NCBI GenBank assembly: GCA_030390025.1
Contig: CM059430.1
Location: 74,028,001 to 74,092,000 of the forward strand
DNA length: 64,000 bases
Reading direction: 5' to 3'
Source: Squalus acanthias
Lineage: Eukaryota
Shown here piece by piece: positions 1 through 64,000 of the stretch. The position numbers and the translations under genes are program-made. The first letter of the stretch is position 1. Every line of letters begins with the position of its first letter. The notes under the pieces are model-generated. The model made no database searches, had not been told where the DNA came from, and saw only the letters and a list, made by a program, of their open reading frames with translations.

Positions 1-242
1 GTATGGAGTGACCCTAAATCTATGTCCAAAAGTTTGGACATTGCCCCAGCCTGCTCGTTCCCTGTGATTCCCATTAAACTGTATGGGACCCCGTTAAACC
101 TGGGTGAATTGGTCAGATCTTCTGACTGGACCACCATGCTGGCAGCTCCGGTGTCCAGCAAACATCTCCCATGCAAATTCTCCACCCCCTTCTTAACATC
201 GTATCCCGGGGAACACAGGTAGACAGCCTGCGCTGGTTCTAG
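1..242 (-). CDS. pol: Retrotransposon aspartic protease, start of pol (partial)
   Basis: Minus-strand translation LEPAQAVYLCSPGYDVKKGVENLHGRCLLDTGAASMVVQS is in frame with gag across the TGA at 243-245. Confidence 0.85.
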
Positions 243-1987
243 TCATAGGTCTGCGTTAGGGAGTGCAGAAGGGATTAATGCACCAGTAGCTACCTTCCCT
301 GGGCCACCAAACAGGACTCTGATGGCCGCTACTATTGTGTCCAGTTTGGTGGAAGAGGTCGGTGCCTCTACTTTTGGGGCAAATGCTGGGGATTTTTTTG
401 TTAGCATATCCTTCCAGGGATTTCTACAGTCCTTTCTCCAGTGCCCCCTCTTCCCGCACCCGAAGCAGTTACGCTTCATGTCGGAAGCTTTACCACCTTC
501 CTGGTGACACTCCTTCTTATCGTGACTGGGCTTTTTCTCATGCACCTTCCCTTTCAGTGGGGTGTCTTCAGCTCCCCTACCGTTCCGGTAGGCTAGGGTC
601 AGTTGCCTGACCACTGCCTCCTCGGTGACCCGGGCGTCTCTTGGGTCAAACCAAAGCTCTGCCTTGGCTTTGACTCGTGGCAAGCTGTTTGCCACTAGGC
701 TACGGAGCCAGTCGGCCAGCTCGTCCCTGATCAGGCTAGCCCTGTCGAGAGCCCCAATGCAAGCACCCCTGTACACCGGCCACAGCCTGCCTGCGAAAGC
801 CTGTGGGGTCTCCGCTGCGAGCTGCACTGTTTTCTCCACCCGGGAGAAAGGACGTCCTTCATTCATTCCCATGGCCTCTAAAACTTCCTCCCTGACAGCA
901 GCATACCCATTCCGTCCTCTCTTGCTCTCAGTAGAGAGGGACTGGTATAATTTGCCATCTAATGAGAACAGGAGCATTTTTGCCATCTCGGCATCATCAC
1001 AGTTCTTGATGGCTGCTGCCTGCTCCACCTCCATGAAGTGGACTGAGGGGTCTTCCTTTTGGGTAAGTTTACTCAGGTGGCTTACCATAGCCCTAAGCTG
1101 TTGTGTACCGTGGGGAGGCAAAAATTGACTTTCAAGGGGTCCCTGACCTCCACCACCGGCGGGCGGGCCGAATTTTTGCTGTCGTGCTGGGCATTTTGTC
1201 CCTGGCTCCGACTTCTCCTGTATCGGTTCACCCCCCTCTCCCTGCTGCCAGACCGAGTCAAAACTCGGCGCCACAGGTGCTGGAGTGCACTCCCTGTGAG
1301 CCTCACAGATTGTCTGCCTCTCCTGCTGCCTAAACAAGCTCCTCCTTGGCACCACAGGTGGTCGTCGAACAGTTTCCCCCTGCTCTTCCAGGTCTGACTG
1401 GGACGCAACCGGGCTTATCAGGCACAGCATGATTTTTGTCTTGGACAGAGCAAGGTTCAGACTCTCAATCTGCTCCTGACAGGGGCCGTGGTGCCCTACC
1501 TCAAACTCCCTTGTACTGGCTACTCTGTAGACTACCTGAACACCGTTTAACTTCTATGTGAGTTCCCTTAATTGCTTGGCAATGCGGGTGTTCTCTTCCC
1601 GCAATGCCAGTTCACTACTTTTGCCCTCGTTGGACTGACACTGGAGGTATCCCTTACTGGCACGGTGTTCCTCCAGCATCTGTGACTGTTCCTGATCTTT
1701 TGTGCCGAGCTCTGCTAACAACCTATCCCCTGCTATAGCTCTGGCACGGGACAGTTGTCTTTCTTCCTTTAGCTCTTCTGTGAGAGCCTGAATGCGCTTC
1801 CCCATAAGCTGCATTTGTTTCTGGGAGCAGACCAACCATATGGCTTTCTCCACAGACTTAAAGTATTCGTTGCTCTCAGTCCATGCAGCTGCAGCTTCCA
1901 TGGGACGTTCAGCATGCAACAGCCTGAGGACCCATTTCTTGGTTTAATTTATTTTTTATATACATAGGATGAGATCCTCTCTTCCAT
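243..1987 (-). pseudogene. gag: gag (coiled-coil-like N-terminus, capsid-like region, CCHC zinc knuckle), disrupted
   Basis: ORFs 243..1430 and 1554..1919 share a frame and are separated by one TAG (1554-1556). The probable start ATG at 1987 is out of frame across an A-rich run near 1950. Confidence 0.8.
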
Positions 1988-2040
1988 TTTTGTTCTCTCC
2001 TCAAAACCAGCATTTACTGCTTCACAACCCTTACGCCAAA

Positions 2041-2058
2041 GTCATGCCGTGGTCGCCA
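2041..2058 (-). promoter_or_regulatory. Primer-binding site, tRNA-Arg(TCG)-like
   Basis: Minus strand TGGCGACCACGGCATGAC; the plus strand GTCATGCCGTGGTCGCCA matches 16/18 of the vertebrate tRNA-Arg(TCG) 3' end GTCCTGCCGCGGTCGCCA as recalled. Confidence 0.75.
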
Positions 2059-2062
2059 TTTA

Positions 2063-3266
2063 TGTAAGGGGTATCTTAATGGGGTCAGCCTTCGCTTTCT
2101 GACACAGTGAGCGGTTCGAATCGCTCCCACACCCGTCTTGTTCCTAGACTTTGGACTTATTTAGGGGTTGTGAACAAAATTGCAGTAAACGACAGGTTCT
2201 GATGAAATAATTTTACTTTATTAAAAGAAAAAGGTAACAAACTTGAAACACACTTATTACTTAAACACAGATTGGGGAGCACACGGTACAAGCGAGGGAC
2301 AATGACAATATATCAAACAAAACCTTATTCCTCCCAAAGATCCCACTATCTAGCTAGGTTTTTGGTTTCAGATGATCAGGGATGATGCTCACCAACCGAT
2401 CCTTGACAGGATTTTAGAGTCTTTTGTTTAAAAGACACCGTAAGGCTCGTGATGCTGCAACGTGTCCGATGGTCACTGAGGCAGTCGCTCTGGTTTCTTC
2501 TTGCGTGCTGCTCTGTTTTCTGGCCATCTTCCTCGTGGCTTGTGGCAGGTTTTGCTGGAGCAGGGAGAGAGAGCTTTGTCCGCGTGGTCAGCCAGTCTGA
2601 AAGAGAGAGAAATTATGGCACAGGCTTTCAATTATACTGTTTCTTTTTCACGCACAAAAAACCCCTTACTAAAACGGATTCCTTTAGGTTTCAAATGAAC
2701 CTTGCTTAGTCCAATTGTTTAGTTTATGGCGGGCTTGCCAGTTCGGATGGCTTTTGCTCAGTGTTAAACAAGACTTGATCGTTTTTCGATTTAAACACAG
2801 CCTTATCTACGCACCAAATCTCCACCCTATTTTGCTAGGTCTTTTGGCAGGCTTTCTTAACTGCTCTGGTCGATACTTTGGCTGATGGGTTTTTTATGGG
2901 ATAATGGGCTATGAAAACTGTGTGCTGGAAGTTTTATTTTCAGGAATCGTTTTTTCTATTTCCAGCATCCTGTTTGCACCTGGGGAATCATAATTGAATG
3001 TGTTTGTAAGTTTTTGCTTTGTCTCTTGCACCTTGGTAGGATTTGCACTGTAAACAATTCCAAGACAGCTTGATCTGTTCACTGCATGGCCATGCCCCTC
3101 GCAGCTTGTCTTGTGTCTGTGAACAGTGTCTATCCCAACAGTAAGATTCAAAAGGCAGTTTCCTCCGGTTTTTATTCCCTGATCTTTAGGTTTTTACATC
3201 AAATCACTTCACTTAGGTCCCATCATCCCAAGTTTGTATGAAAGGTCCAAAAATCACTCCCTTTAG
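2063..3266 (-). repeat. 5' LTR of the Gypsy element (about 1.2 kb)
   Basis: One terminus is TGTAAGGGG at 2063, next to the PBS. A degenerate inverted counterpart (CCCTTTAG) lies at about 3259-3266. AATAAA on minus near 2217-2222. The outer boundary is uncertain. Confidence 0.6.
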
Positions 3267-3300
3267 GGCTCTGTTCGAGTTTGTGGGTGATTTTGCGAAG

Positions 3301-6195
3301 CCTGCACGTGTCCTTCCAAATGGAGGAGGTCGCGGATTTGAGAGGTGCTGCTTTAGTAGCCTTGTCAAGTTGCTGCATTGCATCTTATAGATGGTACAAA
3401 CTGCAGCCACGGTACGCCGGTAGTGGAGAAAGTGATTGTGTAAAATGGTGGATGGGGTGCCTATCAAGCGGGCTGCTTTGTCCCGGATGATTTCGAGCTT
3501 TTTGAGTGTTGTTGGAGCTTCAATCATCCAGGAAAGTAGAGAATATTCCATCACACTCCGTAATTGTGCCTGGTCGATGGTGGAAAGGCTTCGGGGAGTC
3601 AGGAGGTGAGACACTTGCCGCAGAATACATAGCCTCTGACCTGCTCTAGTTGCCACAGTATTTATGTGGCTGGTACAGTTAAGTTTCTTGTCAATGGTGA
3701 CCCCCAGGATGTTGATGGTGGGGCCTTCGGCGATGGTAATGCCGTTGAATGTCAAGGGCGGTGGGTAGAATCTCGTTTGCTGAAGATAGTGATTGCCTGG
3801 CACTTCTGTGGCACGAATGTTACCTGCCACTTATCAGCCCAAGATTGAACGTCATCCAGGTATTGCTGCATGCAGGCATGGAATTCTTCATTATCTGAGG
3901 ACTTGTAAATGGCGCTGAACACTGAGCAGTCAGCAGTGAACATCTCATGTTCTGACTTAATGTTGGAAGGAATGCCGTTGAAGAAGCATCTTAAGATGGT
4001 TCGGCATAGGACACTGCTCTGAGGAACTCCTGCAGCGTTGTCCTGGGTCTTTAATGATTGACCTTCAACAGCCACAATCACCTTCCTTTGCTATGTATGA
4101 CTCCAGGCTGTGGAGAGTTTTCCCCCCGATTCCCATTGTCTTCAGTTTTACTCGGTCTCCTTGATGGCACACTCGGTCAAGTGCTGCCATTTGGCAAGGG
4201 CAGTCACTCTCACCTTACCTCTGGAATTCGCCTCCTTTTTTCATGTTTGGAACAAGGCTGTAATGAAGTCGGGAACCGAGTGGTCTTGGCGGAACCCAAA
4301 CTGGGTAAAAGTGAGCTGTTTATTGATGAGTAATGCTGCTTGCTAGCACTGCTGATGTCACCTTCCATCACTTCGCTGATGATTGAGAATAGACTGTTGG
4401 GGTGGTAATTGGCCGGAAAGGAATTGTCCTGCTTTTTGTGGACAGGACATAACTGGGCAGTTTTCCACATTGTCAGAGAGATGCCAGTGTTGATAGCCGT
4501 ACTGGAACAGCTTGGCTGGAGGCGCGGCTAGTTGTGGCGCACAAGTCTTCAGCACGATAGCAGGGATGTTGTCGGGCCCCATAGCCTTTGCTGTATCGAG
4601 TGCGCTCAACCGTTTCTTGATATCACGTGGAGTGAATGGAATTGGATGAAGACTGGCTTCTGTGATGGTGGGCACCTCAGGAGTAGGCCGATATGGATCA
4701 TCGACTCGGCACTTCTGGCTGAAGCTGGTTGAAAACGCTTCAGCCTTGTCTTTCGCACTTAAGTGCTGGGATCCAACATCATTGATGATGAGGATATTCA
4801 TAGAGCATCCTCCCCCAGTTAGTTGTTTAATGGTCCATCACCATTCACGACTGAATGTGCAGGACTGCATAGCTTTTATCTGATCCGTTGAATCTGGGAT
4901 CGCTTAGCCCTGTCGATAGTCTGCTACTTCCGTTTTTTAGCTTGCATGTAGTCCTGTGCTGCAAATTCCCCAGGTTGGTCACTCCATTTTAGGAACGCAT
5001 GATACTGCTCCTGGAATGCTCCACTACACTCCTTATTGAACCCGTGTTGGTCCCCTGGCTTGATGGTAATGGTAGAGATGGGGATTTGCCAGAAGATGAG
5101 GTTACAGATTGTGGTGGAATACAATTCTGCTGCTGCTGATGGCCCAGTGCGCCTCATGGATGCCCAGTTAGAGCTGCTAGTTCTGTTTGGAATCTATCCC
5201 ATTTAGCACGGTGGTAGTGCCACAGAACACGATGGAAGGTGTTCTTTGTGTGAAGACGGCACTTCGTCCATACAATGACTGTGCAGTGGTCACTGCGCCC
5301 AATACTGTCATGGACAGGTGCATCTGCGATAGATAGATTTGTGAGGATGAGGCCAAGTAGATTTTTCCCTCATGTTGGTTCTCTCACCACCTGTCGCAGA
5401 CCCAGACTGACAGCTATGTCCTACAGGACTCGGCCAGCATGGTTAGTCGTGATGCTACCGAGCTACTCTTGGTGAAGAACATTGAAGTCCCACATCCAGA
5501 GTAAATTCTGTGCCCTTACTGCTCTCAGTGCTTCTTCCATGTAGTGTTCAACATGGAGGAGTACAGAGTCATCAGATGAGGGAGGGCGGTATTTCCTAGT
5601 CAGCCGGAGCTTTCCTTGCCCATGCTTGACTTGAAGCCATGAGACTTCATGGGGTCCGAATTCAATGTGAAGCGCTCCCAGGGTCACTCCTTCCTGACTG
5701 GATAAGACTGTGCCGCCACCCCTGGTGCGTCTGTCCTGCCGGCGGGACAGGACATAACCAGGAATGGTGATGGAGGAATCTGGGACATTGGCTGAAATGT
5801 CTGATTCTGTGAGTATGAATATGTCAGGCTGTTGTTTGACTAGTCTGTGCGACAGATCTCCCAATTTTGGCACAGTTCCCCAGATGCTGGTGAGGGGTAA
5901 TTTGCAGGGTCGACTGTGCTGGTTGTGCCATTGCTTGTGTCCGTAGCCAGTGCCGAGGTCGATGCCAGGTATTCCGTCCAAGTTTCATTCTTATTATTGT
6001 GTTCCGTAGCGGTTTGTTACAACTGAGTGGCTTGCCAGGCCATTTCAGATGGCACTTAAGAGTCAACCACATTGCCGTGGGTCTAGTGTCACATATAGGC
6101 CATACGAGGTAATTACAGCAGATTTCCTTCCCTAAAGGACATTAGTGAAACAGATGAGATTTTACAGCCATCCGATAGTTCATGGCCGCCATCAC
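3301..6195 (-). mobile_element. Degraded non-LTR retrotransposon (CR1/L2 group) with endonuclease and RT fragments
   Basis: APE fragments (PDIFILTES, IPGY..RQDR..RGGG, WDFN); RT fragments (KAMGPDNIP, NYHPNSLFSIIS, GVPQSSVL, FTADCSV, ILGVTIDKKL). Many frameshifts. Confidence 0.9.
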
Positions 6196-6563
6196 TATCT
6201 GCCATCAATTGAGCTGCTTGATATGTCCGGCTTCTTCTGCTTGATCTGCTGCTGCTTGCTGATGCAACTGCACAGCCTGCAATACTGAGATTGAAGTGCT
6301 GCAGCATCATGTAACTCCCCTTTAAGAATTCGTAACAGCCTGCAGCAATAATGACTTGCGATTAAACCGTACCTGATATTGGTCAAGCCTTTGAGTGTAA
6401 CACTAATGAAGTGGGGCTTTAAAGCTTGATTTAACGTTCCAATCATTTCTTTGAGAATTAGCAAGAATACTGTGTGCAATCTCAAGTAATAGCGCCTGGT
6501 GCCAATTCTCAAACTTTTCTAAATGTACTGCCCATTACTGGCCGATAATGAAGTTCTAGCCCC

Positions 6564-9260
6564 TGCACTTTCTTCGACCTCCTCTTTATCTATTTTATCC
6601 AGTCCAGTATCTCAGCTACTTTATCTTTAAATATGACATTGGCAACATCTTCTTCCTTGGTAAAGGCAGATGCAAAGTATTCATTTAGTACCTCAGCCAT
6701 GACCTCTATCTCCATGCGTAGATCTCCTTTTTGGACACTGATCCGTCCCACCCCTCCTCTTACTATGTGTTTACTATTTATTTGCTAACAGAAGACTTTT
6801 GGACTCCCTTTTCTGTTATCTGCCAATCTATTCTCATATTCTCTCTTTTCCCCTCTCATTTCCCTTTCATTCCCCCACTGAACTTTCTATATTCATCCTG
6901 GATCTTACATGTATTCTCAACCTGACATCTGTCACACGTCCCCATTTTCTGCTTCATCTTACTCTTTACCTCTTTCATCATCGAGGGAGATCTGGCTTTG
7001 GTTACCTTACCTTTCCCCTCGTAGATATGTGCCTCGAATGTAACCGAACCATCTCCACTTTAAAGGCAGCCGGTTGTTCGATTACAATGTTGTATCCCAA
7101 TATTTGATTGCAATTTAACTGGGCCTGATCGATTCTCAACACACGCAAATTGTCCTTCCTATAATTAAGGAATTTTACTCTAGATTGCTCCCTGTCCTTT
7201 TCCATCGCAAATCTAAATGTAATGATACTTATATCACTGTTCCCTAAATAATCCCCTAGTGGCACTTGATCCACTTGATTCACCTCATTCCCCAGAACCA
7301 GATCCAGCAATGATTCCTTCCGCGTTGGGGCGGATACATACCAATCAAGAATGCTCTCTTGAACGCAGTTCAGAAATTCTTCTCCCTCTCCACACATTAC
7401 ACTGATTCTATTCCAGTCTATATTAGGATAGTTGCAGTCACCCATTATCTCTACTCCATAGTTCTTCACCTCTCAGTAATTACCCTGCAAATTGGCTCCT
7501 CTATACCGTGCCCACTAGTTGCTGGCAAATAGAATACACATAGTAGTTTAATGGCACCTCTATAGCTTCTTACCTCTCACCAAATGGATTCTGTACTTCA
7601 CCCCTCCAGAACACCCTCTCTCTCCAGCACTTTAATATCTCCCTTAATCAATACTGCCACCCCACGTCCTTTCTTTCCTTCCCTATCTTTCCTGAACACT
7701 TTATATGCAGTGGTATGTAGTACCCAATCCTGACTTTTATTGAGCCAGGTCTCCGTTATCGCCACGACATCCTATTCACATGTGCCTATTTGCATCTGAC
7801 GCACACGAACCGTATTCACCACGCTTCGTGCGTTTACACACATGCAAACCTATGTTGGACCTTCTTGTCTTCTCTCTTATTCTGACCGGACCTCATACCA
7901 TTTAATTTGTAACTCTAGTGCTATCAGTCTCTCCCAATCCTTTGTGCACCTTGTTTCTTCGTTATATTGCTGCATCCTGGTGCCCATTACCAGCAAAATT
8001 AGTTTAATCACTTCCCAACAGCACTATCAAGCGCCAGCCCCCGCAAACCACCCCCGCGACGACATTCGTCCTAGCTCTGTTGAAGTGAAACCCGTCCGGT
8101 CTGTACAATTCCCAACTGCCCCTGAAACGGTCCCAATGTCACAGCAATCTAAAGCCCTCTCTCCTGCACCTTCTCTCCAGCCACGCATTCATCTGCTCTA
8201 TCCTTATATTTCTATATTCACTCGGTCGTGGCATCGGGAGCAATCCTGAAATTACTAATTTTGAGGTCCTTCTTACTAATCTCATTCCTAGCTCCCTAAA
8301 ATGTGTTTGCATTACCTCTTCCCTCTTTCCATTTATGTCATTGATGCCGATGTGGACCACGACCTCTTGCTGTTCACTATACCCCCCAGAAATTCCTGCT
8401 GCTGCTTCGTGACACTTTTGTCTCTGGCACCAGGGAGGCTACATACCATCCCGGAATCACGTCTGCGGCCGCAGAGCCGCCTGTCTGTTTACCTAACTAC
8501 TGAATCCCCCAATCTTACTGCTTTCACAATATTCATTCACCCCCCACCCCTGCCCCTTCCCCACAACCATCCCGCTCTGTACAGCTGAGCCACCCATCGT
8601 GCCTGGGACTTGGCTCTGGCGGGTGAGATGCACTTAGGGGACTCCTGCACTACCTGTCTGTTCCACCTTGTCTGTCTGGCAGTCACCCATTCCCTCTCTG
8701 CCTGCACACTCTTTAGCTACGGGGTGAGCTCCTCCTGAAACGTGCTATCCATTAGCACTCAGCCTTATGGATGCATCGCAGTGACGACAGCTGCTGCTGA
8801 AGCTCCATAACTCAGAGCTCGAGCTCCCCCAGCAGACGATACTTCCTGGACATGTGCTTGTCCAGGACATGGGAAGTGCCCTGGCGGTCGCTCGTGGCAC
8901 AAGATGTCCATTCCACGGGACGGAGGTACCGTGTCATGCCTCTATTTAATAGACTCTTAACTAAATTAAAACAAAATTAACAGCTACTCACCAATCAGCT
9001 GATTCCCTTGTTTGGACGTCACTTTAGTTTTTTTTAACTCGCTCCCTGGCGGTGGCACTCCCCCTGGGCTCCGGACTCACGGGCCTACCTTTACTCCTAC
9101 AAATCCTCTCTCTCTCCCACACGTCCGCTCTCGGGTCTACCTTTATCTCTGGCCGCGCCTCTCGCTCTCCCGCAGGTCCACTATCGGGCATAACTTTATC
9201 ACCAGCCGTTCCTCTCGCTCTACCGCAAGTCCAGTCTCAGGCCTATTAAATAAGAGTCCT
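6564..9260 (-). mobile_element. CR1-type LINE, 5' half (ORF1 with SGNH esterase, ORF2 endonuclease), degraded
   Basis: 8139..8360 VHIGINDI...VISGLLPMPR...NAWLERRCRREGFRLL is the CR1 ORF1 esterase. 7002..7469 GDCNYPNIDW...PTRKESLLDLVL...GNSD is the APE domain. Confidence 0.88.
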
Positions 9261-9279
9261 TTCAGATGGAGGTGATAAA

Positions 9280-10995
9280 AGAAGATTTTCTGGTACAGGC
9301 AAACCACATGGTTGCGGTACAAAATGACTTTATAGGCATCTGTCTTCACTGGAGAAGAGGATGCTGCCAATGTAGCTATAAAGGAGGAGGCAGAAGCGAT
9401 GTTAAATAGGATGTACATGAATGATGGTAGTATTAAAAATAGAAAAGTAATCCTGTCTGGATGCGCTTCATCCTATGTTACTGAGGGAATTAATGTTGGA
9501 AATTGCATAGGCACTGGCCACTGTCTTCCAATCCTCCTTGGATATTGGGTTGGTTCCAAAGGACTGGAGGGTGCAAGTGTTACACACCTGTTTAAGAAAG
9601 GAGAACGGGATAACCGAAGCAACTGCAGACCAGTCAGCCTAACGTCGGTGATGTGGAACTTCATAGAGACAACAATCCGGGACAAAATGAATTGTCACTT
9701 GGAAAAGTATGGGCTTATAAATGAAAGTGAGCACGAATTTGTTAAAGGCAAATCGTGTTTAAATAAATTCATCAAGTTCTATGATAAAGTAACGGAGAGG
9801 GTTGATGAGAATAATGCGGTGACGTTGTGTATAAGGAAATTCAAAAGGCTTTTGACAAAGTACTACGTAAAACTCTTGTTCGCAAAATTAAAGCCATTAG
9901 ATTAAAAAGACAGATGCAACATAGATACAAGTTTGGCAAAGTGACAGGAAGGCGAGGGTAGTGGGGAATCGTTATTTTTCAGACTGGAGGGAGATATACA
10001 ATGGTGTTCTCCAGGGGACGGTATTAGGACGACTGTTCGTTTTAATATATATGAATGACCTGTACTTGGGTAAACAGGGCAAAATAGCAAAATTTGCGGA
10101 TAATATGAAACCCGGAAATGTAGTAAACACTGAGGGGAATAGTAACATACTTCAGGAGGACATAGACAAACTAGTAAAATGGACAGAGATATGGCAGAAG
10201 AAATTTTACGCGGAAAAAGTGAAGTGATACATTTTGTTATGAGGAATGAGGAGAGGCAATATGACGAATTGGTACAATATTAAAGGAGGTGCAGGAGCAT
10301 AGATACCTGGTGGTGTATGTAAAATATTTTTCAAGCTGACAGGATAAGTTGACAAGGCTGTTAAAAAGCATATGCGATCCTCGGCTTCATTAATAGAGGA
10401 ACAGAGTACAAAAGCTAGGAATGTGTGCAAAACGTTTATGAATCACTGGTTTGGCCTCAGCTGGTGTATTCTGTACATTTCTACGCACCACACTTTAGCA
10501 AGGATGTCAATGCCATGGAGAGGGTTCAGAAAATATTTACTACAATTTGCTAAGAATGATAGACTTCTGTTCTGGATAAAGACTGGAGCAGCTGGGGTTG
10601 TTATCCTTGAAGCCGATAAAGGTAAGAGGCGATTTGTTAAAGCTGTTCAAAATTATTAACATTTTTAATGGGGTAAATAAGGAGAAGCTTTTCATTGTCA
10701 AGAGGGTCGGTAACAGATTTAAGTTGATTGGCAAAAGGACCAGAGGCGACATGCGAAAACATGTTTTTGCAGAGCGAGTTGTTGTGATCTGGAATGCATT
10801 GCCTGAAAGGATGGTGGACGGATATTCAATATTAACGTTCTAAAGAGAATTAGACAAATGCTTGATCGGAGAAAAAGTGTACTGAGCTACTAGAAAAGAA
10901 CAAGGGGTTGCGATTATTTGATTAGCTCTACCCGATAGCCGGCACAAGCACAGGCACGATTGGCCGACTGAACTCCTTCAGTGCTCTGTCAGTGT
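9280..10995 (+). mobile_element. CR1-type LINE, RT and 3' end, degraded
   Basis: HLFKKGERDNRSNCRPVSLTSV, GVLQGTVLG, KFADNMK, FAERVVVIWNALP. Confidence 0.9.
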
Positions 10996-11389
10996 ATAAT
11001 TATTGTCTTTTATTGCCACGCAGCAAGCACACAAACGCTGAACTGCCTTCTATTAAAATGATTGCTGCATTCACCCAGAGCTATACTCGCCATTCATTTC
11101 CTCGCAAGGCGAGTGCCGCACATTGGGTGTATGCGGCGCTCCCTAAAGGCAGCCAGCACCTCTGAAAGTGGTTTTGCATTACTGGTAATATTCACGTTGT
11201 ATGGTCTTTCTGCACGTGTTTCCATTCACACCGACTGTCCCTGTCTCATGCTTTTATATTCAAATGAACCAAAGAGTTTTGACCCACGTCCTCATGTGCT
11301 TTGCCATTACAAAATGCATCACTGACTTGGCCATGTCTGGACGCTTTCGATTATAAATTCCGTAAATCTGTTGAAATCTAATATTTCGG

Positions 11390-11652
11390 CATTTGTGGAC
11401 GTGCCTTTCGCTGCTGAGGCCATAACTCTGGAATTCCCTCCCTAATCCGCTCCACCTCGCTACCTCTCTTTCCTCATTTCAGAGGCTACAGAACACTGAA
11501 GTCTTTGAACAAGCGTTTGGTCATCTCGTCGAATATCACCTTATCCTGTTAGATGTCTAATTTTGTTTGACAACGCTCCTGTGAAGCCTTGGGGCGTCTG
11601 ATTACTTTAAAAGCAGTATGTAAATTCAAGTTGTTGCTGTTGTTGTTGTTGT
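11390..11652 (+). mobile_element. L2-type LINE/SINE 3' end with (TTG)n tail
   Basis: CTCTGGAATTCCCTCCCTAA (LWNSLP motif) matches the reverse complement of the L2 at 48390-48835; ends in GTTGTTG repeats. Confidence 0.7.
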
Positions 11653-12035
11653 AAAAAGTTGTAGAATATATAAGGCTACGATATTAGCGTCAAAATGTTC
11701 TATACTTGAGAGTGTGGGGAATTTTAATTTATGCAAAAATCACTACGCATGGTCGCCATTTAATCTTGGCAGCTTTCCATTTAATTTTACCCATTCTTCT
11801 CTGGGGCTAATCATTTATTTCATAGCGCACTACTGTGTGATATAATTACGGATATTAAAGGAGCCCTTGCCTCTTCCAATGATTCCGCGCCCTTCCATGC
11901 TTCTTACGAATGAAATCTGCAGCTCTCAAGGTATCTGGCTCTGTAATAATTTTTTACTCACGCAATCCTCGATCGCTTTTGTCTCCTACTTTTTTTCTCT
12001 CCAAAACACTCTGGGATATTACAATATCAGCACAC

Positions 12036-12223
12036 ACATTTAAGATGTGAGAAGTCGCACAACACCAGGTTATAGTCCAACAGATTTATTTGATATCACA
12101 AGCTTTCGGAGCGCTGCTCCTTCGTCAGGTGAAGTGCTTCAATATAACCTGGTGTTCTGTGACTTCTCACATTTGTCCACCCCAGTCCAACACCGGCATG
12201 TCCACACCCTGACATTTAAGATG
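12036..12223 (-). mobile_element. Miniature Penelope-like remnant (inverted pseudo-LTR ends, 12-bp TSD)
   Basis: Direct repeat ACATTTAAGATG at 12036-12047 and 12212-12223; inverted repeat of about 30 bp at 12045-12074 / 12143-12172; internal hammerhead core. Confidence 0.75.
12096..12132 (-). ncRNA. Minimal type I hammerhead ribozyme motif
   Basis: UCAC CUGACGA A GGAGC-AGC-GCUCC GAAA GCUU GUGA: conserved CUGANGA and GAAA cores, 5-bp stem II, 4-bp stem I, palindromic AAGCUU in place of stem III. Confidence 0.8.
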
Positions 12224-12289
12224 GGCTCAGATTCTGAGATTGCTTTACAGAGATTTATTGAGCAGAAACATGCTGAATTGCTTTAGCTT

Positions 12290-12857
12290 CTTTATAAAGA
12301 CAGGAGTAAAAGGGCTCCCCTTTTAAATATTCACTTTTATTTTGAAAGCAACTAAAGTGCACAGGCCTTTTAACACTGGTTTTTGCAGGTTGCAGCACTC
12401 ACTTTCAATTCATTTCACAAAAACACACTTTGGTTCCAGCGCATTTGCGCTCCTCTTTCTCGGCTCTACTTCAGGAAAACATTTCACTTCAGTCTTTGAA
12501 TTTCATGGAAAACTTTGCAGATTCGTGTTAATGTGAAGTAAATCATACTTATGATGCAAATTTCTGTTTGTCTTGCCAGCTCCGAGCAATTCCTTTTATT
12601 CGACATATCCACAATCCCGCAATTCCCTTCAAACCCAAAGCACTTCCAACGATATTTCCTTGCTCTCTCCTCTTCTGCTGTATCTACAAGATACTCTTTG
12701 GTAACTTCATCCACAGACCGGTGGACAACTTCCAACCAGATACTGGCAATATCCAATTCTGGTACACCACCCCGACGCTTCAGCGCTCCACTGCCTATAT
12801 GATGTCATATTGCTTGTCCCCAAATTCCAATCTTGGATGAAACGTATTTGCCTCCAG
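12290..12857 (-). pseudogene. Candidate fossil PIF/Harbinger (HARBI1/DDE_Tnp_4-like) transposase fragment
   Basis: AI*HHIGSG..GVPELDIASIWLEVVHRSVDEVTKEYL..EEE..FGFEGNCGIVD follows the recalled family pattern GV.......I..EV....V.....EY....EEE...FGFPG..G.ID. A downstream YLKGEPFY resembles YLLGDxAY. Matched by eye only. Confidence 0.45.
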
Positions 12858-13430
12858 CTAAAGACCAATGTATACTTAGCACTGTTGGTGTAGATCAAAT
12901 TGACTTTCAAATTATTCTATGACATCTGTCTATCGCTGTATAATCGACTGAATGAAATCGTTCTTGGACAGTAGCGCAACATGGATGATCGGCAATTAGC
13001 AGGCCATTTCACATCCCACCCGAAATACTTAATCATTGAATGTAAGGGATGCAGATTCAAACATGATAGCAGCTAAGGATAAATTCACCTTGTATGTTAC
13101 GTGGGATACCACATTAGGGTAGATTTTTTTCTTCACGGTCGGTGCAGAAAACATCAGATTTTCATTCAAATTAATTCATCAGAATGGATATAAGACGGGT
13201 TCTATAAATGTGCGATCCTACCCGCCAGATTTTGCCCTCAGCTGCTCCTCCCGGCGATAATAAAGGCCCTCCGCCTCATTTATTTTTCCTTTCCCCAATT
13301 ATAATTGTAGCACATTCCCACGATCCGTGATATGGATATGTTGATTATCTTCGGTGATGATATCTGGTCGCATCTCTCGGCAGCTCTTTGATTGAACGAT
13401 GTATGCAGACATACTTGCACCAAATATAAT

Positions 13431-14143
13431 AGCCCGGAATTTGCCGTCAGCTACGAAGTAAAGGCATTCCCTGCTGTCCAAAAGAATGCTACACTCGAAG
13501 TTTTTCGATCTCTATATCGAGAAGTTTGCCTTTTTAATATAATGGGAAATCCCTGGATTACACTGTTGTGACGTCCTTGCAGAATTCTCGCCGGAAGATA
13601 ACCAGGAAGTGAAGAAACTGCCTTTACTCGGACTTTTAAAAATTGTTACGGAGAGCAAAACATGGTTGGGGAAATCGCATGAGGAAAGTTTGAACCTGAA
13701 CTATATATGAACAAACGTTTAAAAAAATATACATTTTCAAATGTTCTTAAAAAATTATATTTCTTACCATAATGGAGAAATTTGTCACACCACAAAATTA
13801 AAATTAGTTTTTCAGGGCCATACTGTTTGTTTCGTCGTCAGTATACTGCTAAAACCCCAATTACACCTAATCCAACAATTACTAATTTTTAGAGGCGTCG
13901 TTCACAGAAATATTACCGTGGAAAAACCAAAGTTTTTGTCAGTTTCACTGATTACACTGATTGCCGCCAATAGGGATGTGGGCACAGCGCAGCTAGTGTC
14001 AGAGCAGTGAAGGACTGACCGGAAATTCATGATTTGTTTTGAGATGCGCATGCGCTACATCCTGAAGTTGCGATCAGCTTCAATAAGTTAATAACAGCGA
14101 ACCCTGTCAGTTCCGCGTTATTACCTACCGCAACTCCAGGCCC
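13431..14143. mobile_element. Harbinger-like non-autonomous TIR element, subfamily A
   Basis: Imperfect TIRs AGCCCGGAATTTGCCGT / ACCGCAACTCCAGGCCC; flanks AAT/TAT; interior repeated at 62866-63300. Confidence 0.65.
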
Positions 14144-15289
14144 TATGTCAAATGGCGATTCCGAACATCGTCAGGAAATAGAAATCTATGAGAACAAGGC
14201 TACATAATGAAATTATAATTTTGGATTGGTGTTCCGATAGAGACCACTGAAACAACCGGGGTAACTACAAACTTAACCCCAGCTGTACAGGACGCGACTC
14301 TGATTATTAATTAACCGCAGATGGATCTCGCAATTCAATCACGTTCACCGATCAGCTTTCCTTTCCAATTGAAAACACTTTTGCTTGAACAAAGACTTTG
14401 AATTTCATGATTTTTTATTCAATCAATTCAGTAACAAGACATGGAAAAATACTTTTCAAACAGCTGTAGAAAGCTTAAGGCAAGGGTCAATAACAAGTAT
14501 AAAGATTGGCAAATTACTCACGTTAAATATATAACATGATAAACAATTTTAAATTTATTCCAGAAATGTTATTTCAATCAAAGTATAACGTTTGTCAATA
14601 TTTCAGAAAGGAGATGGAGAACTTTTGAATGACTCTCTTCGGTCCAGTGTCCACAGCAAAGGAGCAGATGAAGAGATGGGGTGGCGTCTTACATCTATCT
14701 TCTACAACGAGTATCACTTTCTTCTGAAACACTGATACGAGAAAATGTAAAAAAAATATTAGTTATCTATTTCCCTCAAATGAAGCTCTCAATGATCAGC
14801 GACTTGATCAGCAGAAGATTCCATTGCCACTTTTAAATAGATACATGGCTATGGGGTCCGAGCACCCTTTACTGCTTTCTGAACTGAACCTGCCCATACA
14901 CTATGGGCTCCTCTTGCCCTTTCGGTTTGGTCTATGTCTTCTGACCGAAAAAGTCCAGCGCATAGTAGGTCAGCCTTTCTTAAGCTACCATTTCCGGAAT
15001 CTGTAGTAATGTTCAGAAATGGCGTTAATATTCTGTATTCAACAGCCTAACGATTGCTACCTCAAACAACATTGGATATTGCTGCATAGCTTGAAGCAAA
15101 TGTGACGTGCGTGTATCAACCAAAACTTCTCTCACCCTCCTGAAGCGGCTCCAGCATGCACTCCTGCACCTCAACCCTGATCCACGTTATCAAATTAAAC
15201 TCAACATATATGGGCCTCCGTGTTGTGTATACACGATTATGATCGTAAAATAACAACGAAAACCTCAGCAATGAAAGATTCGTGTAAGT

Positions 15290-16095
15290 ATGAAACTGTT
15301 TCCACTGGCAGAAGGTTCACTAACCAGATTTAAGATAATTGGCAAAAGAGCCAGATGTGAGATGACGAGATTGTTTTTTATAACACAGCAAGTTATTATG
15401 ATCTAGAATGCATTGCCTAAAGGAGTGGTGGAAGCAGGCTCAGTAGTACACTTCAAACGGAAATTAACTATATGCTTGAAAATGTGAACAAAAGCATGGT
15501 TATAGAGAAAGAGAAAGGGAGTGTGAATAATTTGAAAGCTTTTCAAAGAGATGGCACTGGTACGATGGGCCTAGTGGCACACTTCTGTGCTGAAACATTC
15601 TATCATTCTGTGAGTTGTGTGTCAACAAGGAGCACATGCAGAGTCTAAAATAATTGTATTTATCGTATGCAATACCAGTGTGAGACAGCACATAATGAGT
15701 AGGGGATATTTAATAGAGGATTTCAAGATCATCAAGGGTTTTGTTAGAGTAAATAAGGAGATATTCTTTCCACTGAGAGAATAATTGGTAACACGTGGTC
15801 ACAGACATAAAGTAATTGTCGGAAGAGGCGGAGGCGAGATGATGAAAAATATTTTTACATAACAAGCTCTTATGATTTGGAATGCACTGCCTGAAAGAGT
15901 AGTGGAAAGAGATTCAATTGTAACTTTCAAAACGAAATTGAGTAACAAGTTGATGGGTGAAAATTGCAAGGTTATGGGGAAAGATCAGGGGCGTGTGACT
16001 AATTACACATCTATTTCAAAGATCCGACACAGGAACGATGGATCCAATGGCCTCCTTCTGTTTTGTTAGATGGTATCATTCTATATGATTCTGTG
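15290..16095 (+). mobile_element. Two tandem CR1 3'-end fragments
   Basis: Repeated IWNALP-encoding segment and CR1 3' UTR (...GGCCTCCTTCTG...TTCTATATGATTC). Confidence 0.75.
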
Positions 16096-16354
16096 ATATG
16101 GCTGTTAACAAAGATCCCATGAAGAATCTAACAAAAGTATATTTCTCGTATGTCATACCAGTGTGAAATAGCAGAGGTTGGCCACAGCTTCAGCAGTGGA
16201 ATATTATATATATTTGGATTGATTGGATTGATTGAGCCCAGCGATTTCTTTATGAACGAACATTATACTGGTTACAGGCAGGGAAGATATCTCATGTCGT
16301 TGAAAATTGTAATTGGCTACGCGACGAAGCTGTGATTCACACAGAGGAAAGGGA

Positions 16355-16941
16355 GTGTGAAAATTTTAGGCTTTTTCTTTCTTTGGTGCCGATTGAGGCT
16401 CACTCAAATCGGCACCAATGAGGCAATATAGCCTCAATATTGGGTTGGTAAACTCACCGCCCTTTTACACATACATTCTATCACTGGCTGGAGAGAGTTC
16501 CTGTCTTCTCAATTAGTCCGTCTTTTTAAAGATGCAAGTCGGGATACTATGGCGTACAAAGGACCACTATTGCTATTTTAGGATATAGCAGGGCAAAGCT
16601 TGAGCCCTGCACTCGGCAAACAAATTTACTGGCTAAACGGCAACATTTTCCCCAAAATGTCGGATTTCTCCGTCTAGCTCTATAAACATAATCTGCGGCG
16701 CCGCTCCGGTGGCTTTCCGCCTCCAGGATCGAGACCCCCAGCCCAGGACTTACATTGTTGTCGCTGTTTTTTTTCTTTTTCGGTCCCTCTGATACTATAA
16801 CAACCTGAATCCGGCCTGACTGCATCGACATCTAGGGTGCGCAGCTAGTCGCTTCTCTTGAAAGCCAGAGCTTGAAAGTGGAACTGGCCACTCTCCTGCC
16901 GGACTGGGCCGTCCGCTGACCAAAAGGTTAAAATTTACCCC
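16355..16941. mobile_element. Probable non-autonomous TIR element, diverged family
   Basis: Right end GGTTAAAATTTACCCC with a degenerate left counterpart; internal palindrome TTGGTGCCGATT...AATCGGCACCAA. Confidence 0.4.
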
Positions 16942-16979
16942 AAAGGGTGCACAAACGAATATGCAGTAAACTGGTACAA

Positions 16980-18199
16980 TAGCAAAATACTGCGGATGCT
17001 GGTAATCCGAAATAACAGCAGAAAACTTCGGAAAAACTCAGCAGGCCATCAGCATCCGTGGAGAGAGAAACAGAGTTAACGTTTCAGGTCGAAAACCTTT
17101 CGTCAGAACTGGGAAAAAGCAGTAAATGAAATAGATTTAAAGCAAGTATAATGCTGGAAAAAGGGGAAAGGAATGAAAGAACAAAAGGGAAGGTCAGTGG
17201 TAGGAGAGAAAGCAGCAGAGATTAAGAGACATTGAGAGACATTAAGACATATTCAAGGCAAGAGGAGGTGGTAATGTGACAGGCTGAGGCTAGATGAAGT
17301 GTGAAATGCGCTGGCAGAATGAAGGACAGCTGTCAGCTTCTGGGAGGGATGAAAAAAGACCAAACAAAAGGGTGGATGAAAAAATAAAATAAAAATATAT
17401 ATATATATATGTGATAGGGGTCGGGGTTATGATCTGAAATTATTGAACTCTTTATTGAGTCCAGAGAGCTGTAGAGTGCCTAAACGAAAGATGAGGTGCC
17501 TATCCTCGAGCTTACGCTGAGCTTCCATGGAACAAAGCAAGAGGCAGAGTACAGTGGGGTCAGAGTGGGAGTGGAGCGGAGAATTAAAGTGACAAGCCAC
17601 CGGTAGATCGGCGGACCCCTTACGGACTGAACGGAGGTGTTCTGCAAAGCGGTCACACAATCTGAGTTTGGTCTCCCCAATGGAGAGGAGACAACATCGT
17701 GAGCAGCGAATACAGTATACTAAATTGCAGGAAGTACAAATAAATAGCTGTTTCACCTGGAAGGGCTGTTTCGGGCCCTGGACAGTGGGAAGGGGGGACG
17801 TATAAAGGCATGTGTTGGATCTCCTGCGCTTGCAGGGGAAGGTGCCGGGCGAAGGGGAAGGGGTGCTGGGGGTGGTACCAGTGCTTCCGACATGTCTTCC
17901 TTTTTCCTCAAACAAGGATTCCCCTCTACTGTGTTTGACATGGCCGTCCACCGTGTCCGTTCTATCTCCCGCACTTCTGACCTCACCCCTGCCCCTCCCT
18001 CCCGGAACCACGATAGAGTTCTCCTTGTCCTCACCTTTCACCCCACCAGCCTGCACTTTCAACGGATCATCCTCGGCCATTTCCGCCACCTCCAGCGTGA
18101 TACCACCACCAGAAGCATCTTCTCCTCACCTCCCATTTCAGCATTCCGCAGGGACCGCGCCCTCCACGACACCCGACTCCACTCCTCTACCACCCCCAG
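16980..18199 (-). mobile_element. Penelope-like element, 3' part with GIY-YIG endonuclease and an inverted 5' segment
   Basis: Minus 17427-17877 encodes PCKRRRSNTC...NLVYCIRCSRCCLLSIGETKLRLCDRFAEHLRSV...PVACHFN. Plus 17880-18199 encodes the upstream linker MSSFF...VLTFHP...AFRRDRALHD. Confidence 0.9.
17074..17110 (-). ncRNA. Minimal type I hammerhead ribozyme in the Penelope pseudo-LTR
   Basis: AGUU CUGACGA A AGGU-UUUCG-ACCU GAAA CGUU AACU: both cores, 4-bp stems I and II, palindromic AACGUU. Confidence 0.8.
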
Positions 18200-19115
18200 G
18201 AACAGAGGAACGTGGAAACAGTAGTGGGCCATTCAGTAATTCAAACCTTTACCGGAATTCAATTAGATCGTGGCTGGTCTGTATCTAAACATTTTTACAT
18301 GCGTTGGTTCCACATCCCTGAACACCGTTGCCTAACAGAAATCTATCAATCTCAGTCTTGAAATTTTCAATTGAACTAGCCTCAACAGTTTATTGAGAGA
18401 GACAGTTTATGATTTACACTACCCTTTGTGAGAAGAAGTGTTTCCTGGCATCACTCCTGAGCAGCCTAGCTCTAATGTTAAGGTTAGCTCTATTTGTTCT
18501 GGACTACCCAACCAGACGAAATAATTTCCCTAATTATCTTAAACTCCTCAATTAGTTCATAGTAGATAGGAGCAGGCGTAGGCCATTCGGCCCCTCGAGC
18601 CTTCTCCTCCATTCAATGCTATCATGGCTGATCATCCAAATTCAGTACCCTGTCCCTGCTTTCTCCCCATATCCCTTGATCCCCTTAGCCTTAAGAAATA
18701 TATCTAACTCCTTCTTGAATATAATGAATGAATTGGACTCAACTGTCTTCTGTGGTAGAGAATTCCACAGGTTCACCAATCACTTTGTGAAGAAATTCCT
18801 CCTCATCTCAGTCCTAAATGGCTTACCCCTTATCCTTAGACTGTGACAATTGGTTCTGGACTCCCCCACCATCGCGAAAATTCTTCCTGCATCTAGTCTG
18901 TCTAGTCCTGTTCGAAATTTATACGTTTCAATGAGATCACCTCTCATTCTTCAAAACTCCAGCGAATACAAGCCCAATCGACCCAATCTCTCTTCATACG
19001 TTATTCCTGCCATCCCACGTATCAGTCTGGTGAATCTTCGCTACACTCTCTCCATGGCAAGAACATCCTTCCTCAGATAAGGCGACCAAAACGGCACACA
19101 ACTCTCAAGGTGTGA
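18200..19115 (-). mobile_element. Two CR1 3'-end fragments
   Basis: Reverse complement of the CR1 3' UTR (GGAGCAGG.GTAGGCCATTCGGCCCCTCGAGCC) and of the ORF2 C-terminus. Confidence 0.8.
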
Positions 19116-19786
19116 TGTTGCTTTGATTTGTTTTTAAATTCTGAATCTCCTGAGCCACATTAACCATTTCATGTCGTGCTATTGGCATGTAACTGAGCAT
19201 GTCGGAGACCCGTTGTTCAGTGCATCTTCTTCAAGCATTTATTCATGCTAGTTGCCTTACACATATCACATTTGAGTTATGTGCCATTAGATTAAAACCA
19301 TTCATGGGCTTCCAGGTTAGCTTATCAACAGATTAAGTGTGTTTGGAGGTCTTTGTCTATCTCCCCCTGCATTGTCCTGATGGTTCTGGTTGTGATCACG
19401 CTGGCAAATGCATTTATCGTATAGTGCATTATAGCCAGAGTCAAAAACATTTTCAAGAGAAAGGTTTCTTTTAACTATTCTTAACCACATTTTCCTTCAT
19501 TTCACTAGAATGTTCTATAATACCAGATTGATATCTTTGTTGGCTTGTGCCCAGGTGACCTGTATTCCTCCTGCAAGCACTTGCACTTCTTTCCCTAACG
19601 CCTTTGTATTAATTCCAATTCACTCATTACCACTTCAGAAAATTATTTTAGAACACTTCCAATTTGGTGATGTATTTTTTCCTATTTCTATCTCATATGC
19701 TCAATCACTTCCACTTATTCCATGTCAAGTAATTAACATTCCAGCTCATTTATGAGCCCTGAAAGAACTTTAATGTTCAATATATT

Positions 19787-20546
19787 GGGCCAGAAATTCG
19801 GGTCTCCACGGGTGAGTACGCGCTGGGTACTCACCCATAGACCCAACGAAGGTGCCGCTTTCGCGCATGCACTGAGCATGCGTTGGTAACCATAACTTCC
19901 GTTCTCCTGAAGAAAAGGATTCAGAGGTCGAACGCGTGTGCCGGAGAGGCAGCGCACATGCTGCGAACTTCGTTTTTTTCAGGTTTCTCCATGACGGTTA
20001 GTACGGAGAAGCTGCGCAGGGAAAAAGGTGGCACAAAGCCTGCTTTTAACAAGTTAAGTGGTGAATTAAGTACAATTTAAACATTTTTTCAACAGATTTA
20101 TCTTTTTTACATAGTTTAAAGAAAGGTAAGTTTATTTTTAGCACCGTTAAAAATTGTAATTAATTTTTTCAAAAATTTATATTTTTGTTTAAAGTAGTTA
20201 ATTTATGTAATTTATAGTTATTTTAAAAATGTGATTTTTTAAAAAAAATATTTAAAGTTATCGTGAGGTTTTGGGGCCCATCTCTATTCATAGATTTGAC
20301 AGGTCTTCCTGTCAATATCTATGAATGAAGATTCCCTGCTTTGATCGGCTTTCCATGGCCCACGTGATCCCAGGGAACGCTTCGAACTAACTGCGCCCTT
20401 GGGATACGCAAGCACTGCACGCCGCAGCTGCAGGAGGCCCAGGAACCGAATTCCGCGCGGGCCCGAAGCACAACCACAGGCGCGGTATGCAAGTACATGC
20501 ACGATTCTTACACCCACGGGAAGCCGGAGAGCCGAATTGCTGGCCC
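19787..20546. mobile_element. Harbinger-like non-autonomous TIR element
   Basis: TIRs GGGCCAGAAATTCGG / CCGAATTGCTGGCCC (14/15 match); flanks ATT/AAT. Confidence 0.85.
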
Positions 20547-21019
20547 AATATTAGCATAATATCTTGGAAGCAAAGATTAAATTTCCCAACTTGGTCCAAG
20601 TTATTAGCCCATTTTGTTTGAATATAGTACCTTACCGATTCTCTTCTTGGAACTTTTATTTTCCAGTATAACCCTCTATATTGTGCTTGAGTCCGCTTTA
20701 TCATTTCAAAATTATCCCAAATGCAAAGCGCAGTATTGTTGGATGGCAGGACATGTCAATGATGAATTTCATTGCTCCCAAAAAAATGTCCTTGCTCGAT
20801 ACAGAGTATTGGGTAGCTATCAACTAGACTGCAGTCCTCTCTTTAAAAAAATTATTATCCCTTTTAACTTCAACTACCTTTTACATTCTCGTGGTCTTGA
20901 AAAAGCAACTCATATCCATTTATCTCCTCAATTCCAGTTACAGAAACATGCTGCACAGGCTTGGTGATTCTACATTCGACACAGAAGTGTTTGAAATTAC
21001 TTTTGGAGGTAACACTTAT

Positions 21020-23575
21020 ATAAGAACGTAAGAACAAAATAATTAGGTGCAGGAGTAGGCCATACGGCCCTTCGAGCTAGCTCTGCCATTCACGAAGATC
21101 ATGGCTGATCTTCGACTTCAACACCACTTCCAGTCCGATCCCCATATCCCTTGATTCCCCTGGAATCAAAAAATCAATCTAATTCAATATGAATATGCTC
21201 AACGACTCAGCATCCACAGCCGTTTTGAGCAGATAATTCGAAAGTTTCACAACCCTCTGACTGAAGACATTTCTCGTCAGCTCAGTCTTAAATGGCCGAC
21301 CTCTTATCCTGACACAATATCACCTAGTTCTAGATTTGCCAGTCAAGGGAAGCAACCTCTTGTGAAGGAATAGTCATGATTCAGAAAAATACAAGATACT
21401 AAGAACAGATTTCTGAAATTATTAAAAAATGACATACTGGGTTTAAAAGACCTCAGCCTTCGCAGACAAGGCTGCAGGCAGAAATATAGGCTTCTGAGAT
21501 AAAGATCAGTTGTAAACAAAGTTGTAAAACACCACAAGCTTTGATATGGGAATGGGATATTGACAAAGACGAAGCCCCTATTGAAGCAAACCATTGGAGG
21601 TTCTTCTATGTCTGAACATTGGAACCAACACAATGGAATCACCCAATTTAAAGTGTTAAAAGCTAACACTGATGCAAACAAAAATTTAGAATATTAAACA
21701 ACCATAAGCCTTCATAATATAACATCAAATAATACAGGAAACACGATTAAATATGCAACCCATTGAGATAGATGGAAAACAAGTAAACACTGAGTTAAAG
21801 TGTTTTCAATTTACATATTGTAAATATGATACATACAGAAGGCTTTGAAGAAATGACATCAAGTAAACTAAACGCCTGCTGAACAAATACTTTTAATGTT
21901 AAGCTTGAAATATGGAGTCCCGAGATCTGATAAAAACAAATTGAACTAAATAAGAAATGTATGGAACACTCTAGATGAAGTATGTACAAGTTGTAAAATA
22001 TACCTAAATAAATACTTTGAAAATGACATCAATGGATGCATCAAGCAATCACATTGTTTATGTGTTAAACCTGGAGCATGCAGGAGACACGACGTCTGGT
22101 AATAACCAGTAAAGCCAATATTAAGAATTGAATGGGAGACCTTCGGTAAGAATTGCATCAAACAGAAACCATTGCTGTCATTGTGTTTATGATGATTTTT
22201 GAAACATCAAAGGTAGAGACATAATTATGCATGCAATGGCTAAATTGACAGTAAAGACAAAAAGCATTCAACAGAGATATCAATAAAGATAATTAGCTTA
22301 CATCATCATGAAAACCTCAAAGGATAAACCACCCAAAAAAGATATAAAAAGAAGAGCTTTTCAAATGGAAAGTCAGAAGTCGCTGGGAAGACAAGCGTTT
22401 CTCAACTTCACAGACCTTCTCTGTAAGTTTTTAACTCTTGAATCTCGGGTAATCAAGGTATTTGATTTTGGTGGTTATTCTGGATTAAGAAATAAGTAGA
22501 AGTGTGGAAATGTAACGAAGTTAATATTTGAGAATAAGGATCTCTGATAAGAAATGTAAGCTATTTGTATTTTGAATGATCAAAGTTGCGATTGCCTTAG
22601 CAGCTGTTTACTAAATGTCGGTTCTTTAATAAATCTAGATATTTTAAGAATTGTCTCACAGAGTATTTATGTATCATCTTGCAAAGTCAAATTTCTGTAC
22701 ACTCAAAGGAGTTGCAGAATTCTGGGGGGTATTCCGGACCCTCATAATGTCTGGAAGGTTACAGTGTAGTTAAACTTATTAAAAGTAATATCCGGAGGAC
22801 GGTAACATCTTTAGATCGTTTCTTTCCTTTAGGGAGAGGTAGTCTGACCTTTAGACCCCATTAAGCGTCTTATAGGATCCGGCTACCGCTGACTTTAGTT
22901 GAAGGTAAACGTCTGGGGAATACGCCTGATCTGGGGCAGTCCGAAAGGGCTAGGACTTGTAATTATCCCTTCACTCTCAGCATCTACCCTGTCAATTACA
23001 CTCGGAATCTAATATGTTTCAATGATATTACCTCCCATTCTTCTAAACTCCAGATTGTATAGGTCCAATCTACTGAATCTCTTCTCACAGGACAACTCTC
23101 TCATCCCGGTGACCCACCGAGTGAACCTTTGTTGCAATGCCTCTCAGGCACATATTTCTTTTCTCAGATAAGGTGACTAAAACTGTGCACAGTACTCCAG
23201 ATGTGGTCTCCCCAAAGCTCTGTGCAATTGAAGTAAGACATCCTTACTCTTGTAGTGCAAACCACTTGCAATAAAGGCCAACATGCCATTTGCATTTCTA
23301 TTTGCTTGGTGTGCCTGCATGCTAAATTTCTGTGTTTCCTGTACAAGGAAACCTAAACCTCTCTGAACACAAACATTTAATAGTTTCTCACCATTTAAAA
23401 ATAATCTGTTTTCTATTGTTCCTACCAAAGTGAATAACCTCAAATTTAGCACATTATACTCCATCTGCCACCTTATTTCCCACTCATGTAACCTGTCTAT
23501 ATCCATTTGTAGGCTCTGTGTGGCCTCCTCGCAGCTTACTTTCACATCTAGCTTTGTATAATCAGCAAACGTGTC
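21020..23575 (-). mobile_element. CR1 3' portion split by an LTR insertion at 21361-22973
   Basis: Joining 21360 to 22978 restores AGCAACCTCTCAGCATCTACCCTGTC, as in other CR1 copies (compare the reverse complement of about 47012-47045). RT C-terminal ORF 23177..23632. Confidence 0.85.
21361..22973 (+). mobile_element. Solo LTR (1613 bp) of an endogenous retrovirus or LTR element, foamy-virus-like layout
   Basis: TG...CA termini (TGTGAAGGA / TCCCTTCA); 4-bp TSD CTCT (21357-21360, 22974-22977); TATAAAAA at 22343; GTAAGT at 22423; AATAAA at 22628. Confidence 0.8.
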
Positions 23576-24128
23576 TCCCCTCGCACTGTATCTTGAACGT
23601 TGCTCGCTATAACTAAACAAAGCAGAACCCATCCCTTATATATGCCTCAGACAGCACACTAATTCCGTTGATGCAACACAAATAAGTTTGTGCGGGATGG
23701 GGCCAAGACATGGCCATGCCCAGTGCTCAATTCCTTTAGACTGGCTTCCCAAGAATCCAATGCCTTTCTCACGTCCCTTATTTGGACTTGTCCTTTTTTC
23801 CCTTGAGGTTTCTTATCTGTTGTGAACGAGCACACTACATCATTGTTCATTGTCCTTTGTAAAATGAGAACTGAAGTGATAATAGGAAGACTATAATCTG
23901 AACCCCTTCCGTGTCCATTGCGCTTTATAAGCTTAATTTTACAGCAGAATAAAACTATACGTGAACAAAACTTCGTACAAACCTGTAATGTAGTGAAGCA
24001 TAACACTGAAAGGTAATAGAAGGCATTGTAATCTAACAGTGAGAGTTTATCGATGGAACAAAGGGCTAACATTTATTTGCTTCTATAGGCAGGGGGGGAG
24101 AATGCATTTGCCGTGCTGTAATAATATT

Positions 24129-25581
24129 GTCCTGAATTTATAGAACCAACGATGGCGTTCGCACAGCGTATGCTGCCGTAAGTGCTTTGAGTGTCCTGCA
24201 AGCTCCGAGTTTCTGCATGCGATGTGCATTCGTGGAAAGTCGGAACATGCGATCTGTCAAGTTTCTCCTTGACAGATCATATGCATCCACTGTAAGTTCA
24301 CATTTACTGGCGCAGAGTTGGCCTATTGGCCCAACTGCTGCCCAGCGAATACCCACAAAACCCTTACTCCTGGTAAAACCAGGTTTAAGGCCTTCCTTTA
24401 CCAATGTAAAGTTTAAAATAAATGTTAAAATACTTGTTTTAATGATTTAAACATTCACTTACATTTAAAAATAGTTTGGGTTATTTTTGACCGTTTAAAA
24501 TATGTTTATATATATTTTTCAAAAAATTACATTTTTATTTTAAATGTTTATTTCAAGTGTATTTTATTAATTTTGAACCTGTGGTCATTTATTTTTGTTT
24601 CAGTGTTGTTAAATTCTATTTATTCGGTGATTTATATTGGCCCAAAAATTAGTGAGGGAGCCTTCGTGCGGGGGTAAGGCTTCCCCGCGATATCTCACTG
24701 CGCGCAGGCTTTTTCATTCCCAGCTCGCACGAACTTGATTTTCTAGACAGCAGCTGGGCAGTGCTTGCGTATCCCACAGGCGCAGTTAATTCGTGCGAGC
24801 TGTGGGATCACGTGATTCAGTTAGAGCCAATGGCAGCACACCATCTTTCATTTTTCGTTTTCACATCAAGTGCTGTGAAAGCTATGAATCTATACCCCCC
24901 CAAAAGAACAGCTAAACCTCAATTAAATTTAAAAAAAAACCATCACATTAATAAAATAAGTATAGTTAAATAAATTAACCACTTTAAACAAAAAATTAAA
25001 TTTTTGAAAAAATTTAAAATCTTTTAAAAAGATATAAAATTAAACTTACCTTTCTTTAAAGTCTCTAAAAAAGATATACCTGTTGAAAAAAATTCAAAAT
25101 AATACTTAATTAACTACTTACCTTGTTAAAAGAGGGTCTTACGCCTCCTTTCTTTATGTGCAAAATCTTCCATGCTTACCTGCGCGTTCAAAGCACTTAG
25201 GAACCGCCCCCTTTTGAAATCACCAAGTGCCGGTTTTCAGCGCATGCGCAGTGCATGCTGAAAACCGGCAATTGGAGACAGAATACGCGAGAGTGCACAG
25301 TTTGTACTCTCGCGTAGAGGCACTAATTTTTGGGCCATTAAGCTTAATGGAATTCCGTACGTACACGTAATCATCATACGCATAATTTGAATTCCCATTT
25401 GCATTGCTTGGCCTGGCCCACGTGATCCCAGGGACGCTTGCCAACCACGCAGACGTATGCCTGCAGGCCCAGAACAGCCAGAGTCCGAAGCTCCAGTGAC
25501 ACAAGATAAATACGTACTTTACTTGCGGTTCGGAGCCGTACACGGGGGGGGGGGCAAGACTCCAATTGCAATTTCCAGGCC
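24129..25581. mobile_element. Harbinger-like TIR element (outer), interrupted by a second copy
   Basis: Degenerate TIRs GTCCTGAATTT / AATTTCCAGGCC; flanks ATT/AAT; family motif GGCCCACGTGATCCCAGG. Confidence 0.7.
24639..25336. mobile_element. Harbinger-like TIR element (inner, nested)
   Basis: Perfect 16-bp TIR GGCCCAAAAATTAGTG / CACTAATTTTTGGGCC; perfect 3-bp TSD ATT. Confidence 0.9.
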
Positions 25582-28500
25582 AATAATTGTAAAAACTGCA
25601 ATTTCTAAGTCACGCCACTAAAACAACAAAAAAAAAACACAAGCCAGTCAGAAACTGCGGTGAGAAACGATAGTTAATACTTGGGAGTCGGTTCCACTTC
25701 TGCACGCAACAATGACACATCAACATTTTAATATAACCCGGTAAACGGGGAGTGGGTGGGAGGGGAACAATAAAGAAAGTGAGGAACTATTGCTGGAATC
25801 GTAATATATTGCAGTAAATATTCAGCTGTCAGGAAATAGAATGAGCCCTTAAGAAATTAAAGACATTGAACAAAAAATTAACTCGAACAATTGAAGCAGT
25901 AAGAAACATCAGAAGGAGAAAAGCGCGTACACATGAGAATGGGAAATAGAGAAATAGAGAAGATTTAATCCCCTTCTTTAATGGCACAGGCGGAATCACG
26001 GGAAAGAACAGCACGGAATCAGACTGCAACCAAAATCATGGAGAATAATGTAGTGATTCAACATGTCAAACTTGATTGCGAGCTCACAGGGGATGGGAAC
26101 AGCTTTGACAGTTGCAAAGAAGCCAGTTGTGATTTTGACTGACACACAGTGCGTGAGTTCGAAGCTGGAAAGGAGCGTTTCCAATAAAGAATGGTGGAAG
26201 GCAGCAACTCGTTCCAGGACTTGGGAAAAAATGCAATGCCTGGAGACAGGCCAGCAACACAGTAAACTAGACAAGCAACGTTTATAATTTAAAAAATCCC
26301 TGGAATCTTTTCAGCACATCCATGTTTGTCCAATTTAGCTTGTGGTCTTCACCGCTGCGTATACTAGACTTGCTTCCTTTTTTTTAGATTCCGACGTTTT
26401 CTTGGAAGCAGTAAAATTCGGAGCAGCGTAAGTCAGTTTGCTATCAGCGTCTCCATGTTTGATCTGTAGAACAAACAATTGTTTTAATTTAATTTTTAAA
26501 GCAAAAGGAAAATTACGTCAGGTTAATTCTAAGTGTCATCTCAACCAAATTATTCTGATTTGTATGATTGTTGTTTCTACGTGTGAACATTTTTTGTACC
26601 TCTGTATATATTGTACTCGCTTCGTGTTGTTTAGGTTTTGCAGTTTTCTTGGAACCGATCAGATCCAGATCAGCGTACGTCAGCTTATCGTCAGCTGCCC
26701 CTCGTTCTTTCTAGAAAGTCAATGTTTAGCTTTCATTGAGTTACTTTTCCTGGAGTTTCAAGAGTCACGAAGCCTTTACATATAATAAACAATTGCAGTA
26801 GCATAATGTCAGTGGCTTGTTTTTATTTCTGCAGAGGATTAATTTAATTTACAATTTCTTTCATAAATCAACTACTCACTAGTGAACAATATCGAAACTT
26901 CAATTTATTAGAAAAAGCTAAGACTTTAGTAAACTAACGAATCTTAAATTTTAACATTTTGAAAGTTAGTGCAAATTTTTAAAATAATAAAAAGTGAAAT
27001 ATCAGTTTTTAGTTTTTCTTTCTGTCTCTTGTAACTCTCTCACATCATCATCTTTTTCACTCTCTTTATTTCGCTTTCTGTACATGATTTTACACTGAAT
27101 TAAATCTAATTCTTACTTCCTGGTTTATACTTCCTAGTTTAAAGACTGTTTCTGAGAAAGGATTCTTCAAACTGATTGGTTGAAGAGCCACGCTGTTGTA
27201 TGCTCAGGTCGCACACGGCAGAGATCCGGGGCGCCATGTAGGATCAGAACTCTAATTACAACAAGTTACTGCTCAAAAGAACGCAACAAGTCTGTGGGTA
27301 GCTATCAGAGTATTGAACGGCGAGTGCCTTTCCTCCACCGCTGACCGAATGATCCGGGCCGTTGAACTTCTGAAGGACTGAGTCTCCACCCTTGTAAAAG
27401 TAAATGTTCAATACCAGAGTGGTTGTTTGGCAATGAATCACGGCGTAATAAAATCACTTACACCTGAATGCGACAGCGCTAACATTTTCAGTTCTGTTTC
27501 GCGCCTAACTTGTGGGTTTTAATGCTACTTCACACTTTGATTTCAATGCAGAATGTTTCGATGAGATACAGGAGCAGGAAAATCGGACCACAACTGCCGT
27601 ATTTTCGTGTTTAACTGTGAATGTGCGAACTCCAGAATTTGCTGTCTGATTTACTCCATAATAAAGCTGAGCGCTGATAATTTCAGCGTTATTCTTGACA
27701 CAGAATCCGGGTTCATAATTTGCCACTCAAAAGCCTCCATATAGTCTATGGGCAGCGCCATTCCTTCCTTGCTGAAACTAAAATCCTGAAAAATAAGTCA
27801 ATTAGAGTGATGAATCAATCTTACGTAGATAATCACGTAAATAAATATGGCCCCCAACAAAATAGGAAGGTAATTGTTTGGATTGGCAGCTGCAAGCTAA
27901 TTTTTGCGTCAGCGAAGTGTGGGAGGGCAGAGGAATATGTAAATGCATTTGCATAGAGGCGACGAGTTACTGTGTATGCCCCAAAGTGCTCCAATGGAAA
28001 TTACTTATTTCTATAACATAGATGCTGCTTTTATTTAGGCAAATGTGGAATCTAATTCGTGCAGAGAATGGTCGCGCAAATAACAATGAAATAAGTAACA
28101 AGTGTTGTTGGTATTGGCTAAAGAACCAATGATGGCTGCAACACATGAGCACAGGTACATAGGGACATGAGTAGGCCATTTAGCCCCTCGAGCCTGTTCC
28201 GCCATTCAGTGAGATATTGGTTGATCAGCTACCTAACTCCATATACCCGCCTTTTCCTAAAGAACTCCCCTGCTCTTTGTGAAATCTTGCCGTGGGATCT
28301 TTTATGTGCACTTTATCAAGCACATGAAGACTTGATTTTTCGTCTCATCTAAAACACGGCACCTGGTACAATGCAACACTCCATGGGGAATCCACGTGAA
28401 CATCAGTCTACATTATACGATCAGCAGCTGCAGTGGGGCTTCAACAAATGGCTTCCTGGATCGACTTAAGAGTGCGATAAAGAAGTAAATAACTTAGAGA

Positions 28501-28699
28501 TGAATTAGCTGCAAGATGTATGTAAACAAGATCTATGCTATTGTTTCCTGGTTTCTGTCAAATTACAGTGGGAGGCCTTGCATTTGCTTAATGATTGCGT
28601 GCGGAGACATGCGTAATCTGGGCACAAACCGATTATGCGGTTTTAAAGATTGATGAAATTTGGATGTTATTGCGTTGCACACGTTCCGTCGAGTTCTAT

Positions 28700-30330
28700 C
28701 GAAAGTACAACACGGAATCAAGTCATTCGACCGAACTGGGCGAAGTCAGCGTTTATGCTCTACATGAATCTCCTCCCACCCTACATCATCGAACCCAATC
28801 AGCATATCCTTCTACTACTTTCACCCGTATGTGCTTATCTAGCGTCCCCTTTGAAGCATCTATGCTATTTGCCTTAACTACTCCTTGTGGTAGCACATTC
28901 CACATTTTTAGCACTCTTTGGATAAATAAGTTTCTTCTAACATTGCTATTGGATTGTTTAGTGAATATCTTATATTTATGAACCAATGATATGGACTCCC
29001 CACAAGTGGAAACATATTCTCTACGACTAACCAAGCAAACCATTTAATTATCTTAAATACCTCTACCAGTTCATCCCTCAGCCTTATTTCTTGTGGAGGA
29101 AAGCGCTCCAGCCTGTTCTGCCTTTCCTGATAAGTGTATCCTCTCAATTCTGGTACCATTCGTGTGAATCACTTTTTCACTTCACCAGTGCCTCTATATA
29201 TTTTTTATAATATGGAGACCAGAACTGTGCACAGTACTGCAAATGTGGTCTAACCAAGGTTCGATACAAGTTTAACATAACTTCACTGCTTTTTAGTTCT
29301 ATTGTCTGGTAATGAATCCCAATCTTGGTTTGTTTTCATATGGCCTGATTAATATGTATGGCTACTTTTAGTGATTTGTGTATTTGTATCCCCAGATTAC
29401 TTGGCCCCTCTACTCCATTCAAACTCTTATTATCCTAGCTGTATGTGGAATACCTATTGTTCCGAACAAAATGTACCACCTCACACTTATCTAAATTGAA
29501 TTTCATCTGAAAATTACATGCGTATTCTGTAAGCTTATTAATATCTTCCTGTATTTTGTCATATTATTCCTATGTTTGAACTGCACCTCCCAATGTCGTG
29601 TCGCCCGCAAATTTAAACTTACACTTATGATTTCTGAGTCAAAATTATTAATGTAAATAGTGAACAACATTTGTCGCAGCAGCAATGCCTGTGGAACACC
29701 ACTTCCCACCATTTGCAAGTCTGAGTAGCTAACATTAAACCCTACTCTCTGCTTTCTGTTTTGTAGCCAGCTTGCTATCGATTGTGCTGCCTGTCCTCTG
29801 ACTCAACTTGCTCTTACCTTAGTCATGAGTTTACTATGCGGTACTGTATCGAAGGCCTTTTGAAAATCCAAATATATTATATCTACTGCATTACACTTGT
29901 CTATGCTTCCTGTTACTGCTTCAAATATTCAATAAGTTTGATCATGCAGAATCCTCCCATTTGAACTCTACTCTGTTATATTTTAGGTTTCAATATGTTT
30001 ATCTATGATAGCTTTGAGAAAATATGCGGCTCTCTTTCCTACCACTGGCGTTAAGCTAACTGGTCCATAATTCATGGGCATTATTCTATTTCCATTATTT
30101 AGTATAGGAATAACATTAGCTCTCCACCAGTCGCCTGGCAGTATTCCCTGTTCTAATGCATTGTTATATATAAGTAATAGTTTACCTAACTTATTATAAT
30201 ATGCATGGATGCAATACATCTGGACCAGGATATTTATCCTCTCTTAAGTTTGATTAGTTTATCAATTATCCCCCTTTCTATCTTAAATATCTTTGTATCA
30301 TTTTTGTATTTGATACAATATGCCCAACTC
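28700..30330 (-). mobile_element. CR1-type LINE fragment, degraded
   Basis: WWRANVIPIL..NYGPVSLT, GSGVPQALL, FIQRVLKMWNVLP. Confidence 0.85.
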
Positions 30331-31112
30331 TCCTCGATCTTTTACGACTGTCCATTGACCCCTAAACCTAAATGTATCTCCGAAAATAATAGTGGTCTCA
30401 ATATTATTAAGACTGATGCAATATTTCCATGCAATTGCGCTTGCTCAGTGGTTCTCCTAATATTGCGATCAGATTTTTAACACACCCGGAAAAATTTCAT
30501 TTTTTATGGTGTTTCCTCGTAATATTATAACTTTTTTGCAAATTTTCCTCACTGAGACCTGCACCTTGTTTTCTGTTTCTATTACTGCATTTATTTGGTA
30601 TAGGTATAAATTATGTTAAAAAATGAAGTGCACCCATTGTAGGTGCTTAGCCATGTTGCCTAATATTCATGGAAATTGTTTGGAACATTAATTCGCAAGG
30701 GATATGGGGAGAAAGCAGGGACAGGGTACTGAATTTGGATGATCAGCCATGAACTCATTAAATGGCGGAGCAGGCTCGAAGGGCCGAAATGCCTACTCCT
30801 GCTCCTATCTTCTATGTTTCTATTGAAGAAGGAGTATAAGACGTGAGATCGTTGATTTCAGTATGCCCCGATTGTTTAGGCTGCTGTATTCCCATTTTAC
30901 GGTCTTCAATATTCTAATGAGATTGGCATTACATTTGATCGTCAAAATAACGGCGGAACGGGCCCGAGAATGGATCAATTTTCAGGTCTAACTTCCGTGT
31001 TGCGCATTTGGAAGGACATTTCTGGCCTTCAGCTCATGTAATGTGTAAAGATTTTATAATATAGGTGTATGGATGGGAAATTGGTAACTGTCGCAGTGCT
31101 AAACACATTTAT

Positions 31113-31391
31113 GGCCCTGATTTTGCGCTAAAAAATAAAGGTGATTCTATCAGCACACAGCGCAATTAAAGAGTAAATCGGACAGCAACTATCGGCCAGC
31201 GGCTAATCAGAAAGTTGCTGTCCGAGTTGTAGTACTCCGACAGACACTGTGTTATATCTCGCCGAAAGACTCATGGGAGGACACTTATATGGGTATTTAC
31301 GCCAGAAAAAAGTTATGGCTTACCCATTCCAAGCGTAATTGTAACGAAGGGATCTTGCGTTTTGTTCGCAACTGACCGCAAAATCCGGTCC
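31113..31391. mobile_element. Short MITE (279 bp)
   Basis: TIRs GGCCCTGATTTTGCG / CGCAAAATCCGGTCC; flanks TAT/AAT. Confidence 0.65.
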
Positions 31392-31413
31392 AATCGTTAG
31401 ATTCCTGCATATT

Positions 31414-32192
31414 GGGCCGAAATTTGCGATCGGAGGCGTTCCTCCTGAGTACTCTACCAACCCGAAAAAATACGCATGTGCCTGCTGGCTACCGAGCTTC
31501 GGAGTCTTCGGGTCCTGCGCCTGAAGGCACACGCCTGTGTAAAGGCGCACGAATCCCAGGGACGCAGGCGGTTTGGAAGCATCCCTGAGATCACGAAGGC
31601 CAAATCAACCAATTAGAAAGGGGGATTCCTCATAAGCTTATGGGGACTCCATTTGCGAACGCAATCCGCAAAAGCTTATTCGAAATCTCAAAATAAAAAA
31701 AATAATTAACATTACTCCAATAAAAATAAATATTCCCTTGTTCAAAATTAATTAAAAGACCCTTTAATTAAGCATTTAAAATGAACATTTTATTTCTTGA
31801 AAAATAATTGAAACATTTTAACACGGGCAAAAATTTACATAAAATAATATTAAATATTTAGTATGTTTTAATCATTTTTAAAATGTTAATTTAGCTTTTA
31901 TTTCAATCCTTACGCGGTTAAAAGCAAGACTTACCCATGCTTTTATCAGGCATAAGGGTATCGTGGGCATTTACTTCGCAGTAGTTGGGCAGATAGCCCA
32001 AATCTGAGCCAGGAAAAGTGCTTTTTGGGCACTTGTGGACGGTTGGTCAAGGTGAACCTTGATAAATTCCAAGTTCTAGGTTATCATGCACGCGCAGTGC
32101 ATGAGGAAACAGGGAAATCGCGAGGCCATTCTGAGGGCTTAAAATGGCATATCCTGTGTGTACGCCGTCATCGGCCCTGTAAAATCTGGGCC
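31414..32192. mobile_element. Harbinger-like TIR element
   Basis: GGGCCGAAATTTGC / GTAAAATCTGGGCC; flanks ATT/GTT; same internal layout as 46160-46907 and 51422-52039. Confidence 0.75.
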
Positions 32193-32504
32193 GTTATATG
32201 ATGTGAAAAAGCTTCTTGGTCTATACTTTACCTGCACTTTCCAAAATCCTATGCATCAGAAGCTAGGAGGAATGCTTAGATGGACATGCACCAGATCACA
32301 ATATACAATGCACACAAAGGACGGGTCTCATTGATAGGGAGCATTGGTGAACCACTTGTATAAATAGTTATAGATTCAGAAGTCCAAGGGAATGCAGCGC
32401 TCGCTTAGAAGAGAGACCTATGACCCTGGGCTGAGCAAATATCTAATGCTAACCCAATTTTTGTACGAAAAAATGTAAAAAGAGATCAAATTTTTCGTAA
32501 AAAT

Positions 32505-33740
32505 ACATAGGTTTAAACAGGATATACAGCACATAAACAGGCCATTCGGCACAACCAGTCCATGCCGGCGTTTATGCTCCACTCGAACCTCCACCCGTCT
32601 TTCCTCATCTAAATCTTTCAGCATTACCCTCTATTCCCTTCTCCCTCATATGCTTATCCAGCCTCCTCTTAAATGCATCTAAACTATTCGATTCAACTAC
32701 ACCATGTTGTAGCGACTTCTATATTCTCACCGCTCTCTGGGTAAAGCAATTGCTTCTGAATTCCCTGTATGATTTCTTGGTGGATACCTTAAATTGATAG
32801 CCTCTAGTCTTGCTCTTTTCCACAAGTGAAAACACTCTCTCTCTGTATCTACTCTATCAAAACCTTTCATAATGTTAAATACTTCTATTAGGTCACCCTT
32901 CATTCTTCCCATTTCAAGAGAAAAGAGACCTAGCCTATTCATCCTTTCCTGATATGTATACACCCGTATTTCTGGAATCATCCTTGTAAATCATGTTTGC
33001 ACACTCTCCAGTGCGTCTATATTCTTTTCATAATATGGCGATCAGAATTTTACGCAGTATTCGAATTGTGATCTAACCAAGGTTCAATGCAAGTTTAGCA
33101 TAATGTCTGTACTTTTCAATTCAATCCCTCTAGAAATAAAGCCTTGTGTTTGTTTTTCTTTCCATGGCCTTGTTAATCTGTTTCGCTACTTTCAACGATT
33201 TGTGCATTTTTGCTCATGGATCCCTTTACTCTTCTACCCAAATTAGATAAGTGTTTTCCAAGTAATATGTGACCTGCCTAAGTTTCTTACCAAAATGTCA
33301 TACCTCACAATTATCTCTGTTGAATTTAACTTGACAATTATATACGCATTCATCAAGTTTATTAATATCTTCGTGTAATTTGTTGCAGTCCTTATCAGTA
33401 TTGACTATCCCCTCCCAGCCCCTCCACCCCCACTCCTCCACCCCCTACAATTAGGTGCCATCTGTAAATTTACAAATTGTCTTATTGATTCCAAAATCTA
33501 AATCGTTACTATAAATTGTGTAAAACAGTGGTCCCAGCACTGATCCTTGTGGACAACACGCCCCACCTTCTGCCACGCTGAATAGCTACCATTTACGCCT
33601 ACTCTATTCTTTAAATCTCGAAGCCAGCTAGTTATCCATTCTGCTAATTGTCCCCTGACTCCAAATTATCTGACCTTTTTATTAGTCTATTATGAATTAC
33701 CTTGTCGAAGGCCTTTTGAAAATCTAGTTAAATTACACAT
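32505..33740 (-). mobile_element. CR1-type LINE 3' fragment
   Basis: MIPEIRVYTYQERMNRLGLFSLE..MKGDLIEVFNIMKGFD; DFQKAFD-encoding segment near 33700-33725. Confidence 0.85.
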
Positions 33741-34627
33741 ATAATTGCAGAGATATTTTTGCAAGTCTTGTCACCCTATTCGAGGACCAGGATTAATAAT
33801 CCTAATCAGATTATTCCAAATGATAGTTAGAAAATTTGAATTCAATTTTTAAAATCTGGAAATATAATATTTACTTTCAGTAGCAGTGTCCATTCACCTT
33901 TTGGATTAACGTAAAATTACAGCTGATTCAATAATATCCTTAAGGGAATCTGTACTCTTGCACCAAAACTACTTTTTGCAGCTTCCATGCATCACAGCTT
34001 GTTGAGTTATGAGCGAAAACAACGTTTAAATATAATAGTGATTTGAGGTCACCAGCTTGTAAAAAATAACCACAGATTGTTTGAACAGAACATATCATTT
34101 CGGTTCGGTCAACTGGAGATGCCGGGTTAGGTCATCCGGCAGCATTGACGGGGTGGAATTGCTTTGAGCTGCTTAGAACGGCAGGTTTCCAATAATGTAC
34201 TAATTAGGCAGGTGGAAATCTTCTATGGAGATCTGATAGTTCCTTGGTGCCATTTGATACACAAGGATCAATTTTGGACGTTTAATTCACAGTTCTATTT
34301 CCTTGTTAGCAAAAAGGAACGAGCAACGTTGTGCGACCTCTTCAATACTATAATTGGTCCTTTCAAATATCATGTCATTTTTTATAAGATGGATTAAAAT
34401 GAATAATATAACTGTCTATTAAAATCGGTGCGAGAGTTTCTTAACGCTTCTGTCATTATTCTATTTTTCCATCTTCATAGAATACGATGTATGTTGCAGA
34501 GAACAGGTAAGGACCATGAATAACTCCAAGCCGTAAGGATTCATGTGGGCGGTTTATTTGAGCGCAAAAACTGAATAGTTTAGTTGAAATTTGAAAGAAA
34601 ATAGAGGGAAAAATATGATGACCTTAC

Positions 34628-34671
34628 CCGATCTTCATGCTGAGAAGTATTTACTGAATTTCTCTTTGCAC
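34628..34671 (-). CDS. Cytoplasmic exon 2 (GAKRNSVNTSQHEDR)
   Basis: Acceptor TTTATTTCCCACCAG, donor CGG/GTAAGG; 44 nt, phase 1 to 0. Confidence 0.65.
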
Positions 34672-37600
34672 CTGGTGGGAAATAAATTTGAAATTAATCG
34701 CCAAGAACGGAGTAATATTTCCGCTGCACGTCAGAACAGCTAAATCAACTGTAATTAGGTTAGTTCACGGGTTGTAATAGGAGTACAAGTATCACGATAT
34801 AACTTCAATTTTTTTAAATAAGAGCGCTCCCCGATTGTAACTGTGTTCTGTCCCTTGTGATGAAGTTGTGCAAGCTTCATTATACCCCCAAAAAATTACT
34901 GCTACAGATCAGCATCTACACCAAAACGGTTTAGGAATTCCCAGATACGAGCCTGCTATAGTCATGTCATGATCTAATCTTTAGTTCAAGCAATCAGATA
35001 CGGAGATGTATGTTTGAAGAATTTTTACAGTAGCCCGTCAGTAATATTGTACCATTCAGATCCTCCGCTTGTAATGATGACTGTAATCTGCCCTTTCGTT
35101 CCCTACCTGCAGGGAAGTATTTGTTACAGTATCAATTATAAAATTAATTTCTAATTTTAAAATGTTTTAAAATCTGCTGTTAGAAAGACTGTGATCAACA
35201 CAGGCGAAACGGTTCGTACCTTTAGATGTAACTAATTGGTGTCCTGTCACAATCGAAATGATCAACAGCAGAATTACCACCGCACCCACGGCACATCCAG
35301 CGAACAGAGGAATATTGATCGTGGACTCAAAATCTATGAGATTGATAGCAAATCAAAATCAGAAACTGTGGAATGTAAAAAGCATATTCACACTTTTCAA
35401 CGTCAAAGCATATTTTGCCAATATACTCCAATGAGAATACAATAATACAGTACAATAAGTCTCAGCACGTCCATTTTGTTATTTCCATATTCAGCTGATT
35501 TGTATGATATCAGAAACGGAGAGTTTGAAACACCTCGTAGTTTGGATAATTAGCAGCAATGCGAAATATGGAGAAAAAACACATCAAATGTTCCTCTTCT
35601 AATTGATTGGAATAAAGGACAATGGGAAAAGACTCAATCTGGTCGCGACGTGTGGGAAAAAATCATTTTGGATGTTTTATCTGATCAATATATAGGAAAA
35701 ATGCTTAAATACATTATAATGGAACGTGTTTACAAATTTATTGGAGGTGCCCTTCGGAGCACTTCAAAACGAAGACTCTCTCCTTCTTTCCATAAGAAGG
35801 AGGCAAGCAATTATTATTTGGTACAGTGTCGGGGGAGTCGCACTGTGCATTTGATGATGCCGGGACAGATATTGGATTGCTTCATGGCTGCGGGAGTGTG
35901 TAAATGCTAAATTCCCCCTCTCCATTCCTCCAGTCCTCACTAACTTTACCAGTCCCTGCAATGCATTGTGCGATTTCTGGCATCAATCCCTCACAGTGCC
36001 TTCTCTGCGTGCATTTCCAATGCTTTGGCTGTTAAGCTGATTTATGATAACTAAGCTGAGTTCTGCTGTCCACTGTCAGCGAGGTTGCTTATGTCTAATT
36101 TCATTCTGATCAGATCCTAATAGCCAACAGAAAGGCAGTCTTCACCCAATCAATGGAAGCTGGAGTAAAACCAGACTTCGGAGCTGACTGAATGATATGC
36201 AAACAACTGCAGTATACATTTCCCGAAATTCCTTGCATTAACCCATTATCTGCGATGGAAAGTCGATTATAGCAAGAAAAACACAGAGATCGACAAATAT
36301 GTTACGTGTGCTACAACATTACCTTTGTTAGCAAAGGTGTAGCTGGCATTTGCGGGAATTGAGTTTGAAACGTGATATACTTTACAGGTATAAACTGTGC
36401 CCCGCTCAATTGGTTTTGTCTCTTCTAAGGAGCTGATAACTTCATATAGACCCTCTGGCTTTGGCTGTTGTTCAGTTAGAAATCCTGCCGCAATTTCGGT
36501 ACCGTTTTTTTGCCAGCTGATGTTAAAATCCATCGGATAAAACGCAGCCGATCTGCACTGGAGTCTCAGAAAAGCAGATGAAGTCCCTTCGGATGGCATG
36601 GGGACAATATTCAGCGGAGCCGGTACAGCTAAATGAAAATAGCAACAACAGATAGAGCAAAACATTTGACATGTATACTACCTGCTCATTCTTTTTAAAA
36701 AGATAACCACCACCTGTGTTCATGCATCGTAGCTGTATCGATAGTTATTAATGACACTGACTGGAGCCGAATTTAACAGGTTCTTCACTATATCCAGAGA
36801 CATTATTTCCAGAGTTTCCTGCCCTACAGTATTGACGTATCACTGTTATATTGAACGCAATTATTTTAAACATCGGGCCTCTTTTTTTATTGATATCAAT
36901 GTGTCAGTACAATGTTAGAGAAGCAAGGGTCTAGTGAGAAGGAGGAATTAAAGGAAATTAGTATTAGTAAAAAAATAGTGTTGGATAAATTAATGGAACT
37001 GAAAGCCGATACATTCCCAGGGCCTGACAATCTGCATCCCAGAGTACTAAAAGTGGTAGCCATGGAAATAGTGGATGCATTGATTGTCATCTTCCAAAAT
37101 TCTATAGATTATGGAACAGTTCCTGCAGATTGGAGGGTGGCAAATGTAACACCACTCTTAAAAAAATGAGGGAGAGAGAAAACAGGGAACTAGAGTATGG
37201 TTAGCCGAACATCAGTAGCAGGGCAAATGCGAGAGTCTATGAAAAAGGATGTGATAACTGGACACTTAGAAATTATCAATTCGATTAGACAGAGTAAACA
37301 TGGATTTATGAAAGAGAAATCATATTTCAAAAACCTACTGGAGCTTTTTGAGGAATGTTTGGTGGAATAGATAAGGGAGAACCAGTGGATGTGGTGTATT
37401 TGGATTTTCAGAAGGCCATTGATAAAGTCCCACAATAGAGGTTAGTGTGCAAAATTAAAGCACATGCGATTCGGGGTAATATACAGGCATGGATTGAAAA
37501 TTGGTTAACAGATAGGAAAGAGGGAGTAGGAATAAATGGGTCTGCTTCGGGGTGGCAGCCGGTGAATAGTGGGGTACTACAGGGATCAGTGCTTCGGCTC

Positions 37601-39907
37601 CAGCTATTCAACATATATATCAATGATTTGGATGAGGGAGCCAAATGTAATACTTCCAAGTTTGCTGACGGCACGAAACTAGGTGCGATTGTGAGTTGTG
37701 AGGAGGATGCAAAGTGGCTTCAAGGCGATGTAGACACGTTCAGTGAGTGGGCAAATACGTGGCAGATGCAGTATAACGTGGATAAACGTGAAGTTATCCA
37801 TTACGGTAGAAAAAACAGAAAGGCAGGCTATTATTTTAATGGTAAGAGATTGGGAAATGTAGATGTACAAAGGGAACTGCGCGCCCTTGCAAACCAGTCA
37901 CTGAACGCAAACATGCAGGTGCAGCAAGCAATTAGAAAGGCAAATGGTATGTTAGCATTCATTGCAAGGTGATGTGAGTACAGGAGCAAGGATGTCTTAC
38001 AACAGTTATACAGGGCCTTGGTGAGACAACACCTGAGTACTGTGTGCAGTTTCGGTCTCCTTACCTAATAAAATATATATTTGCCACAGAGCAAGTGCAG
38101 CCACCGTTCACCAGACTGATTCCTGGGATGACAGGACTGTCGGATGAGGAGAGATTGGGTCGAGCATGGCTGTATTCAGTACAGTTTAGAAGAATGAGAG
38201 GGGATCTCATTGAAAGGTATAACATTCTGACAGGGCTAGACTTATTGGATGCAGGGAGGATGTTTCCTTTAGCTGGGGGTCGAGAACGATGCGTGACAGA
38301 CTCAGGATACGGGGTAGGACATTTAGGACTGAGATGAGGAGAATTTTCTTCAGTCAGAGGGTGGTGAACCAATGGAATTCTCTACCTCATAAGGCTGTGG
38401 CGGCCAAGTCACAGAATATATGTAAGAAGCCGATAGATAGATTTCTCGACACAAAAGGCATCAAGGGGCATGGGGAGAGAGGGGGAATATATATTGAGAT
38501 AGAGGATCAGAAATGATCATATTGAATGGCGGAGCAGGCTCGACGTGCTGAATGGCCTACTCCTGCTCCTATTTTTCTATGTTTCTATGTTTTCGAATCG
38601 GCATTTTGTGCTTAAACTACGGCAATACTGCAAGTCGAGTTTTATTGATCATAGAGTACATTTTCCTTTTCTGGATAGAAAGGATCTAATTAGAACCTCT
38701 GTCTGGACTACGGCACGTGGTTTATCGTGTGCATCTCGCCAGTTTTACCGAACAGCGGTTCAGGATTTTTTTCCAGGTAGCAGAAATTGCAAGCGTTCCG
38801 TCTAAATGATAGGGATGTGATTGTTTGGTCTCCTCTCCTCTTCTTTCAAAATCAGATATTGGGCCTTTAAACATGTTTAACATTGCAAATAACCCTAAGG
38901 CTTTTCATCCTGCTTCTCAGTGCTAAAATTAGAAAGACCCGTTTTATTTCCCAGCCTTGAATTCACTTTACTTGATAAACATACAATTAAATCACAATTG
39001 ATGATAAAGCTAATTTGTCAAATTATTCAATGACGCTGGAACAGGAAACGGTTCCTTATTTTTGAACACGTGTCGTTGCAAACAAGTAGAACGCTGTACT
39101 GGTTTATATACAGGGCAATTCCCTATTGAAATTCCTTGTTAAGCGTAGTATCAATATCGACACCAAGTAAACTCTTCAGGATTCCAGTTCCACTAACACT
39201 TACCGTATACAACAAGTTTTACACGAGTTCCTTTTCCCACCGGTTGATCCCCATCTTTGGCTACACAGCGATACGATCCTGCGTCCGGGATCTTCACATA
39301 GAGAAGGTGAAGGTAGGCGCCGCCTTTCTTTACTTGAAACAGTTTTCTGCTATCTTCTTGCAGGATGGTATCGTTACCCTCTCTCCACCAATAAACGTTT
39401 ACGTTTGAATGGTTCAGATGGAAGGGGAAAGGGCATTGTAAGGTAAGGTTTGCACCTATGAGCGCTTTCATTTCTACAATGCCCGTAGTGACCTTACCCG
39501 AAGTGTCCACAGCAACTATCAACAAAATAAGCCACTCGGGTTAAATAATTAATAAAAAAGGAATGGATCGGCACCAACAAACAACATCGTGATATATTAT
39601 TATTTGAATGTATCTATCTATCAGAATTGTTCTCCAGTTGCTGAACGCGTTTTCTTGGTTAATTATCATAAATAACATTACCCTGCTCATCGAGATGTAT
39701 CCCTCTGGCAAGGTACACATATAATCATAATAATACATCAAATTAAACCAGCGGAAACATGTTTGCGTAGTACACTAACTTAGATATCAAATTCATGTGT
39801 TGTTTCTTCTTCAGGAAATCGTAAATATGTAACAACAAAGATAAAAGTCTACCTGGATAAAAAATGCTAAGGAAACACAGGCCCCAAAGTGCTCCACTCA
39901 TAAACAT
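34628..39907 (-). CDS. Ig-superfamily type I membrane receptor, leader-VJ-C1-TM-cytoplasmic (non-rearranging antigen-receptor-like; NKp30/SIRP/tapasin-like domain set); 3' end not located
   Basis: Six GT-AG exons 39907-39853, 39515-39204, 36628-36323, 35333-35220, 35106-35053 and 34671-34628 join in frame (phases 1,1,1,1,1, then 0) to give 885 nt / 295 aa without stops. Confidence 0.9.
35053..35106 (-). CDS. Cytoplasmic exon 1 (GRERKGRLQSSLQAEDLN)
   Basis: Acceptor TACTTCCCTGCAG, weaker donor G/GTACAA; 54 nt, phase 1/1; basic juxtamembrane residues. Confidence 0.65.
35220..35333 (-). CDS. Transmembrane exon (DFESTINIPLFAGCAVGAVVILLLIISIVTGHQLVTSK)
   Basis: Acceptor CAATCTCATAG, donor AAG/GTACGA; 114 nt, phase 1/1; hydrophobic run of about 23 aa. 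Not in the ORF track. Confidence 0.85.
36323..36628 (-). CDS. C1-set Ig domain exon
   Basis: LQCRSAAFYPMDFNISWQKNG...EGLYEVISSL...YTCKVYHVS carries the C1 signatures; acceptor TTTTCATTTAG, donor AAG/GTAATG; 306 nt, phase 1/1. Confidence 0.93.
36900..38590 (+). mobile_element. CR1-type LINE (5'-truncated) in the V-C1 intron, antisense to the gene
   Basis: PGPDNLHPRVLK, WRVANVTPL, SGVLQGSVL, SKFADGTKL; 3' tail TTTCTATG repeats. Close relative of 55500-57260. Confidence 0.92.
39204..39515 (-). CDS. V-set Ig domain exon with germline-encoded J-like G strand
   Basis: GANLTLQC...VYWWR...LHLLYVKIPDAGSYRC...VGKGTRVKLVV; acceptor TTTTGTTGATAG, donor G/GTAAGT; 312 nt, phase 1/1. Confidence 0.93.
39853..39907 (-). 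CDS. Leader (signal peptide) exon MFMSGALWGLCFLSIFYP
   Basis: ATG at 39907 (alternative 39901); hydrophobic core; donor CAG/GTAGAC, phase 1. Confidence 0.82.
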
Positions 39908-39954
39908 ATCGGGCAACGAAAACACGGCAAATCACCCGTTACGAATGAGAACTG

Positions 39955-40032
39955 GACAGATGACGATTTTGGGAATGGGCGGCAGTGTGTCTAATATCAT
40001 CTCCTACTGATATGTGACGTCAGATGTCACAA
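39955..40032 (-). promoter_or_regulatory. Probable proximal promoter of the IgSF gene (CRE, E-boxes, GC box)
   Basis: Perfect TGACGTCA at 40015-40022; CAGATG at 39957-39962 and 40021-40026; GGGCGG at 39977-39982; 50-125 bp upstream of the ATG. Confidence 0.55.
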
Positions 40033-41949
40033 GGCTGATTAATTGCGGAATGGAGAAATGCATATCCTTTAGATAGTAACATCTGCAGTTGTAGCTGTAA
40101 GCAGAAATGGTGACATGAACTAATAGGCTGAAGTTAATGAATAACATGATAGGAGCTTAAAAAGATTGTGCATGAGCTCACAAGTCCATAATTCATATTT
40201 TCTTTGACAGCTAGAAAAGACAAATCGTGCAAGTTTTCGATGTTTTTGTTTCCGTAACATAATTTAAATGTGCCCATTCTTAACCTGAAGAGGATCAGCT
40301 GAGTACTGAAGGTCCTAGCTATCGGGTTGAATCGTGCAGCAAACAGGTTTTGGGAGCAAAAATGTTCCATTGATTGGAGGATTGTCCTACAGTGACAGGA
40401 CATTATAGCATGATTCGATTATGGGGGAGAAGGTAATTGAAAAACAACTGGAATAACTGCGAGTATCTTCAAATTAATCTCCGGGCTACTTTCATAAATT
40501 TGATGGCACTTTTTGAACAATTGATGTCCGCCATTTTGTTATCATTTCTGTGAAATTCCAGGAGAATGAGTTGCAACAACCGTTCACTAGCAGTCTTTTT
40601 GCGAAAACAACTCAGATTCAGAGCGAACGTGTCAGTATAACTCGTCCGTCTGGTTCCGAAATGATTTGCGAGCCCGCTGGAGACAAGCATTTTAACAGTT
40701 AGAGTCCCGTACCCGGAGAATAATTCCGCTATAAGGCGCGAGTCTGGGTCTAAACACTCGGAGGACCTCCAGCTATTAAATACACTATTGAAGTAAAATT
40801 GAGTTGAACATTGATCGCAGTTGTTTCAATTTAGCCTATTTCCCTAAATAATCCATATTCTGCTGCTTAAGAGAAAATATTAAACTGTGTGTACTATCAC
40901 CAGAGTTTAAAATTGTCCTTATCAACCGTATCCCAGCATGAAAATGCGGTAGCTTTTTCACCTTTTAACCCACCGATATCTCACCCTAACCTCGGGGAAT
41001 ATCGGCCTAAACCCCGAAGAAATGTTATCCCTTACTATTTTAGTAGCTTCCCCAGGTCATACCAAATTTTCAATACCATTTTATTGAGAAGTTCTGTGTC
41101 CACGTCGCTGTCAGTGATGCATTCCAACGTAGGCAGTTTCACGAAGAAAGTAAATTAAAAACAATTTAGATGGAGGTAGGCGTATACCAAGGCTTATTTA
41201 GACATTGGCATCAATCACAAATTTAAATTAAAAATACTTGAGTTGGTGAGCATAAATTTAAAGTAATTTATTGTAATTAACCGACCTGTATAATTATTTG
41301 GTATCGCAAAAATACCATAATTGAACGGTTGTTGTAATTAATTCTCCTGGAATTTCCTCAGCGTTTCTTCCCAGAACCCGCCGTAACATGGGTGGAAAAT
41401 CGAAGGGAACATCTGAGATGGCAACATTATGCCCTCATGAGTTGCGACATTAGGAGAGTCACAGCAGGGGTGTGTAGTGGTGCTTTAGCGATGTCTCCAG
41501 TCTGTTGCTGCATATCAATGCGACAATGTCTGAGCTGAGTTTAGCAATTAATTAACATGCTGCAGCTGAGAGAATAACAGCTTTGTTTTGTTATTGATTG
41601 CAAAGAACGCGAGTAATTCTGCAGCTCTCCGACAAAATCTGCATGTACTGGCAATCTGTACAATTTTTAAAACTTGGGTTGTCATGTGATAGCATCTATT
41701 AGCGATCAAACAGCAGTGGAAAAATCATGCAGGTGTTGACGTGAGGTCAGCTATCGAATGTTTCCATTTGGTTTTATGCTTGCTTTTATTCTCGGCTAAA
41801 AAGGTCGGATACACAATAAGCTGCTGTGCAGACGGTTTCTGTGGTTCAGTTTATGTTTGTAGCATTATACCTGCAATGAGTGTTGTTCGTTCTTGCATTT
41901 TGTGTGTAAATACTAAACCGCAAGGCCAGTGTTTGATGATATCGCGCAT

Positions 41950-42600
41950 GCGCCTCAATGTAGGAATTGATAGTGTTTTATTTATCTTATAATTATTAGT
42001 GTATTATCAGCATATATTTCAAAAGCAATTCGGGGTAAATGTTTATTTTTGTGGCCTCGGAACAGAGTTTCATGTATCGGAAATTTGTGTTTGCATCCAG
42101 TACTCGGCTCCCATATAAGACTTACACAGTAGATGTGCAAGAAGCAAATACCATAAAAAGGCAGATGGGATTTCTGGTTTTAGTCATTCGAGAACTAAAT
42201 ATAAAATAAATCAAGCCGTTTTGATTTTTCAGAAAGCATGAGTCGAGTCGCATTTGGAGCATCGCGTGGTGCTCTGGCCCTTCCTTGTCTCACAGTGTTT
42301 TGATTGCTTTGAAAGCGAACTGTGAACAGTTAATAGCGTGGTGAGCGGAACAAGAGTTGGATCCGTATGGAACTATTCCGGTGAACTTCTCCTTCAGTGG
42401 AACTGAGAAGAGTGACGAAGGCCTAAGAACGCCTTTTAAAATTCGGAAAGCTTCTGATAGGTAGACTAGTGACAGAATTATTCTTTTGGTAACAAGGAAC
42501 ACGGACTGAGAATTATCACTAAAAGACTTTGGGGGTGGTTAGGCCTGTCCACACGGAGGTTTATCAGCATATAGAATCCTTCAACACAGTTGGCGATTGT
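41950..42600 (+). mobile_element. Old, highly degraded CR1 3' fragment
   Basis: Residual similarity to RPHLEY..QFWSP and RLGLFSL coding segments. Confidence 0.5.
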
Positions 42601-43514
42601 ATCTCACTTTAATTAAAAAATAGAGAACTATATGGAAAGGAAGAATAAAAAAGTTGTATATTAATTTCCTTCCCACGTCAAACCTCAACTGAGAGCGGTG
42701 ACGGGTTCTCTTTTGATTTGTCTGTGTAAGCGGAATTCCCAGTGATCCTCAATACACTAACTTAGTGCTGAACGGGCCATGTAAATGGGGAGCAGTACCT
42801 TATCACTAAAAACTGAAAGATGCTTCATAACTGCGGCACCAAGCCTTACAATGCAGAATGGCTTCCAGATGTGTGTGAATGGGTGAGCGGTAGGCTCACT
42901 AATTTAAATGTACGTCTAAGCAATTGACCTGCTACATGGAGGGAACAAAGTTAACGCCAGTGTAAAAGCATGGCAATATTCGCTTCTCAGTATTCCCTTC
43001 GCAGCAGTTCATCGCGTATGTCCTGGATACGACTCCAGAAGGTGTACGGTTTCGTCATTATGATTTTCTTAGTACAATTTGGTGTTTAGGTGTTTTAAAA
43101 CCATCGTCCGTGGAGCTGCCATTGCTGGCTTAGAGTGTCTATTGCTAGGAATTAACTACTCAGCAATTTAATGAAGAGAAGCGAGGTAGGAACCGCGTAT
43201 CTTTCCAAGATTAATATGAATGATAAGGATACCTGCATAGCAGAGTCAGCATCGACCACTTTTTTCGGGTATCGACGTCAAACACACAAAGTAAATTTTT
43301 CACATTGCCAATGTTCTAGAACGGAAGTGTGTGTGTGTAGTGGGGGGGGGGGGGGTGGTCGGGGGCGCGTGATTATGCTCCAGTAAGGGTACAAAATTAT
43401 TACTACACACGTATCCTTTGGACCCCCAGCACGCAATTCCCGCATTAAGTCAAAATAAGTGGTACATTTCCAGGGGATCTACATTTCCCTTTATATTTCG
43501 GTCAAATATTCGGC

Positions 43515-43790
43515 ATAGTCATAGAGTCATGGAGCCATAACGGCACAGAAGGAGGCCATGCGGCCCATCGAGTCCGTGCCGGGTCTCTGTAGAGCAAACC
43601 AGTCAGTCCCATTCCCCGCTCTACCCCCGTAAACCTGCAAGTTTATTTCCCGCAAGTACCTATCCAGTCTCCCCTTAAAAACATTGAGTGTCTCCGCTTC
43701 CACCACTTTCGTCGGCAGCGAGTTCCAGGTCCTCATCACTCGCAGTGTAAAAAAAGGTTTTTCCTCACAGCCCCCCTCTATCTCTAGCCC
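43515..43790 (-). mobile_element. CR1 3' end
   Basis: TWNSLPTKVVEAETLNVFKGRLDRYL; (CTCTATGA)-type tail. Confidence 0.8.
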
Positions 43791-43829
43791 AAATTATTTC
43801 AAAAAGATGTAGCACCAATAGAATAGTGA

Positions 43830-45940
43830 TAATGCGGTCTTTAATTATGCTAATATATAGTTGGGGGAAACAGAATCAGTTCTTGAAATGTATACTTAAC
43901 AACTAACTTGATCAGTGTGTTTCCAAGCAAACTAGCAGTGCCGCAGTGCTGGAGCTCGTCCTTCGGAACAAAGTGGTGCGAGTGGATCCTGTATCAATGG
44001 TGGAACATCGAAGAAACAGTGGGCATAATTAGATTAGTGTGCTTATAAAATAGAACGAGGAACAAACAAAGCTGAAGATACTGACAGAGTGCTAACTTCA
44101 GTGACTTGATAGGGGGATCTGGCCCAGGTGATTGAAAAATAAAATTATGGCAATTAATGACAATAAATGAGCAACACGAGGCCTTCAATGATGAGATAGT
44201 TTGGGAACACACGAAGGGGAAAGAAGGCGTGAAAAAAGCTCTAACTCCTTTTATGACTAAATAAATTGAGATTAAAATGAAGCAGAAAAGGCGGAAATAA
44301 GGGGAGCGAAGCGTGTATGGGAATTGATTAGCGGGTAACATAACAGGGAGCACAAAAGTAATTTTATAAACATGTAAAATAAACTTGTAGTGAAAGGAAG
44401 GGTGGGGCAGATTAGGGACCAAAAAGGAGATTTTCTTGTGGCGCCAGAGGGCATGGCTGGAGTACTAAATGAATACCTTGCATTTCTCGTCACTATATAT
44501 TAGGATGCTGTCAATGCCACAGTACAGGAGTTGGTAGTAGATAAATTGAATAGAATGATAATAAATATGGGTAGTGTACTTCAAATGTTGGCAGCGCTCA
44601 AAGTAGAAAAGTCAATGATCGAGATGGGATATATCCTAGTTTCCGAATGGAATTAAGGGTAGCATTTACGGCGGCTGTGTTCACACGCTTTCAAATCTCG
44701 TTAGTTATAGTAGTGATGACAGAGGACTTCATAATTGCAACTGTTACACCCCTGTTCAAACAAGGGGAGAGAGATAAAGCAGCCAGTCCGCCGAACGCCA
44801 GTATTGCGAGTTCTTCTAGATATCATAATCTGAGGCAAAAAAAAAATTCACTTGGAACAGCAATGTTAAAAAATGACAGCCAACACGGATTTGTTAAACC
44901 TACATGGCGTCTGACAAATTTGGTTCAGTGCTATTGTTAAATAAACTTCATCAAGTTTGATGAATGTAGCCTCATTGATGTGCATATGATCTTTCAAAAG
45001 TCGTTTGATCAGGTGTGAAATGATGGATGTGTTAAAAAAATTATAGCCAAGGACATTATGTGGCAGTGGCACTATGGGTACGAAATGGGCTAAGAGACAG
45101 AAAACAGTGAGTATTGGTGAACGCTGGATTTTCCGACTGGAGGGAAGTTTACAGTGGCGTTGCCCAAGCATTGCAGACAACCATGAAGTAATTCTTTTTG
45201 GAATTAAGTATATGGCTACTTAATATAAAATAAATAGTACAATTTTAATTGGTTGCAGGAACAGGAAGGATGCCTGGACGTTCTCATACACAAATCTATG
45301 AAAGTGCCAGGAAAAGTTGATAAAGTTCTTCCAAAATCACATAGGATCAAGCATAGAGTACAAAATCAAGAAAGTTGTGCTAAACCTTTATAAATCAACG
45401 TTTAGGCTGCAGGTGGCATGAAGTGCACAGTTCTGGGCACCACACTTTAGGAAGGATACGAACTGCAGAGGAGATCTCTAAGAATTATACCAGCGATGAG
45501 AGACTTCAATTACGTGGAGAGGCGAGAGAAGGTCGGATTGTTCTCCATAGAGAAGATAAATTAAAAGGGAGAATTAATAGAGGTGCTCAAATTCATGAGG
45601 GGTTATGATGGAGTAATTAAGGAGAAACCCTTCCCTCTGGCAGGAAGATCGGTAAAAAAAAAGTACACAGATTTTACATAATTGGCAACAGGACCGGAAA
45701 AGAGATTAAGACAATCATGTTATGCAGCGAGTTATTATGATTTGGAATGCACTGTCTGAAAGGATGTTGGAAGCACATTCAATCTAACTTTCAAAAGGGA
45801 ATGGGACATATATTTGAAAAGGAAACATCTGCTGAGCTGTGGAGAAAGAGTGGGGCAGAAGCACTAATTTGATGCCTCTTTCAATGAGGCGGTACAGGCA
45901 TGATTGGCCAAATGGCATCCTTCTATGCTGTATAATTCTA
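43830..45940 (+). mobile_element. Degraded CR1 ORF2 and 3' end
   Basis: VTPLFKQG, NDSQHGFVK and IWNAL fragments; 3' UTR at about 45890-45940. Confidence 0.8.
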
Positions 45941-45979
45941 TAATTATGTTTTGCAGAGATACTTGAAATGCTGTGGCAG

Positions 45980-46995
45980 ATCTATCACTATTCGGAACCC
46001 CATTATATTTCTTAGTGGGATTCTCCCCGGTCCTTCCTCTTCTAATTTCACGTTTCTCCACCATTGATCCCCGCGAGCATAACTGGAGGAGCGGCAACAA
46101 CAGCAAGTGGCGAGATACAGGAAGAGGCCCTGGGTGAGCTAAAGGCAGCTGCAATAGATGTTCCGTATTTTCCGATCGGAGGCTTCCTGCATGCGGAGGC
46201 CTGCGATCTGGAAAAAAATCTACGCCCTTACCTGAGGGCTCCAGAGTACCGGCCATTTCCGCTCCTGGGCCTCTGCTCCACGAAATGCGCTGGGCCCTGG
46301 TATCCCAGGGGCACATGCGGTTCGCAAGCGTCCCTGGGATCACGTGGGCCATGGGAAACCAATGGGAGAAGGGAATCCCCCTTCATAATTTTGACAACTT
46401 AGACCTGTCAAAAGTATGAATGGAGATCACTCCAGAAACACATCAAAACATTAAGTAAATTTAATAATAAATCACGTTTTTAAAATTAGTTAAAATTACA
46501 TTAAATTAAACATTTTAAATAAAAATTTAGTTTTTTGGGAAAAAAAATAAAGTTTTTCAAGGGGCTAAAAATAAAGTTACCTTTTTAAAAAATATTTTGA
46601 AATTAAAATGAATGAAAAAAAGTCTTTTAAACACTTCTGCTGGTAAAAGCAGGCATTACGCCTGCTTTTACCTTTCTTAAGATATTTAAGGGATTTCAGC
46701 TGGCGGAGGATCTGCAGACAGCGGAAATCTCCAGCCGCAGAGGCCCTTCACCAGGGCATGCGTGCGATCTGGCAAGAGGATTGCCGAGAGATCGGAAATG
46801 CCGGTTTTCAGCGCATTCGCTTCGCAAGCCTGAAACCGTCACTTGCGAGGTCCCTACCGGTGTGTACACAGCTCGTACGCACCCGTGGGGATCGGAAAAT
46901 ACGGGCCAATGTTTCCTTGACTTGCTGGAGATGAATGTTGGCGACACTGGAGCTGTGACTTGTTGTTGTCCCTTTATAGGAATGTCGGCTAACTT
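45980..46995 (+). pseudogene. Probable decayed V-type Ig exon interrupted by a TIR element
   Basis: After removing 46160-46910 the frame reads DLSLFGTPLYFLVGFSPVLPLLISRFSTIDPREHNWRSGNNSKWRDTGRGPG*AKGSCNRCFLDLLEMNVGDTGAVTC, colinear with the intact V exon. First Cys absent, one stop. Confidence 0.4.
46160..46907. mobile_element. Harbinger-like TIR element
   Basis: GTTCCGTATTTTCCGATC / GATCGGAAAATACGGGCC; flanks GAT/AAT. Confidence 0.85.
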
Positions 46996-47705
46996 GCAAA
47001 ATTCTGAAGGGTATTGACAGGGTAGATGCTAAGATGTTGTTTCCCCTGGCTGGAATGTCTAGAACTAGGGGGCATAGTCTCAGGATAAGGGGACGGCCAT
47101 TTATGACTAGGATGAGGAAGAATTTCTTCACTCAGAGAGTTGAGAATCTTTGGAATTATCTGCGTCACAGGGCTGTGAATACTGAGTCTTTGAGTATATT
47201 CAACGCTGAGATAGATAGATAGATTTTGGGACTCTAGGGGAATCAAGGCATATGGAGATCGGGCGGGAAACTGAAGTTGAGGTCGATGATCAGCCATGAT
47301 CTTATTGAATGGCGGAGAAGGCTCGAGGGGCCGTATTGCCTACTCCTGCTCTTACTTCTTATGTTCTTAAGTTCTTAAGAGTTGATCAAATAGAGATTTT
47401 CAAGATGATGAGAGGTGAGTATGGAGTTGATAGGCAAAAACTTTTCCCACTGGCGAGTGGATCAATAACCAGAGGTCATAGATTTAAAATCATTGTCAAA
47501 AGATCTCGAACCTTCTGCCTGAAAGGGTGTTGAAAGCTGATTCCATAAATAGTTTTAAAAGGGAGTTGTACAGCTACATGAGGATAAGGAAATTACAGAG
47601 CTACGGCCAAAAGCGGGTGTGTGGGACTAATCACCACTATTCTTTCAAAGAACAAGCACAGGCACAACGAGCCGAATGGCCTCCTTCTGTGTTGTATGTT
47701 TCTAT
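46995..47705 (+). mobile_element. Two CR1 3'-end fragments
   Basis: RTRGHSLRIRGRPF..RKNFFTQRVENLWN plus CR1 3' UTRs. Confidence 0.8.
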
Positions 47706-48150
47706 GGCAACACGGTGGCATAGTGGTTAGCACTGGTGCTTCACAGCGCCAGGGACCCGGGTTCGAATCTGACCTCGGGTGACTGTCTGTGTGGAGTTTG
47801 CACATTCTCCCCGTGTCTGCGTGGGTTTCCTCCGGGTGCTCCGGTTTCCTCCCACAGTCCAAAAATGTGCGGGTTAGGTTGATTTGGCTAATATAAATTG
47901 ACCCTTAGTGTTAGGGGGGGATTAAATATGTGGGGTTACGGGGATAGGATGGGATATGTTAGGGGGAATTAAATACGTGGGGTTACGGGGGTAGGGTGGG
48001 ATATGTGTACTGTGGGGATTAAAGCAGGGACAGGGTACTGGATTTGGATGATCAGCCATGATCGTATTGAATGGTGGAGCAGGCTCGACGGGCCGAATGG
48101 CCTACTCCTGCTCCTAGATTCTATGTTTCTATGTTTCTAAGATTCTATGA
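47706..48150 (+). mobile_element. HE1-type V-SINE (tRNA-derived head, V domain, CR1-like tail)
   Basis: Box A TGGCATAGTGG at 47716; box B GGTTCGAATCT at 47760; V-domain core TGTGGAGTTTGCACATTCTCCCCGTGTCTGCGTGGGTTTCCTCCGGGTGCTCCGGTTTCCTCCCACA; internal duplication of about 47 bp at 47910-48005. Confidence 0.9.
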
Positions 48151-48389
48151 TTCCCAAGCGAATTAATTTTGTAGCCTCTCCTATCTTTTCCCATTTTCAC
48201 CGCCACTTTCACTTCATATCACTCCTTACCCTGATCACTGCTCCACATCTTCCTTAGTGAACTGTACACTCATTCCCTAGGTGCTCTTGTACACTTGCTC
48301 CCTTGTCAGTCGCCGAACCAGTAACCCTGCATCCACTTCGCCAGTTCTGCACTCCCACGCTCTCCTGCAGATTAGGTTACACGGGGCAT

Positions 48390-48835
48390 TGTTTAAGGAT
48401 CGTCTTAAAGGAGGAAAGAAAGGTAGAGAGGCGGAGAGGTTAAGACAGGGAATTCCATAGCTTAGGGCCTAGCCAACAGAAGGCATGGCCACCAATGGTA
48501 GAGCGATTATAATCAGGGATGTTGGGCAGGACAGCATTAGATGAGCGTAGATATCTCGGGGGGTTGTGGGGCTGAAGGAGATTAGAGAGATAGGGAGGAG
48601 CAAGGCCATGGAGGGACGTGAAAACAAGGATGATAATTTTGAAATCGAGGCGTTGCTTAACCGGGTGCCAATGTAGGTCAGCGAGCACTGCATTGATGGA
48701 TGACCGGAACTTTGTACGACATGGGCAGCCGCGTTTTGGATCAAGTCAAATTTACGTAAGATAGAATCTGGGAGGCCAGCCAGGAGTGCGTTGAAATAAT
48801 CAAGTCTAGAGGTAACACAGGCATGGATAAAATAC
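48390..48835 (-). mobile_element. L2 LINE ORF2 C-terminal fragment
   Basis: IHACVTSRLDYFNALLAGLP, LHWHPVKQRLDFKI, GLAPPYLS, GPKLWNSL. Confidence 0.9.
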
Positions 48836-50569
48836 AGTAGCTTCACGCCTTACATGGATTTCAATGCCGAGTGTATCGGCAAGGTATCGCTCGAGGGCAG
48901 CTTGTGGAGGAAAAGGGCAAATCGGACAGGAACTTCCGGATTACCACATTTAACTTCGCATGTGCGGACAACAGAAATTGCCGACCGATTTGCCCTATTC
49001 ATCCACAAGCTGCGCTCCAGCGATTGTAAGTGCTGACAGGATCACCATTATTCCTATCGCAAAATCTGTCCTAATGTCTCCATTTTAAAATTTCCAGATA
49101 ATTGGCCTGGAATTTGCTTTCTAAATTACAATCCTCCAAATATAGCGTAAGCAACACTTCACGGCCAAAATAAATAATATTTAAGCACTGAACTAGTGGA
49201 ATGCTTCGAGTATTTTTTTATGGATAGGAAACATGAAGACCGCGGCAGCAAGACACAAATAGATTGGAGGCATCTGATATGACTGTCAGAGTTACTGCTT
49301 GGAATTAGATTGTTTGACTTTGTCACAACACAGCTGTATCAAAATAACTGGACTTTTGAAGATTGAATTCATCATTACGAATCGCAAGCAGGCAGTTATT
49401 GATGACGTCGCTCCTCTCGTTCAGAATTGAGTTCCGGCATGGACACCGATTTGCCCCAGATTTGAGGCTTTTCAACCAGGTTAGTAAGGATTCAGTAGAA
49501 CTCTCTGACACTTGGAACAAAGCCACGCTGCATGCTCACGAACGGTCGATGTTACAGAGCTCTGCTATCGAAGCGAATTGCACTAATGCCGAAAACCAAA
49601 TTAATCTCCTTGATGTTAATCACAGTGGACTCATCTCTAAACAGCAGTAATGAAGTCAACAAGCATTGCGGGAGTCCCTTCACGACATGAACTGCAGCGG
49701 TTCAAGAAGAAGGCCACCACCACCTTCTCAAGGGCAAATAGATGTCGCAATAAATGTCGGTCTTGACATTAATTCCTATATACTGAGAATGCATTTTTTT
49801 TAAAGTATCTCAAATAGAACCACATTCAGCTGGGAACATATTGACACGGTCACTAATTTGCTGTTGCTTATATTTTAAATATGTTAAAGTAATAATTATT
49901 AATGGGTAGATAATAATTATTGGTTCATGCTATTTTATAAATAAAATGTCTGTCTATAAAAAAATCGTCCACACTTTCGTTCAATCTGTTTGCTAAAGAT
50001 TGATACAGCTCATTTAGATTTGGTTGAGGTTTAAAATCGATTTTGGGGGGTTGTAAGGCATTGTGTTTTTGATTGGATGAGGAGTTCGCATTCGACTGTT
50101 CATGAATATTTACACCAAATAAAATATTGCAATTGCCATTGCCCTACTTGTGCGTTTGAAGGAGCCTATTCCTAAAATGTTTAATTCCCCAGTAAAAGCA
50201 AGTATGGACCTACGCTCACCATTCTATAAATTGGTGCAATCCATAGCCTACCCAACCACTCTGTACAATACATTCCGACAGCCTGCATCCTTCTTTTGGT
50301 GATTACCTTAAATTCATTACCTCTAGTTATCAACTTACTGATTAGTGTTTTTTTTTGTTCCCACTTGTTTTTCAGAAGTCTCCATAATATAGAACACCTC
50401 AAACAGCTCTCGTCTTTGACTGGTCTGGCAAATAAGTCTGCAGAAATGTCACCCGTTTGCATTACTAATCTGTCTCATCCCTTACACCAATTTAATGAAA
50501 GTCTTTTCTACTCTCCGAAAGTTCCAGTCTTCATTCCCAAAGCAGTGCTCCCAAAACTGTAGGATTAAA

Positions 50570-51247
50570 TAATTTTTAAAAATATTTTAATATTTATTAA
50601 AACTCTTACGCTCGTAAAATAAGTCCATACGCCTGTTTTTATAGGCGTAAGAGTTTCACAGGCTTTTGCTTGGCAATTTTTGGGGAAATAGCCCAACTTT
50701 CCTCCAGCGAATGTACATTTCCTGGGGATGCGAATGATCTGTCAAGCTGACAATTTACAGATTCCAAATTCTGGGTTTTCGTGCCTGTGCAGTGCATCCG
50801 GAAACCCAGAAGCTCTGGGGCACTTACCGCAATATAATTATCAAGCCTGGTAAAAGTAGTTGTAAGGCCTGCTTTTAACAGAATAAGAGTTTAAAATCTT
50901 TAACAAAATAGCATTTTAACTAATTTTATATAAGGAATAGTTTTTCTTTATCTATTTTAGTTTGCTGCAGTCATCCCCAATCATGGTTTTGACAGTTCTG
51001 TGAGAACGAAACTCTTTAAAGTATTAAGGGGGATTCCCTTGTTCCATTGATTTTCCTGGCCCACATGATCCCAGGTGCGCTGATCAATCGCATGCGCGCC
51101 TGGGATACATGGGCCTCTGCGCATTTCGAAGAGGAGAAGGCCAGGATCGCAAGCCTCTGTATCCACGGGAGCTGCAGGTAAGTTCGTAGATATTTTTCCC
51201 ATCGGAGGTATCCGCCCGCAGGAACCTCGGATCGGTAATTCAGCGCC
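50570..51247. mobile_element. Harbinger-like TIR element, rearranged, left end missing
   Basis: Right end GATCGGTAATTCAGCGCC followed by ATT; family motifs GGCCCACATGATCCCAGG and CGCATGCG. Confidence 0.65.
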
Positions 51248-51421
51248 ATTATGTCTAAGAATGTAAAGTACAGTTTTGATTGCTAGGAACGCCACTTACC
51301 ATACACAACTCGTTCGTGCCGCATCCATCAACAAATTTGCTCTCGTAACATAAACACTACATAGTTCTGTACACTTACATTCTTCAGATGAAAGAAAAGT
51401 GCTCCATAGAGTAGAACACGA

Positions 51422-52039
51422 GGGCCCAGAATTGCGGTCGGAGGCTTTCCGCGGTCTGATGCCTCCGACCTGTGAAAAAATCAACGAATTTTCCTGGTGG
51501 CCTGGGATGTATGGAGACTTGCGATATTTGGCCTCTCCGTGTATGCGCGGGCAGAGGCCCACGTATTCCAGGGGCGCATGCGATTCGCATGCGCCCCTGG
51601 GATCACGTGGGCCAGCCCAACCAATAAAAGAAGGGAATTCCCATTCATATTATGGGAGTTCCGTACGTAAGTGATCCCCATCCCTATGACTGAGGATCAC
51701 TTTAAAATACACGAACACATGACATACATTTATTAAAAATTACATACTGAAATTAATTAAAATGCCATTTAATGAAATATTATAAGCAAAAATGTAATAT
51801 TTGAAAAAAGAATTTTTTTAAACGATCTAAAAATAAACTTTCTTTATGGCTGCTTTTTCCAGGCGTAAGATTTTCACGGGCTCACGGGCATCCAGCAGGT
51901 GGAAGTTGGACAACTTGCGCAACTCTACACCTGCAGTGGCACTTCTCCCGGGGATGCGTAGGATCTGTCAAGAAGATCCTTGACCGATCGCAAATTCCGG
52001 GTTTTAGCGCTTGCCCGTAGGGGTCGCAAAATACAGCCC
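51422..52039. mobile_element. Harbinger-like TIR element
   Basis: GGGCCCAGAATTGCGGTC / GTCGCAAAATACAGCCC; GGGATCACGTGGGCC followed by CCAAT. Confidence 0.75.
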
Positions 52040-53022
52040 TAGATATTTACCAGTTGTCAAGGGTTGTTGCTACGTATTGGTAAGAAAGAGCCTTTCTCCA
52101 CTAAACAATTATATCCTGATGTATAAGGTAAACTTCTCACCCCTGTTCAGTGCTACAGAGTCACGAACTGAGTGGTTTTCTGAGAAATATCTTGGACAGC
52201 TGGCGCCAATAGATTTCGTAGGACAACATCTATTTAAATACAGAAGGACGCAAAGTGTTATAAGAGTTATAAGAACAACGCAGAAACAAACAGATTAATG
52301 CAACGTAAAGGAAATAATTTAAAACGTGTTCAATAAACAGAAGCAAGATGAAGTAGGTTGTAGAATTGGCGACAATTGCTCCTCTATGTTGAATTTCACC
52401 CGATGTATTTTCAGAATAATTATAAGGACTAGCAGAATAAATAGTTCCAAAATGATCCGCTATCTCGCTCACACATACACGCGCATACTCAACTAAAAAT
52501 ATTTGTGAATTAATTCAGAAATCTAATTTAGGAATGAGTGTTCTGTTGAATCGTTGAAGCTCTGTGAAATTACATATAAAATAACATGAACAGGTGATAA
52601 ACATAAATACAACAGGTCCCAATCAAAGAAATGAAAAATCTGTACATTAATCATTGGCGGTTTTACGGACAGTTAAACAATTCATTACAATTCATTCCGG
52701 AGCTAATAGAAAGAGCAACTGTCTTCATCTAATCCCCTTTCGCTGCTGCAAACAGGCCATGCGCATGATTGCATTAACCGTAAAATGTTCGCAGGTAATT
52801 TATAGGCAATTGGTTGGCAATTAACCCAACTCTACACCAGCAATTGGGTTTTCCAAGGTGGTGTGGATCATCTGTAAAGGCGAAACTGGACAGAACGCAA
52901 TTCGGGATTTAGCGAATGCACAAGCGCATGCGGAATTCCCGAACTTGCGGTAAATTTCATAGGTAGTTTGATGGCATACTCTCAGAGTACCCCGTCATAA
53001 CCACCGCGAAATCTGCCCGAAT

Positions 53023-54354
53023 GGGCGATATTTTGCTACCCCCACGGGTGCGTACGAGGTGCGCACGCGCCTGTAGTGGCCACGCAAGTGCCGGGTTTTG
53101 GCATGCGAAGCGCATGCGCTGAAACAAGGCACTTGCGATCTGGCACTGAAATCTTCTTGACAGATCCTCCGCCTCTCTGGCAAAAGGGCCTCTCCAAGTA
53201 TAGATTGCGCTTTTTGCACAAATTCCGCAGGCTGAAAGTCTATGGAATTTTTACGCCTGGTAAAAGCAGGCATAAGGCCTCCTTCTCCCAGCATAAGGGT
53301 TTTAGCAAATAGAAAAATAAAATGTTATCACTCACGTATGCATTAAAAACCCTGTGCAATAAGATAACATTATTTTTAACCCCGTTTAAACTGATAACTT
53401 GAAATGATTATTTAAAATATTTAATTTAATGCCCTTTTAATTAATTTTATATGTGTAAAAAAATGGCCCAGAAATTAAACATCGATGGTTCGCGCGGGGG
53501 TAAGGATTCCCCGCGAAAATCGCACTCTGCGCCTACCTTTTTGTTTGGGGCACACACGAACTTTAGTTCCAGAGCCTCTCCCTGTTGCAACCGTGCAGTG
53601 CTTGCGTTTCCCAGAGGCGCAATGAGTTCGTGCGAGCTCTGGAATCACGTGATTCAGTGAGAGCCAATGGCAGCACACCATCTTTCATTCATAGTTTTGA
53701 CAGCAAGGGCTGGCAAAGCTATGAATACTACAAACCACCAAAAGAACAGCTAAAACTCAATTAAATTAAAAAAAAGTAATCACATTAATAAAATAAGTAT
53801 AGTTAAATAAATTAACCACATTAAACAAAAAAATATTTTTTGAAAAAAATTTAAATCTTTTTAAAAGTTATAAAAATAAACTTACCTTTCTTTAAAGTCT
53901 CTAAAAAATATAAACCTGTTGAAAACCGCCCCCTTTGCAATTCACGAAGTGCCGGTTTCCCGCGCATTCGCAGTGCATGCAGGAAACCGGCAATTCGGGA
54001 CCTAATACGCGAGTGTACACAGTGCGTACTCTCGCGTATTAGGTTTAATTTTCGGGATTGTTGCATATGGTCGTGTATTTTTTAAGTCAACCCCATTCAA
54101 ACTTTTGACAGTTCCGTACGTACAGAAATGTCAAAAGTATGAATGGTGATTCCCTTCTTTCATATTTGGGCTGGCCCACGTGATCCCAGGTCCGCTCCCG
54201 AACCACATGCCAACGAGGATAAGTGGACCACTCCGCATTTCTACCAGGAGAGGCCCAGGAGCGCAAGCCTTCGTATCTCGCGGACCACCAGGTAAAAAAA
54301 TTGATGATCAGAGGCATCCACCCGCGGGAAGCCTCCGATCTAAAATTCAGGTAC
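53023..54354. mobile_element. Harbinger-like TIR element (outer) with a nested copy at 53465-54058
   Basis: Outer flanks AAT/AAT. The inner copy begins GGCCCAGAAATTAAAC after AAT and closely resembles 24639-25336 and the reverse complement of 58796-59557. Confidence 0.8.
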
Positions 54355-54719
54355 AATAAAGGCGTGTTCCTGCACGCTCCTCCTAAAAGTTAGAACATGA
54401 CTTTTAGCAAGTGTTCAGTCTGCATGAAAATATGTGCCAATACAATTTACGCCAGCGGCAAGCATAAACAGGAATTCCCAGTGATTGGTTTGGAATGACA
54501 GAGTCCACTCTGCTTGCTCGGCGGTTTTCATGTGCCACATGGTTATTTGGTTCGGCATGTATGAGCAGTAATAAGTTGCAGAGGAATAATAGTCAATAAA
54601 GTTATGCGTTAATAGTAACTCAAACGATACCAAACAAGGCATTTATACAGCCTTTTTCTGGGGAGCAACATCAAGTCCGATTGCTTTCATCAAGTCCCGA
54701 GTCCAGGCAAATTGCAGAA

Positions 54720-57700
54720 GGCAGCGATAAAGGGGAATCAATTATCTGAATATGCACTGGGGAAATAACATTGTTTAGGGCAAAGAATGGTCGTAATTTC
54801 TGAAATGTGTACAATATAACATGGCTGATCAGTTTATTTCCAGGCCAAAGAGGAACGAAGCAGTACTGGATTTAGTTCTGGGGCATGAAGTCAGGAAGGT
54901 GGAGCATGTTTCAGTGAGAAACAGCATTTGGGATGCAGAGATTACAATATCTGCTGTACTAAATAAGCACTTACCATCTGTCTTCACGAATGAAGAGAAT
55001 GCTGTCTCTGTCACAGAACAGGAGGTGTTAGTGGCGTAACTGGATAGGATAAAAATACATAAAGAGGAGGGCACGCTTAAAATAGAGAAATCACTCGGTC
55101 CAGATAGGCTTATTCTTAGGTTGGTGAATGAAGTAAGGGTGGAAATTGTAGAGGCTCAGGCCACAATCTTCCAATCCTCCTCAGGTATGGGAGTGGTGAC
55201 AGAGGACCTAAGGTTAAAGGCAACTCTTGTTTTACTAACTTAACTGAGTTATTGATGAATTAACGGAAAGTGTGCATGAGGATTTGCGGTTCATGTTGTG
55301 TATATTGTCTTTCAAAAAGCGTTTGATAAAGCACCACGTAATATACAGTTAGCAAAATTGAAACCCATAGGATTAAAGGGGTTGTGGCTAGATTGATACG
55401 AGATTGACAAAGGGTTAGAAAGCAAAGATTAGTGGTGAAAGGTTGTTTTACGGACTGGAGGTAAGTGCGCATTGTTGCATCCCAGGGGACAGTGCTCTTG
55501 TTGATTGGAGATGATACAGTCAGAAACGGGAGAATTTATAATGCGGAACAAAGAAATTCAGAGCAATTTAACAAATACTTTGGTTCTGTCTTCACGGAAG
55601 AGAACATAAGTAACTTCCCGGAAATGATAGGGAACCAAGGATCTAGTGAGAAGGAGGAATTAAAGGAAATTATTATTAGTAAAACAAATAGTGCTGGAGA
55701 AATTAAATGGGAATGAAAGCTGATAAATCCCCAGGGCCTGATAATCTGCATTCCAGTGTACTAAAAGTGTTAACCATGGAAATAGTGGATGCATTGTTTG
55801 TCATCTTCCAAAATTCTACAGATTATGGAACAGTTCCTGCAGATTGGAAGATGGCAAATGTAACCCCACTATTTCAAAAAGGAGGGAGAGAGAAAACAGG
55901 GAACTACAGACCGGTTAGCCTAACCTCAGTTGTAGGGAAAATTCTAGAGTTCATTTTAAAGATGTGATAACAGGACACTTCCAAAATATCAACGGGATTA
56001 GACAAAGTCAACATAGATTTATGACAGGGTAATCGTGTTTGACAAACCTAATGGATGTAACTGTTAGAATAGATAAAGGAGAACAAGTGAATGTGGTGTA
56101 ATTGGATTTTCAGCAGGCCTTTGATAAAGTCTCACATAAGAGGTTAGTGTGCAAAATTAAAGCACATGGGATTGTAGGTAATATACCAGCATGGATTGAA
56201 AATGGTAACAGACAGGAAACAGAGAGTAGGAATAAATGTGTCTTTTTCGTTGTGGCAGGCGGTTAGTAGTGGGGTACCTCATGGATCAGTGCTTGGGCCC
56301 CAGCTATTCACAATATATATCAATGATTTGGATGAGGGAACCAAATGTAATGTTTCCAAGTTTGCTGACTACACGAAACTAGGTGGGATTGTGACTTGTC
56401 AGTTGGATGCAAGGAGGCTTCAAGGCTGTTTAGACAAATTGAGTGAGTGGGCAAATACATGGCAGATGCAGTATATTTGGTTAAATGTGAAGTTAGCCAC
56501 TTCGGTAGGAAAAACAGAAGGTAGAGTATTATTTAAATAATGATAGATTGGGAAATGCTGATGTAAAAAGGGACCTGGGTGTCCTTGCACACCATTCACT
56601 GAAAGCAAACATGCAGGTGCAGCAAGCAGTTAGGAAGGCAAATGGTATGTCGGCCTTCATTGCAAGAGGATTTGAGTACAGGAGCAAGGATGTCTCACTA
56701 CAGTTATACCTTGGTGAGGCCACACCTGGAGTACGGTTTACTACATGGGGTATACTTCCCTTAAAGGGAGTGCAGCGATGGCTCACGAAACTGATTCCTG
56801 GGATGGCAGGACTGTCGTCTGAGGAGGGATCGGTCGACTTGGTCTGTATTCACTAGAGTTTAGAAGAATGAGAGGGGATCGCATTGAAACGTATTAAATT
56901 CTGACAGATCTAGACAGATTGGATGCAGGGAGGATGTTTCCCCTGGCTGCGGGGTCTAGAACGAGGGGTCACAGTCTCAGGATACGGAGTATGATATTTA
57001 GGACTGAGATGAGGAGAAATGTGTGTTGAACCTGTGGAATTCTCTACCACAGAAGGCTGTGGAAGCCAAGTCACTGAATATATTTAAGGAAGAGATAGAT
57101 ACATTTCCAGACACATAAGGCATCAAGGGGTATGGGGAGAGAGGGGGAATATGTTGTTGAGATAGAGGATCAGCCATTATCATCTTGAATGTCTGAGCAG
57201 ACTCGAAGGGCCGAATGGCCTACTCCTGCTCCTATTTGTCTATGTTTCTATATTTCTATACTAAACTCGTAAATGTAGTAAACGGTGAGTAGGACATCAG
57301 TAGAAATCAGGAGGGCACAGACAGGCTGGTCAAATGGGAAGTCACGTGGCAAATGAATTTTAACGCGTAGAAGCGTGAAGTGATTCATTTTGGGTGGAAA
57401 AATGAGGAGGGCAATATAAACTAAATAGTGCTATTTAAAAGGGTTTTCCCGAATAAAGAGACCTGAGAGTGTACATATACACGATTTTAAGGTGGAAGGA
57501 CAAGTTGAGAAGGCTGTTAAAATAAATACAGTAACCTTGGCTTTACAAATAGAGTACAAAAGCAAGGAGAACATGCTAAGACTTTATAAAACACTGGTTA
57601 ATCCCCAGCCGCAGGATTATTGCCAATACTGGGCACGACACTTCAGGAAAAATGTCAAGGCCTTAGAAATGGTGCACCGAACAGTACCAGCGATGAAAGA

Positions 57701-58245
57701 CTTCAGTTACGTGGATAGACTAACAAAAAAGCAGAGTAAGAAAAGGGGAGATTTGATGGAGGTGTTCAAAATCATGAAGGTTTTAGATTGACTAAATAAA
57801 GAGAAACTTTGTACAGTGGCAGCAGGGTGGATAAAGATTAAGGTAATTGGCAAAATAACCTGAGTCGACATGACAAAAAAAAATACACCACGACATGTTA
57901 TGATCTGGAATGCACTTCCTGAAAGGGTGCTGGAAGCAGATACAAAAATAACTTTCAAAAAGGAATTGGATCAATACTTGAATAGGAAAAAAAAATGCAG
58001 AACTATGGGGAAAGAACCTGGGAGTCGGACTACTTAGATAGCTCTATTAAGGAGCCGGCTTAGACACGTTGGGACGAATGGCCTCTTTATGTGCTGCATT
58101 CTACTATGATTATAAGGTTATTAACGCTCACATTACCAAGGCAGGTAGATGGGTGTAAGATGTATATTGGCACTGATATAACTGAATGGGGTAACAGGCT
58201 CGAAGAGCTGAATGACCTACTCCTGTTACTATTTTCGTATGTTCT
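54720..58245 (+). mobile_element. CR1 cluster: an older copy (54720-55500, resuming 57260-58110) split by a younger copy (55500-57260), then a short 3' tail
   Basis: Younger copy has KSPGPDNLH, NYRPVSLTSVVGKILE, SSGVPHGSVLGP, SKFADYTKL and a TTTCTATG tail at about 57240-57260. Older RT sequence resumes directly after it. Confidence 0.85.
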
Positions 58246-58795
58246 AACACTGCAGGTACATTGCATGAATGTGCAGGAAGCTGGCACCTGGAGTCGATTG
58301 CGCAGTATCGCAGCAGTTGCGGAGTTGTTGTTGGCACTGCTAAATGGGCTACTACAGTATTGGGATTCCATTTTTTGTATAGTGTCAGAAATTTGTCGAA
58401 AGCAGAACTTGGATGGATTTTAGACGGAAGTAGTTTGATGCCAAGATCAAGGTCAATCAAACTGCCGAATTCAGCCTCGCAGCTTCTTCGGTATGATTTG
58501 TCGCAAATGAGGGTCGGTTTTGACATGGAGCACCTGAAGCACAAATATTTATCTCCACTTGCTGTAAGTGGTTAGGCTATTTAATGAGAGCATTGATCAT
58601 TAATGCAGCTTCCACCAACGGCTAATTGCACGTTTCATGCCCATTGACGTAAATGCAAGTTGAGGTGCAGGATAATTATTTACATGGCTATGAATGAATC
58701 CCGCAGACTACAAAGAGATTTCATTTTCCTTTTTTTCAGAAAAGAGCTGCGCATAAGCTAAGAATAGGCAGATGGAGGATCTGCAAAGACTCAAT

Positions 58796-59557
58796 GGCCC
58801 GAAAATTAGACCTCATACGGGAGATTACGCACTGTGTACTCTCGCGTATTAGGTCCCTGAAGTGCCGGTTTCCTGCATGCACTGTGCATGCACGGAAACC
58901 AGCACTTCGGATATTGCGAAGGGGGCGGTTCCTAAGTGAACCGCGTGCGCACTGCAGGTTGTGCGCACGCAGCGCACTTAGTTTTTTTTCAGGTTTGAAC
59001 GCGCAGGTAAGTGTTGAAGATTTTACACATAAAGAAAGCAGGCGTAAGACCCCCTTTTAATAAGGTAAGTAGATAAGTAAGTATTATTTTAAATTTTTTT
59101 CAACAGGTTTATCTTTTTTAGAGACTTTAAAGAAAGGTAAGTTTATTTTTATAACTTTTAAAAAGAATTTAAATTTTTTAACAAATTAAATTATTTTTTA
59201 AAGTGTTTAATTTATTTAACTATAGTTATTTTATTAATGTATTGGCTTTTTTTTAAATTTAATTGAGGTTTAGCTGTTCTTTTGGGGTCTTGTTGTAATC
59301 AGAGCTTTGACAGCTCTTGCTGTCAAAACTATGAATGAAAGATGGTGTGCTGCCATTTGCTCCAACTGGCCCACGTGATCCCAAACTCGCATCGAACGAA
59401 CTGCGCCTCTGGGACACGCACACACTGCGCACCGGCAACAGTGAGAGGCCCAGCAATTGAAGTTTGTGTGTGCGGGAACCATAAAGGCAGGCGCGGAGTG
59501 CGATATCGTGGGGGATCCTTAACCCCGCGGCAACCATCGAATTCCAATTTCTGGGCC
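58796..59557. mobile_element. Harbinger-like TIR element, apparently full-length representative
   Basis: GGCCCGAAAATT / AATTTCTGGGCC; flanks AAT/ATT. Confidence 0.88.
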
Positions 59558-60079
59558 ATTGCTTCAGCTGGTACTTCCACATTCCAGGCTCAGTGTTCTC
59601 TACTTGGTCTTTTTGACACAAATGGAAACCAAAATCTGGCGCGATATAAAACGAGCTGACAATTCGACAGTTGCTCGTTTTCGCCTACTTGCGTCGATCA
59701 ATTTAACCCTTTATTGTCTGATTCACTTCACCTCTCTATTCATCTACATGCTTCATTATATTTGCACGCTTTCCATATCCGCATTCCTTACATTTCCTCG
59801 AAAAATATATTGCCTCGCACTTCTATTCATCATTTTGCATTTGCTTCATACCTGCCCTATCTGATAATCTTTTCGGTTCTTCCTGAAATATTTTATCGTT
59901 TTCGCCTTGTTTGTCCCAACTCAATCCTTCCGATAATTGTTCCCTTTTCCCGAGTCAAAATAATGTAAAGGTTACATTTGCAATGCATCACCCGGGCATA
60001 GATCCGGAGCTGCAGGTTGTCCATACTTTATAGAATTCTGTGATAGTTGTTGCCATTGCAAACAGCTCTTAAGCATAAT

Positions 60080-62860
60080 CAGTGGACCACTGGAAGCCAC
60101 AGAGAAAACGGCCCCAGAGACGTTTTTGAGGGAGGGGCAGGCCTGGCAGCTCAATATTCCGGGGTATAGAATCTTCAGGCGAGACAGAGGTGGGTGTAAA
60201 GAGGAGTGGGTGTGGCAATATTAATCGAGGAGTCAATTACTGCTGTAAGGAGGGATGATATCTTAGCAGGCTCCTCTAATGAGGACATATGGGTAGAACT
60301 TAAAAACAAAATGGGTGCAAGCACTTTGCTGGGAGTGTACTGTCGGCCCCCAAACAGTCAGGGGGAGATAGAGGAACAGATAAGTCGGCAAATCTCAGAA
60401 AAGTGTACAAATAATAGGGTAATAATAGTAGGGGATTTCAACTTCCCCAATATTAACTGGTATGGTCAGATTGTGAAAGGCTTAGAGGGTGTGGACATCT
60501 TAAAGTGCCTCCAGGAGAGCTTTTTGAGCCAGCATGTCGAAAGTCCTACAAGAGTGGGGGAGCTACTGGACCTAATTTTAGGGAATGTTGCCCTGCAAGT
60601 GGGAGAAGTGTTAGCAGGAGAGCACTTTGGTGACAGTGACCATAATTCGGTGAGATTTAAATTAGTCAAGGAGAAGGACAAAGATGGACCGGAAATAAAG
60701 GTTCTAAATTGGGGGAAGAACGATTTTAATATGATAAGTCAGGATATGGCCAAAGTAGACTGGGACCAGCTACTTGTCGGAAAATGCACACCAGAGCAGT
60801 GGGAGTCCTTCAGAAAGGAAATAGAGAGAGTACAACGGCAACATCTTCCCGTAAAGGTCAAGGTGGGACCAACAAGCCCAGGGCACCCTGGATTTTAAGG
60901 GATATACGAGAATTGATTAGGAAAAAAAGGGAGGCTTTCGGCAGATACAGAGGACTATGATCAGTGGAAGCCCTAGAGGAGTATAGAAAGTGCAGGGGGG
61001 TGATTAAAAAGGAAATTAGGAGAGCGAAGAGGGACATGAAATAACACTGGCGGGCAAAATAAAGGAAAATCCTAAATTGTGTTATAAGTATATTAAGGGC
61101 AAGAGGATAACCAGGGAAAGAGTAGGGCACATTAGGAACCAAAGTGGCAATGTGTGTGTGGAGCCAGAAGAAGTTGGTGGGGTTTGACATGAATATTTTG
61201 CATCTGTGTTCACTATGGAGATGACGATGTCGGCATAGAAATCAGGCAGGGGGATTCTGATATACTTGAACAAATTAGTATTGAGAGGGAGGTGGTACTA
61301 GCGGTTTTAGCGGGCTTAAAAGTGGGTAAATCCCCAGCACCTGACGAGATGTATCCCAGCCTGCTGTGTGAGGCAAGGGAGGAGATTGATGGAGCTCTGA
61401 CACAAATTTTCAGAACCTGTCTGGCCACAGGGGAGGTGCCAGAGGACTGGAGAACAGCTAACGTAGTACCATTATTCAAGAAGGGTAATTGGGATAAACC
61501 AGGGAATTACAGAGCAGTGAGCCTAACATCAGTGGTAGAGAAATTATTGGAAAAAATTCTGAGCGACAGAATAAGTCTCCACTTGGAGAGGCAAGGATTA
61601 ATCAAGAATAGTCAGCATGGCTTTGTCAGGGGGAGATCATGTCTGACCAATTTGATTGCATTTTACGAGGGGTTGACTAGGTGTGTGGAAGAGGGTCGTG
61701 CATTTGATGTGTTCAACACGGACTTCAGTAAGGCTTTTGACAAAGTCCCGCATGCGAGACAGGTCAAGAAGGTAAGAGCCCATGGGATCCAGGGCAACTT
61801 GGCACATTGGATCCAAATTTGGCTTAATGGCAGGAGGCAGAGGGTGATGTTCGAAGATTGTTTTTGTGACTGGAAGCCTGTGTCCAGTGGTGTACTGCAG
61901 GGATCGGTTCTGGCTACCTTGCTGCTTGTAGTGTACATTAATGATCTAGATATGAATTTAGGAGGTATGATCAGTAAGTTCGCAGATGACACGAACATTT
62001 TTGGGGTGGTAAATAGCGAGCAGGGTAACCTCAGGCTGCAGGACGATATAGCCGGTTTGGTCAGATGGGCAGAACAGTGGCAAATGGGATTTATCCCTGA
62101 AAAGTGTGAGGTGATGCATTTTGGGAGGATTAACAAGGCATGGGAATACACAATGAATGGTTCGACCCTAGGAAGGACAAAGGATCAGTGGGACCTCGGT
62201 GTGTTTGTACATAGATACCTGAAGGTAGCTGGACAGGTAGATAAGGTGGTTAAAAAGGCATATGGAGCTGTACAAAACACTAGTTAGGCCACAGTTGGAA
62301 TACAGTGCGCAGTTCTGGTCGCCACACTATAGGAAGGATGTGATTGCATTGGAGAGGGTACAGAGGAGATTCATCAGGATGTTACCTGGGCTGCAGCGCT
62401 TCAGCTATGAAGAGAGACGGGACAGGCTGCGGTTGTTTTCCTTAGAGCAGAGAAGGCTGAGAGGGGACCTGAGTGAGGTGTACAAAATTATGAGGGGCAT
62501 AGATAGGGTAGATAGAAAGGAACTTTTTCACTTAGTAGAGGGGTCAATAACCAAGGGGCATAGTTTCAAGCTAAGTGGCAGGAGGCTTAGAGGGGATTTG
62601 AGGAAAAACTTTTTCACCCAGAGGGTGGTTGGAATCTGGAACTCACTGCCTGACAGGATGGTAGAGGCAGGAACCCTCACGACATTCAAGAAGCATTTCG
62701 ATGAGCACTTGAAACGCCACAGCATACAAGGCTACGGACCAAGTGCTGGAAAATGGGATTAGAATAAATAGGGCTTGATGGCCGGTGCGAACCCGATGGG
62801 CCGAAGGGCCTCTTTCTGTGCTGTATAACTCTATGACGCTATGACTCTATGACTCCATGC
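60080..62860 (+). mobile_element. CR1-type LINE, near-complete ORF2 (APE endonuclease and RT) plus 3' UTR
   Basis: ORFs 60206..60898 (GVYCRPP, GDFNFP, SDHN), 61292..62287 (DFSKAFD, QGSVL, FADDT) and 62262..62762; tail (CTCTATGA)n at about 62829-62858. Confidence 0.95.
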
Positions 62861-62865
62861 TTTTA

Positions 62866-63300
62866 TTCTGACATTTAAAAATTGTTACGGACAGCAAAAC
62901 ATAGGTTGGGTCTTCACATTGCGTAAGGTTAAACCTGAAATAAAGATGGACAACCGTTTCAACATTTACATATTTTTAAACTTTCTTAAAAATTATATTT
63001 GTTATCATAATGGGGAAATTTGTCACTCCACAAAATTAAGATTAGTTTTTCAGGGTCTTAATATTTGTTGAGGTATCAGTACACTGTAAAACCCCAGTTA
63101 CACCTAATCCTACAAGACCTAAGTTTTATTGGGATATGTAACAGTGATATTACCGTGGAAATGCGCAAGTTTTCGTCAGTTTCACTGATATCACTGATTA
63201 AATTGATTGGCGGCTTTAGCGGTATAGCGCAGCCAGTGTCACAGCAGTGAATGACTGACCGCAATGTCAGGATTTCCATTTAGATGCGCAGTCAGTTTCA
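62866..63300. mobile_element. Subfamily A TIR element fragment (paralog of about 13625-14060)
   Basis: Colinear shared sequence, e.g. TTTAAAAATTGTTACGGA.AGCAAAACAT and AAAACCCCA.TTACACCTAATCC. Confidence 0.8.
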
Positions 63301-63309
63301 AAAGACGAT

Positions 63310-64000
63310 GGGCCAAAAATTCGGCCCTTCCGGGGTGAGGACGCGCTCTGCACCCACCCGTATTGCTTCCCCAAGTGCTGGTTTCCTGCATGCACTGCGC
63401 GTGCGCGGGAAACCGGATCTTCCGGTATGGTGAAGGGGGGCGGTTCCGAGGTGAACTGCGTGCGCGATAGAGGCTGCGCACAAGCAGCAAACCTAGATTT
63501 TTTTTCAGGTATCTAAGCGAGGGTAAGTATTGAAGAAACTACGCTATTAAAAAGGAGGCACAAGACCCGTTTTCAACAAGGTAAGTGGTTAATTAACTAT
63601 CATTTTTAATTTTTTTCAACGGGTTTATCTTTTTTAGATACTTTAAAGAAGGGTAAGTTTATTTTTAACACTTTTAAAAAGTATTTTAATTTTTTCAAAT
63701 ATTTTAATTTTTGTTTAAAGTTGTTAATTTATTTAACTATAGTTATTTTATAAATGTGATGAGTTTCTTTTAATTTATTTTAAGTTTAGCTGTTCTTTTG
63801 GGGCCGATTTCAATTCACACATTTGACAGGTCTCCTGTCAAATCTATGAATGAAAGATGTTCTGCTTCCATTGGCTCTCCATGGCCCACATTATCCCAGG
63901 GGACGCATCGGACTAACTACGCCCCTGGGACAGGCCAGCACTGCGCGCGGGCAGTTGGGAGAGGCCCAGGAGCTGAAGTTCCCGTGGGCCCAAAACACAA
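63310..64000. mobile_element. Harbinger-like TIR element, cut by the window end
   Basis: Starts GGGCCAAAAATTCGG after GAT; colinear with 19787-20546 and 58796-59557. Confidence 0.85.

What the first reader, a model, noticed from the sequence alone, without database searches (positions are those of the whole stretch)
34628..39907. Germline-joined VJ-C1-TM receptor: antigen-receptor architecture without rearrangement
Seen: an intact multi-exon gene whose single V exon already includes a J-like GKGTRV strand, followed by a true C1-set domain, TM and a multi-exon tail. No RSS flanks it, and the ectodomain has six N-glycosylation sequons. Established: C1 domains are largely limited to Ig, TCR, MHC, B2M, tapasin, SIRP and some B7 members, and a non-rearranging VJ gene is the predicted substrate for the RAG transposon insertion. 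Inference: member of a little-characterised cartilaginous-fish receptor family related to the antigen-receptor precursor. This is the best candidate for an undescribed system in the window.
Basis: partly seen in the sequence, partly recalled or inferred. Interest (0 to 1): 0.85.

Follow-up and report, generated by a model that had tools for sequence, protein, structure and literature searches.

The report
Cartilaginous-fish inhibitory VJ-C1 receptor gene
This is an intact, transcribed gene for a cell-surface immune receptor whose outer part looks like one antigen-receptor chain and whose inner tail carries inhibitory tyrosine motifs like mammalian SIRP-alpha; it belongs to a large shark, ray and chimaera gene family that I could not find described in print.

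Summary
On the minus strand lie a leader exon, one V exon that already contains a J-like strand, one true C1-set exon and a transmembrane exon. No RSS is nearby and the ectodomain has six N-glycosylation sequons.

The gene is longer than reported. It runs on to 26335, and two distal exons carry four tyrosine motifs in two pairs, arranged like the SIRP-alpha tail. Spliced contigs from public runs join V to C1 and TM to the first tail exon at the predicted GT..AG sites.

Relatives were found only in cartilaginous fishes (16 species). Automatic names disagree: SIRP-alpha/beta/gamma-like, tapasin-related-like, B7-H6-like, Ig-lambda-like. The family holds ITIM-tailed members and short-tailed members with an arginine in the membrane span, so it is a paired inhibitory/activating family.

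By sequence the ectodomain is no closer to SIRP than to Ig/TCR, B7-H6 or UrIg2, so orthology to any named gene is not shown.

My reading: a non-rearranging, SIRP-like-by-design inhibitory receptor. The link to the antigen-receptor precursor remains conjecture. First-stage notes of this scan list the same kind of gene at eight other places in this genome; I could not check them.

The parts
39853..39907 (-). Leader exon: ATG at 39907, 18 codons plus 1 base, phase 1 out, GT donor
   Evidence: Exon table. It is 61% identical over 18 residues to the N-terminus of homologue P0012 (E 0.017). No RNA contig covers it.
39204..39515 (-). V exon, 312 nt. Ig V-like domain with an in-exon J-like G strand (GKGTRVKLVV) and three N-X-S/T sequons
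   Evidence: Pfam. 69% identical to P0010/P0157. Contigs of runs X1, X2 and X3 lie on it with 0-1 mismatches. An X2 contig joins 39204 to 36628.
36323..36628 (-). C1-set Ig exon, 306 nt, with three sequons and Cys-13 residues-Trp spacing
   Evidence: C1-set E 1.1e-11. 71% identical to P0157. Contigs of X1 (36342..36601, 0 mismatches) and X2 lie on it.
35220..35333 (-). Connecting peptide plus transmembrane exon. The membrane span has no charged residue.
   Evidence: Translation. Family HMM E 2.5e-06. An X2 contig covers 35218..35335 and joins on to 34671.
34628..34671 (-). First cytoplasmic exon, 44 nt. It changes the phase from 1 to 0.
   Evidence: 73% identical over 15 residues to P0012.
26600..26710 (-). 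Second cytoplasmic exon, 111 nt: first tyrosine pair, LTYADL and TIYTE(I), 23 residues apart
   Evidence: tblastn with P0010 gives E 1.4e-11, 69% identity. Family HMM E 8.6e-09. AG/GT sites. BLASTP to both tyrosine pairs of rodent SIRP-alpha, E 2e-04 and 2e-03.
26335..26463 (-). Last coding exon, 129 nt including the TAA stop: second tyrosine pair, LTYAAP (degenerate) and LVYAAV, 23 residues apart
   Evidence: tblastn with P0012 gives E 1.3e-08, 56% identity up to the homologue's own C-terminus. Family HMM E 3.7e-04. Sequence.
36822..38761 (+). Decayed LINE reverse-transcriptase fragment inside the V-C1 intron, antisense to the gene. It is not part of the product.
   Evidence: RVT_1 E 5e-08 for ORF 37445..37972. 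Contig depth is in the thousands over 36822..38761 in all four runs, as expected of a repeat.

Best explanation
The locus is an intact, transcribed seven-exon gene (39907 down to 26335, minus strand) for a 356-residue type I membrane glycoprotein.

The domain order is: signal peptide, one V-like Ig domain whose J-like strand is encoded in the V exon itself (so no rearrangement is needed or possible), one C1-set Ig domain, an uncharged transmembrane helix, and a tail of about 95 residues.

The tail carries four tyrosine motifs in two pairs. Each pair is encoded by its own exon and its two tyrosines lie 23 residues apart. Two motifs fit the ITIM pattern, one fits the ITSM pattern and one is degenerate.

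Inferred mechanism: the V domain binds a still unknown ligand. Src-family kinases then phosphorylate the paired tyrosines, and a tandem-SH2 phosphatase of the SHP-1/SHP-2 type is recruited and damps activation of the cell. This is how SIRP-alpha works.

The gene is the inhibitory kind of member of a multigene family spread across cartilaginous fishes. The family also contains short-tailed members with an arginine in the membrane span. Those are presumed activating partners that would use an ITAM adaptor.

Shown here: gene structure, splicing of two junctions, domain types, motifs, and family membership and range. Inferred: ligand binding, phosphorylation, phosphatase recruitment, and the cell type that expresses it.
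For: Structure: the exon table has AG/GT at every boundary and the total is a multiple of three.

Splicing: an X2 contig joins 39204 to 36628 (skips 2575, GT..AG on the minus strand). Another X2 contig joins 35220 to 34671 (skips 548). In 3 of 4 runs laid, from 2 studies, contigs lie on exons. Non-repeat intron bins have depth 0.

Domains: C1-set E 1.1e-11; ig, Ig_3, I-set and V-set for the V exon.

Tail: found with homologues and with the family HMM. In homologue P0012 the motifs align in register with those of rodent SIRP-alpha from the membrane span to the C-terminus. The cyt2 exon matches both SIRP-alpha tyrosine pairs at 40-41% identity.

Family:
- 350 library proteins at E <= 1e-3. The single-domain hits run up to 69% identity.
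- Of 20 proteins looked up, 19 are chondrichthyan V-C1 or V-only members. The 20th is a lizard protein of a different build.
- The nearest relative outside cartilaginous fishes is rodent SIRP-alpha, at E 1.5e-11 with a single sequence and 1.1e-31 with the profile.
- For homologue P0012 the ESM Atlas puts two SIRP-alpha clusters first, both at score 0.96.

Paired nature: ITIM tails versus short tails with Arg in the membrane span. On the C1 tree the two kinds need at least 4 switches among 17 labelled rows, and starred branches force 3 of them. The window's C1 sits in a starred 13-row clade with 6 ITIM and 5 charged-TM rows.
Against: - No functional data exist.
- The runs are only guessed to be RNA and their tissues are coded. 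Each junction rests on one low-depth contig (about 5-6x).
- The leader exon, and the cyt1-cyt2 and cyt2-cyt3 junctions, are not covered by laid RNA. They rest on homology and splice sites.
- One of the four tyrosine motifs has Pro at +3, so it fits neither the ITIM nor the ITSM pattern.
- The last exon alone shows no significant match to SIRP-alpha.
- ITIM pairs occur in many unrelated receptor families, so the tail could be convergent.
- The V domain has no detectable similarity to SIRP V, so nothing suggests a CD47-like ligand.
Confidence: 0.8

Rival explanations
1. It is the cartilaginous-fish orthologue (or co-orthologue set) of SIRP-alpha itself: a CD47 receptor that has lost or never gained the second C1 domain.
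For: - RefSeq's most frequent automatic name for the family is SIRP-alpha-like.
- Rodent SIRP-alpha is the only non-chondrichthyan hit and the best one.
- The Atlas features put SIRP-alpha clusters first.
- The four-tyrosine tail aligns in register.
- Paired activating forms exist, as SIRP-beta does for SIRP-alpha.
Against: - The V exon scores 4.9 bits in all against SIRP-alpha, with no BLASTP alignment of the domain.
- No SIRP chain is among the 60 best PDB matches of the V-centred profile.
- The C1 exon scores 14.3 and 14.7 bits against SIRP D2 and D3. It scores 32-40 bits against Ig kappa C, 38.4 against IgNAR C and 29.7 against UrIg2 C3.
- There is one C1 domain, not two.
- Automatic names for close relatives also include tapasin-related, B7-H6-like, Ig-lambda-like and TCR-beta-like.
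- Synteny could not be examined.
Confidence: 0.1
2. One reading: the family is a surviving relative of the two-domain VJ-C1 gene from which rearranging antigen receptors arose. On this view it is closer to Ig/TCR/UrIg than to any innate receptor family.
For: - Its architecture is exactly that of one TCR or light chain: split leader, VJ, one C1, TM.
- The best single-V-domain PDB matches of the V-centred profile are shark VNAR (39.7 bits) and TCR-alpha V (39.2 bits), both aligned through the J region.
- The C1 exon's best single-domain matches are Ig kappa C, IgNAR C and UrIg2 C3.
- PMC12227049 (Fig. 2 legend, read) predicts a two-domain VJ-C1 ancestor for UrIg and the antigen receptors.
- A first-stage note places two such genes inside a light-chain array elsewhere in this genome (not checked).
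Against: - The score differences are small and come from ranked searches, not trees. PD-L1 V (38.5 bits), B7-H6 (40.0) and SIRP-alpha (39.2) score as high as Fab chains (40.5) against the closest full-length homologue.
- The same argument has long been made for SIRP (PMC2785349).
- ITIM tails and charged-TM partners are marks of innate paired receptors.
- No linkage to the MHC or to antigen-receptor loci can be read from this window.
Confidence: 0.12
3. It is a B7-family ligand (B7-H6/PD-L1-like) rather than a receptor.
For: PD-L1 V is the best named single V domain for the V exon alone (26.9 bits, E 4.2e-05). Some family members are auto-named NCR3 ligand 1-like. B7-H6 scores 40.0 bits against P0157.
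Against: The PD-L1 alignments stop before the G strand, whereas this V has a J-like strand. The paired ITIM tail and the charged-TM partners are receptor features. The constant domain is a full C1-set; the weak C2-set_3 and C2-set_2 scores fall below their cut-offs.
Confidence: 0.03
4. It is a decaying or non-functional copy whose open frame is accidental.
For: The window is full of LINE debris. One tyrosine motif is degenerate. A broken ITIM exon lies 11 kb downstream.
Against: All seven exons are open with canonical splice sites. Spliced contigs are present in public runs. All invariant family residues are kept.
Confidence: 0.03

Closest known systems
SIRP-alpha / SIRP-beta (signal-regulatory proteins, tetrapods)
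   Same: - N-terminal V domain with an in-exon J-like strand, followed by C1-set domain(s) and a TM span.
- A tail with four tyrosines in two pairs 23-24 residues apart.
- Paired short-tailed members with a basic residue in the membrane span.
- It is the nearest non-chondrichthyan hit.
   Different: One C1 domain instead of two. No detectable V similarity and only weak C1 similarity. Many dispersed copies. The ligand is unknown. That chicken SIRP has only V plus one C1 is my recollection of Viertlboeck 2006, which I saw only as a reference entry.
UrIg and UrIg2 (non-rearranging elasmobranch Ig-like genes; PMC12227049)
   Same: Single-exon VJ with a split leader, C1-type constant domain, no RSS, cartilaginous fish. 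UrIg2 is the top summed PDB hit of the C1 exon (61 bits over three domains).
   Different: UrIg has three C domains and is secreted. UrIg2 has 9-11 C domains and an IgM-like TM. Neither is reported with ITIM tails (passages read). Here there is one C1, a plain TM and an ITIM tail.
Ig light chains, TCR chains and IgNAR
   Same: V(J)-C1 order. The C1 exon scores 32-40 bits against kappa C and 38.4 against IgNAR C. The V-centred profile reaches VNAR and TCR-alpha V through the J region.
   Different: The V exon is germline-joined and spliced to C1 by ordinary GT..AG splicing. There is no RSS. The tail is a signalling tail.
NITR (teleost novel immune-type receptors); hagfish APAR and skate MDIR (recalled, not checked)
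   Same: Multigene families of paired inhibitory/activating receptors with VJ-like domains in fishes. NITR13 of grass carp is the second non-chondrichthyan hit of the family profile (E 2.7e-14).
   Different: The NITR second domain is not C1-set: the precomputed Pfam domains of P0178 lack C1-set. The V exon scores only 11.8 bits against NITR13.
B7-H6 / PD-L1 and tapasin-related protein
   Same: V plus C(1) ectodomains. These are the automatic names given to several family members. PDB scores are comparable.
   Different: No ITIM pairs or paired activating forms are known for these (recalled). The PD-L1 alignments stop before the J-like strand.

Membership tests
SIRP family | N-terminal V-set domain with an in-exon J-like G strand | tested here: met
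   Pfam. The G-K-G-T-R-V strand lies before the GT donor.
SIRP family | Sequence kinship of the V domain to SIRP V | tested here: not met
   4.9 bits in all against rodent SIRP-alpha. No domain-length BLASTP alignment. No SIRP among the 60 best of 1047 PDB matches of the V-centred profile.
SIRP family | Two membrane-proximal C1-set domains (mammalian definition, PMC2785349) | tested here: not met
   One C1 exon only. The RNA contig joins V to C1, and the TM contig ends in letters that fit the C1 exon's end. Homologues also have one C1.
SIRP family | Cytoplasmic tail with four tyrosines forming two ITIM pairs (SIRP-alpha) | tested here: met
   Four Y motifs in two exons with 23-residue spacing. 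Three fit ITIM/ITSM patterns. They are in register with P0170 in homologue P0012 and match it at E 2e-04.
SIRP family | Paired activating members with a basic residue in the TM (SIRP-beta type) | tested here: met
   Met at family level, not in this gene. Short-tailed members with Arg in the span: P0024, P0161, P0163, P0119, P0124, P0164, P0166.
SIRP family | Binds CD47; lies in the conserved SIRP gene neighbourhood | not testable with these tools
UrIg / UrIg2 | Non-rearranging single-exon VJ with a split leader | tested here: met
UrIg / UrIg2 | Three or more C1-type domains | tested here: not met
   One C1 exon. The definition comes from PMC12227049 passages.
UrIg / UrIg2 | Secreted form (UrIg), or IgM-like TM with central Leu-Leu-Ile-Phe (UrIg2) | tested here: not met
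   The TM exon translation has L-L-L-I-I, not L-L-I-F, and is followed by an ITIM tail.
UrIg / UrIg2 | Linkage to MHC class III (UrIg) or to the IgH/TCR-alpha-delta complex (UrIg2) | not testable with these tools
   The window holds no marker gene.
Rearranging antigen-receptor genes | V segment ending in an RSS, with J separate | tested here: not met
   No heptamer in 38900..39900. The J-like strand is in the V exon, which is spliced to C1.
B7 family | V domain kin to B7 V domains | tested here: inconclusive
   PD-L1 V scores 26.9 bits and 38.5 bits with the profile. That is no better than VNAR or TCR-alpha, and the alignments lack the G strand.
ITIM-bearing inhibitory immunoreceptors (functional class) | Type I membrane protein with an uncharged TM and at least one [ILVS]xYxx[ILV] motif in the tail | tested here: met
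   LTYADL and LVYAAV fit ITIM. TIYTE plus the next exon's I fits the ITSM pattern. The patterns themselves are recalled.
ITIM-bearing inhibitory immunoreceptors (functional class) | Phosphotyrosine-dependent recruitment of SHP-1/SHP-2 | not testable with these tools
   This needs biochemistry.

The most novel reading that the evidence does not exclude
This chondrichthyan family is not a SIRP offshoot. It is the closest living form of the two-domain, membrane-bound VJ-C1 gene that PMC12227049 predicts as the ancestor of UrIg and of the rearranging antigen receptors. On this view it still signals through ITIM tails and charged-TM partners, which would mean the antigen receptor began as a paired innate receptor.
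Probability: 0.12. Interest if true: 0.85.

Novelty: new variant of a known kind. Interest (0 to 1): 0.5.

Why it matters
Two recent papers (PMC10751288, PMC12227049) look in cartilaginous fish for non-rearranging VJ-C1 genes as relics of the gene that the RAG transposon invaded. A review states that the evolutionary origin of SIRPs is unknown (PMC9652883, passage read).

This family spans sharks, rays and chimaeras. Its members have exactly one VJ and one C1 domain, with inhibitory and presumed activating forms. That bears on both questions.
- It pushes SIRP-style paired VJ-C1 receptors back to the base of jawed vertebrates.
- It gives many sequences with which V and C1 trees of antigen receptors could be rooted.

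For this single locus the gain is modest. It yields a corrected full gene model and the recognition that the gene is an inhibitory receptor.

Tried and rejected
Candidate small exons at 35106..35053 and near 34860 have good splice sites. I rejected them because the RNA contig skips them and no homologue has matching residues.

A read-through ending of the tail after 34628 was my first idea. I rejected it once the depth arithmetic showed that the contig stops at 34628, and once homologues continued into 26710.

I looked for more Ig exons in the window. tblastn with the two exons found nothing below E 0.08. A family HMM run over 1,666 six-frame segments found only this gene's five longer exons, with the next best at E 1.

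Naming the family from PDB gave no separation. The family profile, the closest full-length homologue and a V-centred profile all put Ig, TCR, B7-H6, B7-H3, SIRP and UrIg2 in one score range. The profile kept 274 positions, so it was not purely V.

Literature: nine searches were run. One search was wasted because a short term matched unrelated words. None gave a paper on this family. Supplements were closed and I did not ask for them. The supplementary figures and tables of PMC12227049 and PMC10751288 may list further VJ-C1 genes.

Papers seen only as reference entries, not read: Flajnik 2023 J Immunol, Viertlboeck 2006, Dornburg and Yoder 2022. What I say about NITR, APAR and MDIR is recalled.

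I did not make a tree with Ig, TCR, UrIg, tapasin or B7-H6 domains, because no tool gave me those sequences as usable records.

Full report
WHAT IS THERE

The gene lies on the minus strand. My exon table:
- leader 39907..39853
- V 39515..39204
- C1 36628..36323
- TM 35333..35220
- cyt1 34671..34628
- cyt2 26710..26600
- cyt3 26463..26335, including the stop

Every exon has an AG acceptor and a GT donor. The Ig and TM exons are in phase 1. The total is 1071 nt, or 356 codons plus stop. The last two lie 7.9 kb further on, and I found them only through homologues.

Each exon was searched separately, and full-length comparisons used database homologues.

DOMAINS

The C1 exon is a clear C1-set domain (E 1.1e-11, 45.3 bits against a cut-off of 21). 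It has the 13-residue Cys-to-Trp spacing that PMC2785349 (passages) gives as a C1 hallmark.

The V exon scores ig 3.5e-07, Ig_3 3.8e-07, I-set 1e-05 and V-set 1.2e-05. Its V-set score of 25.9 bits is just under the cut-off of 26. Homologues pass the V-set cut-off.

The V exon is short, with 40 residues between the C-strand Trp and the F-strand Cys. It ends in G-K-G-T-R-V-K-L-V-V, close to the J consensus FGxGTx(L/V)xV quoted in PMC11599192, and a GT donor follows directly.

There are three sequons in V and three in C1. No RSS-like heptamer occurs within 38900..39900.

TRANSCRIPTION AND SPLICING

Five public runs were listed for the leader-V stretch and three of them hold part of it, from two studies. 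I laid four of the five runs.

Contigs of X1, X2 and X3 lie on the V exon, and contigs of X1 and X2 lie on the C1 exon, with 0-1 mismatches. X4 has none. Intron bins outside the LINE repeat have depth 0.

- One X2 contig joins 39204 to 36628.
- Another X2 contig joins 35220 to 34671, so it skips two small exon candidates I had considered. From the depth figures this contig covers only 34628..34669 on that side. It therefore stops at the predicted donor, with about 108 letters unlaid at one end and 7 at the other.
- That these unlaid letters are cyt2 and the end of the C1 exon is my inference.

The runs are only guessed to be RNA. The exon-only pattern and the GT..AG joints argue that they are. 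The leader exon has no contig. It rests on 61% identity to the start of P0012.

THE TAIL

cyt2 encodes L-T-Y-A-D-L and, 23 residues on, T-I-Y-T-E, followed by the next exon's I. cyt3 encodes L-T-Y-A-A-P and, 23 residues on, L-V-Y-A-A-V.

Rodent SIRP-alpha (P0170) has I-T-Y-A-D-L, T-E-Y-A-S-I, L-T-Y-A-D-L and S-E-Y-A-S-V. By my count on the alignment the spacing in each pair is 24 residues. The tail of homologue P0012 aligns with it in register.

The cyt2 exon matches both SIRP pairs at 40-41% identity (E 2e-04 and 2e-03, single comparison). cyt3 alone does not match (E 7.1). The membrane span has no charged residue.

THE FAMILY

A full scan of 1.84 billion representatives with the V exon gave 350 proteins at E <= 1e-3. 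Giant multi-Ig proteins lead by summed score.

The single-domain hits are proteins of 130-445 residues. I fetched 24 of them. Further ones came from word-indexed searches with P0012 (18 hits) and with a 25-row family profile (25 hits among 8,000 scored candidates).

Of 20 proteins looked up by name, 19 are from cartilaginous fishes. The 20th, P0126, is a lizard protein with three V domains and is not a member.

Sixteen species are named over. They include sharks, rays, a sawfish and the chimaera Callorhinchus.

Automatic names disagree: SIRP-alpha-like (most often), SIRP-beta-1-like, SIRP-gamma-like, tapasin-related-like, NCR3 ligand 1-like, Ig lambda-like, TCR-beta-like, MHC class II beta-like, CDON-like and uncharacterized.

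Within a species the members sit on one long contig. For Callorhinchus the accession numbers are nearly consecutive, which suggests tandem clusters.

The family has ITIM-tailed members, and it has short-tailed members with Arg near the start of the membrane span. On a C1-domain tree of 27 rows, 10 were labelled ITIM and 7 charged-TM. I left 10 rows unlabelled because they are fragments or fit neither rule. The label needs at least 4 changes, and starred branches force 3 of them. In 63 of 500 shuffles the count was as low. The window's C1 lies in a starred clade (97/96) with 6 ITIM, 5 charged-TM and 2 unlabelled rows (a quick tree with SIRP domains is).

WHAT IT IS NOT

It is not a rearranging gene.

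It is not UrIg or UrIg2. Those have three or 9-11 C domains and no ITIM tail (PMC12227049, passages).

Orthology to SIRP is not shown:
- The V exon scores 4.9 bits against SIRP-alpha.
- The C1 exon scores 14.3 and 14.7 bits against its two C1 domains.
- The same C1 exon scores 32-40 bits against kappa constant domains, 38.4 against IgNAR C and 29.7 against UrIg2 C3.
- The closest full-length homologue scores 40.5 (Fab heavy chain), 40.0 (B7-H6), 39.2 (SIRP-alpha) and 36.7 (UrIg2).
- The family profile scores 107.7 (UrIg2, four domains), 97.5 (SIRP-alpha, three domains), 89.3 (B7-H3) and 76-78 (light chains, two domains).
- A V-centred profile finds VNAR (39.7), TCR-alpha V (39.2) and PD-L1 V (38.5). 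No SIRP is among the 60 shown.

The ectodomain is therefore about equally far from every V-C1 protein, with a slight lean towards Ig/TCR. What is SIRP-like is the design (VJ, C1, ITIM pairs, paired partners) and the tail. The ESM Atlas features of P0012 also put SIRP-alpha clusters first (0.96), but that is a lead only.

SURROUNDINGS

The window has no other Ig-type exon and no other host gene that I could recognise. It is rich in LINE fragments. A decayed LINE reverse transcriptase sits in the V-C1 intron.

EARLIER NOTES OF THIS SCAN

Eight first-stage notes describe the same kind of gene elsewhere in this genome. Five are on the same piece, 1.2 to 11.8 Mb away, and three are on other pieces. 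I could not read those places. I had already reached the SIRP-like reading.

TOOLS THAT WERE CLOSED

The look-up of encoding contigs, structure prediction and the Atlas for new sequences were closed. There is therefore no synteny, no structural model and no fold search.

VERDICT

The gene is an ITIM-type inhibitory member of an unpublished but database-annotated paired VJ-C1 receptor family of cartilaginous fishes. It works, by inference, like SIRP-alpha. It fails two defining SIRP features, so I do not file it as a SIRP. The antigen-receptor-precursor idea stays open at about one chance in eight.

Noticed in passing
window 14878-14973 (minus strand): A decayed copy of a family tail exon. It has an AG acceptor and L-T-Y-Y-A-L and I-V-Y-G-Q-V motifs, but in-frame stops. 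It lies 11 kb downstream of the gene's stop, so it is probably the relic of a lost neighbouring paralogue.
   Followed up: partly
window 36822-38761 (plus strand): A LINE reverse-transcriptase fragment lies in the V-C1 intron, antisense to the gene. Contig depth over it runs from thousands to about a hundred thousand in all four runs, so it belongs to a very abundant, transcribed or DNA-carried repeat family.
   Followed up: partly
window 35053-35106 and about 34830-34862 (minus strand): Two open, phase-compatible mini-exon candidates with AG/GT sites lie between the TM exon and cyt1. The only RNA contig skips them and no homologue has them. They could be chance or rare alternative exons.
   Followed up: partly
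window 60206-62762 (plus strand); also 56196-56856, 3213-4801, 23177-23632: A nearly complete LINE with an endonuclease domain (Exo_endo_phos_2, 1.2e-12) and a reverse transcriptase (RVT_1, 1.8e-27). Several decayed copies lie elsewhere in the window.
   Followed up: partly
window 243-1430 (minus strand): A 395-residue ORF with a CX2CX4HX4C zinc knuckle. It looks like a retroelement Gag but has no Pfam match at E <= 1e-3.
   Followed up: no
window 17427-18089 (minus strand): A 220-residue ORF with no Pfam hit. Its cysteine-rich C-terminal half reminded me of the endonuclease of Penelope-like elements. That is recollection only.
   Followed up: no
database proteins P0160 and P0010/P0157: P0160 (546 aa, auto-named CDON-like) has two V-set and two C1-set stretches and looks like two adjacent family genes fused in one gene model. 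P0010 is an isoform model that skips the C1 exon, so V-only surface forms may exist.
   Followed up: no
database protein P0126 (lizard, auto-named titin homolog): A 398-residue protein with three V-like domains, a TM span and a two-motif ITIM tail. Its second domain scores 30.6 bits against the window's V exon, so it may be a distant reptile counterpart of VJ-type inhibitory receptors.
   Followed up: no
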